Positions 1 through 64,000 of a stretch of 64,000 bases of DNA are shown here, one piece after another. This DNA is from a virus. Its lineage: Duplodnaviria; Caudoviricetes. The position numbers were made by a program, and so were the translations under genes. The stretch's first letter is position 1, and each line of letters begins with the position of its first letter. The stretch spans positions 1,522 to 65,521 of IMG/VR virus record IMGVR_UViG_3300034520_000094. One strand, 5' to 3'. Under the pieces are notes generated by a model. It was not told the origin of the DNA. It searched no databases and saw only the letters and a list, made by a program, of their open reading frames with translations.

Positions 1-458
1 TTGGCAGCCGACTGTGGGATGCAGCTACGTCTATTGCATCAAATCTGTGGGAAGGGTTTAAGGATGGCCTTGGCATTCATTCGCCTTCGTATATTGAAGT
101 AGCAATGAAAGATATTCTGACTAGGTCTGGCGAAATGGTTAACGATATGAAAAGAACGTTCGGAGAGCTGAATCAGCTTAAAGTAAACCCACCGTCTCTG
201 GCTGGAGTAGCATCGTCGTTGAATACTGCTATTACAGATTTGAGTGCTTCGATTGCTCCAACTGTGAACCTTGCTTATGCAGGTATGCCTACTGCTCCAG
301 TAAGTGTGCTAGGTAAAGAATCGCCTGTGCAGAAGATTGAAGTTTATGGAGAAGTTGATGTAAAAGGTTATACGGACAAAGGCCAGTACATTGATACGCA
401 TAAGGAAATCATCAAGCAGATTGGCTTTGAGAATTTGCTTGATTATAGGAAGAAGTAA
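1..458 (+). CDS. Tape measure protein, C-terminal part (5'-truncated by window edge)
   Basis: Frame open from base 3 (GSRLWDAATSIASNLWEGFKDGLGIHSPSY...). GIHSPS is typical of TMP C-termini; TMP N-terminus is at the other end of the window. Confidence 0.8.
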   Translation, partial: GSRLWDAATSIASNLWEGFKDGLGIHSPSYIEVAMKDILTRSGEMVNDMKRTFGELNQLKVNPPSLAGVASSLNTAITDLSASIAPTVNLAYAGMPTAPVSVLGKESPVQKIEVYGEVDVKGYTDKGQYIDTHKEIIKQIGFENLLDYRKK

Positions 459-470
459 GGAGGTAGAGCG

Positions 471-830
471 GTGGACGACAAATTGACAACGTTAGATGAT
501 GTAGAAGTGCCTGGAATCCTCCATGCTGCGAATAGAAATGTAGAGCAAAAGAAGATTGTGTCAATTTTGTTAAGTGGCTTTCCGCTAGTCCAGACGATTG
601 GGAATCCTGTAACAAGGTTTGAGATTGAGTTTTATGCTATTATGGAAGGCCGAGTTGTTTTAGATGATTTGTGTAGTAGCGGAGCAGAGTTCAAGCTGTT
701 GTACCATGATAAAGTGTATAGAGGGTTTATAGAAGATGCAAGCATACAGTGGACACAGTTGCGCTTTACGAAAGGACGGGACTGGGCTGAAGGGAAGTTT
801 AAGTTCTTAGTAACTGAGGTATTGGTATGA
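471..830 (+). CDS. Putative distal tail (Dit-like) protein
   Basis: 119 aa, RBS AGGAGG, directly after TMP; call is positional. Confidence 0.5.
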   Translation: MDDKLTTLDDVEVPGILHAANRNVEQKKIVSILLSGFPLVQTIGNPVTRFEIEFYAIMEGRVVLDDLCSSGAEFKLLYHDKVYRGFIEDASIQWTQLRFTKGRDWAEGKFKFLVTEVLV

Positions 831-2113
831 GACAGATTTCAGCTGCTATGAAAGAACGTTTGCTAAGCACGCAGCAAACATTGTATGCAAATGCGAACCC
901 ATGGATGGAAGTACGGCTCTTACGGCAAAAGCTTCCGATTCAAGATAAGAAATATTGGCAAGAGTCCATTGTAGCTCCTGTAGATTGTACTGCGTCCTCA
1001 GTTGCTATAAGAAAACAAAGTGTTTTAAGGCCGCCTGATATAGCTTATGTTGCTTATGTGCACAATAGTACTTTGTATGTAAAGCAGGCAGCCATACGAT
1101 ATCCGATTAGTCACATGTATTGGGAACTTGTTGAAGAGATTCCGAATGTGCTGGCATGTGCTCTTGATTTTGACGGAATGTTTAAGCGGACTGCAAGTCC
1201 AGCGGTTTCAGAAATAATAGTTGAGTTTGAAACGGACGAAACTCCGTATTTGTTTTATTTGACGACTGATAATCAGCTGATGTATGGATTGCTTGGCTCA
1301 GAATACGAAGAGCTTGCTGGAAATGTAGAAACAGTAGATGTAATACGAGGAATTGCTTCGGAGAATGAAGATGTGAATCAAGGCTTGCTTGTTTTCTATG
1401 CTGTTGATGGTAGTGTGTATTATAACAGCTTGATTGATGGAGTATGGCAAGGTCAGCAACCAGTTAGTATTGCTCCGACAGATGTAGTAGCGATACGAGC
1501 TACTCGTACAGTAGATTGGCGTATTGTTTTGCATGTAACGGATAGTACAGGTGCTTTGTATGAAGTGTTTACGAAACCGTATGTAAGTGGCTGGGCTGGT
1601 CGTGATTATTTGACTGCAAGAGCATTGCTGGATGTCTCTACAATGGAAGTAGTATATCGTGATGCACAGTCAGACAATGAACATGTAAGTGTAGCAGCTG
1701 ACATGGCTATTACAATTTTGTGGGGAGCTGACCAGACCATTAAAGTAGCTGAAAATGTAGACGATGGTACTGGAAACTTTGGCTATAAGGTTAAGTTAGA
1801 ATGGGATTATCCGATTTCAAACGTAATGGAGCAGACGTTAGCTTTCACGCTAGAAGATAGTGCTGAGCATGTGTTTACGCAAACTGGAATAGCACAGATA
1901 AGTGATAGGGTTATTGAAGTTACATTTAAGAATTTCAATAATGCTGTTGGTGAATGCACGGTAAGGTATACGCCTGGGACGCTGCTTGGTGAAGCTGGCC
2001 AATTATTGGGACCTGCAAGTAAGACGTTTATGCCTGTTGGATTAGTTCCGTTTGAAGTAATCCCGCCAGTGCCCATCAGCATAGAGAACACGCAAGACTG
2101 GAGTGTTGATTGA
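827..2113 (+). CDS. Tail/baseplate structural protein
   Basis: 428 aa beta-rich ORF overlapping neighbours in tail operon. Confidence 0.55.
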   Translation: MRQISAAMKERLLSTQQTLYANANPWMEVRLLRQKLPIQDKKYWQESIVAPVDCTASSVAIRKQSVLRPPDIAYVAYVHNSTLYVKQAAIRYPISHMYWELVEEIPNVLACALDFDGMFKRTASPAVSEIIVEFETDETPYLFYLTTDNQLMYGLLGSEYEELAGNVETVDVIRGIASENEDVNQGLLVFYAVDGSVYYNSLIDGVWQGQQPVSIAPTDVVAIRATRTVDWRIVLHVTDSTGALYEVFTKPYVSGWAGRDYLTARALLDVSTMEVVYRDAQSDNEHVSVAADMAITILWGADQTIKVAENVDDGTGNFGYKVKLEWDYPISNVMEQTLAFTLEDSAEHVFTQTGIAQISDRVIEVTFKNFNNAVGECTVRYTPGTLLGEAGQLLGPASKTFMPVGLVPFEVIPPVPISIENTQDWSVD

Positions 2114-3089
2114 TATGAGCATTTTCGATTATCAGGCTTCGATTAAGATTACGTTTGATAAGCCGATTTTGACGAATCCAGAAGTTGTGATAGGAACAGA
2201 ATATTATGTTCCTGTACCGTTATTGCTGCCAGTAATTCCGATTGGTCTAGGAACATGGTCAGGTAGTTCTCCGTTGTCAAGAGTATTTGATAATAATACA
2301 GCTACGTATGGATATGTGTCTGGAACTTATCCGTTTGCAGCAGGAATAAATTTTAGAGAGGTAGTTCCGATTAGTGTAGTTAGACTTTATGTTGCTGATA
2401 GCAGCGGACCAAAAGATTATCAAGTTCAGTATAGTGATGATGGGTCAACTTGGAATACAATAGCTTCTGGACAGTTTACGACTACTGTAGGATGGCAGAC
2501 TGTAGAATTTGCTGAAGAAAGCCATCAGTATTGGCGATTGCTCTTTACGTCAAGCTGGACTGGAGGAACATATGCTTATGTGTATGAAGTTGTTTTTTGT
2601 ACTATAAGAAATGTATATGATGTAGCCGCTTGGACGGTAACTGGGCAAGAGTATAAGTATCGGCCTGGAACAGACGTAATAGACGAAACATATACTGTCC
2701 GAAAAGTAACGAAAGCACCTGATAATATGTCGGTTACGCTATGGCTTGATTTGAAGGATAGAATGACAGACCCGTATGGACCAGTAACTGTTTCGTATAG
2801 TAAAATACTAGGAAATTTAGCTGGCGATTTTGATTCAGCTGTAGAAGATTTTACGCTTCAGTTTACGCCGACGAATATTGTTCCGTATAGCCAGCCACAT
2901 GTTTCGGATAATGTATCGGCAAGAGGAAAAATGACAGTGTCTACGATGGAAGTTACGTATAAGTATATACCGTCAGAGTCAGACACGTTTTTAGTTTTAG
3001 ATTTAGATAACCAGTATATGAAGGAAAACATATCAGCACAGGCCAAGATGACTGTAGCTGTAACAAAAGTTGGCGATTTGCCACTGTAA
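2103..3089 (+). CDS. Tail protein with discoidin/F5-8 type C (carbohydrate-binding) domain
   Basis: VFDNNTAT...GPKDYQVQYSDDGSTWNTI...HQYWRLLF...YEVVF matches F5/8C pattern. Confidence 0.7.
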   Translation: MLIDMSIFDYQASIKITFDKPILTNPEVVIGTEYYVPVPLLLPVIPIGLGTWSGSSPLSRVFDNNTATYGYVSGTYPFAAGINFREVVPISVVRLYVADSSGPKDYQVQYSDDGSTWNTIASGQFTTTVGWQTVEFAEESHQYWRLLFTSSWTGGTYAYVYEVVFCTIRNVYDVAAWTVTGQEYKYRPGTDVIDETYTVRKVTKAPDNMSVTLWLDLKDRMTDPYGPVTVSYSKILGNLAGDFDSAVEDFTLQFTPTNIVPYSQPHVSDNVSARGKMTVSTMEVTYKYIPSESDTFLVLDLDNQYMKENISAQAKMTVAVTKVGDLPL

Positions 3090-3101
3090 GGAGGAAGTAA
3101 T

Positions 3102-3443
3102 ATGTTGTATCAAGATATGCAGACCTTTGTTAGAAGGATAAATGATGATGGAACGGTTGCTGATATTCCGAAGGATATAGCTAATGCAGACTACCAAGAA
3201 TACATTAAGACTGTTCCCTTAGAAAGAAGGATTGCGACACCGACAGAAGATGAACTTAGTAATATTAGTTTGAGAGCTATGTTGGCCGAAGTGCTTGAAG
3301 GTATTGGGATTACTGAAGCATATGCTACACTAGTTATTTTGAAAAAGAGGAAGCTTGGGTCAGTCCCAGAAAAATGGCGAAGCGATGTGCGAAGTATAGT
3401 AGCTCGTATTGCTTCAGACAATGAAATAAGTGAGGTAGAGTAA
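3102..3443 (+). CDS. Tail fibre-associated small protein
   Basis: IPKDIANADYQEY motif and C-terminal VPEKWRSDV motif seen in Firmicutes tail-fibre chaperones. Confidence 0.5.
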   Translation: MLYQDMQTFVRRINDDGTVADIPKDIANADYQEYIKTVPLERRIATPTEDELSNISLRAMLAEVLEGIGITEAYATLVILKKRKLGSVPEKWRSDVRSIVARIASDNEISEVE

Positions 3444-3444
3444 T

Positions 3445-5451
3445 ATGTCAACTAAGACAAAGTTAGAGGCAAAGGCCAGTATTCATAATAGATTTGATAT
3501 TTATGTCGGAGATAAACAAGTAGCGTACGCTGAGAACATTGTTTTGAATCAATTGTATAATAGATTATGTGCCAGAAGTTCGTATTTTGTAAATATTCAT
3601 TTTGGTACTGGTACTGGAACTCTATCGGCAACAAGAACATCGCTATTTGCACATCTTGGAACTAAAGCAGCTGTAGATGATGCTATGTCCAAAGTTTTGC
3701 CGACTTCATGGTGGAGACGGAAAATTGTTTTGAATCCAGAAGAATATGTAGGTGCTGCTTTGTCAGAAGTAGGAATAGCGTACGGTTCAACAAGTACGAA
3801 CTTAGTAACGCATGCTTTGATTAAGGATATGAATGGCAATCCGATTACGTTGGTTAAAACAGCAGTAGATGTAGTAACAATTTATGCTACTGTATTTGTA
3901 ACGTTTTCGACTACTAATGAAAATCTTAGTTTTGTTGGATTGCCAAACAATAATCCGTTAGTGAATTATCTTGTTGGTGGAACAGCATTTCCTAGCATAG
4001 CTTTCTTTACTGGTCAAGCAACTACTCCAAGTGTAATAGCTTGTACTAGTCCTGTAATTGATGATGTCGTATTTACGTCTGCTACACTTTCTTTAACTAC
4101 AGATATAGCAAATAAAAAGTTTTCAACTAATGTATTGAGGATTGCTGTTGAACAGTCTAATGCACATATTGCAGAGATAGGACTTGGAAAGTCTGATACA
4201 CGTCCGATTTTTAGACTGAGACTTCCAGCACCTGGTATCTATGATGGCTTAGAATTATCTGATGTTCCAGTAGGTTCTGGTGATGGAAGCACTGTTACAT
4301 TTGAGCTTCCAAGTAATAATATTGCACCTGCAACTGTTGTAGTTAAAGTAGATGGAGTAGAAACGCCTGTTACAAAAACAGCTATAAATAAAGCTATAAA
4401 TTTTAGGAATCGGGCTACAATTCCGACAAGTTTATCTGTGCATGATATTTCAGCAGATGGAACAGTAATAGCTTATGTTCCAGAAGGTGATAGTACTCAA
4501 ATCAGATTGTGCGGAGTTGACGATGATGTTATAACGCTCCTTCAACAAATTTATGTTCCTGAATCTATCAGTAGTTGTGCATTGTCTGCCGATGGAAGTG
4601 TACTTATAGTTGGCTTACAAGCTTCGCCATATGTAGCAACGTATAAAAGGACTGATGGAGTATGGATAAAACTCCCAGCGCCTGGAACTATTTTACAATC
4701 ATATTGTAGTAGTGTAGCTGTAAGTGCAGATGGTCTTGTTATAGCTTGTTGCAGCCCTACTCCTGCTGAAATCAAATCGTATGACTGGAATGGCACAGAG
4801 TGGATAGTCCGAGCAAATCCACCAAGCATTTTATATGGAATGAATAGAATAGCGTTAGATGCTGATGGAAATGTGCTTGCGGTATCAGTTGCATATTATA
4901 GCAATAAAGGTGTGCTTGTTTGGGACTGGGATGGAAGTACGTATACGTTGAGAGTAGACCCACCTTCTTTGCCGTCTGGCGGGCAGTGTTATGCTGCATA
5001 TTTGTCGAATGACGGAACAATCTATGCCTGTACTAGAGATGGTTTTGCACACGTTTGGGATTGGCATGGAAGTTCATGGACTAAGCGTGCACAAGCTCCT
5101 GGAATGGTAAATGCATCATATCATAATGCACATTTATCGTCTGATGGGCTTATTATGGTTTGTGGTATGAAAATTTACGATTGGATAAATAATGCATGGG
5201 TATTACGAACAGGCGGAAAGACATATAACTTTTCTGATACTGACCCACGTATTGCTCGTGATGCACTAAATTTAATAGTTTCTTATTATGGAGTGTTCGA
5301 TATTGCTAACAGGTCGCTTAAAGTTACGTTTGCTTCGCCACCAGCCGCTGGTGCAGTAATCACGGCCGACTATACAGTTAACGGAATTCATAAAACGGCT
5401 CAGAGAGTAATTGATTTGTATGCAGAGATAGCTTTTGGCGAAGTAGTATAG
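3445..5451 (+). CDS. Tail fibre/receptor-binding protein with beta-propeller
   Basis: N-terminal HFGTGTG...LSEVGI tail-fibre domain; repeated (L/I)SADG.V(I/L)A...WDWDG blades. Confidence 0.7.
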   Translation: MSTKTKLEAKASIHNRFDIYVGDKQVAYAENIVLNQLYNRLCARSSYFVNIHFGTGTGTLSATRTSLFAHLGTKAAVDDAMSKVLPTSWWRRKIVLNPEEYVGAALSEVGIAYGSTSTNLVTHALIKDMNGNPITLVKTAVDVVTIYATVFVTFSTTNENLSFVGLPNNNPLVNYLVGGTAFPSIAFFTGQATTPSVIACTSPVIDDVVFTSATLSLTTDIANKKFSTNVLRIAVEQSNAHIAEIGLGKSDTRPIFRLRLPAPGIYDGLELSDVPVGSGDGSTVTFELPSNNIAPATVVVKVDGVETPVTKTAINKAINFRNRATIPTSLSVHDISADGTVIAYVPEGDSTQIRLCGVDDDVITLLQQIYVPESISSCALSADGSVLIVGLQASPYVATYKRTDGVWIKLPAPGTILQSYCSSVAVSADGLVIACCSPTPAEIKSYDWNGTEWIVRANPPSILYGMNRIALDADGNVLAVSVAYYSNKGVLVWDWDGSTYTLRVDPPSLPSGGQCYAAYLSNDGTIYACTRDGFAHVWDWHGSSWTKRAQAPGMVNASYHNAHLSSDGLIMVCGMKIYDWINNAWVLRTGGKTYNFSDTDPRIARDALNLIVSYYGVFDIANRSLKVTFASPPAAGAVITADYTVNGIHKTAQRVIDLYAEIAFGEVV

Positions 5452-5484
5452 TAGCTATAGTATAGCTAGAAAGAAGGTAGATGG

Positions 5485-7392
5485 ATGGAGCTGGTCTGGG
5501 ATTTTGCAAGAAAGATAGATACAGCAGGAGTAGGAGGAAATACAACTTCTTATTTTGATACGTCATGCCAAGCTTTCTATACTGATGGAGGGTATATTAA
5601 GACTCAAGTAGGAAATGTTGCTTTTGGGCAATGGCAAGACACTGACTATGGTCCTGAAGTAATTATCAGTAATGCTGGATATGATTGTTTGGATATCGAG
5701 CACCATTATAATGGTTCAGTTTATGGCTCTGCAAAGAAGTCTGAAAGTACAGTATTTTTAGTCTATGACTATATGATGGATTTGTCTGGTTGGCTCACAG
5801 AAGGAGAGTGGGTAGAGCAGCCAGATAATCCGATAAAGGCGGGTTCGGTAACTATCAGAAATGCAGACATAAGCAGAATGATGGATGCTAATTTTTCGAT
5901 ATTTGCTCCTGGCTCGAGAGTTGTACTTCGGTTCAGGATAGGGGATTCTGAGTATTATGATATAGGAACGTTTTTCTTGACTTCTGCTCCGTATGATGAA
6001 CTGGCTGAGACATTTACGTTAAGCGGAAGAAATAGAATTGGACAGTTCTTAGCTGAGCAGACTTTTGACGAATTGACCAGCTTGAACACGACTATAAGCA
6101 TGGCTGTAAAAGCTATTATGAATCATGCTGGACTGTCTGAAAATGAATATGTTGTAGAAGAAGATGAAGCAACAGTTCAAGCCAGCTTTGAGCCAGACCA
6201 GACTTTGATGGATGGATTAACGAAGTTGATTGCAGTGTTTGACTGGGTTATGGACGATTTGCCGAATGGCGATATCATTGTTGGTTCAAGAACGTTTGTT
6301 AGAACGTATAAGCTGACGGCTGTGTATGAATTTACTAGAAATACGGATATAGTTTCGATGCCAGCAACCAGAAGTATGGACGGTGTGTATACGAGAGTTT
6401 GCGTACGAAGAGAAGTTCCTGCAAGACAGGTTTATGTTAATGTTCCATATTATGATTCATGGTTTCTCGGGTCGCATAAGACGTATCATATCAAAGTTGA
6501 TGATAATGTATCTGACGCACAGATGGATGCAATGGCCACAACCGTAGCAAGTGAGCTTCAGTATATGGGCATTGTTGAGCAGGTGTATAGTCCGTTCAGA
6601 CCTTGGCTTCAGATTGGAGATGTTGCTAAGTTAACTGGTGGAGAGGATGAACGTATAGTTGGGATTATCTCGAACTTAAAACATACGTTCGGGCCAGAGT
6701 CTGGCTTTTTTACAGAGATTTCTGTAACGTCTGGTGGGGAAATCTCCAATCCTGATAATCCTGCCATGATAGCATCTCGTTTTGCTGGAAAACTGGGTGG
6801 AGCTAATCGTGAAAAACGATTGGTTGACTACTTGCAGCAGAGTTCTGCGAATACAGGTGGGTCTGTTTCTGGCTATGGCGGCGGTGGTGGAGAAGACGGA
6901 CTGTCAGCTTATGAGATATGGCGGTCGCTAGGAAATACTGGAACTGAAGAAGACTTTATTCGTTCCTTGTCTGGACTAGTTACACGTGTATCGTTATCGA
7001 CAGACCAAGATGTAGGTATTGATACATGGACAGTTTTAAGCTGGGACACAGAAGTGATTGATGATGCTGGGGCGTATTCGTCCAGTTATCCGACACGAAT
7101 TACTGTTCCGACAGGAAAGACTCGTGTATGCCTGAAAGCTTTTGTACCATTTACTGCTGACGCTACAGGAATACGTTATGCACAGATAAGGAAAGGAACT
7201 GATGATAATCCAGTTAATATCACGACAGCACTTGCAAGTGCGGAATCTGGGTTAATGCTGGATTCTGGCTGGTTGGAATGCGAAGCTGGAGAGTATTTTG
7301 AGGTTCTTGCCAATGCTGGAACATCAGGTGCAGACGTTTTGGGAGCAAATTCATGGGGTGGTCCTGCATGGTTTGAGGCCAGCTTCCTGTAA
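5485..7392 (+). CDS. Tail tip/hub (Tal-like) protein
   Basis: Hub-like core (RPWLQIGDV...LKHTF), Gly linker, GEDGLSAYEIW...GTEEDF motif common in phage tail proteins. Confidence 0.65.
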   Translation: MELVWDFARKIDTAGVGGNTTSYFDTSCQAFYTDGGYIKTQVGNVAFGQWQDTDYGPEVIISNAGYDCLDIEHHYNGSVYGSAKKSESTVFLVYDYMMDLSGWLTEGEWVEQPDNPIKAGSVTIRNADISRMMDANFSIFAPGSRVVLRFRIGDSEYYDIGTFFLTSAPYDELAETFTLSGRNRIGQFLAEQTFDELTSLNTTISMAVKAIMNHAGLSENEYVVEEDEATVQASFEPDQTLMDGLTKLIAVFDWVMDDLPNGDIIVGSRTFVRTYKLTAVYEFTRNTDIVSMPATRSMDGVYTRVCVRREVPARQVYVNVPYYDSWFLGSHKTYHIKVDDNVSDAQMDAMATTVASELQYMGIVEQVYSPFRPWLQIGDVAKLTGGEDERIVGIISNLKHTFGPESGFFTEISVTSGGEISNPDNPAMIASRFAGKLGGANREKRLVDYLQQSSANTGGSVSGYGGGGGEDGLSAYEIWRSLGNTGTEEDFIRSLSGLVTRVSLSTDQDVGIDTWTVLSWDTEVIDDAGAYSSSYPTRITVPTGKTRVCLKAFVPFTADATGIRYAQIRKGTDDNPVNITTALASAESGLMLDSGWLECEAGEYFEVLANAGTSGADVLGANSWGGPAWFEASFL

Positions 7393-7419
7393 ACTAGACT
7401 GACGGCTTTGCATATAGTA
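7389..7419 (+). promoter_or_regulatory. Candidate late (phage/sporulation-type sigma) promoter for lysis cassette
   Basis: GTAAAC-N15-GCATATAGTA; same spacing as motifs at 48812 and 54237; -10 resembles CATANNNTA. Confidence 0.4.
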
Positions 7420-7527
7420 ATAGTAATGGACAGGACAAGAAAAGGCGGGATGGATATGAAGAAATAAATAGAGCATGCAGGAAATAACGATGATGTTCTT
7501 CTGCATGCTATTAGAGGGGGACATCGA

Positions 7528-8160
7528 GTGGATAAAGTATTAAATCTAGTAGAGACTCAAGGACTAGCTGTAGTAATCGCCGTCTTGTTCTTGTATACGT
7601 TGTTCAAAGCAATAAATATTATGTTGGATAGGCTCAAGAAAAAAAGTAAAGAAGAGCAGCATGATATTTTGTTAGATGTTAGAAAAAAGGTTGGCGAAGA
7701 CATTGAGGACATATTGAATTATGCGATGTTACGGGCAAATGCTTGTCGTGCATATGTGTTTGAGTATCATAACGGCGTAACTAGCTTGGGTGGGTTACCG
7801 TTTTTGAAAATGAGCAATACGTACGAAGTTGTGAACGCTGGAGTACAGTCTAATCAGAGTACGCTGATGGATTTGCCATGCTTGCTGTACCAGAAATTGA
7901 TTCGGGCGTTGGACTTAAATCCGTATGTGTTTCTGAACGTTAACGACAGAAAAGAAGAGTATGGGCAGCTAGTATATGAGATGATGGTAGAGCAGGGCGT
8001 AACGCAGGCCATTCTTTTTCGATTCGTGGATAAGAAGAATAGAACTGCTGGTTTTGTTGGATTAGACTATGCATGCACTGAGCCGAAATGTACAGAAGGA
8101 ACTATTGAAATAGTTAGAGAATTGGCTGCAAAGATTGGTGTATTGCTTGCAATAGTTTGA
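7528..8160 (+). CDS. Membrane protein with N-terminal TM and GAF-like domain (putative holin)
   Basis: TM GLAVVIAVLFLYTLFKAI, then RAYVFEYHNG...GFVGLDY; immediately upstream of endolysin. Confidence 0.55.
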   Translation: MDKVLNLVETQGLAVVIAVLFLYTLFKAINIMLDRLKKKSKEEQHDILLDVRKKVGEDIEDILNYAMLRANACRAYVFEYHNGVTSLGGLPFLKMSNTYEVVNAGVQSNQSTLMDLPCLLYQKLIRALDLNPYVFLNVNDRKEEYGQLVYEMMVEQGVTQAILFRFVDKKNRTAGFVGLDYACTEPKCTEGTIEIVRELAAKIGVLLAIV

Positions 8161-8187
8161 TTCAAGATAAGAAGGAGGAATGAAGAG

Positions 8188-9270
8188 ATGGAATTGCATC
8201 AACGCTTTATGATACGAAATGATTGTTATGCTGCACGCCGAATGATTAAGCCAATAGGTATTGTTATTCATTCGACTGCAACGCCTGGGGTGATGGCGGC
8301 AGATTGGTTTGGCAGATGGAATAAATCGTATAAGGCAGGAGAGATAGACAGGCAAGTTTGTACCCATGCTTTTGTAGACGACGAAGAGTGCTGGCAGTAT
8401 TTGCCCTGGAATTATCGTGGATGGCATGTTGGCGGGGCTGGAAACGATACACACATAGGTATAGAGTTGTGTGAGCCAAAAGACTGGGCAACGAATAAGA
8501 AGTATTTTGATAAAGTATATGCTAACGCTGTAGAATTGTGTGTTCTGTTGGTGAAAATGTACAATATTCCTGTTGAAAATATCATAGACCATGCACAGGC
8601 GTATCGTATGGGATTGGGCAGCAATCATGTTGATGTTGGACACTGGTTTCCGAAGTTCGGAAAGAACATGGATATGTTTCGTGAAGATGTAAGGAAGGCT
8701 TTGACACCAGTAGTTTCTAAGCCTACGACTAGTCCTGTGTCAAGAAGTGGCCAAGTAGAATATACAGTAGTTAGTGGAGATACGCTGAGTGGAATTGGCC
8801 AAAAGTTTAGTGTAGACTGGCAAAAAATAGCGCAAGCTAACAAGATTACGAACCCGAATTTGATTCGTGTTGGTCAAAAGCTAGTAATTCCGACAAGCAG
8901 ACCAGCAGAACCAACCGAAATGACTGGAACGGTGAAGGTGAACAGCACGTTGAATGTTCGCAGCGGTGCTGGAACTAAGTATAAGATAATAGGTAGCTTG
9001 AAGAACGGTGCAAAAGTAACTGTCCTAGACAAGAGTGGTAGCTGGTACAAAATAAAGTACGGAAATACAATTGGATATGTTAGTGAGCAGTATCTAGAAG
9101 TGAGTGGAGTTAGCAAGGCACCTGCACAGTATGTAGTTAAGCGTGGAGATACGTTAAGTGAGATTGCCAAGAAGAATGGGTATACTGTAGCAGAATTGGC
9201 GAAGTTTAATGGAATTAAGAATCCGAGTATGATTCGAGTAGGGCAGGTGATTAAGTTTCCAGACAAGTAG
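8188..9270 (+). CDS. Endolysin: Amidase_2 + LysM + SH3b + LysM
   Basis: IVIHSTA, WHVG, IGIELCE, NHVD amidase motifs; YTVVSGDTLSGI and YVVKRGDTLSEI LysM; LNVRSGAG...WYKI...GYVS SH3b. Confidence 0.92.
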   Translation: MELHQRFMIRNDCYAARRMIKPIGIVIHSTATPGVMAADWFGRWNKSYKAGEIDRQVCTHAFVDDEECWQYLPWNYRGWHVGGAGNDTHIGIELCEPKDWATNKKYFDKVYANAVELCVLLVKMYNIPVENIIDHAQAYRMGLGSNHVDVGHWFPKFGKNMDMFREDVRKALTPVVSKPTTSPVSRSGQVEYTVVSGDTLSGIGQKFSVDWQKIAQANKITNPNLIRVGQKLVIPTSRPAEPTEMTGTVKVNSTLNVRSGAGTKYKIIGSLKNGAKVTVLDKSGSWYKIKYGNTIGYVSEQYLEVSGVSKAPAQYVVKRGDTLSEIAKKNGYTVAELAKFNGIKNPSMIRVGQVIKFPDK

Positions 9271-9285
9271 AAAGGATTACTGAAA

Positions 9286-9528
9286 ATGAAGAAGAGAAAA
9301 GCAAAGTTCTCGAAGAAAGTTGTAGCATTTGTTATCGTGGCCAATGCTTTGTTTGCCGCAGCTGTGCTATATGTATTCGTTAAGGTTGGCTCTGAACCTG
9401 TTGCGTTGATTGGTAGCTGGTTTAGCTTTACGACAGTTGAGCTATGGTCTTTGGCTGGTATTACGAAGAAGGAAAAAGACATTGAAATTCGTGAGAGATT
9501 CACGGAACAGAAAGAAGAGGAGGAATAG
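9286..9528 (+). CDS. Small two-TM membrane protein (holin-like)
   Basis: KFSKKVVAFVIV...EPVALIGSWF; lysis context. Confidence 0.55.
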   Translation: MKKRKAKFSKKVVAFVIVANALFAAAVLYVFVKVGSEPVALIGSWFSFTTVELWSLAGITKKEKDIEIRERFTEQKEEEE

Positions 9529-9531
9529 ACT

Positions 9532-9912
9532 ATGTCAGAAACATTGATGAATTTGTTGGTGGAATTGATAACGCTTCTAGCAACAATTTTGGCAGGCTTA
9601 GCTGTGCAGTATCTACGAAAGAAGATTGGAGTAGAAAAGCTCAATGCAATAGAAGCAGAGCTAGCGGCCAAGCAAGAGATTGTAGATACTGTAGTACTGT
9701 TTGTTCAGCAGGTTTATGAAGAATATGACGGAGAGACTAAGTATGCCAGAGCACTTAGTGTTGCGTCGGAATGGTTAACTGAAAAAGGATTTACAGTAAC
9801 AAATGCTGAGTTACAAAGTTTGATAGAAGCCAGCGTAAAGGCACTGAAAAAGGAATTTGCCGAGCAGTGGCGGTCATTGCCTAAGGAATCGGCGACACAG
9901 ATAAATGATTAA
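9532..9912 (+). CDS. Holin, LL-H family
   Basis: N-terminal TM then FVQQVY...GETKY..A...LIEASV pattern. Confidence 0.75.
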   Translation: MSETLMNLLVELITLLATILAGLAVQYLRKKIGVEKLNAIEAELAAKQEIVDTVVLFVQQVYEEYDGETKYARALSVASEWLTEKGFTVTNAELQSLIEASVKALKKEFAEQWRSLPKESATQIND

Positions 9913-9952
9913 GGTTCTTTGCTTTTGCTATAGCTAGCCCCAACAGTATAGA

Positions 9953-9987
9953 GGCTCTGCCAGTATGAAATGGCAGAGTCTTTTTTG
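9953..9987 (+). terminator. Rho-independent terminator ending lysis cassette
   Basis: CTCTGCCA-gtatgaaa-TGGCAGAG followed by T tract. Confidence 0.85.
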
Positions 9988-10007
9988 TTATGCAGAAATA
10001 TTGCTTA

Positions 10008-10085
10008 TTAGTAAAATCCGTTCTTGACACAGATGGCAATATATGTTAGAATAAAAGAAAAAACTAATAAATGTGAAGGAGACGA
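10008..10085 (+). promoter_or_regulatory. sigmaA promoter cassette copy 1
   Basis: TTGACA(10024)-17-TAGAAT, extended TG, A-rich leader, GAAGGAGA RBS. Confidence 0.85.
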
Positions 10086-10089
10086 GAAG

Positions 10090-10278
10090 ATGAAAGTTAA
10101 AGAAATGAGAATAGTTATGGACTTTATGAACATGGCAGAGAAGAAGTTTGGTGTCGGGTCTTGGAAAAGATTCTTTGTTAACCAGGAAGCTCTAGTAGTA
10201 GACTTGAGAGATGGCAATACGATGATTTATACGTTGGAGTTTGTGAGAGAAGTAGCAGCAGGGAGGATGGAGATATGA
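10090..10278 (+). CDS. Hypothetical early protein
   Basis: ATG after RBS downstream of promoter; track start at 10024 lies in the -35 box. Confidence 0.65.
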   Translation: MKVKEMRIVMDFMNMAEKKFGVGSWKRFFVNQEALVVDLRDGNTMIYTLEFVREVAAGRMEI

Positions 10279-10325
10279 GCAGGAGTAAAATCTTGCTCAT
10301 TAGTCAAATTTTTATAAACTAACTA

Positions 10326-10354
10326 TTGACACAGAAGGTATTATATGTTATAAT
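10326..10354 (+). promoter_or_regulatory. sigmaA promoter copy 2
   Basis: TTGACA-cagaaggtattatatgt-TATAAT. Confidence 0.85.
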
Positions 10355-10394
10355 AAAGAAAAAACCAATAAAAAAAGTGAAGGGAGACAAAAAG

Positions 10395-12116
10395 ATGAAA
10401 ACAGTTGAGATTAGGTCGAATATAGCAGGGGATATAATGAAAATAAGAAAAGGCGTTGTATTCAAAGAATATGCTACAGTAGTAGACGAGCTATTGCAGA
10501 ATTGCCAAAGAGCAAAAGCAACAGAAGTGGAAGTGCTCCTTGACAGAGATATGTTGGTAATAAAGGATAATGGAACTGGATGTGCTGACCCGCAAGCTCT
10601 CCTAGAAAAGAACACATCAGCATGGATGAATGAAGACGAAGCTTTTGGCGAAGGGTTCTTCAGTGTGTTCTTGATTGCAGACATGATAAAAGTAAGAAGT
10701 TATGACTGGGAGTTGACAATAGACGTACTAGATATGCTGGAAACCAAGAACATGAACATAGAGGTTATAGATGGGCTAGAACATGTATCGGGATTTATAG
10801 TTGAACTAGTAGGGTTAACCATAGAAGAGCAGATATGGTCGCTAAGAGACGAAGTTCAAGAGCTTGGGCGAATCATGCCCATGAATGTAACGTTAAATGG
10901 TTGGTGTATAGAACATAAGCCATTGCTTGAACTGCAATCCAGTGAGGAACGATTGATAGATACAGATTTGTTTACAGCAGTATTGAAGCCGACAACAGGT
11001 TGGAGTGTAGTAGAATACTTCTACGAAAATAGACCAGTAAGAAGCGACTATATGACGGGTATTAGCGGACGAATAGCAATAAAGAAGGGTTGTATCACGC
11101 TCAAGGCACCTGACAGAAAGGATTTCATTTACGATAATAAAAGGCAAGCATTAATGAGTGGTGTTGAAGAAGCGGCCAAGAAGTTGTATCTGGACTTCGT
11201 AATGACAGCAACAGATGATGACCTCAATAGATACGAAGACCCGATTGAGTATTACTTAGATGTAGCAGATTATGCAGATATCTTGACAGTGTCTCCGAAG
11301 TTGTTCCAAAGAAGCTTGTTAAACAATGAAAAAAGAGAACAAGACGAAGAGAATGAGAAAGACGAAGTAAAGTATGCTACAGAAGATATGATAAAGTGGA
11401 TTAGGCAGATAGAAACATTGGCGAATCAGCAAGCTGCGGAAACTAGAAGTTCGGAAGAACCAAAAGATATCAGAAGAAGAAGGCCTTCTGGACTATTGAA
11501 GAAACTAGTAGAAAAAGAAAAGAGGTTGGTATATGTTTCAGAGCATAGAGTAGAAGACTTTGAAATGGAAATTAGAGAAGCAGAGTATAACGGCTTTGTT
11601 ATCCTGTATGCAAAGAATAAGCTGTATGAAAGAGCATTTGAGTATTATGGAATCCCAAGTATAGAAACGCTTAAAGATGTGATTGACGAAGATATAGTAA
11701 TAGAACGGGATATGGCTAGAAGTAAAAAAGAAAAGAGATTCTTAGCTCTTATGCAAAGAGTTGAACAGCATTACGGAATGGCTCCAGGTAGCATTAGATT
11801 AGCAAATCTTAGAAAGGAAATAAGACACAAGATAACGGGAGAGTTGTTGAGCAGCAAATATGAAGAAGTGCATGGGCTGTGTGATAGACAGAACGGTGTG
11901 ATATACATTGACAGGAAGATAGTAAAGTTTTCGGAATACAGAGCGCAAAAGCCTGAGTACCCAAGTATAACAGCACATGACTACAAGGTATTGCTCAGAG
12001 TGAATCAGACGCTGTGCCATGAGCTTGCACATCTGCTGTATGGGTTTGCAGACAATACAGTAGAGCACAGCCAGGCTATGGTAAAGATAGGCTATGAAAT
12101 AGCTGAACTGTTTTAA
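10395..12116 (+). CDS. GHKL (Hsp90/MutL-type) ATPase with C-terminal HEXXH motif
   Basis: ELLQNCQRA, IKDNGTG, FGEGFFS GHKL motifs; C-terminal LCHELAH...H. Confidence 0.75.
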   Translation: MKTVEIRSNIAGDIMKIRKGVVFKEYATVVDELLQNCQRAKATEVEVLLDRDMLVIKDNGTGCADPQALLEKNTSAWMNEDEAFGEGFFSVFLIADMIKVRSYDWELTIDVLDMLETKNMNIEVIDGLEHVSGFIVELVGLTIEEQIWSLRDEVQELGRIMPMNVTLNGWCIEHKPLLELQSSEERLIDTDLFTAVLKPTTGWSVVEYFYENRPVRSDYMTGISGRIAIKKGCITLKAPDRKDFIYDNKRQALMSGVEEAAKKLYLDFVMTATDDDLNRYEDPIEYYLDVADYADILTVSPKLFQRSLLNNEKREQDEENEKDEVKYATEDMIKWIRQIETLANQQAAETRSSEEPKDIRRRRPSGLLKKLVEKEKRLVYVSEHRVEDFEMEIREAEYNGFVILYAKNKLYERAFEYYGIPSIETLKDVIDEDIVIERDMARSKKEKRFLALMQRVEQHYGMAPGSIRLANLRKEIRHKITGELLSSKYEEVHGLCDRQNGVIYIDRKIVKFSEYRAQKPEYPSITAHDYKVLLRVNQTLCHELAHLLYGFADNTVEHSQAMVKIGYEIAELF

Positions 12117-12130
12117 GGGAGGTGAGAGAG

Positions 12131-12256
12131 ATGAAGCGGAAATTGTACAAGATGTTGTCCTTATCTAATGATGTTAAGGCAGTAAGAAAGGGCAGAGTAG
12201 GCCAAAGAATGTGGAATAAGTGGTTGCTGAAGATTACACGCTCATTCATGAAGTGA
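12131..12256 (+). CDS. Small basic hypothetical protein (41 aa)
   Basis: RBS GGGAGGTG; MKRKLYKMLSLSNDVKAVRKGRVGQRMWNK...; below track cutoff. Confidence 0.55.
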   Translation: MKRKLYKMLSLSNDVKAVRKGRVGQRMWNKWLLKITRSFMK

Positions 12257-12281
12257 TTCATGAAAAAGTTAAATTTGTCCC

Positions 12282-12311
12282 TTGACAGACAGATAGCTTC
12301 GGGTGTACAAT
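12282..12311 (+). promoter_or_regulatory. sigmaA promoter of replication operon
   Basis: TTGACA-18-TACAAT. Confidence 0.6.
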
Positions 12312-12351
12312 AATAGTATAATAAAAATTTATGAAATAGGAGGATAAAGTT

Positions 12352-12582
12352 ATGCCAACCAAGTTAGCAATGATTTATGCATATGTATCAGAAGAGGAGA
12401 AGAAAGCGTTTGAGATTCTGGCCAAGATGGAGAGAAGAAGTCTGTCTACCATGATGCGCTCTGTGATAGTAGACACAGTAAAGAACCATGGATTGTTAAC
12501 CGAAAAAGTTAACAGTGATGGAAACATAGTTCAGCAAGTAGTAACGGTAGAACAAGACGAGGTTGATGAAAGTGTACAGTGA
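12352..12582 (+). CDS. Ribbon-helix-helix DNA-binding protein
   Basis: MIYAYVSEEEKKAFEILAKMERRSLSTMMR fits RHH/CopG pattern. Confidence 0.7.
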   Translation: MPTKLAMIYAYVSEEEKKAFEILAKMERRSLSTMMRSVIVDTVKNHGLLTEKVNSDGNIVQQVVTVEQDEVDESVQ

Positions 12583-12883
12583 GCTGATAGATAAACAGCC
12601 AATTGCAGTAAATGCTCAGTTAGCAGAAAAGCTAGGATTAAAGAAAGCCATGCTCTTGACTGAAATAGCAGTATTGATAAAGAAAGAAGGAAAGTCGGAC
12701 GAGCAAGGTATTCTATGGGCACGTATCACCGCTAGGCAGCTACATAGAGAGCTGCCATTTTTTAGTGAGAGAACAATCTCAAGATATGTGAAAGAGCTAG
12801 TAGACAACGGATATTTGATGGCAAGTAAGACGACAGACGCTTTTGATAAAGCTAGACTGTTTGCAATTGGAGGTAGCTTATGA
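12563..12883 (+). CDS. Winged-helix protein resembling initiator N-terminal domain
   Basis: LAEKLGLKKAMLL...LPFFSERTISRYVKELVDNGYL. Confidence 0.65.
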   Translation: MMKVYSELIDKQPIAVNAQLAEKLGLKKAMLLTEIAVLIKKEGKSDEQGILWARITARQLHRELPFFSERTISRYVKELVDNGYLMASKTTDAFDKARLFAIGGSL

Positions 12884-13917
12884 GATTAGAAGATATGTTT
12901 ACAGGTATTGGGCGGGCAAATGCATATTATCCTAGTTTGACTAAGGTTACGAAGAGCACTAAAGCTACTTTGTTTCTTAGCCAGCTTTGCTATTGGGAAG
13001 GAAAGCAGCAGGATAAGAAGAACAGATGGATTTATAAGTCTGCCGAAGAAATAGAAGAAGAGACAGGTCTGACAAGAAGAGAGCAGGAAGGTGCAAGACG
13101 AATATTGAAAGAACTTGGAATCCTTGAAGAGATGTATGCTAGAACACCGAGAACGCTGCATTACAGGATTAACTTTGAAGTGCTTGAGCAGCTATGGAAT
13201 AAGTATCAAGAGGAAGAAGCTATGCACCAAAACGCACAACTGATAAGTCAAGATGGCGAATCTATGCACCAAATGTCGAATCTACATTCGACAAATTGTA
13301 GAAACTACATTCGACCAAATGTTGAAACTAATACAGAGATTACTACAGAGATTACGCAAGAGATTACAGATGGCGATTCGCTACGCTCATCGCTCTCATT
13401 GGAAAAGCCTAGCAAGCATTTAGCAAATACGAGTGAGGATATGCTCCCTGATAGTTTAGAAGGTTCGGTGGAGAAGGAAATAAATGACATTGGCGCAGAA
13501 GCTTTGCTTGAAAAGAAGGTGATTGATGATATTGTAAAGACTGCTGCTGAAAAAAGCAGAGAAGCAAGGGAAAGCAAGGAACGGAAACCTCGAAAGCGAA
13601 GTCAGAATGCTAATACCATTATAGAATATTTTAATGACCAGTTCAAGAAAACGTTTGGCGGGGTTGCTCCGCTTGAGTTGGAGAAGGACCGAAAGCTAAT
13701 GAAGCAGATGATAGAGCATTATGGTTACGATATGTCAGTGGCAATGATTGAATGGCTGTTCAGAAATTGGGCAAAGTTCCGACGAGAATGCAAAGTTAAT
13801 GGTGTGCCTACAGTTGGGTTAGTATTTGGATTCAGAAGTTATCTGCAAGAGAAGGTAATGCATATAGTAGACGAACATGATAATGTTGGTGAAGGAGATA
13901 GTGTATGGGGGGTGTAG
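12880..13917 (+). CDS. Replication initiator (replisome organiser)
   Basis: FLSQLCYW...WIYKSAEEIEEETGLTRREQEGARRIL wHTH; internal repeats; followed by loader and helicase. Confidence 0.8.
   Translation: MRLEDMFTGIGRANAYYPSLTKVTKSTKATLFLSQLCYWEGKQQDKKNRWIYKSAEEIEEETGLTRREQEGARRILKELGILEEMYARTPRTLHYRINFEVLEQLWNKYQEEEAMHQNAQLISQDGESMHQMSNLHSTNCRNYIRPNVETNTEITTEITQEITDGDSLRSSLSLEKPSKHLANTSEDMLPDSLEGSVEKEINDIGAEALLEKKVIDDIVKTAAEKSREARESKERKPRKRSQNANTIIEYFNDQFKKTFGGVAPLELEKDRKLMKQMIEHYGYDMSVAMIEWLFRNWAKFRRECKVNGVPTVGLVFGFRSYLQEKVMHIVDEHDNVGEGDSVWGV
13220..13370 (+). repeat. Iteron-like direct repeats within initiator (putative origin)
   Basis: CTATGCACCAAA x2, CTACATTCGAC x2 (~20-23 bp period), AGAGATTAC x3. 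Confidence 0.65.
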
Positions 13918-13922
13918 AAGGC

Positions 13923-14528
13923 ATGGCACGACGTAAGCTTACAGTAGGGGATGTCAGGCGTGCTAATCTGCCAGAAAGGTATTGGGAAACGTCGCTTCGT
14001 GCGATTCCTGATAGCATGGACTATAAGCAGAAGGTTGAGCGGTACTTGAGGAATCTGCCAGATATGCTTAACAATGGTATAGGATTGTATCTGTGGTCAG
14101 TGGAAAACGGTACTGGTAAGACAAGTATATCATCCTTAATAGTTAAAGAAGCATTGAGATACGGAAAGACGGTGTTCTTTGAAGAATCAAGCCGCTTGAA
14201 GACTATGCTGATAAATAAAGAGCAGTTTGAGGAAGGATTAAGTATTGAACAACGGATTGAAATGGTGGATTTGCTTGTATTAGATGATATCGGAAAAGAG
14301 TATCGTACGGCAAGCGGGTATGCTGAGAATGTGATTGAAACTTTAGTTAGAGCAAGGGTGCAGAAGGTCAGGACTACAGTAATGACTGGAAATGTTCATC
14401 CGAGAGATTTGCAGAAAGTGTATAGCGAAGATTTTGCTGCATTGCTAAAAGAGAGTATGATTCCAGTTCATGTTACTGGGTATGATTTCCGAGAAGAGCG
14501 GGCAAAGCTGCTTGCAAAATTGTTGTGA
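13923..14528 (+). CDS. DnaC/IstB-like helicase loader
   Basis: Walker A NGTGKT, Walker B LLVLDDIGKE. Confidence 0.85.
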   Translation: MARRKLTVGDVRRANLPERYWETSLRAIPDSMDYKQKVERYLRNLPDMLNNGIGLYLWSVENGTGKTSISSLIVKEALRYGKTVFFEESSRLKTMLINKEQFEEGLSIEQRIEMVDLLVLDDIGKEYRTASGYAENVIETLVRARVQKVRTTVMTGNVHPRDLQKVYSEDFAALLKESMIPVHVTGYDFREERAKLLAKLL

Positions 14529-14547
14529 AGGTGGTGTTGCTGAATTG

Positions 14548-15804
14548 ATGGTTGAGAAAGCTGTGCTATCACGGATTTTGATTAGTAATGAATGGAGCGC
14601 AGTCATGGATAGGCGTGTAACCGAGGAGTTGTTTCAGGATGAAGAATGCAAGCGGTGTTTTAGGTTTATAGCCGAGTTTTATAGCAAGTACGGAAATGTG
14701 CCGTCGCTAGAGCTTGTAGAGGAGAACTTTAAGCAATTGCATTTGACGTATGCCAAAGAACCAGCAAATTTTTATATAGATAAGATGGTTGAGAATTACG
14801 TTCGCAACAAGGGGTCAGAGTTGCTCATGTCTACTGCACGACACATAGTTGAAAGTCCTATAGCTGGGCTAGAGAAGTTGCAGAATGATGTGGCAAATCT
14901 GTCGATAGAGGCAATGCCGACTAAAGATGATTTTGTTGGGGCCACTGTGGAGGATAGATTAGCGCACTATTTGAAGATGAAGAATGCTGGTGGGATGGAT
15001 GGCATGCCTACGCCATGGGAAGTACTTAATGAAGCAACGATGGGATTGCATGCAGGAGATTTTATTACAGTAGTGTCGAGGCCTGGGACTGGAAAGACGT
15101 TTATGCTAGTTTTGTTTGCGGAGTATGCAGTTCGCAATAAGCTGAAAGTCTTGTTTGTTTCCAATGAAATGTCGAATACGCAGATAATGCAGAGATTTGA
15201 TGCGATATATTTTAAGCTGCCATATAAGGAGTTGAGAGCAGGTCTGTTACCCGACGCTTTGGAGAAGGTGTATTTTGATGGGCTTGAGGCTATGAAGAAA
15301 GATGTTAACATGATAGTAACACAAGATGTGCGTGGTGTTGCGTCGATAGGAAGTAAGATTGACCAGTATAAGACTGATTTGGTGTTAGTAGATGGAATGT
15401 ATCTGTTGGCAGACGACCAAAATGGCCAAAGCAGGTGGGAGAGCATCTCGAATATAAGCAGGTCTTTGAAAAAGTTAGCCAGACAGAAGAAAGTTCCGAT
15501 TATTGCTACGACTCAGTTTAATCGAGCGTCAGAAGTAGTTAAGATAGATAAAGTTACGCTAGCGAATCTTGGGTTTAGCGATAGTATAGGACAGGACGCA
15601 GATGTAGTGCTTGGGTTGTTCAGAACTAAAGATATGGAAATGAATAATGAACTGAAGATAAGAATGTTGAAAGTCCGAGAAGGTGAGCCGAAGGATTTCA
15701 TGATTAAGTGGGATTTGCATAGCATGGATTTCAGAACGACTGAAATGTCAGACGAGGATTCGTTTTTGCCAGAAGACGGAGATGATTTCACGATTTCGTA
15801 TTAA
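14548..15804 (+). CDS. dnaB: Replicative DNA helicase DnaB-like
   Basis: SRPGTGKT, FVSNEM, VLVDGMYL, TTQFNR, SIGQDAD, KVREG. Confidence 0.9.
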   Translation: MVEKAVLSRILISNEWSAVMDRRVTEELFQDEECKRCFRFIAEFYSKYGNVPSLELVEENFKQLHLTYAKEPANFYIDKMVENYVRNKGSELLMSTARHIVESPIAGLEKLQNDVANLSIEAMPTKDDFVGATVEDRLAHYLKMKNAGGMDGMPTPWEVLNEATMGLHAGDFITVVSRPGTGKTFMLVLFAEYAVRNKLKVLFVSNEMSNTQIMQRFDAIYFKLPYKELRAGLLPDALEKVYFDGLEAMKKDVNMIVTQDVRGVASIGSKIDQYKTDLVLVDGMYLLADDQNGQSRWESISNISRSLKKLARQKKVPIIATTQFNRASEVVKIDKVTLANLGFSDSIGQDADVVLGLFRTKDMEMNNELKIRMLKVREGEPKDFMIKWDLHSMDFRTTEMSDEDSFLPEDGDDFTISY

Positions 15805-15822
15805 GCAGATTTTGTTGAGTAT

Positions 15823-15853
15823 GTGAACTGTCAGTAGGATAGTTCGCTTTTTT
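15823..15853 (+). terminator. Rho-independent terminator
   Basis: GTGAACTGTC/GATAGTTCGC stem + T tract. Confidence 0.7.
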
Positions 15854-15868
15854 AGCTAATTCTGCTCT

Positions 15869-15945
15869 TTAGTAAAATCCGCTCTTGACACAGATGGTAA
15901 TATATGTTAGAATAAAAGAAAAAACAAAAAATGAGAAGGAGATAG
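15869..15945 (+). promoter_or_regulatory. sigmaA promoter cassette (near-identical to 10008)
   Basis: TTAGTAAAATCCGCTCTTGACACAGATGGTAATATATGTTAGAATAAAAGAAAAAAC. Confidence 0.85.
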
Positions 15946-15949
15946 GAAA

Positions 15950-16276
15950 ATGGACGAGAAAAAGAAGTGGAAAAAAGAAGAGATTAGAGAGTTGCTTGAG
16001 AAGAACGACAAAGCAGTAATGCGTGGATTGGTTGTGATTTATTCGTTGCAGACAGATTCAGAGCGGAGGATAGAAGAAACGGCCGAGCATAATGGTGTAG
16101 GGTTCAGCGGGACTGACGCAAAGTTTCTGTCATCTTTAGCTAAGCAGGTATTAGAAAAAGGAAGATTGTCAGAAAAGCAGATGTTATATGCCAGAAAGAA
16201 AATGCTTAAATATGCTGGCCAATTGACTAAAGTCTCGAATGGACAGTTGCAGGTTGGAGAATTAGCTAAAAGATAG
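15950..16276 (+). CDS. Hypothetical phage protein
   Basis: 108 aa, strong RBS; QTDSE...HNGVGFSGTDA. Confidence 0.7.
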   Translation: MDEKKKWKKEEIRELLEKNDKAVMRGLVVIYSLQTDSERRIEETAEHNGVGFSGTDAKFLSSLAKQVLEKGRLSEKQMLYARKKMLKYAGQLTKVSNGQLQVGELAKR

Positions 16277-16287
16277 GTGGTGGAATA

Positions 16288-17307
16288 GTGAACAGCACTA
16301 GTATAGAGTTTGTGCTTAGCAAGATGGGAGTACGGGAAACGAAACGAAATGGAGAGTGGATAACAGCAAGTTGCCCGCTTGCTCCTTGGACACATGCTGG
16401 TGGTACAGATAGAAGGCCTTCGTTTGGGATTCGTGAAACGACTGGTATTTCAGGTGCTCATTGTTTTAGCTGTGGGTTTCATGGTGGAGTGCTTAGCCTG
16501 GTACGTACTTATGGCCAGTATGCAATGGAAGCTGGGTTAATGACTAATGAGGATGTGCGACAGTTAGAGGATTATGTAATTCTGACTGAGGACGAGGATG
16601 TGGTAGATAAGCCAGTGAACAGGATTACGGAAGTTGTGATTCCAGAAAAGCTTAGAAAATGCCTTGGGCGAACACATCCGTATTTTGAAAAGCGTGGTAT
16701 TACCGACGCAACGATTGAGAGGTGGAATTTAGGCTATGTAGAGGAATTTGAGGATGAACGAACGTTTACGACCATGTATGACAGAGTTTTGTTTCCTGTC
16801 TATGAGAAGGAGGGATTACGTTATGAGCTAAAGGGAATTGTCGGACGTAGTGTAACTGGCGAAGAACCTAAGTACAAGAATGCACCGCCAAATTTTAAGA
16901 AGGCACAGTATGTCTATGGCGGTTGGTTGGCCGAAGGAAAGACTAAGATTGCCGTTGTGGAAGGTCCTGTTGATTGCTTGGTGTTGAATCAGCATTTAGA
17001 AGCAGCGGGAATGAATGATATGTTTGCGGTAGCTTTGTTAGGAGCAGACCCCAGCAAAGCGCAGATAGAATGGTTGAAGGACCATGCAGATGAAGTGGTT
17101 TGCATGCTGGACAATGACCCAAGCGGGAAGCTAGGAAATAAGAAATTGATTGAATGGCTTGACGCTCATGTTATTGTAACTGTAGTGCAGTGGAAAGACG
17201 AGCATAAAGACCCTGCTGATGCAGGTGCTTATGCTATTGAGATGTTAAAGAGCAGAAAGTTTGTGCTTGAGCATAAGATAGAGCAAATGCTTAGAAATAG
17301 AAGATGA
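16288..17307 (+). CDS. dnaG: DNA primase (Zn-binding + Toprim)
   Basis: CPLAPWTH...CFSC; GIVGR, PKYKN, VVEGPVD, MLDNDPSG, KDPAD. Confidence 0.9.
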   Translation: MNSTSIEFVLSKMGVRETKRNGEWITASCPLAPWTHAGGTDRRPSFGIRETTGISGAHCFSCGFHGGVLSLVRTYGQYAMEAGLMTNEDVRQLEDYVILTEDEDVVDKPVNRITEVVIPEKLRKCLGRTHPYFEKRGITDATIERWNLGYVEEFEDERTFTTMYDRVLFPVYEKEGLRYELKGIVGRSVTGEEPKYKNAPPNFKKAQYVYGGWLAEGKTKIAVVEGPVDCLVLNQHLEAAGMNDMFAVALLGADPSKAQIEWLKDHADEVVCMLDNDPSGKLGNKKLIEWLDAHVIVTVVQWKDEHKDPADAGAYAIEMLKSRKFVLEHKIEQMLRNRR

Positions 17308-17313
17308 AAAGGA

Positions 17314-18255
17314 GTGTATAAGATGAAGAGATTTACGACGAATAGAAATTTGATTATGGCGTACTTGAACGGGATTTGTGAAGAAGGGGTAACATGTAAA
17401 GGCCATCTGTATTTTAAGGGAGATGTTCTGTACAGCTATGGACCGCATTTCCCGTTGGCTGTAAAGAACGGCCCAGTGATTATAGTAAATGCAGACCAGG
17501 CTAGCGTTACAACAAATGTTAGACATCGTGCATTGCTGTTTCAGGAAGTGCCGAATACGTATAGATTAGAAATTCCGTTTTCGGCTTTGGCTATGATGGC
17601 CAGGCATGTGTATCAAGAAACTGCTGTAATAGCAAAGGAGCTATGCATAATTGATTGGGAGCCTGACAGATATATAGATACTGGCAGAATAAGCGAGACG
17701 ACAGGCGATAAGATATATGAACACGTTCTTGGAGGAGCGGTATTTACGTATAAAGGACGCTGGTTTGTTACTGGAATGGATAGGTCAGGAGTAGACCCGA
17801 GAGGTTTGTTCTTTTTGACTGAGATTGACGAGAATCAGATTGACAAGTATGGAGAGCCTGCTAGTTGGCAAGAAGCGATGGAGTTATTGAAGCCCGATGA
17901 AGTAAAGAAGTTTGAGAGAGATGGGTATGATGTTAGAAGGCAAGGAGAATGGTTTTTCGTTAAAGGTGGCTTTGGCAAAGATTTAGTAATGATAGATGAT
18001 AATGCAGTTACTAGAAATTATGAATTAGTGCACAGAAGCGGGAAAGAACCCGCACATTTTGTATCAGAGGGATTTTTGGCCACGTCGCCGAGTGGGTCGT
18101 ATCATGTAGTGAGAGGAATAGTTAAGCACAAAAGAAAAGAGCATAAGCAGTTGAAGTTGTACGATGTTGGAGAGAAGTCAAAGGACAGAAGTTGGTATGT
18201 TGCATATGAATCTGTTCAAGGTAATAGTTGGAAGGCAGGAGGCACAGTAGATTAG
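17314..18255 (+). CDS. Hypothetical protein
   Basis: 313 aa, RBS; LYSYGPHF and RRQGEWFF motifs. Confidence 0.7.
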   Translation: MYKMKRFTTNRNLIMAYLNGICEEGVTCKGHLYFKGDVLYSYGPHFPLAVKNGPVIIVNADQASVTTNVRHRALLFQEVPNTYRLEIPFSALAMMARHVYQETAVIAKELCIIDWEPDRYIDTGRISETTGDKIYEHVLGGAVFTYKGRWFVTGMDRSGVDPRGLFFLTEIDENQIDKYGEPASWQEAMELLKPDEVKKFERDGYDVRRQGEWFFVKGGFGKDLVMIDDNAVTRNYELVHRSGKEPAHFVSEGFLATSPSGSYHVVRGIVKHKRKEHKQLKLYDVGEKSKDRSWYVAYESVQGNSWKAGGTVD

Positions 18256-18256
18256 A

Positions 18257-18490
18257 ATGGATGCGAATGATAGAATAATGCCTGGCACAGAGAATGAGCT
18301 ACCGTATGGCCATAGTTATCAGTTGCTTAGAAAGAAAGGAAAGTTATGGAAGCATTGTTGTTATGCTGAAACACCAGAGGATGTTGATAGGTTGTTGAAT
18401 GAGTATCGTATGACTCACCATGACGCATCGGCGTTTATGGTAGCTTTGCTGCCAAAGAAGTCTTGTAAGAAAGAAGAGATGGAAAGATGA
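18257..18490 (+). CDS. Hypothetical protein
   Basis: Abuts neighbours in operon. Confidence 0.55.
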   Translation: MDANDRIMPGTENELPYGHSYQLLRKKGKLWKHCCYAETPEDVDRLLNEYRMTHHDASAFMVALLPKKSCKKEEMER

Positions 18491-18747
18491 ATCTTGTAGT
18501 TGAGAATGGAAAGGTACTGAGCACAAAGGAGTTGTTTGGCAAGATGTGCGAAGTAAGTCCTACGTTACGTAATAGAATAAAAGCAGAAGATGTAGACGCC
18601 TTTGTTACTGGCAGGATAGACTGTGCAATATGCAGGTGTAATGGTTACGGAGTGTTTAAGTTGTTTCCTGCTGACGCAGAAATTGTCCAAGAAGGCGGGA
18701 AGAGATACATGCAATGTATGATTTGCGGAAAGTATTCGCATCTGTAG
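18487..18747 (+). CDS. Small Zn-ribbon protein
   Basis: CAIC...CMICG; ATGA overlap. Confidence 0.6.
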   Translation: MNLVVENGKVLSTKELFGKMCEVSPTLRNRIKAEDVDAFVTGRIDCAICRCNGYGVFKLFPADAEIVQEGGKRYMQCMICGKYSHL

Positions 18748-18764
18748 AAATGGAGGATTGCAAT

Positions 18765-19130
18765 ATGGAGTTTGAGAAGGCACATGACGTTGACTTAGCT
18801 GATATGAGTTTTGACAAGTATCAGAAGCTAGCTAGTAGAACAGTAAACACCAATTTAAGCACAGATAGCATGATAGCTAACTTTGCTTTGGGACTAGTTT
18901 CAGAAGGCGGCGAGGTTGGGGACATTGTTAAGAAGCAGTTGTTTCATGGCCATGCAGAAGATAAGGATAGTATACGAGACGAGCTTGGAGATGTACTGTG
19001 GTATGTGGCGAACTTAGCTAGAGCGTATGGTATCTCGATGGAAGAGGTGGCCCGAAGGAACGTTGAGAAGCTGAAGAGACGATTTCCCGACGGGTTTTCT
19101 GTTGATAGGTCAGTTAACAGAATAGAGTAA
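18765..19130 (+). CDS. mazG: MazG-like nucleotide pyrophosphohydrolase
   Basis: LGLVSEGGEVGDIVKK...DELGDVLWY...NVEKLKRRFP. Confidence 0.9.
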   Translation: MEFEKAHDVDLADMSFDKYQKLASRTVNTNLSTDSMIANFALGLVSEGGEVGDIVKKQLFHGHAEDKDSIRDELGDVLWYVANLARAYGISMEEVARRNVEKLKRRFPDGFSVDRSVNRIE

Positions 19131-19159
19131 GTGCAGAATATGATTGCATAGAATAAGCG

Positions 19160-19188
19160 GCGCAGCAATTAGCTGCGCTGTTCTTTTT
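19160..19188 (+). terminator. Terminator (duplicated at 25898)
   Basis: GCGCAGC-aatta-GCTGCGC-tgttcttttt. Confidence 0.8.
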
Positions 19189-19225
19189 AGCTAAAAACTT
19201 TTGCAATTTTTTATGAAATCTGCTA

Positions 19226-19254
19226 TTGACAAAGATTTCATTATATGATATAAT
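19226..19254 (+). promoter_or_regulatory. sigmaA promoter
   Basis: TTGACA-17-TATAAT with upstream A/T tracts. Confidence 0.85.
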
Positions 19255-19286
19255 GATACCATAATAAACTAATAAATAGAAAGGAT

Positions 19287-19580
19287 GTGCAAGAGATGTG
19301 TTATGGAAAACGGGATGTAGATGTGAACAGGAAGAGTTATGATATGATAATAGAAGAACTTGACAGGCGTGGAATCCAGACAGACGAGGTAGTTTATAGT
19401 CTTTGTATAGAAGATGTTATCACTGTTCTTGCAGACAAAGGTTGGTTGGCTGGGTTAGACGCAGACCAAGTATTGGAGTTAAGTGAGTTTGTTAGGGCCA
19501 AGTTAGAAATACCGTGGGATGAATACGTAGCAGAGTTGCTTAGTAGCCACCCAATAATAGAAGTTATGAAAAAATGCTAA
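19287..19580 (+). CDS. Hypothetical protein
   Basis: Follows promoter and RBS. Confidence 0.65.
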   Translation: MQEMCYGKRDVDVNRKSYDMIIEELDRRGIQTDEVVYSLCIEDVITVLADKGWLAGLDADQVLELSEFVRAKLEIPWDEYVAELLSSHPIIEVMKKC

Positions 19581-19611
19581 AAACTTTTTTTAATTTTTAT
19601 GAAATCCGCTA

Positions 19612-19640
19612 TTGACAAAGAACTTGTTATATGATATGAT
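19612..19640 (+). promoter_or_regulatory. sigmaA promoter
   Basis: TTGACA-17-TATGAT; flank nearly identical to 19226 and 25964 copies. Confidence 0.8.
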
Positions 19641-19686
19641 TATATCATAATAAAAAACTATTAAAAAATGAGAAGGAGATAGAAAA

Positions 19687-19965
19687 ATGATAAACATGAA
19701 CATGAACAAGAAAGAGATAGAGAAAAGGATAGAGAGCATAGAATCAGCAATCAAGATACTAAAGGAAAGAAGTATTGAGCACCAAGATGCTATAGCAAAA
19801 AACAATGACCTGTTAATGACTGAGACAGACGTTGAGAAGCGCAAAGCTCTTGAAGCCGAGAACGAGCAATTAGTTTCCTATATAGTTACGTTTAGGGAAG
19901 TAATTGATAACGAGACCAAGAATTTAGAAGAGTTGAAAGCTAAGTTAGCACAGATGAATGACTAA
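19687..19965 (+). CDS. Coiled-coil protein (paralogue of 26041)
   Basis: IESAIKIL.E.SIE.QD...KALEAENE.LV.YIV shared with 26041. Confidence 0.75.
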   Translation: MINMNMNKKEIEKRIESIESAIKILKERSIEHQDAIAKNNDLLMTETDVEKRKALEAENEQLVSYIVTFREVIDNETKNLEELKAKLAQMND

Positions 19966-20078
19966 TTGGCCAAGAGAATAGAAGAAATAAGATAAAAGTT
20001 AGAAAAAGAAAGGACGTGTAAAAGATGGGATTTGGTAAGGAACAGTTAAAGGTAACAGGAATAACGAATAGCAAGAAG

Positions 20079-20105
20079 ATGCCCCTCAGACGAGGGGCAT
20101 TTTTG
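20079..20105 (+). terminator. Terminator
   Basis: ATGCCCCTC-agac-GAGGGGCAT-tttt. Confidence 0.8.
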
Positions 20106-20125
20106 GATGAAGGAGGTGATTTGCT

Positions 20126-20416
20126 ATGAAGTTGTTAACGAAAGAGTTAGAAGCCAAGCTGCCGAGATTGTACAAAGGAACTCAGATTGCGTACGTTAAG
20201 TTTTTTACGCCATGGTCTAATTGGACATGGTATGCTTGCGAGTATGACCCAGAGGAGAAAGTGTTCTTTGGATATGTAGAAGGTTTAGAAAAGGAATGGG
20301 GCTACTTTAGCTTACAGGAGCTAGAATCAGTTAGAGGACCTTGGGGACTAAAGGTTGAGAGAGATATGTATTTTAGCCCAAGAGTAGTTGGAGGTGAAAC
20401 ATATGAGCGTTGCTAA
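20126..20416 (+). CDS. DUF2958-like protein
   Basis: VKFFTPWSNWTWY...FFGYV...EWGYFSL.EL...VERDMYF. Confidence 0.8.
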   Translation: MKLLTKELEAKLPRLYKGTQIAYVKFFTPWSNWTWYACEYDPEEKVFFGYVEGLEKEWGYFSLQELESVRGPWGLKVERDMYFSPRVVGGETYERC

Positions 20417-21041
20417 TGTTGTGTATAGGAAAGAGATAAATGACGTAAGGTTGACGGTATATGAAGATGTTAACCCAGAATCGCCAAGAAGTTGGTCAAA
20501 TATTGGAACTATGGTATGCGGGCATAGGAAGTATAAGTTAGGGGATAGGAATATTGGTGCTGACAGCAAGTATAGAAATTGGGATGAATGGCTTCAGGGT
20601 GAAGTATTGAGGCCCAACGGTGGCGAAGACAATGTTGTGTATTTGCCTTTGTATTTGTATGACCATGGTGGACTTGCAATTAGCACAACAGGTTTTGGAG
20701 ACTCGTGGGACAGCGGACAAGTTGGATGGATTTATGTAACTAAAAGGCAGTTTGACAAAAAGGATGTGCATCATGATTACGAGCTTATGTTCAGCGAGGA
20801 AGCAAAGAAGAGGACACGAGAGCTTTTGCAGAAGGAAGTTGAATTGTATAATGATTATTTGCAAGGGAATGTATATGGATTTGTATTGGAGCAGAAAAAG
20901 ACATGTGATTGCTGTGGGGCTGTAAGGTACGAAGAGATTGAGTCATGCTGGGGATTTTACGGTGATGGGGCAATAAAGGATATGAAGAATAGCGTGGCAG
21001 TTGAGTATCAGCCATTGTTTGCTGCAATAGAGGAGGAATAG
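20403..21041 (+). CDS. Hypothetical protein (mobile-element family)
   Basis: LPLYLYDHGGLAIST...WDSGQVGWIY...ESCWGFYG. Confidence 0.7.
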   Translation: MSVANVVYRKEINDVRLTVYEDVNPESPRSWSNIGTMVCGHRKYKLGDRNIGADSKYRNWDEWLQGEVLRPNGGEDNVVYLPLYLYDHGGLAISTTGFGDSWDSGQVGWIYVTKRQFDKKDVHHDYELMFSEEAKKRTRELLQKEVELYNDYLQGNVYGFVLEQKKTCDCCGAVRYEEIESCWGFYGDGAIKDMKNSVAVEYQPLFAAIEEE

Positions 21042-21809
21042 ATGATGGGTTTAGATTGGCATTCAGTGATTAAGGCAACGATAGAGTATCACGAAGAGTA
21101 CATTCGTAGATATTACGCTGAAGAGTTGGAAAATGGTGAGGACCTGGAAGACCTGATTAAGAAATATGCTCCGAATGTAATGAAGCCCTGTTCCAAGGTT
21201 GGAGCACAGCGTATGAGGGATTTGCCAGATTTTGATAAGCGGATTGAAGACGAGTTGGCAAGATGGAAAGAGAAAGCTGCAAAAGAGAAGGAGCGGGGTG
21301 AAGATTGCGACTCACGATTTGTTGATTTCTGGGAGAAGATGACCGTTGAGGAGCTGAAGAAGTTGGACGGAGACAAGTGGTTCTGTGATACATGTCCGTT
21401 TTTGGCCCAGTTGAATGGGGCTGATGCAACTGGCAACATGTTTATTGGTATTACTGTTGAGTCCTGCGATTTCCGTGGAAAAAGGATAAGTGCGGATGAA
21501 GTGCTTTCGGAAAGTCTGCGGGAAGAAGCATATGAGGAGCACGACATCGAAGGGATGTTGGAGTATGCAGATAGGTTGGAAGAAGAGTTGACTAGACTTC
21601 GTGGTGGACCTGCTTTGGAGAAGCAGAGTTATCAAGATTACTCGAAAGAGTTTGACGAGGACATATGGATGCAGATAACGAAGGAACCGAAGCTGACTGA
21701 AGAAGAGTATGAAAAGATTACGCATTGGCGGGAAGAGAATTTGCTTCAGGCGATTCATTGGCTTAGAACATGTGCGAATAACGGTATTGAAATGAGAACA
21801 AGTTATTAG
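21042..21809 (+). CDS. Hypothetical acidic protein
   Basis: 255 aa, RBS GAGGAGG; MGLD N-terminus. Confidence 0.7.
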   Translation: MMGLDWHSVIKATIEYHEEYIRRYYAEELENGEDLEDLIKKYAPNVMKPCSKVGAQRMRDLPDFDKRIEDELARWKEKAAKEKERGEDCDSRFVDFWEKMTVEELKKLDGDKWFCDTCPFLAQLNGADATGNMFIGITVESCDFRGKRISADEVLSESLREEAYEEHDIEGMLEYADRLEEELTRLRGGPALEKQSYQDYSKEFDEDIWMQITKEPKLTEEEYEKITHWREENLLQAIHWLRTCANNGIEMRTSY

Positions 21810-21826
21810 AAAGAGGAGGAATAGTT

Positions 21827-22174
21827 ATGAAGAAGTATTTTGAAACAAGTGGTAGTCCAGTAGAGATTAAGATTAGCACAGGATATGAGCTTGGTGGGCA
21901 GAACTATTTTACTGGTACAGTAGGCCAGCGAGGGTACTACTTGTATGCACAGCCTGTTGAGAGAAGTGCTAGTGCTGGTGGGTTTAGATGTGAGTCTACG
22001 ATGCTGTTTTCCGGATTTAAGGTTTTGCTTGTTCCTACGAAACGTAAGAGTAAGAAGGCAGAAGAGCAGGCAGAGGAAATGGCAAAAGAACAGGCGTATT
22101 ATTATGCTCAACAGTTAGCAAGCCAGGAGGGGCTAGAGCTGACTGGTATCGTAGATGATGCGGAAGAATTTTAG
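21827..22174 (+). CDS. Hypothetical protein
   Basis: YELGGQNYFTG...RGYYL motif; RBS. Confidence 0.7.
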   Translation: MKKYFETSGSPVEIKISTGYELGGQNYFTGTVGQRGYYLYAQPVERSASAGGFRCESTMLFSGFKVLLVPTKRKSKKAEEQAEEMAKEQAYYYAQQLASQEGLELTGIVDDAEEF

Positions 22175-22182
22175 ATTAGAGC

Positions 22183-22211
22183 TTGACACAGAAAGTAATA
22201 TCTGATATAAT
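22183..22211 (+). promoter_or_regulatory. sigmaA promoter
   Basis: TTGACA-cagaaagtaatatctga-TATAAT. Confidence 0.8.
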
Positions 22212-22280
22212 GAAAATAAGGGTAACTATTTAGTACCTGAAAAATAAGATGGCTCAAAGAGGCCGAAAGGAGAAAGAAAA

Positions 22281-22937
22281 ATGTCTAGTTTTCAAGAACA
22301 GTTGAACAGGAATAGAGGGTATGGGGCGTTTACGGAGAAAGAAAAGGAAGCAGAAGAACGGCAAAAGAATTATGTTAATCGTTTTTGGTTGCCTGCTGAC
22401 TCAAGTGCACGTATTGTTTTCTTAGACGATAATCCACCGATTATTGAGGAACATCAGCTTCAGATTGATGGAGATTGGAGACATTGGTTTACATGCCTTA
22501 GAATGATAGGTGAAGCCTGTCCGATTTGTGATAGTTTAGATAATAAGCCGTATACGGTCGGGTTTTATACGATTATTGATATGTCTGAATGGAAAGATAA
22601 GAGTGGTAAGACTCATAAGAATGAACTCAAGCTGTTTCCTGCAAAGTTTAAGACCTTGCAAGTATTGAAACGGCTCTCGGCAAAGAGGGGCAGTTTAGAG
22701 GGCTGTGTTTTTGAGGTTTCCAGAAGTACGTCGGATGCGCCGAATACGGGAGATGTATTTGATTTTGAAACTAAGTTATCAAAAGACGAGATTTTGGAGT
22801 TATGCCCAGATGCTCAGCCATTTGATTATGCTGATATTTTAGAGCCGAAATCGGTAGGTGCTATCATGGAAGTTTTGAAGAGAGCATCGAAGCGTAGTGC
22901 AAGCAGAAGCATAGATAGCGATAGAATAGATTGGTAG
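22281..22937 (+). CDS. Single-stranded DNA-binding protein (gp32-like)
   Basis: RIVFLDD...EH...FTC...CPICD Zn motif; upstream of polymerase; ends IDW. Confidence 0.7.
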   Translation: MSSFQEQLNRNRGYGAFTEKEKEAEERQKNYVNRFWLPADSSARIVFLDDNPPIIEEHQLQIDGDWRHWFTCLRMIGEACPICDSLDNKPYTVGFYTIIDMSEWKDKSGKTHKNELKLFPAKFKTLQVLKRLSAKRGSLEGCVFEVSRSTSDAPNTGDVFDFETKLSKDEILELCPDAQPFDYADILEPKSVGAIMEVLKRASKRSASRSIDSDRIDW

Positions 22938-22950
22938 TTATGATAGGAAA

Positions 22951-22989
22951 AATGGCCTCGGCAGAGATGCTGGGGCTATTTGTCTTTTG
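22951..22989 (+). terminator. Terminator/stem-loop
   Basis: AATGGCCTCGGCA/TGCTGGGGCTATT + T-rich tail. Confidence 0.6.
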
Positions 22990-23004
22990 AAAGGAGGGCA
23001 TTAG

Positions 23005-25758
23005 ATGATTGTTAGAACGCTAGACGAATTGAATTATGTATTCAGTTGTTTAGAACAAGCCAAGCGGTATGGCTTGGACACAGAAACAGTTGACAGAGGT
23101 TATCCCGACATTAAGCTAGTTGGAGTGTCCCTGGCTTGGTCCAGAAACGACGTGGTGTATATCCCTGTAGGGCACAAAGAAGGAGCGCAGCTTCCGCAAG
23201 AGCTAGTGCTAGAGAGATTGAAGAAGTTCATAGAAGGAAATCCACAAAAGATTGCTGTGATGCATAATGCAAAGTATGACATGACCGTATTGGATTTGCT
23301 CGGAGGGATTCAGTTTTCGCCGAATATTTTTGATACGATGGTTGCTGCGTGGCTACTAGATACAGAAAATCCGCATGGGTTAAAGGCGTTAGTTAAACGG
23401 TATTTGAATTATGCTATGACTGAGTTGGATTCCATTACGCCGAAAGAAAAGCACCCTGTAACAGGTGATACGGTGTATCGAACAGACCTTGTTCCAATTG
23501 AAACGCTAGGAACGTATGCAGCAGATGATGCCAGACAGACATTAGCATTGATGGATTTGTTTTTGCCCAGGCTTGAAGCGGATGGGCAGATGAAAGTGTT
23601 CTGCGAGCTAGAAATGCCTAAGATATTTGTATTGAAAGACATTGAAATGAATGGGATTTTGGTAGATGAAGATGCGCTGCGCAGGCATTTGTCGGAAGCT
23701 CCTGCAAGATTGGCCGAGCTTGAGCAGAGGATGTATTCGCTTAGACCGAATGGACAACCGTTTAATGCTAATTCGCCTAAGCAGTTGAATCAGATTTTGT
23801 TTCATGAACTTGGCATAAAGCCAAGCGGAGAGCATGGTAAGTCTGGGTTGTATAGCACAGATAAAGACAAGATGGCATTATGGGCTAATGAACATCCGTT
23901 AGTAGAAGCGATTCTTGAGTATAGAAATCTGTCTAAGCTGCTGGGTACGTATCTGGAGGGGTTGACGAAGCGACTAGGCCCAGACGGGCGTATACACACA
24001 CGATTTAATCAGATTTTGACCACTGGAAGATTGAGTTCGAGTAATCCGAACTTGCAGAATATTCCGAAGCCAGACAAGGACACATTTGGATTGCGAGATT
24101 TGTTTATAGCAGGAGAAGGAAAGAAGCTTGTAGTTGCAGATTATAGTCAGATTGAGTTGAGGGTTTTGGCACATATAAGTAAAGACCCGACGTTTATTAA
24201 GGCGTTTGTAGACGATGTGGACTTGCATAGCTTTGCAGCGAAAGTATTGTTTGATTTGCCTGAACCTTTGTCTGAGGTGAAAGAAAAGCATAAAGTTGAA
24301 CGTAGCATAGGAAAATGTGTAACATGTGATACAAGAATAGCAACAAGAAACGGGCTAGTACGTATTGATAGTTTATCAGATTTTAGAGAGCCTGATAAGT
24401 TCGTAAAGCTTGAGTTGCATGTATTGACCAAAGATGGTGAGAAGACGACTTCGTATTTTTACTACGGTGGAAAGCAGAAGATTTTTAGAATAGAAACTAA
24501 GCAAGGGTTTAAGATAGCTGGAACACCGAATCATAAAGTATTAGTCAGAAGCGGCTCTGAGGATGAATGGAAGAGACTAGATGAATTGGCCATAGGTGAT
24601 AAGCTTGTTATAAAGCTTGGTGGAAATTCGCCTGAGAAGTATGTAAAAGTAAATGGTCCTTTGTGGTCAGATAACGATAGTACAGAAGAAAGTTTGTATG
24701 TTGCAGAGTTAGATGAAAGCTTAGGCAGGTTGCTCGGATATGTGATAGGATTTAGCGAAGTAGGTGGCCAAGAAGTTTCAGTACCAGAGTGTATCTATCG
24801 TTCTCCGCATAGTGTGGTGAAGGAGTTTGTTAGTGCGCTGTTTGAGACTTTAGGCGATGTGATACTAGATGGAGAAGGTAGACTTGCTATGAGTACAAAG
24901 GAAAAAAGCTTTGCACAGGAGATACAGCTTTTGCTTAGTTGGCTTGGCGTTTTAGCAGTGGTGGACGAAAGACCAGGTGGAAGCGATGGCCAGTTATGCT
25001 ATGCTGTATGTATACCGAAGGGTTTTTGGAGAACGTTTCGTGAGAGAGTAGGATTTGTTTCACGCCAGAAGCAGAAGGAGCTTAATGAACTATGTGAGAA
25101 AGACGAAAATGCTATGATTGATTATGCTGAGATTAGTATGATTGAGGAAGACGAAGACGAGGTATTTGACTTTGAAGTGCCTGAAGTGCATAATTTTGTC
25201 GGGAATGGTCTTGTGCAGCATAATACGTTTAATTTTGCTATGGTTTATGGAGCAGGCGTGAAACGGCTTGCGGCTGCGGCAAAGGTTGACGAGAAGAAAG
25301 CGAAGGAATTGCGGGATAGGTACATGGCCATGTTTAGTGGAATTGAACGTTACATTAGTGCGATGCAGGCCAAGGCAGAAGAGGATGGGTATGTGTCTAC
25401 GATTATAGGACGGCGCAGACATTTGAAAGACGCCCAGCTAAGAGGCAGAACTGAGCAAGAGAGAGCGGCAAAAGCAGCTGCTTTGAGACAGGCTAGTAAT
25501 AGTCCTGTCCAAGGGTCGGCGGCAGATATCTTGTTTATTGCGATGAGGAATATCAGAAATAGGCTTATAAAAGAAGGATTGACCGATAAGATTAAGATGG
25601 TTTTGCAGGTGCATGATGAACTGTTGTTTGAGGTAGACGAGCGGATAGCAGAATATGCTGCGGAGCTTGTTAAGCATGAGATGGAGACAGCAGTAAAGTT
25701 GCGGGTTCCACTGATAGCAGATACAGAAATCGGGATGCGTTGGAGCGACTGTAAATAA
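23005..25758 (+). CDS. polA: Family A DNA polymerase (3'-5' exo + pol) with intein
   Basis: GLDTET, HNAKYD, TGRLSSSNPNLQNIP, ADYSQIELR, K|TFNFAMVYG, QGSAAD, QVHDEL. Confidence 0.95.
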   Translation: MIVRTLDELNYVFSCLEQAKRYGLDTETVDRGYPDIKLVGVSLAWSRNDVVYIPVGHKEGAQLPQELVLERLKKFIEGNPQKIAVMHNAKYDMTVLDLLGGIQFSPNIFDTMVAAWLLDTENPHGLKALVKRYLNYAMTELDSITPKEKHPVTGDTVYRTDLVPIETLGTYAADDARQTLALMDLFLPRLEADGQMKVFCELEMPKIFVLKDIEMNGILVDEDALRRHLSEAPARLAELEQRMYSLRPNGQPFNANSPKQLNQILFHELGIKPSGEHGKSGLYSTDKDKMALWANEHPLVEAILEYRNLSKLLGTYLEGLTKRLGPDGRIHTRFNQILTTGRLSSSNPNLQNIPKPDKDTFGLRDLFIAGEGKKLVVADYSQIELRVLAHISKDPTFIKAFVDDVDLHSFAAKVLFDLPEPLSEVKEKHKVERSIGKCVTCDTRIATRNGLVRIDSLSDFREPDKFVKLELHVLTKDGEKTTSYFYYGGKQKIFRIETKQGFKIAGTPNHKVLVRSGSEDEWKRLDELAIGDKLVIKLGGNSPEKYVKVNGPLWSDNDSTEESLYVAELDESLGRLLGYVIGFSEVGGQEVSVPECIYRSPHSVVKEFVSALFETLGDVILDGEGRLAMSTKEKSFAQEIQLLLSWLGVLAVVDERPGGSDGQLCYAVCIPKGFWRTFRERVGFVSRQKQKELNELCEKDENAMIDYAEISMIEEDEDEVFDFEVPEVHNFVGNGLVQHNTFNFAMVYGAGVKRLAAAAKVDEKKAKELRDRYMAMFSGIERYISAMQAKAEEDGYVSTIIGRRRHLKDAQLRGRTEQERAAKAAALRQASNSPVQGSAADILFIAMRNIRNRLIKEGLTDKIKMVLQVHDELLFEVDERIAEYAAELVKHEMETAVKLRVPLIADTEIGMRWSDCK
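24316..25224 (+). mobile_element. Intein (303 aa) with degenerate LAGLIDADG endonuclease in PolA motif B
   Basis: Starts CVTCDT after GK, block B GTPNHKV, ends VQHN|T. Confidence 0.9.
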
Positions 25759-25896
25759 TCATGTTTATTATACAGTTTTACAAAGCTTATTTAGGCCATT
25801 TTAGAGCTTTTTGTCGTGCACCTTTATCTACTCTTTTTATGAATAGAAAAGAAAGATTCTTGGGCAAATTATGAATACGGTTTTGCTATAAGGTTT

Positions 25897-25927
25897 AGCG
25901 CAGCTAATTGCTGCGCTGTTCTTTTTA
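25897..25927 (+). terminator. Terminator (copy of 19160)
   Basis: AGCGCAGC-taatt-GCTGCGCT-gttcttttt. Confidence 0.8.
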
Positions 25928-25963
25928 GCCAAAAAATTTTTTTAATTTTTATGAAATCTGCTA

Positions 25964-25992
25964 TTGACAAATAATTCGTTATATGATATAAT
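25964..25992 (+). promoter_or_regulatory. sigmaA promoter
   Basis: TTGACA-17-TATAAT. Confidence 0.85.
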
Positions 25993-26040
25993 GAAATCAT
26001 AATAAACTAATAAATAAGAAATGGAAAGGAACTGATAAAC

Positions 26041-26319
26041 ATGACTAAGAAAGAGAAAGAGATACAGAAGATAGAGAGCAAGATAGCTACCATAGAGAGC
26101 GCAATTAAGATTATGGAAGAGCTCAGCATTGAGAACCAAGACAAAGTTATAAAGAACAATGAAGAAATAGCAATGGAAAAAGACCTAGAAAAGAAAAAAG
26201 CTCTTGAAGCAGAGAACGAAAGGTTAGTCGGATATATAGTAATGTATAGAGGACTAATTGATAATGAAAGCAAGACTTTGGCAGAGTTAAAAACTCAATT
26301 GGAAAAAATGAAGAGGTAA
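26041..26319 (+). CDS. Coiled-coil protein (paralogue of 19687)
   Basis: Clear end-to-end similarity to 19687. Confidence 0.75.
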   Translation: MTKKEKEIQKIESKIATIESAIKIMEELSIENQDKVIKNNEEIAMEKDLEKKKALEAENERLVGYIVMYRGLIDNESKTLAELKTQLEKMKR

Positions 26320-26359
26320 GAGTAGTAAGGACATTAGGCAGAAGATAAGGAGGGATATT

Positions 26360-26539
26360 ATGTATGTGAATCCATGCAAGGGATGCGAACCACCGAAGCG
26401 AAGTGTAGAGCCGAATTGCCATAGTTGTTGTACAGAGTATCTCGAATGGAGAAGAGGATATGAAGCGGAAAGGGAAAAGGAGCGGGAAGAACGAAAGAAA
26501 GAGCAAGATGTGTATACGGTGCTTGCTAAGCTCAATTAG
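26360..26539 (+). CDS. Small Cys-rich protein (59 aa)
   Basis: RBS AAGGAGG; MYVNPCKGC...NCHSCCTEYLEW; not in track. Confidence 0.65.
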   Translation: MYVNPCKGCEPPKRSVEPNCHSCCTEYLEWRRGYEAEREKEREERKKEQDVYTVLAKLN

Positions 26540-26551
26540 TAAAATTCGCTA

Positions 26552-26580
26552 TTGACACAGAACTAGTTATATGTTATAAT
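26552..26580 (+). promoter_or_regulatory. sigmaA promoter
   Basis: TTGACA-cagaactagttatatgt-TATAAT. Confidence 0.85.
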
Positions 26581-26617
26581 AAAAGAAAAAACTAATAAAT
26601 GAAAAGGAGATAGAGAA

Positions 26618-26920
26618 ATGAAGAATACGGAAACAGGAGTTACCCAATGTGAAAATGCCAAAATGATAAAGTTGCTTACATATGACAGGGATAACCTGCC
26701 AAACGACAAGAAGTTAAGAGAGATAGTTATGGAAGCTATGGATTTGGCAGACGTGGATAAGATAACGACACGGCAGTTGTGGGCTATTTCGTTAGCAAGC
26801 TTGTTTCAGCTCAATAGATTTAGTGATATTGCTACGGAAGAGGACAAGGATGCAGTAAAAGAGTATTTGAACTTCGTAAAAGAGAATATTGAACTTATGT
26901 TGTTTTTGCTCAATATGTAA
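26618..26920 (+). CDS. Hypothetical protein
   Basis: After promoter cassette and AAGGAGA. Confidence 0.65.
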   Translation: MKNTETGVTQCENAKMIKLLTYDRDNLPNDKKLREIVMEAMDLADVDKITTRQLWAISLASLFQLNRFSDIATEEDKDAVKEYLNFVKENIELMLFLLNM

Positions 26921-26942
26921 GCTTGATAGAAGAGAAGGAGAT

Positions 26943-27263
26943 GTGAATAAGATGCGTAAATTGATTATCACGACAAAGACGAGTACAGAGGTGTTATCGA
27001 AGCTTTTAGAAAAACAATATGAAGTTAAGGTGTACAGAAATAAGTATGACTATAAAGAAATGGCGTTCAAAGACGAAGGTTTCAAAGATACGTTCTTTGC
27101 TGTTATGGAGTATCTAAGAAAGAAGAGGATATATGTTTCGGTTTTAGACATTCTAGTGCAAAATGGGCCGAATCCGAAAACGGCAGAATACGAGAGATAT
27201 AAGAACTGGAAGCATACGCCGTATAGTAGAATAGATTACTTTGAAGCAGAAGGAAAAGAGTGA
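26943..27263 (+). CDS. Hypothetical protein
   Basis: GTG after GAAGGAG. Confidence 0.6.
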   Translation: MNKMRKLIITTKTSTEVLSKLLEKQYEVKVYRNKYDYKEMAFKDEGFKDTFFAVMEYLRKKRIYVSVLDILVQNGPNPKTAEYERYKNWKHTPYSRIDYFEAEGKE

Positions 27264-28654
27264 TTAGAATGAGACTAAACAGTTGGTTGGAGATAGAAGA
27301 AGACGATGGGTATAATTTTGATATTTTGAAAGCACGATTGATGGTTCCGAATCCTGATTATGTTTCTAGGATGCAGCAAGGATTTAGCACGGCTGGGTTG
27401 AATAGATTTGACCCGTTGTATGAAGAGGTGCACCGAGATGGAAAGTCTATTTTGAGGGTGCCCAGAGCATTAGTTAATAAGTACGGTGTAGGAAGAGAGG
27501 TGGAAGATTGCAGAGAAGAAGGTAAGGAAGTAGATTTCAAGTTTAGGTTGCGTCTTGGACCGACAGAGGAAAGAGAAGAAGACCAAGTTGACTTTGTAGA
27601 TGCCCTGGTTAAAGCTGTAGAAAAGAATACTGGAGCGATTGGGCAGGCAAATCCTGGATATGGGAAGACGGCCTGTGCACTCGCTATTGTGGCAAGGCTG
27701 TCTAGAACAACAGCTGTGTTGGTTCACAAGTCTTTTTTGATGAATCAGTGGATAGAACGAATAGAAGAAGCTTTTGACATCAGTCCCGATGAAATTGGGA
27801 TGGTGCAGCAAGATGTTTGTGATTTTAGAGGTAAGAAGATTGTTTTGATTATGGCACAGTCCTTGTTGGCAAGGTCATATCCAGAGGAGCTATACAGGTA
27901 TTTTGGCACGGTTGTAGTTGACGAAGTGCATCGATTTGGAGCGGTAGAGTTTAGGAAAGCAATTACGATGTTTCCTGCCAAGTATAGAATAGGTGTAACA
28001 GCTACGCCAAAAAGGAAGGATGGGTTAGAAGATGTGTTCTTTATGCATATTGGCGATATTGCTTTTGTAGGAGCAAAGCGAAGAATGGTTGCCAAGATTC
28101 AGTATGTTAACGCAAAGATGATAGTTACAGATTCTATGAAGAGGGGTATGTTGAACTGGCAGAAGAAGTTTGACTTGAATAAGGTTACGCAGTACATTGT
28201 AGATTGCGAGACAAGGAATAGGCAAATTGTTCAGCTTTTAGTACAGGCTTTGAAGGCGGGGCGAAAGATACTGCTGTTGTCGGCAAGACGTGAGCATCTG
28301 AATGTGTTAGCCAAGCTGTTTGAGCTTGAGTGTGTTAAGCAGCATGTTAGGTTTGCATATGGTTTTTACGTAGGTGGAATGGAAGAAGAAGCATTAAGGA
28401 TATCAGCTACACGACCATTGATATTGGCAACGTTTCAGATGGCTCAGGAAGGCTTGGATATCCCAGAATTAGATACGTTGTTTTTGGCCACTCCGAAAGG
28501 TGATGTTACGCAGGCTGTAGGTAGGATTCTACGGAAATATGATGGGAAAAAGCAACCGATGGTTGTAGACATCCTTGATAATGATATTTTGCTGTGCGAG
28601 AACCTGGCCAGGAAGAGAGCAAAGCAATATCGTGAGATGGGATGTATTTTTTAA
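27260..28654 (+). CDS. Superfamily 2 helicase (UvsW/XPB-like)
   Basis: PGYGKT, DEVH, TATP, EGLDIP, QAVGRILR. Confidence 0.9.
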   Translation: MIRMRLNSWLEIEEDDGYNFDILKARLMVPNPDYVSRMQQGFSTAGLNRFDPLYEEVHRDGKSILRVPRALVNKYGVGREVEDCREEGKEVDFKFRLRLGPTEEREEDQVDFVDALVKAVEKNTGAIGQANPGYGKTACALAIVARLSRTTAVLVHKSFLMNQWIERIEEAFDISPDEIGMVQQDVCDFRGKKIVLIMAQSLLARSYPEELYRYFGTVVVDEVHRFGAVEFRKAITMFPAKYRIGVTATPKRKDGLEDVFFMHIGDIAFVGAKRRMVAKIQYVNAKMIVTDSMKRGMLNWQKKFDLNKVTQYIVDCETRNRQIVQLLVQALKAGRKILLLSARREHLNVLAKLFELECVKQHVRFAYGFYVGGMEEEALRISATRPLILATFQMAQEGLDIPELDTLFLATPKGDVTQAVGRILRKYDGKKQPMVVDILDNDILLCENLARKRAKQYREMGCIF

Positions 28655-28663
28655 TTTTCGCAC

Positions 28664-28692
28664 TTGACACAGATACTACTATATGATATAAT
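28664..28692 (+). promoter_or_regulatory. sigmaA promoter
   Basis: TTGACA-cagatactactatatga-TATAAT. Confidence 0.85.
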
Positions 28693-28730
28693 AAAGAAAA
28701 AACCAATAAAAATTGAAAGAGGTGTACAAG

Positions 28731-29372
28731 ATGGGTAAAGAAGTAAAAGAATTAGTGGTAATTGACAAGGTTACAAAGACAGGCAAGGATGTGGATTCAC
28801 TGGAAAAGCTGATTAGCAGATTGCCAGAGGTTCCGACCGAAGAGTTGGTTACAGGGTTTAGGCTAGTGAACAGCTATAGCAAGAAAATGGAACAATTTGT
28901 AGACGCAGTGAAGAAAGAATTGGTAGATAACAAGGAGCAGACTGGAAGGTTTTTGACAGAAGGGATTCCAGATGAAAAAGGGCATTTGTATTTGTCGGGT
29001 GTAGAAGACGATGAACTGAAAGCAGAACGAAGAGTTTATGCTAAGTTCAATGAGGAAAAGGCCGCTGAGTTACTCAAGGAAAAAGGCTTGTTTGAGTTGG
29101 GAAGTGATACAGTAGTAGATTGCAAAGACCCAGCTCATGCTTTGGATTTAGTCCAGGAAGCATTGGAGAAGTTGAGAAATGGTGAAGGAGTTGAGGATGC
29201 AATAGCATGTATGAACGAGTTGAAAGATTTGTTTGAAGTGAATTATGTTGCTTCGGAACCAAAGGTGGAGGCACTTGTAGCCCTGGGTAAGATTGATAGC
29301 AGCGAAGTTGCACAGGTAATGGATGTAAGTATTCAGTATGCAGTCAAAGAAGTAAAGGCAAAAAAGAAATGA
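28731..29372 (+). CDS. Hypothetical protein
   Basis: ATG after GAGGTG. Confidence 0.7.
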   Translation: MGKEVKELVVIDKVTKTGKDVDSLEKLISRLPEVPTEELVTGFRLVNSYSKKMEQFVDAVKKELVDNKEQTGRFLTEGIPDEKGHLYLSGVEDDELKAERRVYAKFNEEKAAELLKEKGLFELGSDTVVDCKDPAHALDLVQEALEKLRNGEGVEDAIACMNELKDLFEVNYVASEPKVEALVALGKIDSSEVAQVMDVSIQYAVKEVKAKKK

Positions 29373-29382
29373 GGTAGAGTGT

Positions 29383-30312
29383 ATGGAGTGTATGTATTGC
29401 GGAGAGGAAGCAAATGTTGCTCATGTTTGTGATAAATGTCAAGCAGAAGCAGAGAAGTTGGACCAGAAGCAAGAGAAGCAAGAGAAGTTTAGTTTTAAGA
29501 AATGGTATGAAGCGAACAAGGATGTAGTGTCTAAGAAAAGGCGGCTGAAGTACCAAGAGAATAAAGAATATCGTGAGAAGAAGAAGCTTGAAGTAACCAG
29601 ATATTATTGGCTAAAGAAAAGACGAGCCAAAAGCATTGGTATGAACCAGACTACGTATGAAGAGCTTGGAATAAAGCCTAATGCAACAGTTAAGATTACG
29701 ATTACGAATGAGCATGACATCAGATATGGAATGACGTTTGATGTTCCTGCTTTTTACCCAAGCCAAGTTGCAGAGGTAGTTCGCAGAAGTGTGCAGACGT
29801 TAAGGTTGTGGTATCTGAAAGGGTATTTGTCCGAGCATTGCTCGGTCAGAAATTCTAAGAATTATCGTATGGTTACAGAAGACCAGATGCGTATTTTTGC
29901 TGCATACAGACATTGGTTGAGTTTTTCTGTACAAGATTTCTCGCAACATCCATTCTTTGTTCTAGTGAACGAAGAGATGGAGAGACTTCAGCCAGATGGC
30001 ATAGAGCCAATGTTAGACACGGAATGGAGACTAGACCCGACTGTATGTCCGTTCTGCGGAAAGGCACCGTCGCTTCAGAAAAAGGTAGATGGAAAATGGG
30101 TGTATGTTAGTTGTTTTGCTTGCTTGAGTCCATTAGATGTAGCAGGACGAGAGACTATGAAGAGGTTTGCAGTTAGCGGAACATGTCCGTTTTGCGGAAA
30201 TATGTATGATGGAGAGATTGATGTTGCAAGTAATAAGACAATGAATGTTGTATGTCCGACATGTGGCAGACGTGTAACAGATTATCAAAAGATTGAAATT
30301 GAGAGGAGATAA
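29383..30312 (+). CDS. Zn-ribbon / MerR-like HTH DNA-binding protein
   Basis: CMYC..CDKC; SQVAEVVRRSVQTLRLWYLKG...YRMVT; two C-terminal CxxC pairs. Confidence 0.6.
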   Translation: MECMYCGEEANVAHVCDKCQAEAEKLDQKQEKQEKFSFKKWYEANKDVVSKKRRLKYQENKEYREKKKLEVTRYYWLKKRRAKSIGMNQTTYEELGIKPNATVKITITNEHDIRYGMTFDVPAFYPSQVAEVVRRSVQTLRLWYLKGYLSEHCSVRNSKNYRMVTEDQMRIFAAYRHWLSFSVQDFSQHPFFVLVNEEMERLQPDGIEPMLDTEWRLDPTVCPFCGKAPSLQKKVDGKWVYVSCFACLSPLDVAGRETMKRFAVSGTCPFCGNMYDGEIDVASNKTMNVVCPTCGRRVTDYQKIEIERR

Positions 30313-30316
30313 AGAA

Positions 30317-30619
30317 ATGGAAAAGACGAATGGCCAGATTTGGGTAAGTTCTCAGTTCACACGGTTAGGGAAAGCCGTTGGAGACGAGGATAAGAAAGAA
30401 CATATGATTCAGGTAGATACGTTTGAGACCACACCAGCAGAAGCAGCAGTAGAGTTAGGCATGACGATAAATCTTGGAAATTATGAATCGCTCAGAGTTA
30501 GCGTTGGTGCCAGAATCCCATGCTATAAAGAAGAGCTAGAACAAGCATATGATTTCGCTTTTCAGTTAGTGGAGAGGGAGTTGGCTGCTAAGATTAAAGA
30601 AACGAAAAGTACGTTGTGA
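30317..30619 (+). CDS. Hypothetical phage protein
   Basis: TINLGNYESLRV motif; RBS. Confidence 0.7.
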   Translation: MEKTNGQIWVSSQFTRLGKAVGDEDKKEHMIQVDTFETTPAEAAVELGMTINLGNYESLRVSVGARIPCYKEELEQAYDFAFQLVERELAAKIKETKSTL

Positions 30620-30623
30620 GGTA

Positions 30624-31208
30624 GTGATGATGAATAAGCAATTGCTCTTGTTAGTATTGTTCACTGGCGCAGTGGTTAGTATTGGATTGTGCATTATCAT
30701 GTTTAGGTCTGTAGTGCTTGTTCATGCTGTAGCACAGAGGGAGCGGGAATTAGCTGACGATATCAGAATTTTGAATAGTGTTATAGCTGACCAGCGCAAG
30801 CAGATAGACAGCCTTCAGAAAGCGGTTGCAGAGAAAGACAAGCAGATAGAGCAGTTGACTATTGAGAATGAAGACTTGAGGACGATTCCAGCTTTGGTTA
30901 CAGCTTATGCTCCGTTGGACCCATGTTCGGTTGCCGAGTTTGATTACAGTGGAGACCCGAGTGTTACAGCAACTGGAACGAAGCCCATGGTTGGAGTTGG
31001 TGCAGCAGACTTTAGTAAGTTGCCAGCTGGGACTGTTCTCGAAGTCCCTGGTTATGGAACAGTTACGATTGAAGATACAGGCGGTGCAATGCGAAAGTAT
31101 GAAGGTGTGCAGATTGACGTTGTCTTTGATACCAGAAAAGAAGCTTTGAAGTGGGGAAGGCAGAATTTAGATGTACGGGTGGTTTCTGTACCGAAGGGGG
31201 AGGAATAA
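30624..31208 (+). CDS. Membrane-anchored 3D-domain protein
   Basis: TM + coiled coil + VTAY...TATG...AAD...EDTGGA...IDV...WGRQ. Confidence 0.85.
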   Translation: MMMNKQLLLLVLFTGAVVSIGLCIIMFRSVVLVHAVAQRERELADDIRILNSVIADQRKQIDSLQKAVAEKDKQIEQLTIENEDLRTIPALVTAYAPLDPCSVAEFDYSGDPSVTATGTKPMVGVGAADFSKLPAGTVLEVPGYGTVTIEDTGGAMRKYEGVQIDVVFDTRKEALKWGRQNLDVRVVSVPKGEE

Positions 31209-31213
31209 GCTAA

Positions 31214-31555
31214 ATGTCATATAATGTTGTACTGACGTATGATGGACGAGAAAGAAAAGTAGGAACTGTAGTTGGTGATACGTTGATTTGTCATAGGAAA
31301 GTTAGACAGCATTTGTTCAGAAGCGGGAGGCCAACAGTAGAGCAGGCTAGAAAAGAAGGAGTGTCTGCTTGGGGCTTGGATTGCAAAGTATGCGACAGGT
31401 TGCTTGAGATGGGAGTTGTGTTCTTGAACATTGTAACTGACGAGGGAGAGTACCAGTGTAGACTTGAAGACATGCGTAAGAAAGGAATAGTTTTGAATAT
31501 GAAGCCGCATCGGGCACAGTATTTTTTGAATGAAAATATGTTTGAAAGAAAATGA
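31214..31555 (+). CDS. Hypothetical protein
   Basis: 113 aa with RBS. Confidence 0.65.
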   Translation: MSYNVVLTYDGRERKVGTVVGDTLICHRKVRQHLFRSGRPTVEQARKEGVSAWGLDCKVCDRLLEMGVVFLNIVTDEGEYQCRLEDMRKKGIVLNMKPHRAQYFLNENMFERK

Positions 31556-31586
31556 GTGATGTTAGATTGGCGAAAGGGAAGGTGAA

Positions 31587-32711
31587 ATGATGGGCGAGAG
31601 CAGTAGGCTAGATATAGTTTTGAAGCAGATAGATAAGAAGTATGGAAAAGGAACTGTGATTCGTGGAAGTCAGTATCCGTCCTTGGAACGGTTTTCTAGC
31701 GGGATATTTGCCATTGATGCAGAGATTGGAGGCGGTATTCCGAGGGGACGTATTTTGATTTTTACTGGAAATGAAAGTACGGGTAAGACTACAGTTGCAA
31801 AGAAAACGATAGCAACTGCTCAGAGGACTTGCAGAAATTGTGGAACAGAACTCGTAGAAAGCTTAGACGGTGTTCCTAGGTGTCCTAATTGTTCTGATGG
31901 TGGAAAGGCTATGACTGCGTTCTACTGTGATATAGAGGGTGCGTTTGACCCTGTTTGGTTTGAAGCGTTAGGTGGAAATAACGATGATTTGTATTTGTTT
32001 CAGCCAGAATTTGCTGAGCAAGCAGTAGATGTTGTGGAAGCGATTATTCGAACTGGCGATGTTGATGTTATAGTTGTGGATTCGATTGCTATGCTTAGTC
32101 CAGCAGCAGAGATTGAAAAGTCAGCAGAGGACCAGCTGATGGGAACACATGCCAAATTGGTTAATAGAATGATGCGAGCGATTCAAGCTGGGTTTAACAG
32201 CCTTGGTACGAATAATGCCAAAAAGCCAACTGTTATTTTGATAAATCAAGTTAGAGAGAAAGTAGGTGTTATGTATGGCTCACCAGATGTGATGCCTGGA
32301 GGTCGTGGTCAGTCTTTTGCTTCGAGTGTAACTTTGAAGTTTTTTGCAAGGCCGTCCGAGAAGCTTTGCGAAAGTGTAGGAGATAAGAAGCAGGTTGGCC
32401 AGCAGATTCGTTTTAATGTTGAGAAGAACAAGACGTTTCCTCCGCATAGAAGTGGTGTGTTTACGCTGTATACAGATGATTCGGAGGAGTATGGCGTTAA
32501 GAAAGGCACAGTAGACAATATGCTTAGTATTTTTAGGTATGCTTTACGATATGATGTAGTTAGCAAAGTTGGGTCTTGGTATAGTTATGTTCAAGACTGC
32601 GGGAACGAGATTAGAGTGCAAGGAGAAGATAAGTTTATTGCGGAGATGGAGGCAAGGCCTGATTTAGTACAGGAGTTGAAGACAAAGGCGATGGAGAGAG
32701 TGTTAGCATGA
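31587..32711 (+). CDS. recA: RecA/UvsX-like recombinase
   Basis: GGGIPRGR, GNESTGKTT, VVDSIA, INQVREKVGVMYGSP, PGG, KNKT. Confidence 0.93.
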   Translation: MMGESSRLDIVLKQIDKKYGKGTVIRGSQYPSLERFSSGIFAIDAEIGGGIPRGRILIFTGNESTGKTTVAKKTIATAQRTCRNCGTELVESLDGVPRCPNCSDGGKAMTAFYCDIEGAFDPVWFEALGGNNDDLYLFQPEFAEQAVDVVEAIIRTGDVDVIVVDSIAMLSPAAEIEKSAEDQLMGTHAKLVNRMMRAIQAGFNSLGTNNAKKPTVILINQVREKVGVMYGSPDVMPGGRGQSFASSVTLKFFARPSEKLCESVGDKKQVGQQIRFNVEKNKTFPPHRSGVFTLYTDDSEEYGVKKGTVDNMLSIFRYALRYDVVSKVGSWYSYVQDCGNEIRVQGEDKFIAEMEARPDLVQELKTKAMERVLA

Positions 32712-33124
32712 GAGCAAGAGCTAAGAAGCGGGAAGGAAAGCCGATGCCTGTATTAGGAGATTACACTCCTAATGTAATAGGCAAGAAAGGAGAAAGGCGA
32801 ACTAGCAAGTTGATTGGTGGAACGCTTACGCCTGGAAGTGGAAAAGGACGAATGAAAGGAGATGTACTGCATGGTTATAAGAAAGAAGGGAGGGTGAGAG
32901 AACGTGGATTCAAGCGCATGATTGAAAAGAAAAGTACGAAGGGAAAAAGTATTAAGATTGAAGAAGCTTGGCTGACCAAGTTGGAGCAGCAAGCTTTCGC
33001 TGCTGGAAAAGAACCAGTCTTAGTTATTGAGTTCGAGACCATGCAGTTTGGCTCAAAGCAGTGGGGATGTGTTCCACTGGAGAAGTTGAAAGAGTATTTT
33101 GACTTAGAAGATTCTCAAGCTTGA
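32708..33124 (+). CDS. PD-(D/E)XK nuclease / Holliday junction resolvase-like
   Basis: TPGSG...KGDV...IEKKST. Confidence 0.65.
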   Translation: MRARAKKREGKPMPVLGDYTPNVIGKKGERRTSKLIGGTLTPGSGKGRMKGDVLHGYKKEGRVRERGFKRMIEKKSTKGKSIKIEEAWLTKLEQQAFAAGKEPVLVIEFETMQFGSKQWGCVPLEKLKEYFDLEDSQA

Positions 33125-33149
33125 CATAGACATGACTATATGATATGAT
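33121..33149 (+). promoter_or_regulatory. sigmaA promoter
   Basis: TTGACA-17-TATGAT. Confidence 0.7.
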
Positions 33150-33168
33150 AAATGAAGAGGTGAGCATT

Positions 33169-33375
33169 ATGAAGATAAGCGAAAAAGAACAGAAGATTCG
33201 TGATAGAATAATTTTTGCTTATAACGTGATTCCTCAGGTTGTAGATGTAGACAGATATGTAGTCTATGTTGAGCTACGAAAGAAAGATGTGGAGCGTTTG
33301 AATTTGTTGCTTGAGGACATCGAAAAAGACCTGAGTGTATTAGTTGACAGAAAAGTAGAAGTTATAGCTAAATAG
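33169..33375 (+). CDS. Hypothetical protein
   Basis: ATG after GAGGTG. Confidence 0.6.
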   Translation: MKISEKEQKIRDRIIFAYNVIPQVVDVDRYVVYVELRKKDVERLNLLLEDIEKDLSVLVDRKVEVIAK

Positions 33376-33391
33376 AATGTGAAAAGGAGAT

Positions 33392-34516
33392 ATGCAAAAA
33401 ATGAGAAGTTTGTTGAGCAGAAAGATAAGAACGGACGAGTGGCTTTCAGATGGGTTTGGTGAGCATGTCGACAATGTAGACAGACGGTTTATTCGGCTGA
33501 ATTTGTCGGATAGCAAATCGTTTATCGCTGATACCGATTTGTATCGTGATGCTTGGAAAATGCAGAAAGGAATTGTTGACCGTTATATCCCAGCTGATTT
33601 GTTATCGGTAGGAATGGTATTGGATAGTACACGTGAAATAGTTGTGCCAGTGTTGCTTGCAGAAGGAAATCAGTACAAGTTTACGACAACGTCGTTTAGC
33701 CAATTATGTGAGAAGAGCGGAATGGGTGCTATAGCATACATGAAGAAGTGTATGTCAAGTGGACTGTTATCGCTGGTACCGAACAATTTGAACGCATGGT
33801 TGGCCGCACAGGGTAGTAAGTCGTTGTTTGTAAGGTTTTATGGAGATAAGGTAATTGCAGTTTTGTCGAATAAGTATGGGCTGTTTGACCATGGTGATGC
33901 ACTTGAATGTTTGAACGAGACACTTGGTCAGAATAGTAACTATAGACTAGAAGCTTGTTCTTTGACTTTAGATAACTTGAGTGTAAGGCTTGTGGACACA
34001 GAGCAGATTTTGATAAAGGATGACAGCATGGGCAGGGACAAGTCGGTTGCTGGGTTGATTTTTAGAAACGGGCAGACTGGAAGGTCGCTTGCTTCGATTG
34101 AGTTCTTGATTTATACGTTTGCTTGCACGAATGGATTGATTGTATCACAAGACAGAGGGTTTGTGTACAAACGACGCCATATCAGCATAGGTAAGAGAGA
34201 GTTTGTTGAACAGATTACGGCAATGCTGGAGCAGTTTCCAGAGTATGCAGCAGCGGCCAGAGAAGATATGGAGAAGGCAAGACAGGTACGTATTGATGCA
34301 AGTATGCATGCTTCTTTGAAGCAGCAAATTCAGAGGGGTCTTGGTGTTGGAGAAGGCACAGTGAAAGAGATTTTTGATGTTATGGAAGAAAAGTGGGACG
34401 CAAACGCATGGGGTATGGCTGGTGCAATAACCGAAGTTGCACAGAAGTTTTCTGCGGAACGTCAGTATCAGTTTGAGAAGTATGCTGGAGAGCTGCTTGG
34501 CCAGCTTGTGGCCTAA
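33392..34516 (+). CDS. DUF932-like protein
   Basis: AVLSNKY..FD, FRNGQTG..., ACTNGLI, RRH. Confidence 0.7.
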   Translation: MQKMRSLLSRKIRTDEWLSDGFGEHVDNVDRRFIRLNLSDSKSFIADTDLYRDAWKMQKGIVDRYIPADLLSVGMVLDSTREIVVPVLLAEGNQYKFTTTSFSQLCEKSGMGAIAYMKKCMSSGLLSLVPNNLNAWLAAQGSKSLFVRFYGDKVIAVLSNKYGLFDHGDALECLNETLGQNSNYRLEACSLTLDNLSVRLVDTEQILIKDDSMGRDKSVAGLIFRNGQTGRSLASIEFLIYTFACTNGLIVSQDRGFVYKRRHISIGKREFVEQITAMLEQFPEYAAAAREDMEKARQVRIDASMHASLKQQIQRGLGVGEGTVKEIFDVMEEKWDANAWGMAGAITEVAQKFSAERQYQFEKYAGELLGQLVA

Positions 34517-34527
34517 ATTGTTAGTTA

Positions 34528-34560
34528 GCAGTGCATGTGGGAACATGTGCACTGCTTTCT
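34528..34560 (+). terminator. Stem-loop upstream of sigma gene
   Basis: AGCAGTGCAT/GTGCACTGCT + TTCT. Confidence 0.5.
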
Positions 34561-34594
34561 ACGTATAGACTTTGCAGAAAGGGTGGAGCTGTGG

Positions 34595-35185
34595 TTGGAT
34601 TCGTCAGTCTTTGAGAAAGCTAAAAAAGGAGACAGCACTAGCATTGAATTGCTAGTCAAGAAATACTACAGATTAGCTTACAGCGCAGCCTATGTTTGGG
34701 TTAGAAAAGGTGTGATATCGAAAGAAGATGGGTTGAGTGAAGCTCGTTTTGCTTTAATGAAGTGTATTCGTAGGAGTTTCGATAGCAGCAAAGGTGATTT
34801 TGCACCGTATCTGGTAACGGCTGTAGATAATCAGATTAGAATGTATCTTCGCAAAGAAAGACGAGAGAAAATGATTGAGTATGCAGACAGGTATATAGAA
34901 ACAGAAGATAGAGAAATAGATATTATGGATTCGCTTACGGATGATGGGTATACGATTGAAGAGGTAGTTGAGCAGAAAATGCTTGTAAATATGATTATGC
35001 AGATTTTAGAAGAGAATCCATGCATTAAGGAAAAGGAAGCGAAGTGTTTGACATTGAGGATGAATGGATTGACCTATGACGAGATTGCAGCCGAATTGGG
35101 CATGTCGCAAAGTTATGCTAGTCGGCTATCGAATAATGCTATAGAAAAAGTTAAGCAAATTTTACGAGAATCAGGAGGGCTTTGA
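34595..35185 (+). CDS. RNA polymerase sigma factor, SigE/SigK-like (start uncertain; track gives 34535)
   Basis: FDSSKG.FAPYL...NQIRMYLRK region 2; TYDEIAAELGMSQSYASRL region 4. Confidence 0.85.
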   Translation: MDSSVFEKAKKGDSTSIELLVKKYYRLAYSAAYVWVRKGVISKEDGLSEARFALMKCIRRSFDSSKGDFAPYLVTAVDNQIRMYLRKERREKMIEYADRYIETEDREIDIMDSLTDDGYTIEEVVEQKMLVNMIMQILEENPCIKEKEAKCLTLRMNGLTYDEIAAELGMSQSYASRLSNNAIEKVKQILRESGGL

Positions 35186-36150
35186 TGTTAAAAGATTTGA
35201 TAAAGAGTCAAGGAAAAGCAGGGTATGTGATACCGTTATTAGAAGAAGCGACCTTGCTGGCTGGGAAGCGTGATGCGTATAATAGAAGGCGAGATTGTTT
35301 CCATCCATCTGAGATTAGCGGAGACTTTTGCCCCAGAGCTTGGCTGCTTGGCCAAAAGGATATGACTTTGTACTTAGAAAATGAAGTAGGAGTTCAGACT
35401 CAATGGAGATTTGACGTCGGGTCTACTTTGCATACGCTGATACAGGAAAGGTTAGGATTGACTGGCAAGCTGTTTGGTATGTGGAAATGTAAAAGATGGT
35501 GTTTAGAAGATAGATGTGTGCATTATGGATTTAAGCCAGAAGGCAGTTGTCCACTTGATACGCCAGAGAAGGCAAGTTGGGAATACGAAGAAGTAGATGT
35601 GGTAGACGAAGATTTTGCAATCTATGGAAAGACGGACGGAATTGTAGTTTTGCAAGAAGGAAAGTTTGTGTTAGAGTTTAAGACGATGAACTCGAGGACG
35701 TTTTCGACGCTAGCTGAACCGTTGGCTGAGCACAAGGAACAGGCTGCTTGGTATGTAGATATATTGGAGCGGAATAGCTGGAAGGTAGAACAGGTTCTTA
35801 TGCAATTGAAGAGCAATGGAGGCCAGGTAGACGCAGCGTTGAGAGTTGCAAGGCAACCGTTCAAAGGTGCAATTATTGTGTATATGAATAAAGATACGCA
35901 AGAGTTCAGAGAGTTCATGGTGCGGACATCCGTGCCTCTTGTTTTGCCCGATAAGATAAAGATTCGTGGAATGGAGTTCGATGAAGATGTAGATGTTTTA
36001 GAGGAAAAGAAGAAGTTGATTAAGCAAACTTTAGCATGGAGGGACGAAGGGTTTTTGCCAGAGCGTTTAGACGTGTGTACCAGCAAGAATTGTGCGAGAG
36101 CACGGAAATGCTTTGCAAAGAGTGCATGTTTTAAGAAAGATGAGGTGTAA
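35182..36150 (+). CDS. Cas4-like PD-(D/E)XK exonuclease
   Basis: FHPSE..CPR, GSTLH, GKTDG...LEFKT, Q...Y, C-terminal Cys cluster. Confidence 0.8.
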   Translation: MMLKDLIKSQGKAGYVIPLLEEATLLAGKRDAYNRRRDCFHPSEISGDFCPRAWLLGQKDMTLYLENEVGVQTQWRFDVGSTLHTLIQERLGLTGKLFGMWKCKRWCLEDRCVHYGFKPEGSCPLDTPEKASWEYEEVDVVDEDFAIYGKTDGIVVLQEGKFVLEFKTMNSRTFSTLAEPLAEHKEQAAWYVDILERNSWKVEQVLMQLKSNGGQVDAALRVARQPFKGAIIVYMNKDTQEFREFMVRTSVPLVLPDKIKIRGMEFDEDVDVLEEKKKLIKQTLAWRDEGFLPERLDVCTSKNCARARKCFAKSACFKKDEV

Positions 36151-36780
36151 ATGATGGATAAGAATGAGCAGATAGTTGGGAATCAAGAAGAGGAAACAAG
36201 GGCTTTGCGGGAAGCAATGAGTTTTGTAGTAGGAAAGAAGCTTCCGATTCCGAAGAATTGGGTAGCTGAAGAGTTGGATAAGCTAGAATTTCCGAATGAT
36301 TTGTCAAGATTGACTACTGCACAGCTAGGAGAGCTTATGGGGATTTGGTCGTCAGTTATGGCGTACTGTCAGTATGAAGTGGCTAGGACAGATATTGAAA
36401 GAACAGCTAAATGGAATAAGTATGAATTTGAGAAGAAGAAAATGTATCTTCGCTTGTTAGACGAAGGCGGTATGACTGAAGAGCAGAGAAAGGCCGAGAT
36501 TTATGTTGCTGTCGCTCAATTGAGGGCTGATTTTGAAGTAGCAAAAGCAAAGTATGTAATGACGAATGCTTTGTTGAGTGCGTATTCGAAGTATTATCAG
36601 GCCTTGTCTAGAGAGTTGTCCAGAAGAGGATTGGATGGGTCAGAAACACCGCCAGCAGAGCAGGACGATGATGCTTATGATATAGAAGAAGAGAAAATGC
36701 GCAGCAAGGCTAGATTGACTAAAGAATGGTTAGACGACGATGAAATTGAAGATATGAAAGGAGACGAAGTAGATGGCTGA
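36151..36780 (+). CDS. Helical protein, possibly UvsY-like recombination mediator
   Basis: Coiled-coil ending LSRELSRR; between nucleases. Confidence 0.45.
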   Translation: MMDKNEQIVGNQEEETRALREAMSFVVGKKLPIPKNWVAEELDKLEFPNDLSRLTTAQLGELMGIWSSVMAYCQYEVARTDIERTAKWNKYEFEKKKMYLRLLDEGGMTEEQRKAEIYVAVAQLRADFEVAKAKYVMTNALLSAYSKYYQALSRELSRRGLDGSETPPAEQDDDAYDIEEEKMRSKARLTKEWLDDDEIEDMKGDEVDG

Positions 36781-37300
36781 TGCAATTTTTGAACCAGAGA
36801 TAAAGCGCAGTCTGCTTTGGCTTCAGAAAAGTTTGGGCGGCAATTTGCCGCCTATTGCTATAGAGTGTAAACGTACTAGTAATGCACGATTGTCTTTTGA
36901 TGCAGTTAAAGATGAACAAGTTGATGGCTTGACACAGTTCTGCAAGAAGGGGATTGTGCGTAAGTTAATAGTGAGTCAAGGCTTAGGTGCAAGACGGTTT
37001 ACGGGTGGAACGCCTTTTGATTTTTTGGCGTGCGGTGCTGGGTATGGGTATTTGCTCGTGAATTTTCGTTTCACAAAGCAATCGCCTAGAAAAGATATAG
37101 CAAAAGGTACGAATAGGTGTTTTGCTGTTCCTGTTGACCAGTATGTGCAGGCTAGAGAAGATGCAGCAGCAGAAGGGCACTCAAGCTTGCCTTATGATTG
37201 GTTTGCAGAGAATGCTATTGAATGTAAGCGCATGCGGGTTAAAAATGAGCAAGGCGTTGCCGAGAGTGGCTGGGACTTGTCAGTTTTGTTGACTCAGTAA
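36773..37300 (+). CDS. RecU-like nuclease/resolvase
   Basis: IAIECK...VKDEQVDGL...TPFDF. Confidence 0.55.
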   Translation: MADAIFEPEIKRSLLWLQKSLGGNLPPIAIECKRTSNARLSFDAVKDEQVDGLTQFCKKGIVRKLIVSQGLGARRFTGGTPFDFLACGAGYGYLLVNFRFTKQSPRKDIAKGTNRCFAVPVDQYVQAREDAAAEGHSSLPYDWFAENAIECKRMRVKNEQGVAESGWDLSVLLTQ

Positions 37301-37322
37301 AAAATAGGAGGAGTAGAAGTGT

Positions 37323-37625
37323 ATGTACGAAAAAAGCAATAAAGCAGTGGAGTTGAAGGTTTCTGGTAAGACGCATCCGAATAAGCTTGGATGGGCTATT
37401 GCCAAGTATCTGAAAGACGTACCGATGGTGTATTTGACGGCAATGGGAGAAGCCTCGGTAAACGCAGCAGTGAAAAGTATCATAGTTGCTCAGTCGTTTG
37501 CAGCATATGAATCGAATGAAATTGTGATAAAGATTGGGTTTGATACTAGGTTTGACCAAGACTTGGCCAAGGAGGTTACGATTATTGTATTTTATTTGAC
37601 GTTACAGAAAAGACAGGGGGTATAA
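37323..37625 (+). CDS. spoVS: Stage V sporulation protein S homologue
   Basis: LKVSGKTHPNKLGWAIA...AMGEASVNAAVKSIIVAQSF parallels SpoVS LKVS...GAGA.NQAVKA. Confidence 0.85.
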   Translation: MYEKSNKAVELKVSGKTHPNKLGWAIAKYLKDVPMVYLTAMGEASVNAAVKSIIVAQSFAAYESNEIVIKIGFDTRFDQDLAKEVTIIVFYLTLQKRQGV

Positions 37626-37628
37626 GAT

Positions 37629-38309
37629 GTGATTGACAATATGTTTGAGAAAGTTCTTGTTATAGCTCCGCATAGCGACGACGACATTCTTGGTTGCGGA
37701 GGATTGATGAAGAAAGTAAAGAATTTAGGTGGGGAAGTTCACGTTATAGTTACTACGATAGGTGATGTGGCTTTTTATCATAAACCAGATGTAGTGAAGG
37801 CAGAGGTTCGGGAAGAAGAGTTTTATGCTGCTTTAGATTTTTTGGGTGTGGACAAAGGGGAGATTCTGTTCAGGCATTCGGAGCAGAGATTGCACTTGCT
37901 CCCGATTGTGGATATTATTACAGCTTATGACCAGAAGATTAGAACGTATAAACCGACAGCAGTGTTTATTCCGTACCCGTCGTTTCATCAAGACCATAAG
38001 ACGGTATTTGATGCTAGCTTTGCAGCGTTGCGGCCAACTCCGAATACTAGCTATGTTCGTTTGGTGGCAATGTATGAGTACCCGTTTGTGGTATGGGATG
38101 TTAAAGATACGGATGGGAATAGGTTTCATTTAGATATTAGCGATGTGATTGACGATAAGATAAATGCTATGAAATGTCATAAGTCGCAGATTCGAGAAGC
38201 AGAGCATTTGATTTCTCCGCAGACGATTCGTGTTTGGGCTGAACGACGAGGTATAGAAGTAGGCGTGCCTTATGCAGAGGCATTTAAGGCGTTACGAATG
38301 GTATTTTAG
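37629..38309 (+). CDS. PIG-L/LmbE family N-deacetylase
   Basis: APHSDDDILGCGG, REEE, HQDH, K...HKSQ, YAEAF. Confidence 0.9.
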   Translation: MIDNMFEKVLVIAPHSDDDILGCGGLMKKVKNLGGEVHVIVTTIGDVAFYHKPDVVKAEVREEEFYAALDFLGVDKGEILFRHSEQRLHLLPIVDIITAYDQKIRTYKPTAVFIPYPSFHQDHKTVFDASFAALRPTPNTSYVRLVAMYEYPFVVWDVKDTDGNRFHLDISDVIDDKINAMKCHKSQIREAEHLISPQTIRVWAERRGIEVGVPYAEAFKALRMVF

Positions 38310-38312
38310 TCC

Positions 38313-38341
38313 TTGATACAGATGGCAATATATGTTATAAT
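38313..38341 (+). promoter_or_regulatory. sigmaA promoter cassette copy
   Basis: TTGATA-cagatggcaatatatgt-TATAAT; spacer identical to 10024 copy. Confidence 0.8.
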
Positions 38342-38372
38342 AAAAGAAAAACCTAATTAATGAAAAGGAGAC

Positions 38373-39467
38373 GTGAATCAGATGGGTGAAGAGAAACAGT
38401 TGTCGCTTATGGATTTGTTAGCCGAACTTAGAGGAGAAGCAAGTGCAGAAGTGCAGAAAGAAGCGTGGTTGTACGAGCAAAGCAAGGCGTTTGTAAGAAA
38501 GAATAGAGCGGGGATAATGTCTGCCATGATAAAGGCATTGCGCATGCAAAAGACGAAGCATGCTTTGTTTTATGGAGCGTTGCTGTTAGAAGGCGGGCAA
38601 GACATTTTTTATGTTAGACGAAGGCTGTTGATTGATGCTTGTGAAGACGGTGTAGATACGAATGTAATTGAGTATATGGCAAAGTTGTATCAGAAGCCAC
38701 TTAAACAAACGTCTGAGTTAGATTTGTTGCTTGGGATAGTGATGATTTGTCAAGGGGCGAATTGGTGGAATTGTGAGTATGGCCAAAAGAAGACGTCGGT
38801 GTTTTTGACGTCAAAAAATGTTCCGACGCCTGAGTCTGATAGCATAGAAGAATTGATGAATGAGATGGAAAGGCTTTGCTTTGAGGGTGGATATGAGAAC
38901 GCAAGAAAGAGTAGTGCTGTTTTAAGACGTTTGAGGGAATTAAAGCAAGACCCGCATGATTATCATGAATGGTTGACAGATGCTTGTATCAGAAAAGGGA
39001 AGCAGATTGGCGATGAAGGATTGGTTCGGGCAGGAACGTATGCAAGTAAGGTGTTGAATAGAAGGACAGGATTTAAGGATGGGAATTGGCAGTTAGTGCT
39101 TCGTTGCATGCTATGTATGGGTAGTACGCCTGGGATTCCGTCGTATGAAGAAGCGACAGCTAATGCTCTGAAGCTGTATTCGCTTTGTAAGAAGTTCTTG
39201 TTAATTGCTAAAGAACGGTTAAAAGACCCAACTTCAATCGAATTGCCGTCTTGGGCGTATGATGGGATGCATGCTAGCAATAAGAAGTTGTACCCGATTC
39301 CAGATAGAAGATTTCCTGGAACGGAGCAAGGGTTTTATAATGGTTTGTTGCAGGCGAGAAAGTATGGGCGATTAGACCCGAGAGACCAGGCTGTATTGGA
39401 TAGTTGCAAAGTGCCAGACGAATATTTGCGGTTGTATAATGAATGGATAGACGATGTGGAAGCATAG
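38373..39467 (+). CDS. Protein with RarA/MgsA C-terminal-like domain, no ATPase
   Basis: MSAMIKALR...ALFYG..LLEGG..FYVRRRLLIDACED resembles RarA C-domain; WAYDGMH. Confidence 0.55.
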   Translation: MNQMGEEKQLSLMDLLAELRGEASAEVQKEAWLYEQSKAFVRKNRAGIMSAMIKALRMQKTKHALFYGALLLEGGQDIFYVRRRLLIDACEDGVDTNVIEYMAKLYQKPLKQTSELDLLLGIVMICQGANWWNCEYGQKKTSVFLTSKNVPTPESDSIEELMNEMERLCFEGGYENARKSSAVLRRLRELKQDPHDYHEWLTDACIRKGKQIGDEGLVRAGTYASKVLNRRTGFKDGNWQLVLRCMLCMGSTPGIPSYEEATANALKLYSLCKKFLLIAKERLKDPTSIELPSWAYDGMHASNKKLYPIPDRRFPGTEQGFYNGLLQARKYGRLDPRDQAVLDSCKVPDEYLRLYNEWIDDVEA

Positions 39468-39485
39468 AAAAGGAGGTTTTGTTCG

Positions 39486-40136
39486 TTGAATTACGATGCA
39501 GAAAAGATAGCTGATTTCTTCTCGAATGGTGAGAAGTGGCGGGATGCTCAGGACGAGATTACGCTCATGCATATGAACACACGAACGCAGACTGTTTTGA
39601 TGGGAATAATCATAGACGAGATAAGAAAGGTTATGAATAGAAAGTTCGGTGCTGTTCGGCTTATTGATGTTGGCTGTGGGACTGGCATGCTGCTGGATTA
39701 TCTTGACGAAGCAAAGCTATTGCACAGGGTGATTTCGTATATTGGGTATGACATAGTAGAAAAGTTTTTGGCTCTTGCTGTTGAGAGGGCCAAAAAGTAC
39801 AGAACGTTGATTACTTTGAGGAATGCTGATTTCTTTGCTGAAGAAGACGGAGACAAAGCCGATATTGTTATTGCTACGCAATGTTTGAATACGGTGTTTA
39901 CAGACGACCAGTATGGGTTTATAGCATTGGCAATAAGAAAATTGTGGGAAAGAGCAACAGATACTGTGATATTTGACGTAAAAGATGTAGAAGCTCCGTA
40001 TATCCATCCGAATCGTTTGTACTATGACCCAGAGCGTGTGTATAGCCTTTGCAGAGGAATAACGCAGAATGTTACGATTAAGCAAGCAACCAAAGCAAAT
40101 TTTACAGTTGTGCTTAGTAAAGAAGAATTGTTTTAG
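39486..40136 (+). CDS. Class I SAM-dependent methyltransferase
   Basis: LIDVGCGTG, YIGYDI, ADF, DIVIA. Confidence 0.88.
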   Translation: MNYDAEKIADFFSNGEKWRDAQDEITLMHMNTRTQTVLMGIIIDEIRKVMNRKFGAVRLIDVGCGTGMLLDYLDEAKLLHRVISYIGYDIVEKFLALAVERAKKYRTLITLRNADFFAEEDGDKADIVIATQCLNTVFTDDQYGFIALAIRKLWERATDTVIFDVKDVEAPYIHPNRLYYDPERVYSLCRGITQNVTIKQATKANFTVVLSKEELF

Positions 40137-40152
40137 AATAGAGGTGTAGCAA

Positions 40153-41406
40153 GTGAAGGTTTTGCTGATTGGAGCAGATGGGCGAGTGTACTCAATGGCA
40201 AAGAACATGGCCGAGCATGGCCATGTCCTCGCTGTTGTTGGAGGGCGGGAATATATGTCTGGTTTTTTCGACACGATGATTGATGCACCGCCTGACGACG
40301 AGAAAGTGATTTTTAGCTTAGTAGACGAGTTTAAGCCTGACTTGATTGTTCCTGTTAGTTATGAGACAGGTTATGCTGGAATTGTGAATAAGCTGAGAGA
40401 CAAAGGCTATCGTGTTTTTGGTGCGTCCAAGCAAGGAGTTTTGTTAGAAGCAAGTAAGATTGTTGGATTGTCCGTTGCTGTAATGAATAGAGTACCTGTT
40501 GCGCCGTTTGTAGTTGTGCATGACAAAGAACAGGTGCTGGAAGCGTTGCAAGAGGACAAAAGAAACAGAGTTGTGAAACGAATTGGTTTTGCTGGAGGAC
40601 GAGGAGTAAGAGTTTTAGACACAGAAGAAGAGGTGTTGGAGCAAGCCTTGGCTGTTATAGAGCAAGACGGTGTTGCAATGATTCAGAGAGAGATACGTGG
40701 GATTCCTGTTAACGTTGTCTGGATTCAGACTCCGAGCGGACCTGTGCAGCTATGCTTGCAGACAGACTATAAGAAGACGTATAGTGGAGACCTTGGTCCG
40801 TTTTGTGGAGCAATGGGAGCAGCTGTTTGGAACCATGTTCCGACGGGTGTGCTAAAAACCATAATTGCTCCAATGAATGATTATTTGATTAGTATTGGCT
40901 ATTTTGGCAGAGTAGGCTTGGATTGTATGTATGAGTATGAATCAGGAAAGCTGTATGCTATAGAGTGGACAGCACGGTTTGGTGTACCGACAACCGAGAC
41001 TATGCTTGCTACGTGGGATGATGATTTTGCGGAATTGTTTGTAAGTTGGCTAGATGGGTCTAGAAATCAGCCTAAGCTTAAAGGAAAAGTTGGCATTGGT
41101 GTTGCGATTGCTGGTGGTGGGTACCCATATCCAAATGCAGTGAAGCAAGGGTTGCCTGTTACAGTCAAAGGAGAATTAGATAATGTTATTCCGATGGGAG
41201 TATATGGTAAGTTAGGCGAGCTAAAGACGATGGGTGGCAGGCACTTTGTTGCTGTTGGACACGGGAATACAGTAGCAGAGGCAAGGAGCAATGCTTATGA
41301 AGCTGTAAAGAAAGTTAGCTTTACGGATATGTTCTATAGAACAGATATTGGAGAAGATATGTTGCAAAATAGTGTTTTTGATGAAATAGAATTGGGGTGG
41401 AAGTGA
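40153..41406 (+). CDS. PurD (GAR synthetase)-like ATP-grasp ligase, divergent
   Basis: MKVLLIG, LEASK, GGRGV, DLGP..GAMG, IEW.ARFG, GGYP, TMGGR, FYRTDIG cover full PurD length. Confidence 0.85.
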   Translation: MKVLLIGADGRVYSMAKNMAEHGHVLAVVGGREYMSGFFDTMIDAPPDDEKVIFSLVDEFKPDLIVPVSYETGYAGIVNKLRDKGYRVFGASKQGVLLEASKIVGLSVAVMNRVPVAPFVVVHDKEQVLEALQEDKRNRVVKRIGFAGGRGVRVLDTEEEVLEQALAVIEQDGVAMIQREIRGIPVNVVWIQTPSGPVQLCLQTDYKKTYSGDLGPFCGAMGAAVWNHVPTGVLKTIIAPMNDYLISIGYFGRVGLDCMYEYESGKLYAIEWTARFGVPTTETMLATWDDDFAELFVSWLDGSRNQPKLKGKVGIGVAIAGGGYPYPNAVKQGLPVTVKGELDNVIPMGVYGKLGELKTMGGRHFVAVGHGNTVAEARSNAYEAVKKVSFTDMFYRTDIGEDMLQNSVFDEIELGWK

Positions 41407-42107
41407 TGGGAAAGACAGTTTGTGTGTATCAGCCAGGGTACTTTCAGCCTTTGCATTATTTTGCACGGATTTATGAATCAGATGTTTTTGCTAGTTTAGC
41501 TGGTGCACAGTTAGTGCGTCGGAATGGCCAGCACAGGGCAAAGTTATATGATTATGATTTGACGGTGCCTGTTAGTGGCGGGCATAGGCAGTCTTTGGAA
41601 AAGGCGATTCCTTGCTATGACCAGAGGTGGGTTGACAAGCATTTGACTTCGCTAAGATACATGTATGGAAAGGCTCTGTTTTACAAAGATACGATTGCAA
41701 TAGTAGAGATGCTGCTACGACATGCTGAGCAGGAGCATTGGTCATTGGCCAAGATTGGATTAGAGACTGTACGAATAGTTATGGACTTGGCTGGGTGGCG
41801 TGGAGATATCTTGGAAGTGCACGAAAAGCCAGCTGGTCTAGATGCTTCGGATTGGATGTTGCACATTGTATTGGAGTGCGGAGGAGATACGTACATTTGC
41901 GGGCAGCCAGCTTTCAACAACTATTTGCGTGCTGCTGACTTTGAGAAGAAAGGAATAAAAGTTAAAGTACAGGATTGGATATGCCCAGTGTATAAGCAAA
42001 AGTCTGCCAATTTTAAGGCGAATCTTTCAGTCTTAGATGCATTGATGTTTTGTGATGTAGAAGAGTTTTTGCAGGTACTGAAAGGAGTATGTAGATGCGA
42101 ATCTTGA
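41406..42107 (+). CDS. WbqC-like family protein
   Basis: YQPGYF...YFARI..SDVF, LTVPV, KH...Y.KA.F, Y.Q...F..NLSVLDAL. Confidence 0.85.
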   Translation: MGKTVCVYQPGYFQPLHYFARIYESDVFASLAGAQLVRRNGQHRAKLYDYDLTVPVSGGHRQSLEKAIPCYDQRWVDKHLTSLRYMYGKALFYKDTIAIVEMLLRHAEQEHWSLAKIGLETVRIVMDLAGWRGDILEVHEKPAGLDASDWMLHIVLECGGDTYICGQPAFNNYLRAADFEKKGIKVKVQDWICPVYKQKSANFKANLSVLDALMFCDVEEFLQVLKGVCRCES

Positions 42108-43543
42108 TTGTGCCCCAGATAGGTTTGAGGAATATTCATGCTGATAGCCGCTATTTGGCCTCGTTGGATTTGGCTGAGCATTTGATAAAGCACGGACATT
42201 TTTGTTACATGTGGGTGCCTGAATACGCTCAAGACCAAGTAGACCGTATGCAGGGTTTGATGTATGTATATAAAGATTACGGATATGATTTTTATACGGA
42301 AATGGGAATGGTGAACCTGCAAGATTTAGCAGATTTGTTTTCTCGCACTTGCGGCAAGTATTATGTAGATGCTATTGTTACAGACATTGGTGCACAAGTT
42401 CCGATTTATCAGTTAGCTTTGTCTGACATTATCCATAAGTCAGATATGCCATGCATGATAATTTATCCTGCTGTATATGAATTGCAGGAGAACAGAGATT
42501 ACACAAGAATGTTTTTTGCGCTGCAAGCTCTTGGCAATGCGTATTCAGTTCCTGTCTTTATTGCTCCGCATCAGAAGAGTGTGTCGCTAAGAAATGCCAG
42601 AAAGTTTTTAGCTCCAACAGAAGTTAAGAAGATAGATAAGAATGCTTTGATGGTGTCTGTTGGCGTTCCATGCGAACGTGTAGACCGAATTAAGCAGAGC
42701 TTAGGTGGCAAGAAGTTTGACAAGTTTACTTTGTTTTTTGGCGCAAGGTTAAACCATGTTAAGCAGCCAGAATTGATATTTGATTTGTACGCAAAGTTTA
42801 TTGCTTCTGGAAAAAATGCACAGATAAAGATTACGACGAATACGTCTTCTTTGAAGTTCTTTACGTATACAGCGGGCAAAGAAGCTTATGAAAAAGTTAA
42901 GGATGTAGTAGACATTACGTTTGAGTGCCCGAGAGATACGTATCTGGAGATTGCATTGCAAAGTCATGTCGCTATTTGCTGGTCTACGTCTGAAGGGTTT
43001 CCGACAGGTTTTTGGGAACAGATGTATATGGGCTTGCCTGTTTTGTTCCACAAAGAAGAATGGGCTGTGTCTCAGTTGCCTGACTGGTACCCGTGGGTAT
43101 TCAGTACCAAGCAAGAAGCGTTTGGGATGTTGACGTATATCTACGAAAATTATGCCCAGGTAGCCAAGGACATGGAAAGGATGCAGGAGTTTATTAGAGA
43201 GCATTATAGTGCTAGAACTACGTATGATGTGATGGAAGATAGTTTGATAAAGCTAGACGAGAAAATGAACATTGGCTATAAGCGATTCAGTGGTGTTAGT
43301 AAGATGATTGAGCAAGCAAAAGAATTGCTTGAGCCTGGACAGATTGTTACAGTGCCACGAATGTTAAGCATATTGAATCAGATAGGACGTAGTTTTCCTG
43401 TAAAGAATAAAGATAGAATAGGAAATGCTAATATGCCGAAAGACTATGAAGTATACAGAATGCTGTTGGCAGCTGGATTTAAGGACACGTTCAAGACGCC
43501 GTCTCCGCAGTTGATTGTACCTGAAAGGAGCGAAAAGAAGTGA
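42095..43543 (+). CDS. GT-B glycosyltransferase (GT4-like) 1
   Basis: FGARLNHVKQPE; SEGFPTGFWE (EX7E) + GLPV. Confidence 0.8.
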   Translation: MRILIVPQIGLRNIHADSRYLASLDLAEHLIKHGHFCYMWVPEYAQDQVDRMQGLMYVYKDYGYDFYTEMGMVNLQDLADLFSRTCGKYYVDAIVTDIGAQVPIYQLALSDIIHKSDMPCMIIYPAVYELQENRDYTRMFFALQALGNAYSVPVFIAPHQKSVSLRNARKFLAPTEVKKIDKNALMVSVGVPCERVDRIKQSLGGKKFDKFTLFFGARLNHVKQPELIFDLYAKFIASGKNAQIKITTNTSSLKFFTYTAGKEAYEKVKDVVDITFECPRDTYLEIALQSHVAICWSTSEGFPTGFWEQMYMGLPVLFHKEEWAVSQLPDWYPWVFSTKQEAFGMLTYIYENYAQVAKDMERMQEFIREHYSARTTYDVMEDSLIKLDEKMNIGYKRFSGVSKMIEQAKELLEPGQIVTVPRMLSILNQIGRSFPVKNKDRIGNANMPKDYEVYRMLLAAGFKDTFKTPSPQLIVPERSEKK

Positions 43544-44370
43544 GGATATTAGTTACGGGTGGCAGCGGGTTTATTGGTACGCATTTAGTTAAAGCTTTGA
43601 AGGGAAAAGGATATTTTGTTATTGTTGTCGATAAGAAAGCTGAAAAGCCGATAGACATCCTGAATGAAGATAGTTTAGATTCTGCTTTCTCGCAGTTTCG
43701 ACCAGATGCAGTTGTTCATCTAGCAGCTGCTAAGCGTGGAGACCAAGATGCGATTTATAGAAACAATGTGGGTGGAACGCTGAATGTAGTGGGTGCTTGC
43801 AAGAGATTCGGAGTGAAACGACTTTTGTTTGCGTCCACGTCTGCTGTGTATGGCCATGACCAACAAGTTGAATGGGCAGATTGCAGGCCAACGTCTGCTT
43901 ATGGTAGAAGCAAGCTGATTGGAGAGCATTTAGTTGTTGCTGGTGGAACGCCAAGTATTGTGTTTCGACTGTTTAATGTGTATGGAACTGGCGGGGAGAG
44001 CGTAGTGAACGTATTGGATTCATGTTTAAGAACTGGCGATGTGTTTACGGTGTTTAACAGAGGGATTATGAAGCGTGATTTTATCCCAGTAGAGATGGTT
44101 GTTTCGGCTATGCTGTACGGACTGGAGCATGATGCAGCTGATTTGCTAGGAACAGTAAACGTTGGAACTGGTTGTGGCTTTAGTGTTCAAGAATTAGTAG
44201 ATTTGGCCAGAACTTGTGGTAGTCTTGCTTATGTTGTGGAAGAGAAGTCTAAGCGAGTGGACACGTATCATAGTGTAGCTGACATCAGCAAAGGGTCTTT
44301 GTTCCTGGATTTGAAGCGGTCAAGGAAGCAGCTAGAAGAAAACTTGCTAAAGTTTTGGAGGCGGCCATGA
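43540..44370 (+). CDS. NAD-dependent NDP-sugar epimerase/dehydratase
   Basis: TGGSGFIG, HLAA, STSAVYG, YGRSK, RLFNVYG, RDFI. Confidence 0.93.
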   Translation: MRILVTGGSGFIGTHLVKALKGKGYFVIVVDKKAEKPIDILNEDSLDSAFSQFRPDAVVHLAAAKRGDQDAIYRNNVGGTLNVVGACKRFGVKRLLFASTSAVYGHDQQVEWADCRPTSAYGRSKLIGEHLVVAGGTPSIVFRLFNVYGTGGESVVNVLDSCLRTGDVFTVFNRGIMKRDFIPVEMVVSAMLYGLEHDAADLLGTVNVGTGCGFSVQELVDLARTCGSLAYVVEEKSKRVDTYHSVADISKGSLFLDLKRSRKQLEENLLKFWRRP

Positions 44371-45809
44371 GAATAGTAGTGAATCCGACTTATTGGACAG
44401 GTAATGTTATGGGTCATAGTATCAGTTTGAGTGCGATTAACACCGCAAAAGCTTTGTCTGCCTTGCCGAATGTCCATGTAATTTTGCCTGTTCCGAAGGA
44501 TAGGACTTTGTGGGTGTACGATGATTCTGACCTGGACGGAATTGACGAAGTCATTGAAGTTGAGTACATGGATAAGATTATGACGCATTTTGCCACAGAG
44601 GATTGGTGGCGGCATTTTAATGTCGGTAGCGGTGATGTGTTCTACGATGTTATGTTGGAGTTTAATGCTAAGATGGCATTGCAGATGGAGAACTGGGCGT
44701 TGGTTGGTAATTATCAGACAAAGTTCTTTTTGCCTGCTCCGATGACTGTAACTACTGTTATTCGTCCAGCGTTTTTGATTTATGAATTGAGGCGAAGGCC
44801 ACATGCTCATGTTCTTGAAACGCTTGCTCAAGCTACGCTGTCGACCATGTTTTTGACTGAGCACCAGAAAATGCTAGCTGAAGAAGCGGCACGACAGTAT
44901 TTAGCTCCAGCAAAGCTTCGTGGATTAGACGAACGGACAACGGTGATTCCGCATAGTATAGATGTAACACGTATTCAGTATAAGCAACGGCATAAACCAG
45001 ATAAAGTTCGGTTGATGTTTGCAACTACGCTGTCTGACGTAAAGAACGGAGACCGAATAGGGATTATGTATGATAAGCTGTTGAGATTAGGTAAGCCTGT
45101 AGAGTTTGTAGTGTCGCTTCCGTTTAGACGTGCGGCGACAGCTGACAGATATGCACAGGATGTTGTTGGCGAGTTGCGGGAAAAAGCGTATAAGACATTC
45201 GGAAAGAACATTGAATTGCATGTGAATCCACCGAGAGAGGAATATGAGCGTTTGTTGGAAGGGGCAGATGCGTTTGTTTGTATGTCTAGAAATGAGTCTT
45301 TTGGATTATCGTTTTTTGAACAGTTGCAGGCAGGCCAAGTTGGTATCTACTTGAAAGAGCCATGGCAGAAAGGGCTGTTGCCAGAGGAGTACCCGTTTGT
45401 TTGTGATACTGAAGAAGAAGTGTTTGCACGTCTGCTTTGGGTTGTAGATAACCTGGAAGAAGCACAAGCAAGGGTTGCTTTTATGAAGGACTGGCTAGCA
45501 CAGAATCTAAGTCAGGTTGTAGTTGCGAACAAGATGGAACAGTTTATGAGAAAGCAGTTTAACGTTAGCTTGGAAGCAGACCGAGAAGTAATGTCAAAGC
45601 AGTGGCTGTATAAGTGTTTAGAAGATACGCTAAAGAGAGACACGTATTCGCTTGAAGATGTGGCACGTGTTATCAAGGAAGAAAAGAGAACGAATATTTT
45701 TGCAGCTAGTACAGCATACGCTCATACTGTACGCAGAATGATGCAGTTGTTGGGATTTGAGGACACATTGAATAAGACTGGACTGCCAGTGTTTAAGAGA
45801 AAGGGGTAA
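44367..45809 (+). CDS. GT-B glycosyltransferase (GT4-like) 2
   Basis: VIPHSID, LSDVKN, ADAFVCMSRNESFGLSFFE (EX7E). Confidence 0.82.
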   Translation: MRIVVNPTYWTGNVMGHSISLSAINTAKALSALPNVHVILPVPKDRTLWVYDDSDLDGIDEVIEVEYMDKIMTHFATEDWWRHFNVGSGDVFYDVMLEFNAKMALQMENWALVGNYQTKFFLPAPMTVTTVIRPAFLIYELRRRPHAHVLETLAQATLSTMFLTEHQKMLAEEAARQYLAPAKLRGLDERTTVIPHSIDVTRIQYKQRHKPDKVRLMFATTLSDVKNGDRIGIMYDKLLRLGKPVEFVVSLPFRRAATADRYAQDVVGELREKAYKTFGKNIELHVNPPREEYERLLEGADAFVCMSRNESFGLSFFEQLQAGQVGIYLKEPWQKGLLPEEYPFVCDTEEEVFARLLWVVDNLEEAQARVAFMKDWLAQNLSQVVVANKMEQFMRKQFNVSLEADREVMSKQWLYKCLEDTLKRDTYSLEDVARVIKEEKRTNIFAASTAYAHTVRRMMQLLGFEDTLNKTGLPVFKRKG

Positions 45810-45815
45810 AAAGAA

Positions 45816-46598
45816 ATGGACGAAAAACGAAGAGAAGTGGTGTATCTGGACATAGAGAAGGTAAAGCCGAATGACTGGAATCCGAATGTCCAGACTGAGT
45901 CAGTGTTCAATGCTTTGGCAGAGAACATTCAGGAAATAGGTATGACTGAACCAATTATGGTCAAGCCTGAGGAAGATGGAACGTATCTGCTTGTGTCAGG
46001 GTATCACAGATGGGAAGCATGTAAGACGTTGGGGTACAAAGAAATCCCTGCCTATGTAATGGACGAGTTTGATGAAGATGCGGCTAAGTTCCAGACAGTT
46101 CGTATGAATATGCTGAAAGGAAAGATAGACCCTGTCAAGTTCACGAAGCTGTTTGATGAAATGGCCGATAAGTATGGCAAAGACTTGACGAAGCAGATGA
46201 TGGCATTGGTAGACGAGAAAGCATTTCAGAACTTGTATGTGAATGTTAAGAAAGAGTTGCCGAAAGAGCTGCGGGATAAGATGGATAAGGCAAGAGGAGA
46301 TATGAAAACGGTTGATGACCTCAGCAGAATTTTGAATGAGATGTTCAGTAAGTACGGAGACACGCTCAAGAATAACTTTATGATATTTCAGTATGGTGGG
46401 AAAACGCATCTGTGGGTTATGATGAACGAGAAGCTAAAGAAAAAGCTGATTGACCAAGTAGTTGAGGAGATTAAAAGCGGCAATTTTGATATGTCTGAGT
46501 ATTTTTTGAAGCTGATTATGGAGCATAGTGATGATGTACTGAGTGAGCTAGAGCCGATAGGTACTGAAGAAAATTTGTTTGAGGAAGATGCTCAATGA
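45816..46598 (+). CDS. ParB/Srx-like N-terminal domain protein
   Basis: PNDWNPN...NIQEIGMTEPIMV...LVSGYHRWEA. Confidence 0.85.
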   Translation: MDEKRREVVYLDIEKVKPNDWNPNVQTESVFNALAENIQEIGMTEPIMVKPEEDGTYLLVSGYHRWEACKTLGYKEIPAYVMDEFDEDAAKFQTVRMNMLKGKIDPVKFTKLFDEMADKYGKDLTKQMMALVDEKAFQNLYVNVKKELPKELRDKMDKARGDMKTVDDLSRILNEMFSKYGDTLKNNFMIFQYGGKTHLWVMMNEKLKKKLIDQVVEEIKSGNFDMSEYFLKLIMEHSDDVLSELEPIGTEENLFEEDAQ

Positions 46599-46599
46599 A

Positions 46600-46860
46600 G
46601 AAAGCATATGCTTCAAATGCCTATTTTTAGAGCTTTTAGATGATTGTCTAAAATGGCTTCTAACGAATTTTTAGCGGGTGCCTAATATAATCCTACCTCT
46701 TTAGAAATTCAAAGGCCTTAAAACGAATCCTACAAGCAAGTTTTTTAGACCTCTTGTAGGATTCTTTGCTACTAGCCAATGATATAACTTATAAGTTATA
46801 TTTCAGCTAAAAATGGCATTAATGTAGGCATATTTTGCAATACAAAAGACAAATTTTAGA
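46600..46860. other. AT-rich non-coding region with nested inverted repeats
   Basis: 12-bp IR GAATCCTACAAG/CTTGTAGGATTC, 20-bp palindrome ATATAACTTATAAGTTATAT, further IRs. Confidence 0.6.
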
Positions 46861-46870
46861 TAATCCGCTC

Positions 46871-46899
46871 TTGACACAGAATTTACTATATGATATAAT
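46871..46899 (+). promoter_or_regulatory. sigmaA promoter (last copy)
   Basis: TTGACA-cagaatttactatatga-TATAAT. Confidence 0.85.
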
Positions 46900-46936
46900 A
46901 AAAGAAAAAACTATAACTAGAAAAAGGAGTGATTAG

Positions 46937-47242
46937 ATGGAGCAAGTGGCGAAAGATGATAAGGGAAAGCCAGAGTTAACTCGAGTGCCCAGGCAGATAA
47001 TTTGGGATATTGCTCGGGTTCGTGCATATGGCTATGAAAAGTATGGAACAGGAGCGGACAGATGGGACACGGTTGAGATACACAGGTATCAGAATGCAGC
47101 ATACAGGCATTGGTTAGCATACCTTGACGACCCAGATAGTGTGGATAGCGAAAGCGGATTACCGCATTTAGCACACCTTGCTTGTAACATTGCATTCCTG
47201 TGTGAATTGGAGAAGAGGAGGAAAGAACATGAGAGTAATTAA
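46937..47242 (+). CDS. dATP/dGTP diphosphohydrolase-like (DUF5664)
   Basis: KDDKGKP...YG..KYG...W...RY..AAYRH...DSESGLPHLAH.ACN. Confidence 0.8.
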   Translation: MEQVAKDDKGKPELTRVPRQIIWDIARVRAYGYEKYGTGADRWDTVEIHRYQNAAYRHWLAYLDDPDSVDSESGLPHLAHLACNIAFLCELEKRRKEHESN

Positions 47243-47849
47243 GCCAAGTGTAGAGATTTTAGATGAATTAGACGGGCAAGAGATTTTGAAAAGATTAGAG
47301 TTTGTTAGTAGATGCTGTTATAAAGATGCAAGTCATGCAGAAGAGGAACATACCGCTGAACGGCTTATTGCTTCGCTTATCAGAAGAGGCCACGAATTTG
47401 TATTGGAACATGTGAGTGTGTCTGCACGATTCATAGTTGACAGAGGTGTAAGCCATGATATTGTACGGTATCGTATTGCAAGCTATGCACAAGAAAGCAC
47501 TAGATATTGTACTTATGCAGAAAATGATTTTAGTACAGAGATAACGGTTATTAAGCCAGTAACGCTAGAAGAAGGAACAAAAGGATATAAGCATTGGCTG
47601 AAAGCTTGCCAGAAAGCAGAAGAAGAGTATTTTTATTTGCTGGATTATGGTTTGTCAGCACAAGAAGCAAGGGTAGTATTGCCGCACAGTATAAAGACTG
47701 ATATAGTTGTAACCATGAATTTGAGGGAGTGGCGACATTTTTTGAGATTGGCAGCAGCTCCGAGTGCACATCCGCAAATGCGGGAAGTTACACTTCAGTT
47801 ATTGAATACGTTTAAGGAGAAGATACCAGTAGTATTTGAAGATATTTGA
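47229..47849 (+). CDS. thyX: Flavin-dependent thymidylate synthase
   Basis: GHE.VLEH, VRYRIASYAQESTRY, ARVVLP, NLREWRHF, AHPQMR. Confidence 0.9.
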   Translation: MRVIKPSVEILDELDGQEILKRLEFVSRCCYKDASHAEEEHTAERLIASLIRRGHEFVLEHVSVSARFIVDRGVSHDIVRYRIASYAQESTRYCTYAENDFSTEITVIKPVTLEEGTKGYKHWLKACQKAEEEYFYLLDYGLSAQEARVVLPHSIKTDIVVTMNLREWRHFLRLAAAPSAHPQMREVTLQLLNTFKEKIPVVFEDI

Positions 47850-47868
47850 AGAAAGAAGGAAAAAGGAT

Positions 47869-48411
47869 ATGGGAAAAAGATATAGCAAAGAAGAAAAGTT
47901 TTTGATGTTAGCTGGCGTGAGGTATGCGGAATCAGTTAAGATGCCAAAGACTAAGCTGGCCTGGTTTCTTGCAGCGGTGTTAGGAAAGCCAGATAGCGCA
48001 GTGTATTATCAGATGAAGAAAGTATCAGAAAAAGCAGCTAGTATGACAGAAGCAGATTGGGCGGTATTTGATTTTGATGAAGTACAGGCTGATTTGATGG
48101 AAGAACAAGCAAAGCAAGAATTGAATGATGAAACACTGGAACAGAATGTAGGAATGATTGTTCCAGTGAAAGTGATTTCGGTGAAAACGTTCGGAGCATT
48201 ATGCCAAGTGCTCGGAACGACAAGGACATTGTTGCTGCATGTGTCGGAGATAGCAGACGAGTATATTGATGATGTGCATGAGTATCTGTCGGAAGGAGAC
48301 GAGTTTTTGGCCATGCTTATTTTAGCAAAGAACAATAATAGATTGGCATTGTCCTCTCGACGGATTGGTAGCGTGAAGCGGAAGAGGCCCAGGGTTGGAG
48401 AGTACGAATGA
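47869..48411 (+). CDS. S1 domain-containing protein
   Basis: VKVISVKTFGA...LLHVSEIADEYIDDVHEYLSEGD...LALSSR. Confidence 0.8.
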   Translation: MGKRYSKEEKFLMLAGVRYAESVKMPKTKLAWFLAAVLGKPDSAVYYQMKKVSEKAASMTEADWAVFDFDEVQADLMEEQAKQELNDETLEQNVGMIVPVKVISVKTFGALCQVLGTTRTLLLHVSEIADEYIDDVHEYLSEGDEFLAMLILAKNNNRLALSSRRIGSVKRKRPRVGEYE

Positions 48412-48680
48412 ACGAAAAGATAGAAGTTAATGTTAATAAGTACCTGGTGCTGAAAGCAGAAGGAGAGAATTGTTCTCAGCAATTTGAATTGTTGCTGTCT
48501 ATGAAAGATTACTTGTGGGAGAAGGAGCCGATTAAGTTTGCGTTTTTCTGCAATGATTGGATGGAGAATCGTGGTTGCACTGTTAGATTAGTAGCAAGTG
48601 AGACGCTAGATTGGGTTCGGCGGGGGTTGTTGAATTTGTTATTGTCATTAGCTGTCGGAAAAAGAGGAAAAGCAAAGTAA
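48408..48680 (+). CDS. Hypothetical protein
   Basis: ATGA overlap. Confidence 0.5.
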   Translation: MNEKIEVNVNKYLVLKAEGENCSQQFELLLSMKDYLWEKEPIKFAFFCNDWMENRGCTVRLVASETLDWVRRGLLNLLLSLAVGKRGKAK

Positions 48681-48811
48681 AGCAGTGAAAGAAACGAAAG
48701 AACATGAGCAGCAGAACAGTAGAATTGTCAGTAGAACGCTTGAAAAACGCTGTCAGTTCTGCTGTTTTGTCATAGGCTTGGCGGGGTTGACAGCAGAGCA
48801 ATTGGCGGGAT

Positions 48812-48842
48812 GTATTGAAGTAATAGAAAATCGAATAGAATA
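48812..48842 (+). promoter_or_regulatory. Candidate late promoter (packaging operon)
   Basis: GTATTG-N15-GAATAGAATA; matches 54237. Confidence 0.5.
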
Positions 48843-48908
48843 GTAAGATAAGAATGAGTTGAAGAAAAGAATGTTGAATTGTACAGGACTAGTAAAGGGG
48901 GATATGGT

Positions 48909-49553
48909 ATGGCAAAGAGGAAGCCGAGGGAGAGCTATGCTTTTAGGGACCTGAAAGAAATGACTTGTTTTGCAGAGATGGATAAGAAGGTTAAAGCAGG
49001 TATAGCTTTAGAAGAGATAGCCAGATGGTTGCAAGAGGATATGTTTCAGCAAGTCGAGATTAAGAGAGAAAGCCTGGTCAGAAAGCTGTTCAGATATAAA
49101 GCTTCATTGCCGCCAGCTGAGTTAGTTAGGGAACCGCCTGTATATGTTCAGCGGGCAATTGAAAAGATGAACAGAGGGATAAAGGAAATTGATGAACTAG
49201 AAAAATTGTATCTGCTTCAGCTGAGAAGGATTAGTATAGATGCAGAAACAGAAGCCAAGATTAATAAGTTGTTCAGCAGTACGGGTAATGAGATTAGGAT
49301 TGCGGCTGATTTATTGAACAGTATGATGCAGAAAAAGATGGAGCTTGGATTGCTATCTAAGAGGCCAGAACAGCTGGAGTTATCTGGAAACATAGGAATG
49401 ACTGGATTGATTAGTGAGGACACAGATGAAGCGACCAAAGCTAAGCTTGGATTGCTAGCTGGGAAGATGCTTCAGGTTATGGCAAAGTCTTTGGACGAAG
49501 CGAAAGATTCAGTAGAAAATGAATCCGGCGATGGAGACGCAGACCAAGAGTAG
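48909..49553 (+). CDS. Putative terminase small subunit
   Basis: N-terminal HTH-like, helical body, upstream of TerL. Confidence 0.5.
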   Translation: MAKRKPRESYAFRDLKEMTCFAEMDKKVKAGIALEEIARWLQEDMFQQVEIKRESLVRKLFRYKASLPPAELVREPPVYVQRAIEKMNRGIKEIDELEKLYLLQLRRISIDAETEAKINKLFSSTGNEIRIAADLLNSMMQKKMELGLLSKRPEQLELSGNIGMTGLISEDTDEATKAKLGLLAGKMLQVMAKSLDEAKDSVENESGDGDADQE

Positions 49554-49587
49554 AAAGTAATCAAAGAAGAAAGTAGGAGGACTGGAT

Positions 49588-49851
49588 ATGGAGAGCATTG
49601 TACCTGTAGTAGTAACCTCGAGCGGAAAGATTGATGTAAAGCTTGACGATAGTATGACGGCCAAGGAATTGAAAGAATACGTAATGGCTGTATGGAATAT
49701 TGATAAGGAACAGATTGACCAGCCTTTTGTTGTGATTTCCGATATGTTGTCCAACGACAGCTTTGTTTGCGACGATGATATGGTTGTCGGGCCGAAATTG
49801 CGGGAGAACAGTATGGTAAGGGTGGTATTACCGCTGAAGCTGAAGGATTAG
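49588..49851 (+). CDS. Hypothetical protein
   Basis: RBS AGGAGG. Confidence 0.6.
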   Translation: MESIVPVVVTSSGKIDVKLDDSMTAKELKEYVMAVWNIDKEQIDQPFVVISDMLSNDSFVCDDDMVVGPKLRENSMVRVVLPLKLKD

Positions 49852-49859
49852 GTGGTAGT

Positions 49860-52487
49860 ATGTCTGGCATGTTACAGGACCAGAGGATAATAGAAAAACT
49901 GGATGAACTGACTAAAGGATTCACGAAAGATGATATTGCATTGCTGATGCAGGTGCTGAAGAACAATGAGGGGAATGAAATAGAGATACTGCAAGACTTG
50001 ATGGGATATACGTATCGTTGGCCGCCAGTAGGAACTAGGGAGTTTATTGAAAGCCCGCAGTATCTTGGATTAGAAGGCCAAGTGTTCCCGAGGTTGTTGG
50101 ACGACCTTGAGGAATTGTTCGAGGGAGATTATGTCGAAGCAGTTTTGACAGGTGCCATAGGATGGGGCAAGTGCCAAGATGGATTTTCCAAGGTGCCCAC
50201 AAGTACGGGCGTAAAACGATTGAAGGATATCGAGGTAGGAGACCTTGTTATGTCTGTGGCCCCAAACGGGTCTTATAAGCTTGCAAGGGTTGCGGCGTTG
50301 TCTACGACCAGGAAGAACTGTAATAAATATACGTTCAGCAGAGGGTTGCAGTTGAAATGCTCTGTGGACCATCCTGTATTGACCCAGCGTGGATGGGTTA
50401 GCATAGGAGAGGTTACGAAGGAGGATTTTGTTGCGTCAAGCAAGCATGTAGTGGGCTGCCAAGACTTTGATGAAGACCTTGCAAAGTGGTTTGCATGCAT
50501 GGCTGCTGAGTTGCCTGTCTCGAACGGAAACAATGATATAGTTCCTGTAGGATATGAAGAGTTGAAGCAATTATGCTCATTGGTAGGAGGACTACCGAAA
50601 GAGGTATGGAATACGATTCAAGTTACGAAAGGACAGTACCTCGGCAGGAAGTGTGCACAGAAGATATTTGACCTGTATGCCGATGTATTGCCAGACCAGT
50701 GGAAGCTTTGGCTAAACCCGAACATAAGTTGGGAGCGGCTGGAATCTGTAGAGAGTTTAGGCGAAATGGATTTGTATGATATTGATGTGCCAGAGACACG
50801 GAATTTTATCGCAAACGGAATGATAGTGCATAACAGCACTTTTGCCGAGATAGCGATGTGCCGAATGTTGTATGAGATAAGTTGCTTGAGAGACCCGCAG
50901 AGGGTATATGGTTTGATGCAGGGTTCGGTTATTGTTTTGCTGAATGTAGGAATTACGCTGGATAATGCAAAGAAGATTGTGTTCCAAGGTGTAAAGAATA
51001 AGCTGCATGCAAGTCCGTATTTTGTTGAGAAGTTTCCGTATGGAGCCTGGCAGTCAGAGCTTAGGTTTCCGAACAATATCTGGGTGTTTCCAGCCGTGGC
51101 AGGTTCGAGCGGTGTTATAGGCTACAATGTATTCGGCGGGGTTATGGATGAAGTGAACTTTATGTCTGTGGTTGAGAACAGCAAAGCGAAGGGAGCTAGC
51201 AATGGCCGATATGACCAAGCTGATACTTTGCATAAGTCATTGATTAGGCGTATGAAATCCCGCTTTATGAAGAAGGGTAAGCTGCCAGGCATTTTGCTTC
51301 AGATTTCGTCAAGCCGATATCCAGAGGATTTTACTGAACGGAGATTGAAAGATGCGGAAGAAGACCCTACGATATTTACGAGGAGATATGCTCAGTGGGA
51401 CACGTTGCCTGCTGACCGTTGGAGCGGAAAGAAGTTTTGGGTAGCATTGGGAGATGGAATAGAACCGCCAAGAATCTTGAAAGACGACGAGGAAAAACGC
51501 CAAGTTGAGGAAAAGAAGTTGCCGATGATAGAGGTTCCGATAGAGTTCTATAGGGATTTTGATAAAGACATTGATGCGGCGATTCGGGATTTTGCAGGAA
51601 GGCCGACGTTGACTATCCGTCCGTTTATCCGATACAGAAATAAAGTAGTTGAAGCTCTGGCCAAAGGTGCAGAGATTGGACTGGAACATCCGTATTCAAA
51701 GACAGAGACTACGCTGCAAGATGGAGGGATATTTTTAGTAGATAAGCTAAGGATTCCGCATATCAAGAAACAGCTTGAAACAGCTGTTGAGCCAGAGAAG
51801 AGAAAGCTGGAAGAGGAACTAAGATTTTTGAAAAGTAAGCCTAGATTTGTGCATGTTGACTTGTCTTATGCAAGTGATAGCACAGGATTGGCTATGGGTT
51901 ATGTGCAAGGGTATAAGGAAGTAATCAGACGAAATGAAGCTGGAGAGCAGTTCTCAGCTAAAATGCCAATTATTGTTATTGAATTTATGATACGAATTAG
52001 GCCGCCGAAGGGTGGAGAAATTCAGTTTGCTGATGTGCGGTCTTTGATTTATGAATTGAAGTCATATGGCTATCCGATTAGGAAAGTTACGTTTGACTCG
52101 TTCCAGTCCAAAGACAGCATGCAGCAGTTCCAGCAGAAGGGGATAGAGTCTGGTCATGTTTCGGCCGATACGAATCCAGCTGTGTATAATGCGTATAGAG
52201 ATGCTTTGTATGAGGACAGGTTGATTACGTATCAATATGACATTCTGCTGGAAGAGACAATACGGTTAGAGAAGAATGAAAAGAAGAATAAGGTTGACCA
52301 TCCGGCCAACGGGTCAAAAGACGTAGCGGATGCTGTTGCTGGTGTTTGTTATGACTGTGTAACAGAAGGAATGATAGCACCTGCTCCACCGCCATCGTTG
52401 GGAGAGATGGAAGGAGGAGAGATAAAGATACAGATGGAAAGGTCGGCCGACGATGCTGACCTGTTCGGATATGGAGCTATTATGTAG
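49860..52487 (+). CDS. terL: Terminase large subunit with intein
   Basis: GAIGWGK|ST Walker A, GVMDE Walker B, HVDLS, VTFDSFQS, KVDHPANGSKDVADA. Confidence 0.92.
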   Translation: MSGMLQDQRIIEKLDELTKGFTKDDIALLMQVLKNNEGNEIEILQDLMGYTYRWPPVGTREFIESPQYLGLEGQVFPRLLDDLEELFEGDYVEAVLTGAIGWGKCQDGFSKVPTSTGVKRLKDIEVGDLVMSVAPNGSYKLARVAALSTTRKNCNKYTFSRGLQLKCSVDHPVLTQRGWVSIGEVTKEDFVASSKHVVGCQDFDEDLAKWFACMAAELPVSNGNNDIVPVGYEELKQLCSLVGGLPKEVWNTIQVTKGQYLGRKCAQKIFDLYADVLPDQWKLWLNPNISWERLESVESLGEMDLYDIDVPETRNFIANGMIVHNSTFAEIAMCRMLYEISCLRDPQRVYGLMQGSVIVLLNVGITLDNAKKIVFQGVKNKLHASPYFVEKFPYGAWQSELRFPNNIWVFPAVAGSSGVIGYNVFGGVMDEVNFMSVVENSKAKGASNGRYDQADTLHKSLIRRMKSRFMKKGKLPGILLQISSSRYPEDFTERRLKDAEEDPTIFTRRYAQWDTLPADRWSGKKFWVALGDGIEPPRILKDDEEKRQVEEKKLPMIEVPIEFYRDFDKDIDAAIRDFAGRPTLTIRPFIRYRNKVVEALAKGAEIGLEHPYSKTETTLQDGGIFLVDKLRIPHIKKQLETAVEPEKRKLEEELRFLKSKPRFVHVDLSYASDSTGLAMGYVQGYKEVIRRNEAGEQFSAKMPIIVIEFMIRIRPPKGGEIQFADVRSLIYELKSYGYPIRKVTFDSFQSKDSMQQFQQKGIESGHVSADTNPAVYNAYRDALYEDRLITYQYDILLEETIRLEKNEKKNKVDHPANGSKDVADAVAGVCYDCVTEGMIAPAPPPSLGEMEGGEIKIQMERSADDADLFGYGAIM
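50172..50834 (+). mobile_element. Mini-intein (221 aa) in TerL Walker A
   Basis: Starts CQDG after GK, CSVDHPVLT block B, ends IVHN|S. Confidence 0.9.
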
Positions 52488-52542
52488 TGCCAAGTTTGGG
52501 CAGCAAAGCATAGCATAAGAAATAGAAGGAAAGGAGTACGGG

Positions 52543-54234
52543 ATGGAAAGACAATCGTTATTTGAAGACATAGTGCAGAGGATAACTGACCTGTTTCAAA
52601 GACATTCGTCTAATATGCCACCGCCAGAAGTAGATTCGTCCATTGAAGCACGGCGAAGTATGGACGACGGGTTAGATATCGCAAATGGAAGTTCTTTTGC
52701 TTGGTATGTCGACGAGACTTCGTTGGAGAGCGAGCGCATAGGGAAGTATCGTGAGTATGACCGTATGGACACCGAATCGGTAGAAATTGCGTCAGCTTTG
52801 GATATTTATGCTGACAATGCAACCAGTGGAGACCGAGAAAGCGGAACTATCGAAGTTGTTTCAGAATCAGCAAAAGTAATCGAAGTTTTGAATGAGGTTA
52901 AAGGCCGATTGAAATTGGATTTTGCCTTATGGTCTATAGCCAGGGAAATGGTTAAGTATGGCGACTGCTTTGAAGAGGTAGTAGTGTACCCTGACTTTGA
53001 AGTTCATCGGCTCAAGCATTTATCGCCGTCTGAAGTAAAGGTTAAGGAAGATGAATGGGGCAGGCCTGATTCAGAATTTCCGTATGAGCAAATGAATGAA
53101 ACGGGAGAAACGATAGCTAAGTTTGCCGATTGGCAGATTTTGCACTTCAAGATTGCGAAGAACAGAACCAGCAAGTATGGTGTAGACGGCTCTCTGCTGT
53201 ACCCGTTAAGAAAGGTATTTAAGCAGTTAGCCATGATTGAAGATTCATTGATTATTGCACGCCTGACTAGAGCACAGCAACGGTTTGCATTTATGATTGA
53301 CGTTTCTGGCATTGAACCAGGAGAACCGACCGCTGACTATCTGAGAAAAGTTAAGAACAGCATGAAGAAGAAAAGGACGATAGACCCTGTTACGGGTAGA
53401 ATGGACCTCAAGTATAATCCGCTGTCGGCAGAGGAAGATATCTTTTTGGCAAGGAGAGAAAGCAATGGTTCAGATGTTAAGGTATTGCAGGGTGCATCGA
53501 ATTTAGGGCAGTTGGCCGACGTTGAGTATTTCAGCAAAAAGCTGTTTGCTGGCTTGAAGGTTCCAAAAGCTTGGATGGGTTTTGAGGGCGAGACTCATGC
53601 ACGTGCAGTTATTACAGAATTAGATGTCCAGTTTGCCAAGACTATAAGAAGAGTTCAGCAATCGTTGATTGAAGGATTGCAGAAGCTGTTTGACTTTGTT
53701 TTGTTAACCAGAGGAATAGACCCTATAGCAAACAGCTATACGATTAAGTTGCCTGTTCTGTCGGCGATAGACGAATTGAGAGAATGGCAGATGGAAGTTA
53801 TCAAGGCCAATGTAGCGGTAACGTATAAGAACAGTCTAGGTATCAGCAGCGAGTGGGTTTACCGCAACCTGCTGGAGCTTTCGGATGAAGATATTGAAGA
53901 GATTAAGAAAGCATTGGAGGATGATGATGCGCTGGATAATGTCAGAGCAGCTAAAGCTGCTGAATTTGCTAAACCTGCTGTTGTTGTTACAGGAAATGCT
54001 CAAGGTATTATTGCTCCAGATGCTAATGCTCAAGATGTTAATGCCCAAGATGCGAATAAAGCAGCCGCCCTAGCTGTAGCCCAGCAACAGGAACCAGCTA
54101 CAGAAGCGTTGTCTGCAAGAGAACTTCGTGTGATGCGGTATAAGCTCAGGGAAGAGCTTGAAGCGTTATATGATTTACTGAACTGGGAAGTTGAAGCAAA
54201 GACAGGCACGAGATTAAAAGACGGAAATAGTTAA
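52543..54234 (+). CDS. Portal protein (T4 gp20-like)
   Basis: EYDRMD..EIASALDIYAD, EDSLIIARLTRA..R.AF.ID, EDIFL, YFSKKLFAGLKVPK. Confidence 0.88.
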   Translation: MERQSLFEDIVQRITDLFQRHSSNMPPPEVDSSIEARRSMDDGLDIANGSSFAWYVDETSLESERIGKYREYDRMDTESVEIASALDIYADNATSGDRESGTIEVVSESAKVIEVLNEVKGRLKLDFALWSIAREMVKYGDCFEEVVVYPDFEVHRLKHLSPSEVKVKEDEWGRPDSEFPYEQMNETGETIAKFADWQILHFKIAKNRTSKYGVDGSLLYPLRKVFKQLAMIEDSLIIARLTRAQQRFAFMIDVSGIEPGEPTADYLRKVKNSMKKKRTIDPVTGRMDLKYNPLSAEEDIFLARRESNGSDVKVLQGASNLGQLADVEYFSKKLFAGLKVPKAWMGFEGETHARAVITELDVQFAKTIRRVQQSLIEGLQKLFDFVLLTRGIDPIANSYTIKLPVLSAIDELREWQMEVIKANVAVTYKNSLGISSEWVYRNLLELSDEDIEEIKKALEDDDALDNVRAAKAAEFAKPAVVVTGNAQGIIAPDANAQDVNAQDANKAAALAVAQQQEPATEALSARELRVMRYKLREELEALYDLLNWEVEAKTGTRLKDGNS

Positions 54235-54236
54235 TA

Positions 54237-54267
54237 GTATTGTATTACGCAGAACTTGAATAAAGTA
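54237..54267 (+). promoter_or_regulatory. Candidate late promoter (head operon)
   Basis: GTATTG-N15-GAATAAAGTA. Confidence 0.5.
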
Positions 54268-54309
54268 ATGTATAGGAACTAAAAGAGTAGACAAGGAAGG
54301 GTGTAGCCA

Positions 54310-55557
54310 ATGTATATGAAAGTAAAGGCTACATGGTATGAGGTTCTTGCAAACGAAAGTGTCGAAGAGTCAAGGCTTGCTAGTCTTGACCCTGAGAAGA
54401 TAGCTAAAGCACTTGACAGCAAAGGACGGTTTGACCCTGTAAATACGAAATCGCTGAATGCGAAAAGTATAGGAAGCAGACGAAAGATTTCAGACGAAAA
54501 GAATATTATAGCTACGTATCTGCAAGCATTGAAGCCTGGGGCCGACCGAAAGGCATACAGTAAAGCCAAGACAGCATGGGCTAGATATAAGACAAAAATG
54601 AACAATGATTTTCAAGACTTAGTAAGGCAGTTAGAGAAGGGGAGCATAACGAAGACTCAGTTTTTGAATAGCTCCCGAAAATTGTTTAAGGCAGGATATG
54701 AACAGGCATACCGCCTTGGAACAGACGCATCTGGATTAGATTTTGTTAAACTGCCGAAGGAAGATTTAGCTTGGCTAAAGAGAGCAAGGACAGCAGATTA
54801 TAAGTTTCTTGATAAGTTTGCAGATGACGTAGTGAATAAGAGAGGCAAAATGTCGTATAATGCCAGAGCTTCGATGTACATTGATACGATAGATGGGATG
54901 TTTGATGCTGGCAGAGTTGATGCGTATCCGAATGAAGGAACTTCGATTTTTTGGGAATTGTCTGCTGCCGAGAATTGTGGTGATTGCATAGACCTTGCGT
55001 TGAATAGTCCGTATACGCCAGATACGCTCCCGACCACGCCGAGAGCTGGTGGGACAATGTGCTTGAGCGCATGCAAATGTAGTCTTAGAGTAAGATATGA
55101 TAGGCCGACAGACATACCGATTCAGGTTTCGTCTGTGCCAGCTGACGTGGCCAAGAAATTGGGCGTGAATACAGTTGGTGGAGAAATAGAACATGTAGAA
55201 AAGGCTTATAGTAAAGGGGGTGGCAGAACAGGATTAGAGGCTACTGGCCTTGATTCCGATGGAGATGTTGTAGGCATAGACTCTGAAGCTGTCTTGTTAG
55301 ATTGGGATGCTTTAGACGACATGGTAACAGCATTGGCAACAATTAGGATTTTAGAATCGGAAGAGCCATCAGTCCATCGTGTACATGAAACGCAGACAGC
55401 ACTGAACAAGTTTATGGAAGCCAGCAAAAAGTTGCCAGAATGGTTAGACCCGTTTAGCAGGGATGTATATGTCTGTCATGCCATTGGTACAGTGGTGCTG
55501 GATTACGCCAAGAATGCACGGAGAGAAGGGGTGAAAGCAGAAGATGCACAAGACTAA
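54310..55557 (+). CDS. Head morphogenesis (MuF/SPP1 gp7-like) protein
   Basis: W...ENCGDC...P.......C...CKC.L; after portal. Confidence 0.65.
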   Translation: MYMKVKATWYEVLANESVEESRLASLDPEKIAKALDSKGRFDPVNTKSLNAKSIGSRRKISDEKNIIATYLQALKPGADRKAYSKAKTAWARYKTKMNNDFQDLVRQLEKGSITKTQFLNSSRKLFKAGYEQAYRLGTDASGLDFVKLPKEDLAWLKRARTADYKFLDKFADDVVNKRGKMSYNARASMYIDTIDGMFDAGRVDAYPNEGTSIFWELSAAENCGDCIDLALNSPYTPDTLPTTPRAGGTMCLSACKCSLRVRYDRPTDIPIQVSSVPADVAKKLGVNTVGGEIEHVEKAYSKGGGRTGLEATGLDSDGDVVGIDSEAVLLDWDALDDMVTALATIRILESEEPSVHRVHETQTALNKFMEASKKLPEWLDPFSRDVYVCHAIGTVVLDYAKNARREGVKAEDAQD

Positions 55558-56773
55558 GAGTGGAGAATTGTATGAAGAACCATTGTTTGAGGCCATCAGC
55601 ATACTGGATGAAGCTGAGAATGGAGCAGCAAACCCGTATCGGCTGTTGACCATCAAAGGAACTGCCAGCAGAGGCGGGGTGTTGAACAAGAATCAGAGGT
55701 TATATCCGACTCCTGTTCTTGCCAAGGCCACGGAAAAAGCTCAAGCAGCTATTCGCAGGGGCAAGCTATTGGGAGAAGTAGACCATCCAGACGAAGCAGG
55801 TTCGCTGGAGCGCACAGCTATTAAGTATACGAAGCTGTGGATGGAAGGCGACCTTATGCTTTTTGAAGGAGAAGTTTTAGATACCGAGAAGGGAAGGCAC
55901 CTTGCTTTATTGCTCCGTAGCGGCGTAGGCGTGGGGATTTCCACGAGGGGCTATGGTTCGGTCCGTCCGATAGATGGTCCAAATGGTACGTTTTACGAAG
56001 TTCAGCCAGACTTTGAATTGAAAGGTATTGACTGTGTCTTGGAAGAATCCAATGAATACGGCAGGGTGGCGAACTTTGAATCAGTAGAAGGAGGAAACGA
56101 AATGGAGCTAACGTTAGAGAAGCTTCAGAAGGATTATCCAGACCTGTATAAGCAAGTAGTGGACAGTGCTTCGGAGCAAGCAATAAAGGACATGAGAGAA
56201 AGCATTGAAAAAGAGTTTGAGCAAAAGGTTGCCCAGGTAATAGAAGAAAAGAAAGCTGGTTTCATAGCCGAAGCTAAGAAAGAGGTTATGGAATCGGAAG
56301 AAGTTAAGCAATTGAAGTCTGTAGTGGAAGCGGTTATACAAGCTGTAAAGCCTGTGTTGCCAGAAGCAAAGACCAAAGAAGAGCTAGATGCCGAGTTGGT
56401 AACTGCCAATGAAGAGTTGAAGGCCCAGATAGAATCTTTGCAACAGACTGTCGATTCGTTGAATGAAGAAAAGGCAAAGGCCGAAAAAGTCCTTGCCGAA
56501 CAAGAACAGGCACGCAAAGTTGCCGAGAAGATTAACAGTTTGGTTGAAGGACACCGTTATGAGAAAGCACTTCGTGCCAAGCTGGAGTCCTGCAAGACTG
56601 AAGAGGATGTTCAGGCTCAGTTTGAAGCCGAGGTTGCGTTTATAGCTTCGTTGGCCGAAGGACTAGAAGTTCCGAAAGGGACTGGAAAGGTTAAAGAAGA
56701 AGGCAAAGAATTTATGAACGAAGAAACTGCAAGACAACGCAGACTTGCTGGACTCAATGAAGGGGGTAAATAA
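55544..56773 (+). CDS. Prohead protease (T4 gp21-like) fused to scaffold
   Basis: NKNQRLYP, LGEVDHP, GISTRGYGS, then acidic coiled coil. Confidence 0.88.
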   Translation: MHKTKSGELYEEPLFEAISILDEAENGAANPYRLLTIKGTASRGGVLNKNQRLYPTPVLAKATEKAQAAIRRGKLLGEVDHPDEAGSLERTAIKYTKLWMEGDLMLFEGEVLDTEKGRHLALLLRSGVGVGISTRGYGSVRPIDGPNGTFYEVQPDFELKGIDCVLEESNEYGRVANFESVEGGNEMELTLEKLQKDYPDLYKQVVDSASEQAIKDMRESIEKEFEQKVAQVIEEKKAGFIAEAKKEVMESEEVKQLKSVVEAVIQAVKPVLPEAKTKEELDAELVTANEELKAQIESLQQTVDSLNEEKAKAEKVLAEQEQARKVAEKINSLVEGHRYEKALRAKLESCKTEEDVQAQFEAEVAFIASLAEGLEVPKGTGKVKEEGKEFMNEETARQRRLAGLNEGGK

Positions 56774-56775
56774 GG

Positions 56776-58092
56776 ATGAATAAAATGTATGAAGAGGCAC
56801 AGGTACCGTCTTTTCTCGTAGAGAGCAAAGAGCGGAGAGAGAAGTGGGCTTATTTGACCGAGGGTCTTGACGACTATAAACGTCTTGCTCTTGAGACTAT
56901 GCTGGAGAATGCCAGCCGCTGGGCAATGACTGAACAGTCTGATACTAGCAATGTTCAGGCGTTTACGACTTTTGGTTTTCCGTTGATTCGGAGGGTTTTT
57001 CCGAATCTGATTGCTAATGACTTGGTATCGGTTCAGCCAATGACTATGCCGACTGCGATGGTGTTTTACCTGGATTTTGCTTATGGAACGACCATTCGTG
57101 GGACGACTGCTGGGGATGTTATTGCTGACAAGTTCAATCCGTACTATGCTGGTGGCATGGTTCGTGGGCTTTTGCTGGGTACTGGCGATGGTAACAAGAC
57201 TGTGTTTACTGTGCCTAATGGTACTCAGATACTGCCTGTGTTGGCCGATTCGTTTACGGTTTATGTTGACGGTGTTGCTGTTGTTGCAACGTTGACAGAT
57301 GCTGCGACTGGCGAGTTTACGCTTAGTTCTGCACCAGCTGCTGGGGCCGCTGTTACTGTTGATTACAGTCTTAGCACTCCGACCGAAGGCGGGAATGATA
57401 TCCCTGAAATAGACTTTGATATGCGGTCTGAGTCTGTTGTAGCTGAGACCAAGAAACTGAAAGCAAAATGGACTTTGGAATCGCAGCAGGATATGTTGGC
57501 ATACCATGGTGTAAATGCAGAGACTGAACTGCTGGCGATATTGGGTGATGAAATTAGGCGTGAGATAGACCGTTTGATTATCAACGATTTGTATAATATA
57601 GCTTCTGCTGGTAATGTAAATTGGGCCAAGACTATGCCTGCTGACTACGAAGGTTCTGATAGAGAGTACAAAGCAACTTTGTGGGAAGCTATCATAGACG
57701 CAAACACGTTGATATACAAGCGCAGATTCAGAAATGCAACTTGGATTGTTGCTGACCCTGATACGTGTTCTCGCCTTGAGAAGCTTGACGGGTTTGCCGA
57801 GACTAAGCAGGAATGGAGCGGAAACTCTGGTATGGGATTAGAGAGGTTCGGGATTATAAGGAACAGATTCATGGTTTACAAAGACCCGTTGGCTCCACCG
57901 AACAAGATGCTTCTTGGCCACAGAGGGACCAGCATGTTTGAGACTGGCTATGTTTACGCACCGTATGTTCCGCTGTTTACGACTCCTGTGTTTATGGACC
58001 CGAATGACATGGTGCCTCGTCGCTCTGTAATGAGCAGATTTGCTCGTAAGCCTATAATCCCAGACCTGTATGCAACGGTTACTTTAGTTTAG
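56776..58092 (+). CDS. Major capsid protein (T4 gp23-like) with inserted Ig-like domain
   Basis: PLIRRVFPNLIANDLVSVQPM, KKLKAKWTLESQQD, EIDR, GYVYAPYVPL. Confidence 0.92.
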   Translation: MNKMYEEAQVPSFLVESKERREKWAYLTEGLDDYKRLALETMLENASRWAMTEQSDTSNVQAFTTFGFPLIRRVFPNLIANDLVSVQPMTMPTAMVFYLDFAYGTTIRGTTAGDVIADKFNPYYAGGMVRGLLLGTGDGNKTVFTVPNGTQILPVLADSFTVYVDGVAVVATLTDAATGEFTLSSAPAAGAAVTVDYSLSTPTEGGNDIPEIDFDMRSESVVAETKKLKAKWTLESQQDMLAYHGVNAETELLAILGDEIRREIDRLIINDLYNIASAGNVNWAKTMPADYEGSDREYKATLWEAIIDANTLIYKRRFRNATWIVADPDTCSRLEKLDGFAETKQEWSGNSGMGLERFGIIRNRFMVYKDPLAPPNKMLLGHRGTSMFETGYVYAPYVPLFTTPVFMDPNDMVPRRSVMSRFARKPIIPDLYATVTLV

Positions 58093-58106
58093 TAGAATGT
58101 GTGTGG

Positions 58107-58140
58107 CAAAGGAGTAGGGCAGAGACTCTGCTCCTTTTTT
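58107..58140 (+). terminator. Terminator after capsid gene
   Basis: AAAGGAGTAGGG/CTCTGCTCCTTT + T tract. Confidence 0.75.
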
Positions 58141-58220
58141 GAAAACAGCATGGCAGATAGCATGCCAGCCGAGTTCCGAGCTGGACCGAGTCTGCCTAGC
58201 AATGAATAGGAGGAACAAAG

Positions 58221-58745
58221 ATGGCTCGTATTTATCGTAAGCAGATTATAGCAGGCGAGAAACTGGTGCTCCCGTCTGGAACTCCAGTTGACGCTGTAGC
58301 TGCTACTGGTGTTTTGACGTTTAGCGGTGTTACTGCTGACGGAGAAACTGTAACTATAGGAAGTCATGTCTATGAATTTGATACTGACGACGATATAGAT
58401 GCAGGACATATTGCAGTTGATATTTCGGGTGGAGCAACTGCTGCGGCCTCTTGCACTGCACTTGTTGCTGCTATTAATGGCGACGCTGGAGCAGTAGTTA
58501 TTGCGGCCGAAGGCGATGGTGATACAGTAAATCTTACCGCCAAGGTAAAAGGTGCAGCTGGTAACGAAATCGCTACAACTGAAACTTGTGCTAATGGTTC
58601 TTTCGCAAAGTCTACGTTAACTGGCGGGATTAATGGAACTGTTGCAGACAAAGGCGAGATTCTGTTTGATAGTTCGAAACTGTACGTTGCTGTAGATACT
58701 TGTACGGTGTCTGTGTCTAATTGGAAAGAAGTAGCTCTGTCCTAG
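58221..58745 (+). CDS. Virion structural protein (head decoration-like)
   Basis: Ala/Gly/Thr-rich beta protein, AATGVLTF..DGETVTIG...LTAKVKGAAGN. Confidence 0.55.
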   Translation: MARIYRKQIIAGEKLVLPSGTPVDAVAATGVLTFSGVTADGETVTIGSHVYEFDTDDDIDAGHIAVDISGGATAAASCTALVAAINGDAGAVVIAAEGDGDTVNLTAKVKGAAGNEIATTETCANGSFAKSTLTGGINGTVADKGEILFDSSKLYVAVDTCTVSVSNWKEVALS

Positions 58746-58790
58746 GGCAGATGTTGCGTAGTGAACAGGACAAATTGAAGGAGGAAATTG

Positions 58791-58985
58791 ATGATGGCTA
58801 GAAAAAGATTTAGGAACGTGTCAGGCAAGCTTCAGGTGCTGTATGACGAAACAGGCGACAAGCGGGAAATTGTACCGAATGGAACGATTATTCTGGAAGA
58901 AACGTGGGGTGCAAGATTTAACCGATTTCTTGAAGTAGTACCTGACTCACCAGTTGAACAGCCTAAGAAGACTGCTAGCAAATGA
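58791..58985 (+). CDS. Hypothetical small protein
   Basis: RBS GAAGGAGG. Confidence 0.6.
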   Translation: MMARKRFRNVSGKLQVLYDETGDKREIVPNGTIILEETWGARFNRFLEVVPDSPVEQPKKTASK

Positions 58986-59004
58986 TAGAGAGAAGGGTTA
59001 AAGT

Positions 59005-59679
59005 ATGACTGTTTTAGATATGGTAGCAAAGCTAACTGCAATGCTCGGAAGCACGGGTGTAAGTATACCCTCAGCATCGCTACAGTCAGCTATTGACTCT
59101 GCTCTTGATGATTTAGCACGGCTCAAGCCAAAAGTTCAGTATGTACCCGTAACTTTGATTGCTGGCATTTCAGAATATGATGTGCCAGCAGATACGTATA
59201 ATGTTTTAGATGTTGTGTTTCCCGATTTAGGAACTGTAGACCCAGATGTCTTTGGCCCAGTAAGCTTAGCGGATGCAGTGGATTTTCATAGGCATTCGTT
59301 GTTAGTTATTTTGGCACAAAAGTGGGAACAGTTTGACAACAGCTTTGGATATAACTGGGAGTATAACATTGATACGAAGAAAGTTTTAGTAATGCCTACT
59401 CCGCATGTTAACAGTCTGATGGTTCTCAGGATAGCGCAGAAAAGAACGATAGAAGAACTGCCAGACAGTTTGCTAATTGTGGTTGAAAAGTTGGCGTTAG
59501 CTGAAGCACTCAGAAGTCTAGCCGTAACAGTTGGAGGCGGTATTACGTCTGTTCCGATTGGTATAGGAAATGTGTCGTTTAGCTCAGAAAGATTGACTCA
59601 GCAAGCGGATGCACTGAGAGCTGAAGCATTGAAAAGATTAGGTACGAATGATGGTGGAGGGGCGGTGTTGATAGGATGA
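59005..59679 (+). CDS. Head-tail adaptor/neck protein
   Basis: Position; LIAGISEYDVP...VLVMPTP neck-like motifs. Confidence 0.6.
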   Translation: MTVLDMVAKLTAMLGSTGVSIPSASLQSAIDSALDDLARLKPKVQYVPVTLIAGISEYDVPADTYNVLDVVFPDLGTVDPDVFGPVSLADAVDFHRHSLLVILAQKWEQFDNSFGYNWEYNIDTKKVLVMPTPHVNSLMVLRIAQKRTIEELPDSLLIVVEKLALAEALRSLAVTVGGGITSVPIGIGNVSFSSERLTQQADALRAEALKRLGTNDGGGAVLIG

Positions 59680-59942
59680 ATAGTCTGTTTGATGGTCCGT
59701 TGCCGAAAGGCATGAAATTGCCTAAGTCTCTTATGGATGAAATGCAGCAAGATGATACTGAAGGTGGGTTGACTCATGTTGATGTGAACTACAGCAAGCT
59801 GATACGCCAAGCACTGGAGAAGATAGACGAGGTTGACTTGCAAGTTATAGCTTTGGATATGCATGAATCGGCAGGAAGTAATCCGTTAGTCCGAATTGAG
59901 ATTGAAGTCTTGCCGAAGGATGAACAAAGCCATGATAAGTGA
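59676..59942 (+). CDS. Hypothetical protein
   Basis: Overlapping start/stop. Confidence 0.5.
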   Translation: MNSLFDGPLPKGMKLPKSLMDEMQQDDTEGGLTHVDVNYSKLIRQALEKIDEVDLQVIALDMHESAGSNPLVRIEIEVLPKDEQSHDK

Positions 59943-60306
59943 GAAGCAAAAGTTTGCGATTGACTATGCTATTAGCTTGAATCCAACAGAAGTTGTGATT
60001 TCTAGAGTGGAATACGTAGAGGAAAACGGGGCAAGAGTCAGAAAAGATTCTACGATTCCGAAGCAGACTTGGCTAGTGTACCCGCAGTCCCCGAATGCGA
60101 ATGAACGTCGAGCCGAAGGTGGGTTGGCCGACGTATCAGATTGGGGGGCACTAGCTCCACGCACTGCAAATGTCAGATGGGGAGCACATGTTACAGACAG
60201 CTTTGTGATGAAAGACGTTGGAACATTGGAAGTTGTGAGTGGCCGCCCAATTAGGGTAGGGTCGGATGTGAACGGATATCAGTTAGATTTAAGGTTGGTG
60301 AAGTAA
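59920..60306 (+). CDS. Head-closure (stopper) protein
   Basis: Position and size in neck module. Confidence 0.5.
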   Translation: MNKAMISEKQKFAIDYAISLNPTEVVISRVEYVEENGARVRKDSTIPKQTWLVYPQSPNANERRAEGGLADVSDWGALAPRTANVRWGAHVTDSFVMKDVGTLEVVSGRPIRVGSDVNGYQLDLRLVK

Positions 60307-60307
60307 C

Positions 60308-60646
60308 ATGAAGCTTGAAGGAACAGCTGAAGTAATCAGAAACCTTGAGAGTTGGCGGGATAAAAGTATAGCCAAGATAGAGAATGTAAGCAAGCAGCAA
60401 ATAGTTCCTATGCTTGAGAAGTATGCCAAGCAGAACAGGCCATGGACTGACCGAACTGGTAATGCAAGACGTGGCTTGCATGGAAAAGTTGTAGTAACAG
60501 CACGAGAGATAGCAATTCAGTTGCATCATGGCGTAAGTTATGGAGTGTACTTAGAATTGTCTCATGCTGGCAGGTATGCGATTCTTCGCCCAACGCTAGA
60601 AGCAAAGCGGGAAGAGATTGCTCGTATTTTGGAAAAAGTATTGTAA
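60308..60646 (+). CDS. HK97 gp10-like tail completion protein
   Basis: PWTDRTGNARR.L...HGVSYGVYLEL...YAILRPT. Confidence 0.85.
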   Translation: MKLEGTAEVIRNLESWRDKSIAKIENVSKQQIVPMLEKYAKQNRPWTDRTGNARRGLHGKVVVTAREIAIQLHHGVSYGVYLELSHAGRYAILRPTLEAKREEIARILEKVL

Positions 60647-60659
60647 GGAAGTGGCTTGA

Positions 60660-61040
60660 ATGAGAAGAGCTATACGAAACAGATTGCTAGCAACGATAGC
60701 AGACGTTGGTAAGCGAATATATGAGCCGTTTGTTCCTGGCCCTGCAACTGTAAAACCGTATATTGTTGTAAAGAAGGGCGGGGACATCGCTACCAATATG
60801 CGGTATGGCTTTGAAGTTCCGTTTGAAATTTGGTTGTATTGCGATAGAACCAGCTTTGTAGAATTAGATAGCCTGCAAAGTAAGGTTGTTATAGCATTAG
60901 ATGAAGTTGAATTAGAAACTGCTGGTGGGCAGAAATTCGAGCTAAAGTTCATAGGTGCTAGCGAAGATTACTATGATGATGACTGGCAAGCGTTGACACG
61001 AAGGTTAGATTTTAGGACTGTTCGTGTATGGGGAGGTTAA
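60660..61040 (+). CDS. Tail terminator protein
   Basis: RRAIR..L...KPYIVV...; position. Confidence 0.65.
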   Translation: MRRAIRNRLLATIADVGKRIYEPFVPGPATVKPYIVVKKGGDIATNMRYGFEVPFEIWLYCDRTSFVELDSLQSKVVIALDEVELETAGGQKFELKFIGASEDYYDDDWQALTRRLDFRTVRVWGG

Positions 61041-61042
61041 GA

Positions 61043-61213
61043 ATGAGAGCGAAAGTTAGCAGGGTTTTTGTATATAGAGGCAGAGAGTATCGACTTGTAG
61101 CTGGAACACCTGTAGGAGATTTTCCGAAAGAGGTAATAGACAAGATGTTGGCATTTGGCCTTATTGAAGCGGCCGAAAAGCCAGCTGGTAAAACTGGAAG
61201 GAGGAAGAAATAA
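61043..61213 (+). CDS. Hypothetical small protein
   Basis: RBS GGGAGG; TAATG coupling to tail tube gene. Confidence 0.55.
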   Translation: MRAKVSRVFVYRGREYRLVAGTPVGDFPKEVIDKMLAFGLIEAAEKPAGKTGRRKK

Positions 61214-62058
61214 TGGCAACTCAGATTAAGAAAGGGTATATGCGTGGATGCAGAGGTATTCTGCTCACTGGGCTGAATGCTGACGGAAGTATGCCAGACG
61301 AACCAGAGCAATACTGGATTGATACGGCGCAGGAAGCCAGTATTGAAACAGAAATAGTAGAAGGCGAAACGAGCGACCTGAGGGGTGGAGACCGTTTGTT
61401 GGTCAGGGTAGAAGAAAGCGACGTTATAGTAGGTGTGAACGTAGACTTTACGAACGCTAGATTCGATGCAAGGGTTGTTCAGATGCTAATGGGTGGGAAG
61501 CTCATTACTGAAGGGTCTGGAGACGATGAAGAAATCATTGGATGGGAAGCACCAACGGTTGTGGAACAATCGGTGAAGCATCCAGTTCAGGCCGAGGTTT
61601 ATGTACAATCGTTTAACGGCGAAGGTGGGCGTGAAGCATATCTGAAGTATATATTCCCGTATGCGATAGGTGTGTTAAGTTCTGTTGAGCATAGCGACCA
61701 AGAATGGGGTACGCCAGAGTTTTCGCTTAAAGCTCGTGAGAATCCTAGCACGGGTGCAGCGGCATACAGCAAGAGATTCGTTGCTGACTTACCGACTGTG
61801 AAATACGACATTGACGTAGATATTACTGGCGGTACGGCAACTGTTACGTTGAATCCTGTATCGCCTGTTCCGTCTGGCTCAACAGTTACAGTTACGCTTA
61901 GTGCTATTGAAACTGGCAAAGAACTTGATACGATTGTTGCAATGGACAGTGATGGTACGCAGATTACGCTTACTGAAACTCTGCCTGGAGAAGCATGGAC
62001 ATTTACGATGCCAAGAAGTGCTGTAACGATTGCTATTGCTCTCAAGTTATCTGAATAG
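61213..62058 (+). CDS. Major tail (tube) protein with C-terminal Ig-like domain
   Basis: Tube-like core ending PEFSLKAREN; C-terminal GSTVTVT...WTFTMP.SAVTI. Confidence 0.75.
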   Translation: MATQIKKGYMRGCRGILLTGLNADGSMPDEPEQYWIDTAQEASIETEIVEGETSDLRGGDRLLVRVEESDVIVGVNVDFTNARFDARVVQMLMGGKLITEGSGDDEEIIGWEAPTVVEQSVKHPVQAEVYVQSFNGEGGREAYLKYIFPYAIGVLSSVEHSDQEWGTPEFSLKARENPSTGAAAYSKRFVADLPTVKYDIDVDITGGTATVTLNPVSPVPSGSTVTVTLSAIETGKELDTIVAMDSDGTQITLTETLPGEAWTFTMPRSAVTIAIALKLSE

Positions 62059-62070
62059 CAGTAGTTTGGA

Positions 62071-62406
62071 ATGGAGACTATCGTTATGAGTGAAAAGAAT
62101 GTGGTATGCGATGTATGTTCGGCTGTGTTTGATATGAATACTGTAGCGATTCAAAAGGAACAGTTGACTAACGATAGAATAGGTTTATACTTTGTGTGTC
62201 CAGCGTGCGGGGCTAAGTTCCCGTTCGCTGGCATAACAAAGAATGGTATTCAGCTTCAGAAAGAGTTGCAAACGATTAGCAAGAAAATAGACAAAGCAAA
62301 AGATGAAAAGACGAAGATGGTTTATTGGAGACGATATCAGGCTTTGCTTGATGTCTACTCGAAAGAAATCAGTGGACCGTACAAAGAAGAGGAGGTAGTG
62401 CAGTAA
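62071..62406 (+). CDS. Zn-ribbon hypothetical protein
   Basis: CDVC...YFVCPACG + coiled coil. Confidence 0.6.
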   Translation: METIVMSEKNVVCDVCSAVFDMNTVAIQKEQLTNDRIGLYFVCPACGAKFPFAGITKNGIQLQKELQTISKKIDKAKDEKTKMVYWRRYQALLDVYSKEISGPYKEEEVVQ

Positions 62407-62828
62407 TGGAAGAAAAGAAAGTAATCTCGATTGAAGAGATTCGTGAAAAAGCTCAAGGAACGGTGATTGAAATTTCTGACTGGAGTCCGAACGGGAAGAT
62501 TGCTGTTCGGGTTCGAGCTATAGATATGACTCCGCACATTCTGGCTTTGGAAAAAATGCCGAATGCGCTAAAGAATGCTGCGAACGAAGTGTTTAATGGA
62601 AAGACTTCAAGTATGAAGCAGATAAATGACGCAGCAAGCAAAGTAGATATGGACGATATTACTGGTATGATGCCAATTATTGAAGGTATAGTCAGAGAAG
62701 TTTTAGTTGAACCTAAGTACGACGAGATTCAAGCGATATATCCGCTAACGCTGAATCAGAAAATGGAACTGTTTAAGTTCGCCATGGGAGGCATAGAAAA
62801 GTTAGATTCCTTTCGTACGGGACTCTGA
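62406..62828 (+). CDS. Tail assembly chaperone (G-like)
   Basis: Before TMP; ends LDSFR at TCC TTT CGT slippery site. Confidence 0.75.
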   Translation: MEEKKVISIEEIREKAQGTVIEISDWSPNGKIAVRVRAIDMTPHILALEKMPNALKNAANEVFNGKTSSMKQINDAASKVDMDDITGMMPIIEGIVREVLVEPKYDEIQAIYPLTLNQKMELFKFAMGGIEKLDSFRTGL

Positions 62829-63009
62829 TAAGATGATTGAATTGATTTCGGTAGCAAAGACGTTTGGTGTTAGGCCAAGTTCTTTGTTGTACGGAATCTC
62901 TAGCTATGAAGCCTATTGTTTTGATACTGCTTGCTTAGTCTATATAGTAGAAATGGACAAAGGCAAAAAGCCGATACGAAACATGGGCGATGCTTTGACA
63001 TGGCTGTAA
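62812..63009 (+). CDS. Tail chaperone frameshift extension (T-like), +1 frame
   Basis: +1 frame FVRDSDKMIELISVAKTFGVRPSSLL...AYCFDTAC...TWL*. Confidence 0.7.
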   Translation, partial: FVRDSDKMIELISVAKTFGVRPSSLLYGISSYEAYCFDTACLVYIVEMDKGKKPIRNMGDALTWL

Positions 63010-63032
63010 CGGTATAGGAAGGGGATGCTATA

Positions 63033-64000
63033 GTGGCTGATGTTTTAGGAACGATTTATGCAGAATTACGGCTACGGATAGACCGATTTAAGCAAGACAT
63101 TGCAGAAGCAAGCACAGAAATTAAGACGCTGGAAAAAGGCGTATCAGAAAATATGAATAATATAGCCACGGTTGGCAACGGTCTAAAAAGCGTCGGTGGA
63201 GCTATGAGCAAGTATGTTACTGCTCCGATAGTTGCAATGGGAACAGCATCCGTATATGTAAGTCAACAGTTTGAAGAAGCCATGTCTGAAGTGAAAGCTG
63301 TAAGTAATGTAACAGGTGAAGAGTTCAATAAGCTAAAAGAATTGGCAATGGAAATGGGTGCAAAGACTAAGTTCTCTGCACTTGAAGCGGCTAATGCTAT
63401 GTTCGAACTGATGAAAGCTGGCTTTGACGCAAACGAAATTATGTCAGTCCTCCCTGCTACACTAGACCTAGCAGCTGCTGGTGGTGTTGGTTTGGCCGAA
63501 GCGTCCAAGATTGTTGCGCAATCAATGAATATGTTTGGCGAGACAGCCGACCAGACCAGCAGATATGCAGATGTTTTTGCAAAAGCGGCTGCAATCGGTG
63601 CATTGGATGTAACGACACTTGCTGAAGCTCTATCGTACGCTGGCCCATCCGCAGCAGCAATGGGATATTCGTTGGAAGAAACGGCGGCTATATTAGCTGT
63701 GTTCTCTGACGCAGGTATTGAAAGCACCAGAGCAGGTACGACTTTTGAAGCAATGCTGCGTGATATGAAAAAGAATGCTCTAGAAAGTGGTGGAGCATTA
63801 AAGTTTGTAGACAAAGCAGGCAAAGAAGTTTCGATTTCTATGTATGATGCACATGGAAACATTAGACCGATGGTGGATATTTTGGCCGATTTAGAAAGAG
63901 CAACGGCTGGAATGTCTGACGCACAGAGAGACGCTGCTTTAGCTAATGTAGCAAACACGCAAGGTTTGCGTGGTCTGAATGTGTTGCTTGGCAAAGGTTC
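63033..64000 (+). CDS. Tape measure protein, N-terminal part (TP901-type; 3'-truncated)
   Basis: VLGTIYAELRL...YVTAPIVAMG...FEEAMSEVKAV...KTKFSALEAA...LDLAAAG; open to window end. Confidence 0.92.
   Translation, partial: MADVLGTIYAELRLRIDRFKQDIAEASTEIKTLEKGVSENMNNIATVGNGLKSVGGAMSKYVTAPIVAMGTASVYVSQQFEEAMSEVKAVSNVTGEEFNKLKELAMEMGAKTKFSALEAANAMFELMKAGFDANEIMSVLPATLDLAAAGGVGLAEASKIVAQSMNMFGETADQTSRYADVFAKAAAIGALDVTTLAEALSYAGPSAAAMGYSLEETAAILAVFSDAGIESTRAGTTFEAMLRDMKKNALESGGALKFVDKAGKEVSISMYDAHGNIRPMVDILADLERATAGMSDAQRDAALANVANTQGLRGLNVLLGKG

Follow-up and report, generated by a model that had tools for sequence, protein, structure and literature searches.

A phage cassette with a predicted amino-sugar-modifying pathway lies directly upstream of ParB and the terminase genes

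A nine-gene run between recombination and packaging genes

The window analysed here is a 64,000-nucleotide stretch of the Caudoviricetes record IMGVR_UViG_3300034520_000094, a 65.5-kb genome with an estimated completeness of 92% (CheckV). Positions 37629-46598 hold a tight run of nine genes on the + strand, with overlaps of 10, 13, 4 and 16 nt and gaps of 6-63 nt. A first-pass annotation had described a close-spaced run of eight families here, and Pfam and PHROG searches found all eight. The gene list was nevertheless incomplete, as it omitted a ninth gene between the deacetylase and the methyltransferase. The run begins with a PIG-L/LmbE-type de-N-acetylase (37629..38309; Pfam PF02585, E-value 6.8e-18, 65.8 bits with a cut-off of 28.2), followed by the omitted gene for a 364-aa, all-helical MgsA_C-like protein (38373..39467; sub-cut-off Pfam MgsA_C match and AF2 model). 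Next are a class-I SAM-dependent methyltransferase (39486..40136; Pfam Methyltransf_12/31/25/11/23), a PurD-like ATP-grasp ligase (40153..41406; GARS_N 32.3, GARS_A 48.4 and GARS_C 60 bits, all above cut-off) and a WbqC-family protein (41397..42107; PF08889, 6.7e-34, 118 bits). Two GT4-type GT-B glycosyltransferases enclose an SDR epimerase of the GalE type, a predicted NDP-hexose or HexNAc 4-epimerase (43540..44370; PF01370, 1.3e-46, 159 bits). The upstream one, GT1 (42095..43543), matches Glycos_transf_1 (30.4 bits, cut-off 26.4) and a PHROG; GT2 (44355..45809) falls below the Pfam cut-off (21.9 bits) and is a clear paralogue of GT1 by PHROG 30253 (4.8e-19) and alignment. The last gene encodes a ParB/Srx-domain protein (ParB_N; 45816..46598; PF02195, 5.8e-12, 45.9 bits; phrog_26387, 5e-66).

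RecA, a sigma factor, a RecU-like gene and SpoVS lie upstream of the cassette, and a MazZ-like gene, ThyX and then terminase and portal genes lie downstream, in agreement with the recombination and nucleotide/packaging flanks described earlier. The deacetylase gene is the final gene of the preceding early operon. A strong sigma-70/sigmaA-type promoter with an extended TG (38313..38341, + strand; TTGATA-17-TATAAT, 11/12 matches) opens an operon spanning 38373-46598, of which ParB is the last gene. This promoter was called by a consensus scan alone, in which 34 sites were found versus 35.7 expected from shuffles, so that only near-perfect sites are noteworthy. The cassette is thus predicted to be expressed early, together with the early genes, from a near-consensus host-type promoter.

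One IMG/VR phage of 71,030 bp carries the complete set in unchanged order, with identities of 45-78%, which leads us to reject a chance juxtaposition. The sugar-tailoring genes upstream of the GT4 gene vary between phages, close relatives included. The position between the recombination genes and ParB-TerS-TerL was invariant in the loci examined. The cassette fills a hypervariable slot that lies, in a widespread siphophage lineage, directly ahead of the conserved ParB-TerS-TerL genes. We found no published description of this module in the literature searched.

Full-length ParB orthologues with 28-78% identity precede TerS/TerL in all 27 related loci examined, and loci without the glycosyltransferase still carry ParB. 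This suggests that ParB is a backbone gene of the lineage. Because it is also present in relatives lacking the glycosyltransferase, ParB is weak evidence for DNA modification here, contrary to its use in the first-pass annotation as a pointer to a DNA-modification locus.

A glycosyltransferase family shared by phages of unrelated hosts

The AF2 model of GT1 (pLDDT 85.2) matched MshA, tll1591 and BshA best among PDB structures; MshA and BshA are UDP-GlcNAc GT4 enzymes. GT1 has the residues R218, K223, E300 and E308, and it is probably the acceptor-committing enzyme. One alignment column, which we take to be the diphosphate-binding Arg of the GT4 literature, holds Arg in 14 of 17 sequences and Thr in the other three, namely GT2, its orthologue in the related genome G001 and one glycosyltransferase of locus L024.

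A C-terminal extension of about 100 aa is conserved in GT1 and also present in GT2. No DNA-binding family was recognised in it, and no Pfam family was shared by any of the 17 members (0/17). GT4 genes with this extension precede ParB-TerS-TerL in phages of Stenotrophomonas, Vibrio, Rhizobium, Agrobacterium and Arthrobacter (tblastn at 1e-5, 12 records). As the same family and extension span phages of Gram-negative, actinobacterial and Firmicute-like hosts, an acceptor that is specified by the phage and independent of the host is favoured.

Deacetylase, ligase and accessory proteins

The nearest PDB relatives of the deacetylase are diacetylchitobiose deacetylase, LmbE-related proteins and BshB1. 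Its sequence contains HSDD and HQDH, which we take to be metal-site-like motifs, and it shares 42-44% identity with a PIG-L protein of Paenibacillus that is encoded next to WbqC. The Paenibacillus operon also holds two GT4 genes, and in all five bacterial loci found, WbqC adjoins a PIG-L gene or lies within 4.2 kb of one. A similar operon, ProRSx-GT4-WbqC-LmbE-tRNA, is described in the available text of PMC10404621. The phage WbqC had no PHROG match and no PDB relative, and a tblastn search located WbqC in only one phage record. Three of eight atypical WbqC proteins scanned were GNAT-WbqC fusions.

The ligase, whose gene overlaps that of WbqC by 10 nt, aligns over its full length to 11 PurD structures at about 25% identity. 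Its close relatives are limited to eight proteins (P0012-P0019, 31-69% identity), the next being true PurD sequences at 29% identity or less. In all nine members of this clade, GGREHA is changed to DGR(V/A/S)(Y/H)(S/A), the GPNTGGMGAYSP loop is replaced and five residues shorter, and the Asn of E-x-N is Thr, while K142, E271, R275 and the GGR motif are retained. This pattern suggests a conserved fold with remodelled substrate loops.

The methyltransferase had no PDB relatives at E <= 0.01. A 47% identical copy occurs in locus L012 in the same methyltransferase-ATP-grasp-WbqC order, where the ATP-grasp protein is not orthologous to the PurD-like ligase. The PDB neighbours of the epimerase are UDP-glucose, UDP-GlcNAc and UDP-GlcA 4-epimerases.

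The MgsA_C match of the ninth protein is weak (21.1 bits versus a cut-off of 27). In its AF2 model (pLDDT 85), residues 41-131 superpose on E. coli MgsA (3pvs) with a Z-score of 11.0 and an rmsd of 1.9 A over 91 residues. Residues 156-253 match RFC/delta subunits with Z-scores of 6-7.5, which is inside the noise range of helical folds. The protein thus has an MgsA/RarA C-terminal-like domain and, after it, possibly a clamp-loader-collar-like one. The family is small, with only 10 members among 5.8 billion clusters, and its profile HMM also matches cassette genes in L030, Vibrio phage PG28 and L012. The protein is encoded inside the cassette in these three, in the present phage and in G001.

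Base-modifying enzymes and restriction-site avoidance

The earlier statement that no hydroxymethylase, TET/JBP or PurZ is recognisable holds for the 65.5-kb genome, where we detected no TET/JBP, ThyA homologue, TGT or PurA/PurZ. TET/JBP was likewise not detected in five relatives or, subsequently, in 18 related records, and ThyA homologues and TGT were absent from the five relatives. Neither 5mYOX nor a C5-methyltransferase was found in the genome or in 23 related records, so that no DNA hydroxyl is known that could accept a sugar. ThyX is present, but it is missing from the closest relative with the same cassette.

Restriction sites are strongly avoided in this genome (observed versus expected: GATC, 0 versus 223; CGCG, 0 versus 49; CCGG, 3 versus 89; CTGCAG, 0 versus 21.5; TTTAAA, 0 versus 12.7), and G001 contains no GATC where 211 are expected. 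In all seven glycosyltransferase-bearing genomes tested, 18-45% of testable 6-bp palindromes had an observed/expected ratio below 0.3, versus only 0-1% of non-palindromic 6-mers. Two relatives without the glycosyltransferase family avoid 29-33% of 6-bp palindromes, which is equally strong, and the cassette therefore gives no relief from restriction pressure. The avoided words include both G/C-only and A/T-only sequences; therefore, no single base can be fully shielded. Because palindromes are avoided as strongly with the glycosyltransferase as without it, a blanket, genome-wide anti-restriction DNA coat is unlikely. Stenotrophomonas phage DLP3 carries PIG-L, a glycosyltransferase and ParB, and the available text of PMC7326821 reports its DNA as uncut by 15 enzymes. 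Since 10 of the 15 have no site in the DLP3 genome, most of this resistance reflects site absence; the genome does contain sites for SmaI (68), ClaI (18), EcoRI (7) and NdeI (4).

A predicted pathway and its candidate acceptors

The enzymes suggest a pathway resembling the first three steps of bacillithiol/mycothiol synthesis, acting on a phage-specified target. The epimerase would provide UDP-HexNAc, from which GT1, a complete GT4 enzyme, would transfer the HexNAc to an acceptor hydroxyl. PIG-L would then strip the N-acetyl group, the PurD-like ligase and WbqC would together attach a small amino acid, for instance glycine, to the amine thus exposed, and the methyltransferase would cap the product. 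GT2, which lacks the conserved Arg, might be a second-sugar transferase or a non-catalytic partner. By analogy, this logic of HexNAc transfer, deacetylation, aminoacylation and methylation is quite probably correct, and the bacterial GT4, PIG-L and WbqC operons and the bacillithiol/mycothiol parallel support it well; the order of the steps, the amino acid and the role of the methyltransferase are our inferences. Of the chemistry in the first-pass annotation, the enzymatic scheme is thus upheld by the likeness of GT1 to MshA/BshA, of PIG-L to LmbE/BshB and of the epimerase to UDP-hexose and UDP-HexNAc 4-epimerases, by the altered loops of the ligase, by the recurring methyltransferase-ATP-grasp-WbqC order, by the GNAT-WbqC fusions and by the WbqC-PIG-L pairing. 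DNA hypermodification is not, given the site avoidance, which speaks against a coat, and the lack of a hydroxylating enzyme. Leaving the acceptor open as base, backbone or protein was the correct position.

We tentatively regard the DNA of the phage itself as the likeliest single acceptor, with marks that would be sparse or confined to special sites and set before packaging. This is favoured by the constant location of the cassette between recombination genes and ParB-TerS-TerL, by the near-consensus host-type promoter driving it with the early genes, by the replication-associated MgsA_C-like fold embedded in it, and by tailoring genes that differ among close relatives, as an arms-race trait would. 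According to the available text of PMC13229309, phage DNA-glycosylation clusters co-occur with ParB (27%), glycosyltransferases (31%) and terminases (19%); it also gives a case in which, on dsDNA, a DNA dioxygenase is activated by its ParB. bioRxiv 2023.12.21.572611, as far as available, describes phage glycosyltransferase and epimerase pairs that place HexNAc on 5hmC. The report of uncut DLP3 DNA, in a genome with sites for SmaI, ClaI, EcoRI and NdeI, is a further pointer to DNA. Against DNA stand the lack of a detected base-hydroxylating enzyme, the extreme restriction-site avoidance, the presence of ParB in relatives lacking the glycosyltransferase, the bacterial GT4-WbqC-PIG-L operons without a DNA context and the lack of a recognised DNA-binding family in the extension. 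The avoidance is compatible with a conserved phage protein as acceptor, virion or DNA-associated, whose Ser/Thr residues would be O-glycosylated by GT1/GT2; deacetylation, aminoacylation and methylation of the attached sugar would follow and yield a variable surface glycan. Ser/Thr hydroxyls are at hand and require no unknown chemistry, a conserved target would explain a single glycosyltransferase family across unrelated hosts, and surface glycans typically show hypervariable tailoring. Two-subunit GT4 protein O-GlcNAc transferases exist, and the pairing of a catalytic enzyme with an Arg-less paralogue is reminiscent of them. Virion glycosylation by phage glycosyltransferases is accepted for mycobacteriophages (PMC11256854, available text), but no mycobacteriophage enzyme was related to this family (0 Mycobacterium among the 12 tblastn records at 1e-5). 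The operon is moreover early and lies among replication and recombination genes, with the virion genes elsewhere; the terminase and portal backbone is common to relatives lacking the glycosyltransferase; and we found no Ser/Thr-rich repeat protein, the best 30-residue window having 40% S+T in a 281-aa late protein. We consider a protein acceptor somewhat less likely than sparse DNA marking, and these two readings lead.

An early-made small molecule, an aminoacyl-(methyl)hexosaminide on a common metabolite that would reprogramme the host or blunt its defence, would suit the small acceptors of MshA and BshA, the exact three-step match to LMW-thiol pathways, the bacterial triads without phage or DNA context and the early expression. 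It is nonetheless improbable, as the conserved extra C-terminal domain suggests a macromolecular partner, a metabolite does not explain the fixed place beside ParB-TerS-TerL across very distant phages, and sugar diversification from phage to phage is hard to square with a cofactor-like compound. Least probable is alteration of a polymer in the host envelope (teichoic acid, LPS or capsule) for superinfection block or receptor change. Host-seroconverting phage glycosyltransferases are well known, and GT4 enzymes often act on lipid-linked glycans, with PglA, WaaG and PimA among the fold matches of GT1. Even so, the family is common to phages whose hosts have unrelated envelopes, the nine ORFs include no membrane glycosyltransferase, flippase or initiating transferase, and no integrase or lysogeny module was found in the scanned part of the genome's ORFs. 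Such an envelope role was proposed for the DLP3 glycosyltransferase by its authors (PMC7326821, available text).

Comparison with known systems

Phage DNA-modification systems share parts of this arrangement. Post-replicative 5mYOX (TET/JBP) clusters, with or without ParB, combine a GT-B enzyme, a sugar epimerase and a ParB-like gene near the terminase, and likewise draw their glycosyltransferases from cell-envelope and small-molecule families (available text of PMC13229309, bioRxiv 2023.12.21.572611 and PMC8256090). The present phage and its 23 related records differ in lacking detectable 5mYOX and C5-methyltransferase genes, and PIG-L, WbqC and a PurD-like ligase are not reported in the available text on those clusters, where 'deacetylase' and 'ATP-grasp' occur 0 times in that of bioRxiv 2023.12.21.572611. 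T-even-type pre-replicative glycosylation, with a ThyA-homologue hydroxymethylase or 5-hydroxylase plus a glycosyltransferase, also decorates the phage's own DNA with sugars that vary among related phages (PMC13326640, available text), whereas this phage has no ThyA homologue, a ThyX that is not conserved with the cassette and strong restriction-site avoidance.

Cellular systems supply further parallels. Bacterial GT4-WbqC-LmbE operons (PMC10404621, available text; Paenibacillus locus L118) keep the same three families adjacent and likewise have a neighbouring function that activates an amino acid, an aaRS paralogue with its tRNA-ProX where the phage has an ATP-grasp ligase. They are chromosomal, have no ParB, terminase or MgsA_C-like gene, and apparently encode glycosyltransferases without the C-terminal extension. 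The phage ligase shares the full N, A and C domain architecture of PurD (glycinamide ribonucleotide synthetase); it differs in the signature loops altered throughout its clade, in its translational coupling to WbqC and in a genome without PurA/PurZ. Bacillithiol (BshA-BshB-BshC) and mycothiol (MshA-MshB-MshC) synthesis likewise joins a GT4 GlcNAc transferase, a PIG-L/LmbE deacetylase and an ATP-dependent step that couples an amino acid to the exposed amine. In the phage, BshC/MshC is absent and the PurD-like ligase and WbqC would take the ligation role, while a methyltransferase, an epimerase, a second glycosyltransferase and the MgsA_C-like protein are added. Only the phage glycosyltransferase has the C-terminal domain of about 100 aa; it is encoded in a phage, beside ParB and terminase, and its acceptor is probably a macromolecule.

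Gene content and surroundings of the cassette

The window covers nearly the whole 65,521-bp phage genome, for which CheckV gives a completeness of 92%. All long ORFs of the genome are on the + strand (GC skew +0.31), and a search of 50,697 phage records for near-identical DNA found none. Nine ORFs are packed tightly or overlap across 37629-46598. Pfam and PHROGs confirmed the families that the first-pass annotation had recognised in this stretch: PIG-L, a class-I SAM methyltransferase, the three PurD domains, WbqC, two GT-B glycosyltransferases, a GalE-type epimerase and ParB/Srx. The gene list holds for the genes that were named, but one gene, encoding a 364-aa protein (38373-39467), had been overlooked.

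The flanks agree with the earlier description of recombination genes upstream and nucleotide and packaging genes downstream. Upstream are RecA, DUF932, a sigma factor (34535-35185), a RecU-like gene and a SpoVS homologue (37323-37625) that adjoins the cassette; G001, the closest relative, and L012, a further phage locus, likewise retain SpoVS and the RecU-like gene. Downstream, a 330-nt non-coding stretch after ParB (46600-46930) is followed by a MazZ-like pyrophosphohydrolase, ThyX, an intein-bearing large terminase and a T4-type portal. The MazZ-like protein (101 aa) has a dATP/dGTP diphosphohydrolase domain and its gene overlaps that of ThyX (46937-47849); a second MazG is encoded at 18714-19130. 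Inteins occur in the large terminase (49860-52487) and in the family-A DNA polymerase (23005-25758), the latter with a LAGLIDADG domain.

A near-consensus, host-type promoter is predicted at 38313-38341, directly after PIG-L (37629-38309). A second, with a perfect TTGACA-17-TATAAT and an extended TG, is predicted at 46871-46899, where the non-coding stretch between ParB and the MazZ-like gene ends. As these two promoters frame the unit, 38373-46598 looks like one early operon, and PIG-L appears to close the preceding one.

Deacetylase, glycosyltransferases and epimerase

The PIG-L protein matched PF02585 with 65.8 bits (curated cut-off 28.2). Its translation shows H-S-D-D close to the N-terminus and H-Q-D-H about midway along, which we take to be the His/Asp motifs of the PIG-L/LmbE zinc site, and its nearest PDB relatives are diacetylchitobiose deacetylase, LmbE-type proteins and BshB1. 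It shares 76% identity with the G001 protein, 44% with that of L118, a locus on the Paenibacillus sp. EC2-1 chromosome, and 26-35% with those of the other phages compared. The likeness to L118 may mean that the host, or a donor of the gene, was Paenibacillus-like.

The first glycosyltransferase, GT1 (42095-43543), scored 30.4 bits in Pfam against a cut-off of 26.4. The folds nearest to its AlphaFold model (pLDDT 85) in Foldseek were MshA, tll1591 and BshA (E-values of 5e-12 to 1e-10), and it keeps R218, K223, E300 and E308, presumably the GT4 catalytic set, in which the two Glu form an E-x7-E motif and Arg/Lys contact the diphosphate. Its paralogue GT2 (44355-45809) remained under the same cut-off at 21.9 bits; it retains both Glu residues and the Lys, and has Thr at the Arg position. 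Members of this glycosyltransferase family have in common a C-terminal extension of some 100 residues that ends in a G-[FYW]-x-D motif. When this extension was searched for known DNA-binding domains, no Pfam family was common to any two of 17 members (E ≤ 10), and an Atlas search returned no usable match. In the GT1 model, the order of helices and strands in the extension is compatible with a winged helix. The epimerase is nearest to UDP-hexose, UDP-GlcNAc and UDP-GlcA 4-epimerases among PDB relatives.

An altered PurD next to WbqC

The PurD-like protein matches GARS_N, GARS_A and GARS_C, each above cut-off, and can be aligned with PurD structures over its full length. Three PurD loops, GGREHA, GPNTGGMGAYSP and E-F-N-x-R-F-G-D-P-E, are changed in all nine sequences of the phage clade and kept in all six canonical PurD sequences aligned, while the ATP-grasp core residues of the clade are unchanged. 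We therefore rejected an ordinary phage purD: the loops of the clade are altered, and the 27 records found by tblastn, at most 27.6% identical, resemble cellular purD. No purine genes were found among the ORFs scanned, and PF00709 had no match.

We know of no function assigned to the WbqC family. The cassette member matched PF08889 with 118.1 bits (curated cut-off 21.3); its Atlas neighbours were WbqC clusters only, and searches gave neither a solved relative nor a PHROG. A profile scan of bacterial genomes identified five WbqC loci, two from Paenibacillus, two from gammaproteobacterial MAGs and one from a Saccharibacteria MAG. A PIG-L homologue is present at every one of them; it adjoins WbqC at four, and at the fifth it lies 4.2 kb off. 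The Paenibacillus operon also holds two GT4 genes. In L118 (5341-12761), these two are separated by two small genes; a 202-aa gene comes next, then WbqC, PIG-L and lastly a 342-aa gene without PDB relatives. Together with the WbqC architectures and the published operon described below, these loci make GT4, deacetylase, WbqC and an amino-acid-activating enzyme a recurrent unit, which follows the logic of bacillithiol/mycothiol synthesis. WbqC is thereby offered a testable role, in which its substrate would be the amine that PIG-L exposes and an amino-acid-activating enzyme would work beside it.

Among 2,429 WbqC matches, we hand-picked eight unusually long proteins for an architecture scan. Three had an N-terminal GNAT acetyltransferase fusion, two were tandem repeats, two had a coiled-coil insert and one was WbqC alone (the seven with a fusion, duplication or insert are P0209, P0197, P0223, P0242, P0278, P0134 and P0140). 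The insert scores as Seryl_tRNA_N in both proteins (49 and 35 bits), a match that may be compositional because the coiled coil is rich in Lys and Glu. For this reason, and as the window has no tRNA gene, we did not retain WbqC as a tRNA-binding enzyme. Cj1324/PtmG, which is described as making acetimidoyl groups and is a presumed member of PF08889, was set aside as a WbqC precedent. A figure legend in PMC10404621 shows an operon of ProRSx, GT4, WbqC and LmbE with a special tRNA.

The MgsA_C-like and ParB proteins

The AlphaFold model of the 364-aa protein is all-helical (pLDDT 85). On superposition, residues 41-131 match the MgsA/RarA C-terminal domain (Z of 11, rmsd of 1.9 Å), in agreement with Foldseek. 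We discarded a clamp-loader collar for the second domain, since Z-scores of only 6-7.5 are within the noise for helical folds. A replication-type helical (MgsA_C-like) protein is embedded in five cassettes. For a further MgsA_C-like protein, from locus L017, comparison with the 364-aa family gave an hhalign E-value of 0.18, at which a single family is not demonstrable. The ParB protein has an N-terminal ParB/Srx domain (PF02195, 45.9 bits), in which G62, H64 and R65 are invariant across 16 orthologues. A Pfam scan found no HTH family in it, and Arm-DNA-bind_2 matched weakly, below cut-off (17.9 bits).

Distribution of the cassette and its variable slot

Co-occurrence in related phages, proposed earlier as a check on the cassette, was borne out by G001, a complete IMG/VR phage genome of 71,030 bp in which the nine genes recur in order at 45-78% identity. 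A tblastn search with GT1 retrieved 12 phage records. In the cultured phages DLP3 (Stenotrophomonas), PG28 (Vibrio), TM16 (Rhizobium), Kitkat (Arthrobacter) and JP1 (Agrobacterium), a homologue of about 480-520 aa sits immediately ahead of a ParB-like gene, which one small gene separates from the large terminase, and their ParB proteins are full-length orthologues. Scanning IMG/VR with the ParB alignment identified 66 loci, and in 21 of these the orthologue is full-length. The module is widespread in cultured phages of five host genera and in many uncultured ones.

Across 27 loci, which include two duplicates (L005 and L013 come from the same contig, and L009 and L020 from a single record), tblastn detected ParB in 27, the glycosyltransferase family in 18, PIG-L in nine, WbqC in four and the PurD-like gene in only two, both from one close relative. 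Five of the loci negative for the glycosyltransferase hold less than 3 kb upstream of ParB, too little to judge; one of these five, G010, does carry the gene, split over contig ends. The family is also missing from two complete genomes of the lineage, G018 and G006. This distribution does not support a dedicated partnership of ParB with the glycosyltransferase. As ParB is kept where the glycosyltransferase is absent, ParB-TerS-TerL belongs to the backbone, ahead of which the sugar genes occupy a variable slot.

The contents of the slot are hypervariable. In DLP3, PIG-L is joined by an epimerase/dehydratase, an aminotransferase and a methyltransferase. The terminase of L012 shares 71% identity with that of this phage; its slot opens with a relative of the MgsA_C-like protein, a flavin amine-oxidase-like gene, DUF5662, the glycosyltransferase and a methyltransferase, after which an ATP-grasp of another kind precedes WbqC, PIG-L and a second large glycosyltransferase-like gene. 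Slots of other relatives hold a DegT aminotransferase and a 4,6-dehydratase, a nucleotidyl transferase and a radical-SAM enzyme, or several SDR enzymes. L012 and this phage share the order methyltransferase, ATP-grasp, WbqC even though the two ATP-grasps are not orthologous (BLASTP E-value of 0.058), which points to a functional trio. In three relatives (loci L031, L025 and L024), the cassette or ParB is preceded by a classic AAA ATPase (480-545 aa) and then by one or two proteins of some 320-360 aa that have no Pfam match. Small ATPase-domain genes are annotated nearby in DLP3 and TM16 as well.

Restriction-site avoidance

Short palindromes are strikingly rare in this genome: GATC occurs 0 times where 223 are expected, CGCG 0 times (expected 49) and CCGG three times (expected 89). 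Sites for PstI (CTGCAG), AflII (CTTAAG) and DraI (TTTAAA) are absent from the genome, and G001, with the same cassette, also lacks GATC. Testable 6-bp palindromes below 0.3 of expectation made up 18-45% in seven genomes with the glycosyltransferase and 29-33% in two relatives without it, compared to 0-1% of non-palindromic hexamers. Since the avoided words include both G/C-only and A/T-only sites, no base can be fully shielded. A genome-wide protective DNA coat is unlikely.

DLP3 DNA is reported to be resistant to 15 restriction enzymes (PMC7326821). In its genome (MT110073.1, loci L082-L086), ten of the 15 enzymes lack any site and XbaI has one, so most of the reported resistance reflects site absence, which weakens it as proof of DNA modification. 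The genome does contain sites for SmaI (68), ClaI (18), EcoRI (7) and NdeI (4), and as these went uncut, DLP3 may carry some DNA modification. A NAR 2026 paper on "DLP3" was not used as evidence, because it concerns a same-named Acinetobacter phage, not the Stenotrophomonas relative.

What the cassette may modify

The first-pass annotation had proposed a glycyl(methyl)-amino-sugar on DNA or on the virion. Judged by the family matches and the analogy with bacillithiol and mycothiol synthesis, the enzymatic chemistry is likely well founded; DNA hypermodification is less well supported, so that the proposal holds in part. We tentatively regard phage DNA as the acceptor, with sparse or special-site marking. 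The constant position of the cassette ahead of ParB and the terminase points this way, as do the early expression suggested by the predicted promoters, the replication-type helical protein embedded in five cassettes, and the uncut sites within the reported DLP3 resistance to 15 enzymes. Published clusters of 5mYOX (TET/JBP-type dioxygenases) likewise co-occur with glycosyltransferases, ParB and terminases, and in one such cluster ParB is reported to activate the DNA dioxygenase on double-stranded DNA (PMC13229309). A further pointer is that HexNAc is placed on 5hmC by epimerase-dependent phage glycosyltransferases (bioRxiv 2023.12.21.572611).

Other evidence points away from DNA. The earlier statement that no TET/JBP enzyme is present was upheld, as PF12851 had no match in this genome, in five further records or in 18 others, although highly divergent 5mYOX that this profile misses are reported (PMC13229309). 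A ThyA homologue, as pyrimidine hydroxymethylase or hydroxylase, was found neither here nor in five relatives (PF00303), and a TGT enzyme in neither this genome nor the relatives searched. ThyX and the MazZ-like protein are out as the missing base-modifying step: G001, with the same cassette, lacks ThyX, which is therefore not conserved with it, and tblastn found neither gene downstream of ParB in that genome. The extreme site avoidance, similarly strong with or without the glycosyltransferase, also weighs against DNA. Glycosylation of a phage protein is the next most likely reading, somewhat less likely than DNA marking. No convincing Ser/Thr-rich acceptor protein was found, and the 12 tblastn records included no mycobacteriophage relatives of GT1. 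A small-molecule product seems improbable, and modification of the host envelope highly improbable.

For phage DNA as the acceptor, a more specific version, which we consider rather unlikely, is that an aminoacyl-(methyl)hexosamine is attached without a 5-hydroxymethyl or 5-hydroxy pyrimidine precursor. Marking would be confined to sparse or special sites, such as packaging-related sites or DNA ends, with the ParB-like and MgsA_C-like proteins assisting and WbqC serving as the aminoacyl transferase for deacetylated amino sugars. If true, this would be a new DNA-glycosylation chemistry with a role other than blanket anti-restriction. Either outcome would be new for the lineage, be it a novel attachment of sugar to DNA or a general system by which phages glycosylate their own proteins. 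Phage glyco-decoration of DNA or virions affects defence resistance, sequencing bias and behaviour in phage therapy, and the cultured carriers make the acceptor question directly testable.

Comparison with known systems

Apart from routine annotation in the DLP3 paper, the literature searched yielded no account of this module. Unlike phages with T-even-type pre-replicative glycosylation, the cassette phage has no ThyA homologue. Its layout is similar to that of the 5mYOX-ParB-GT clusters, with a ParB-like protein and a glycosyltransferase near the terminase, but their defining TET/JBP-type dioxygenase was not found in it. To our knowledge, all established routes to glycosylated DNA depend on an enzyme that is missing from this module. 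The ligase shares the fold of PurD and departs from it in the signature loops.

The closest parallel is with the bacillithiol and mycothiol pathways, from which the cassette has a BshA/MshA-type glycosyltransferase and a BshB/MshB-type deacetylase. The Pfam matches of the nine ORFs include neither BshC nor MshC, in whose place are an ATP-grasp and WbqC, so the cassette would work like these pathways while being a member of neither. What this phage adds is the coupling of a PurD-like ligase to WbqC, the bacterial GT4-WbqC-PIG-L context, and a quantitative restriction-site test that includes a re-reading of the DLP3 experiment.
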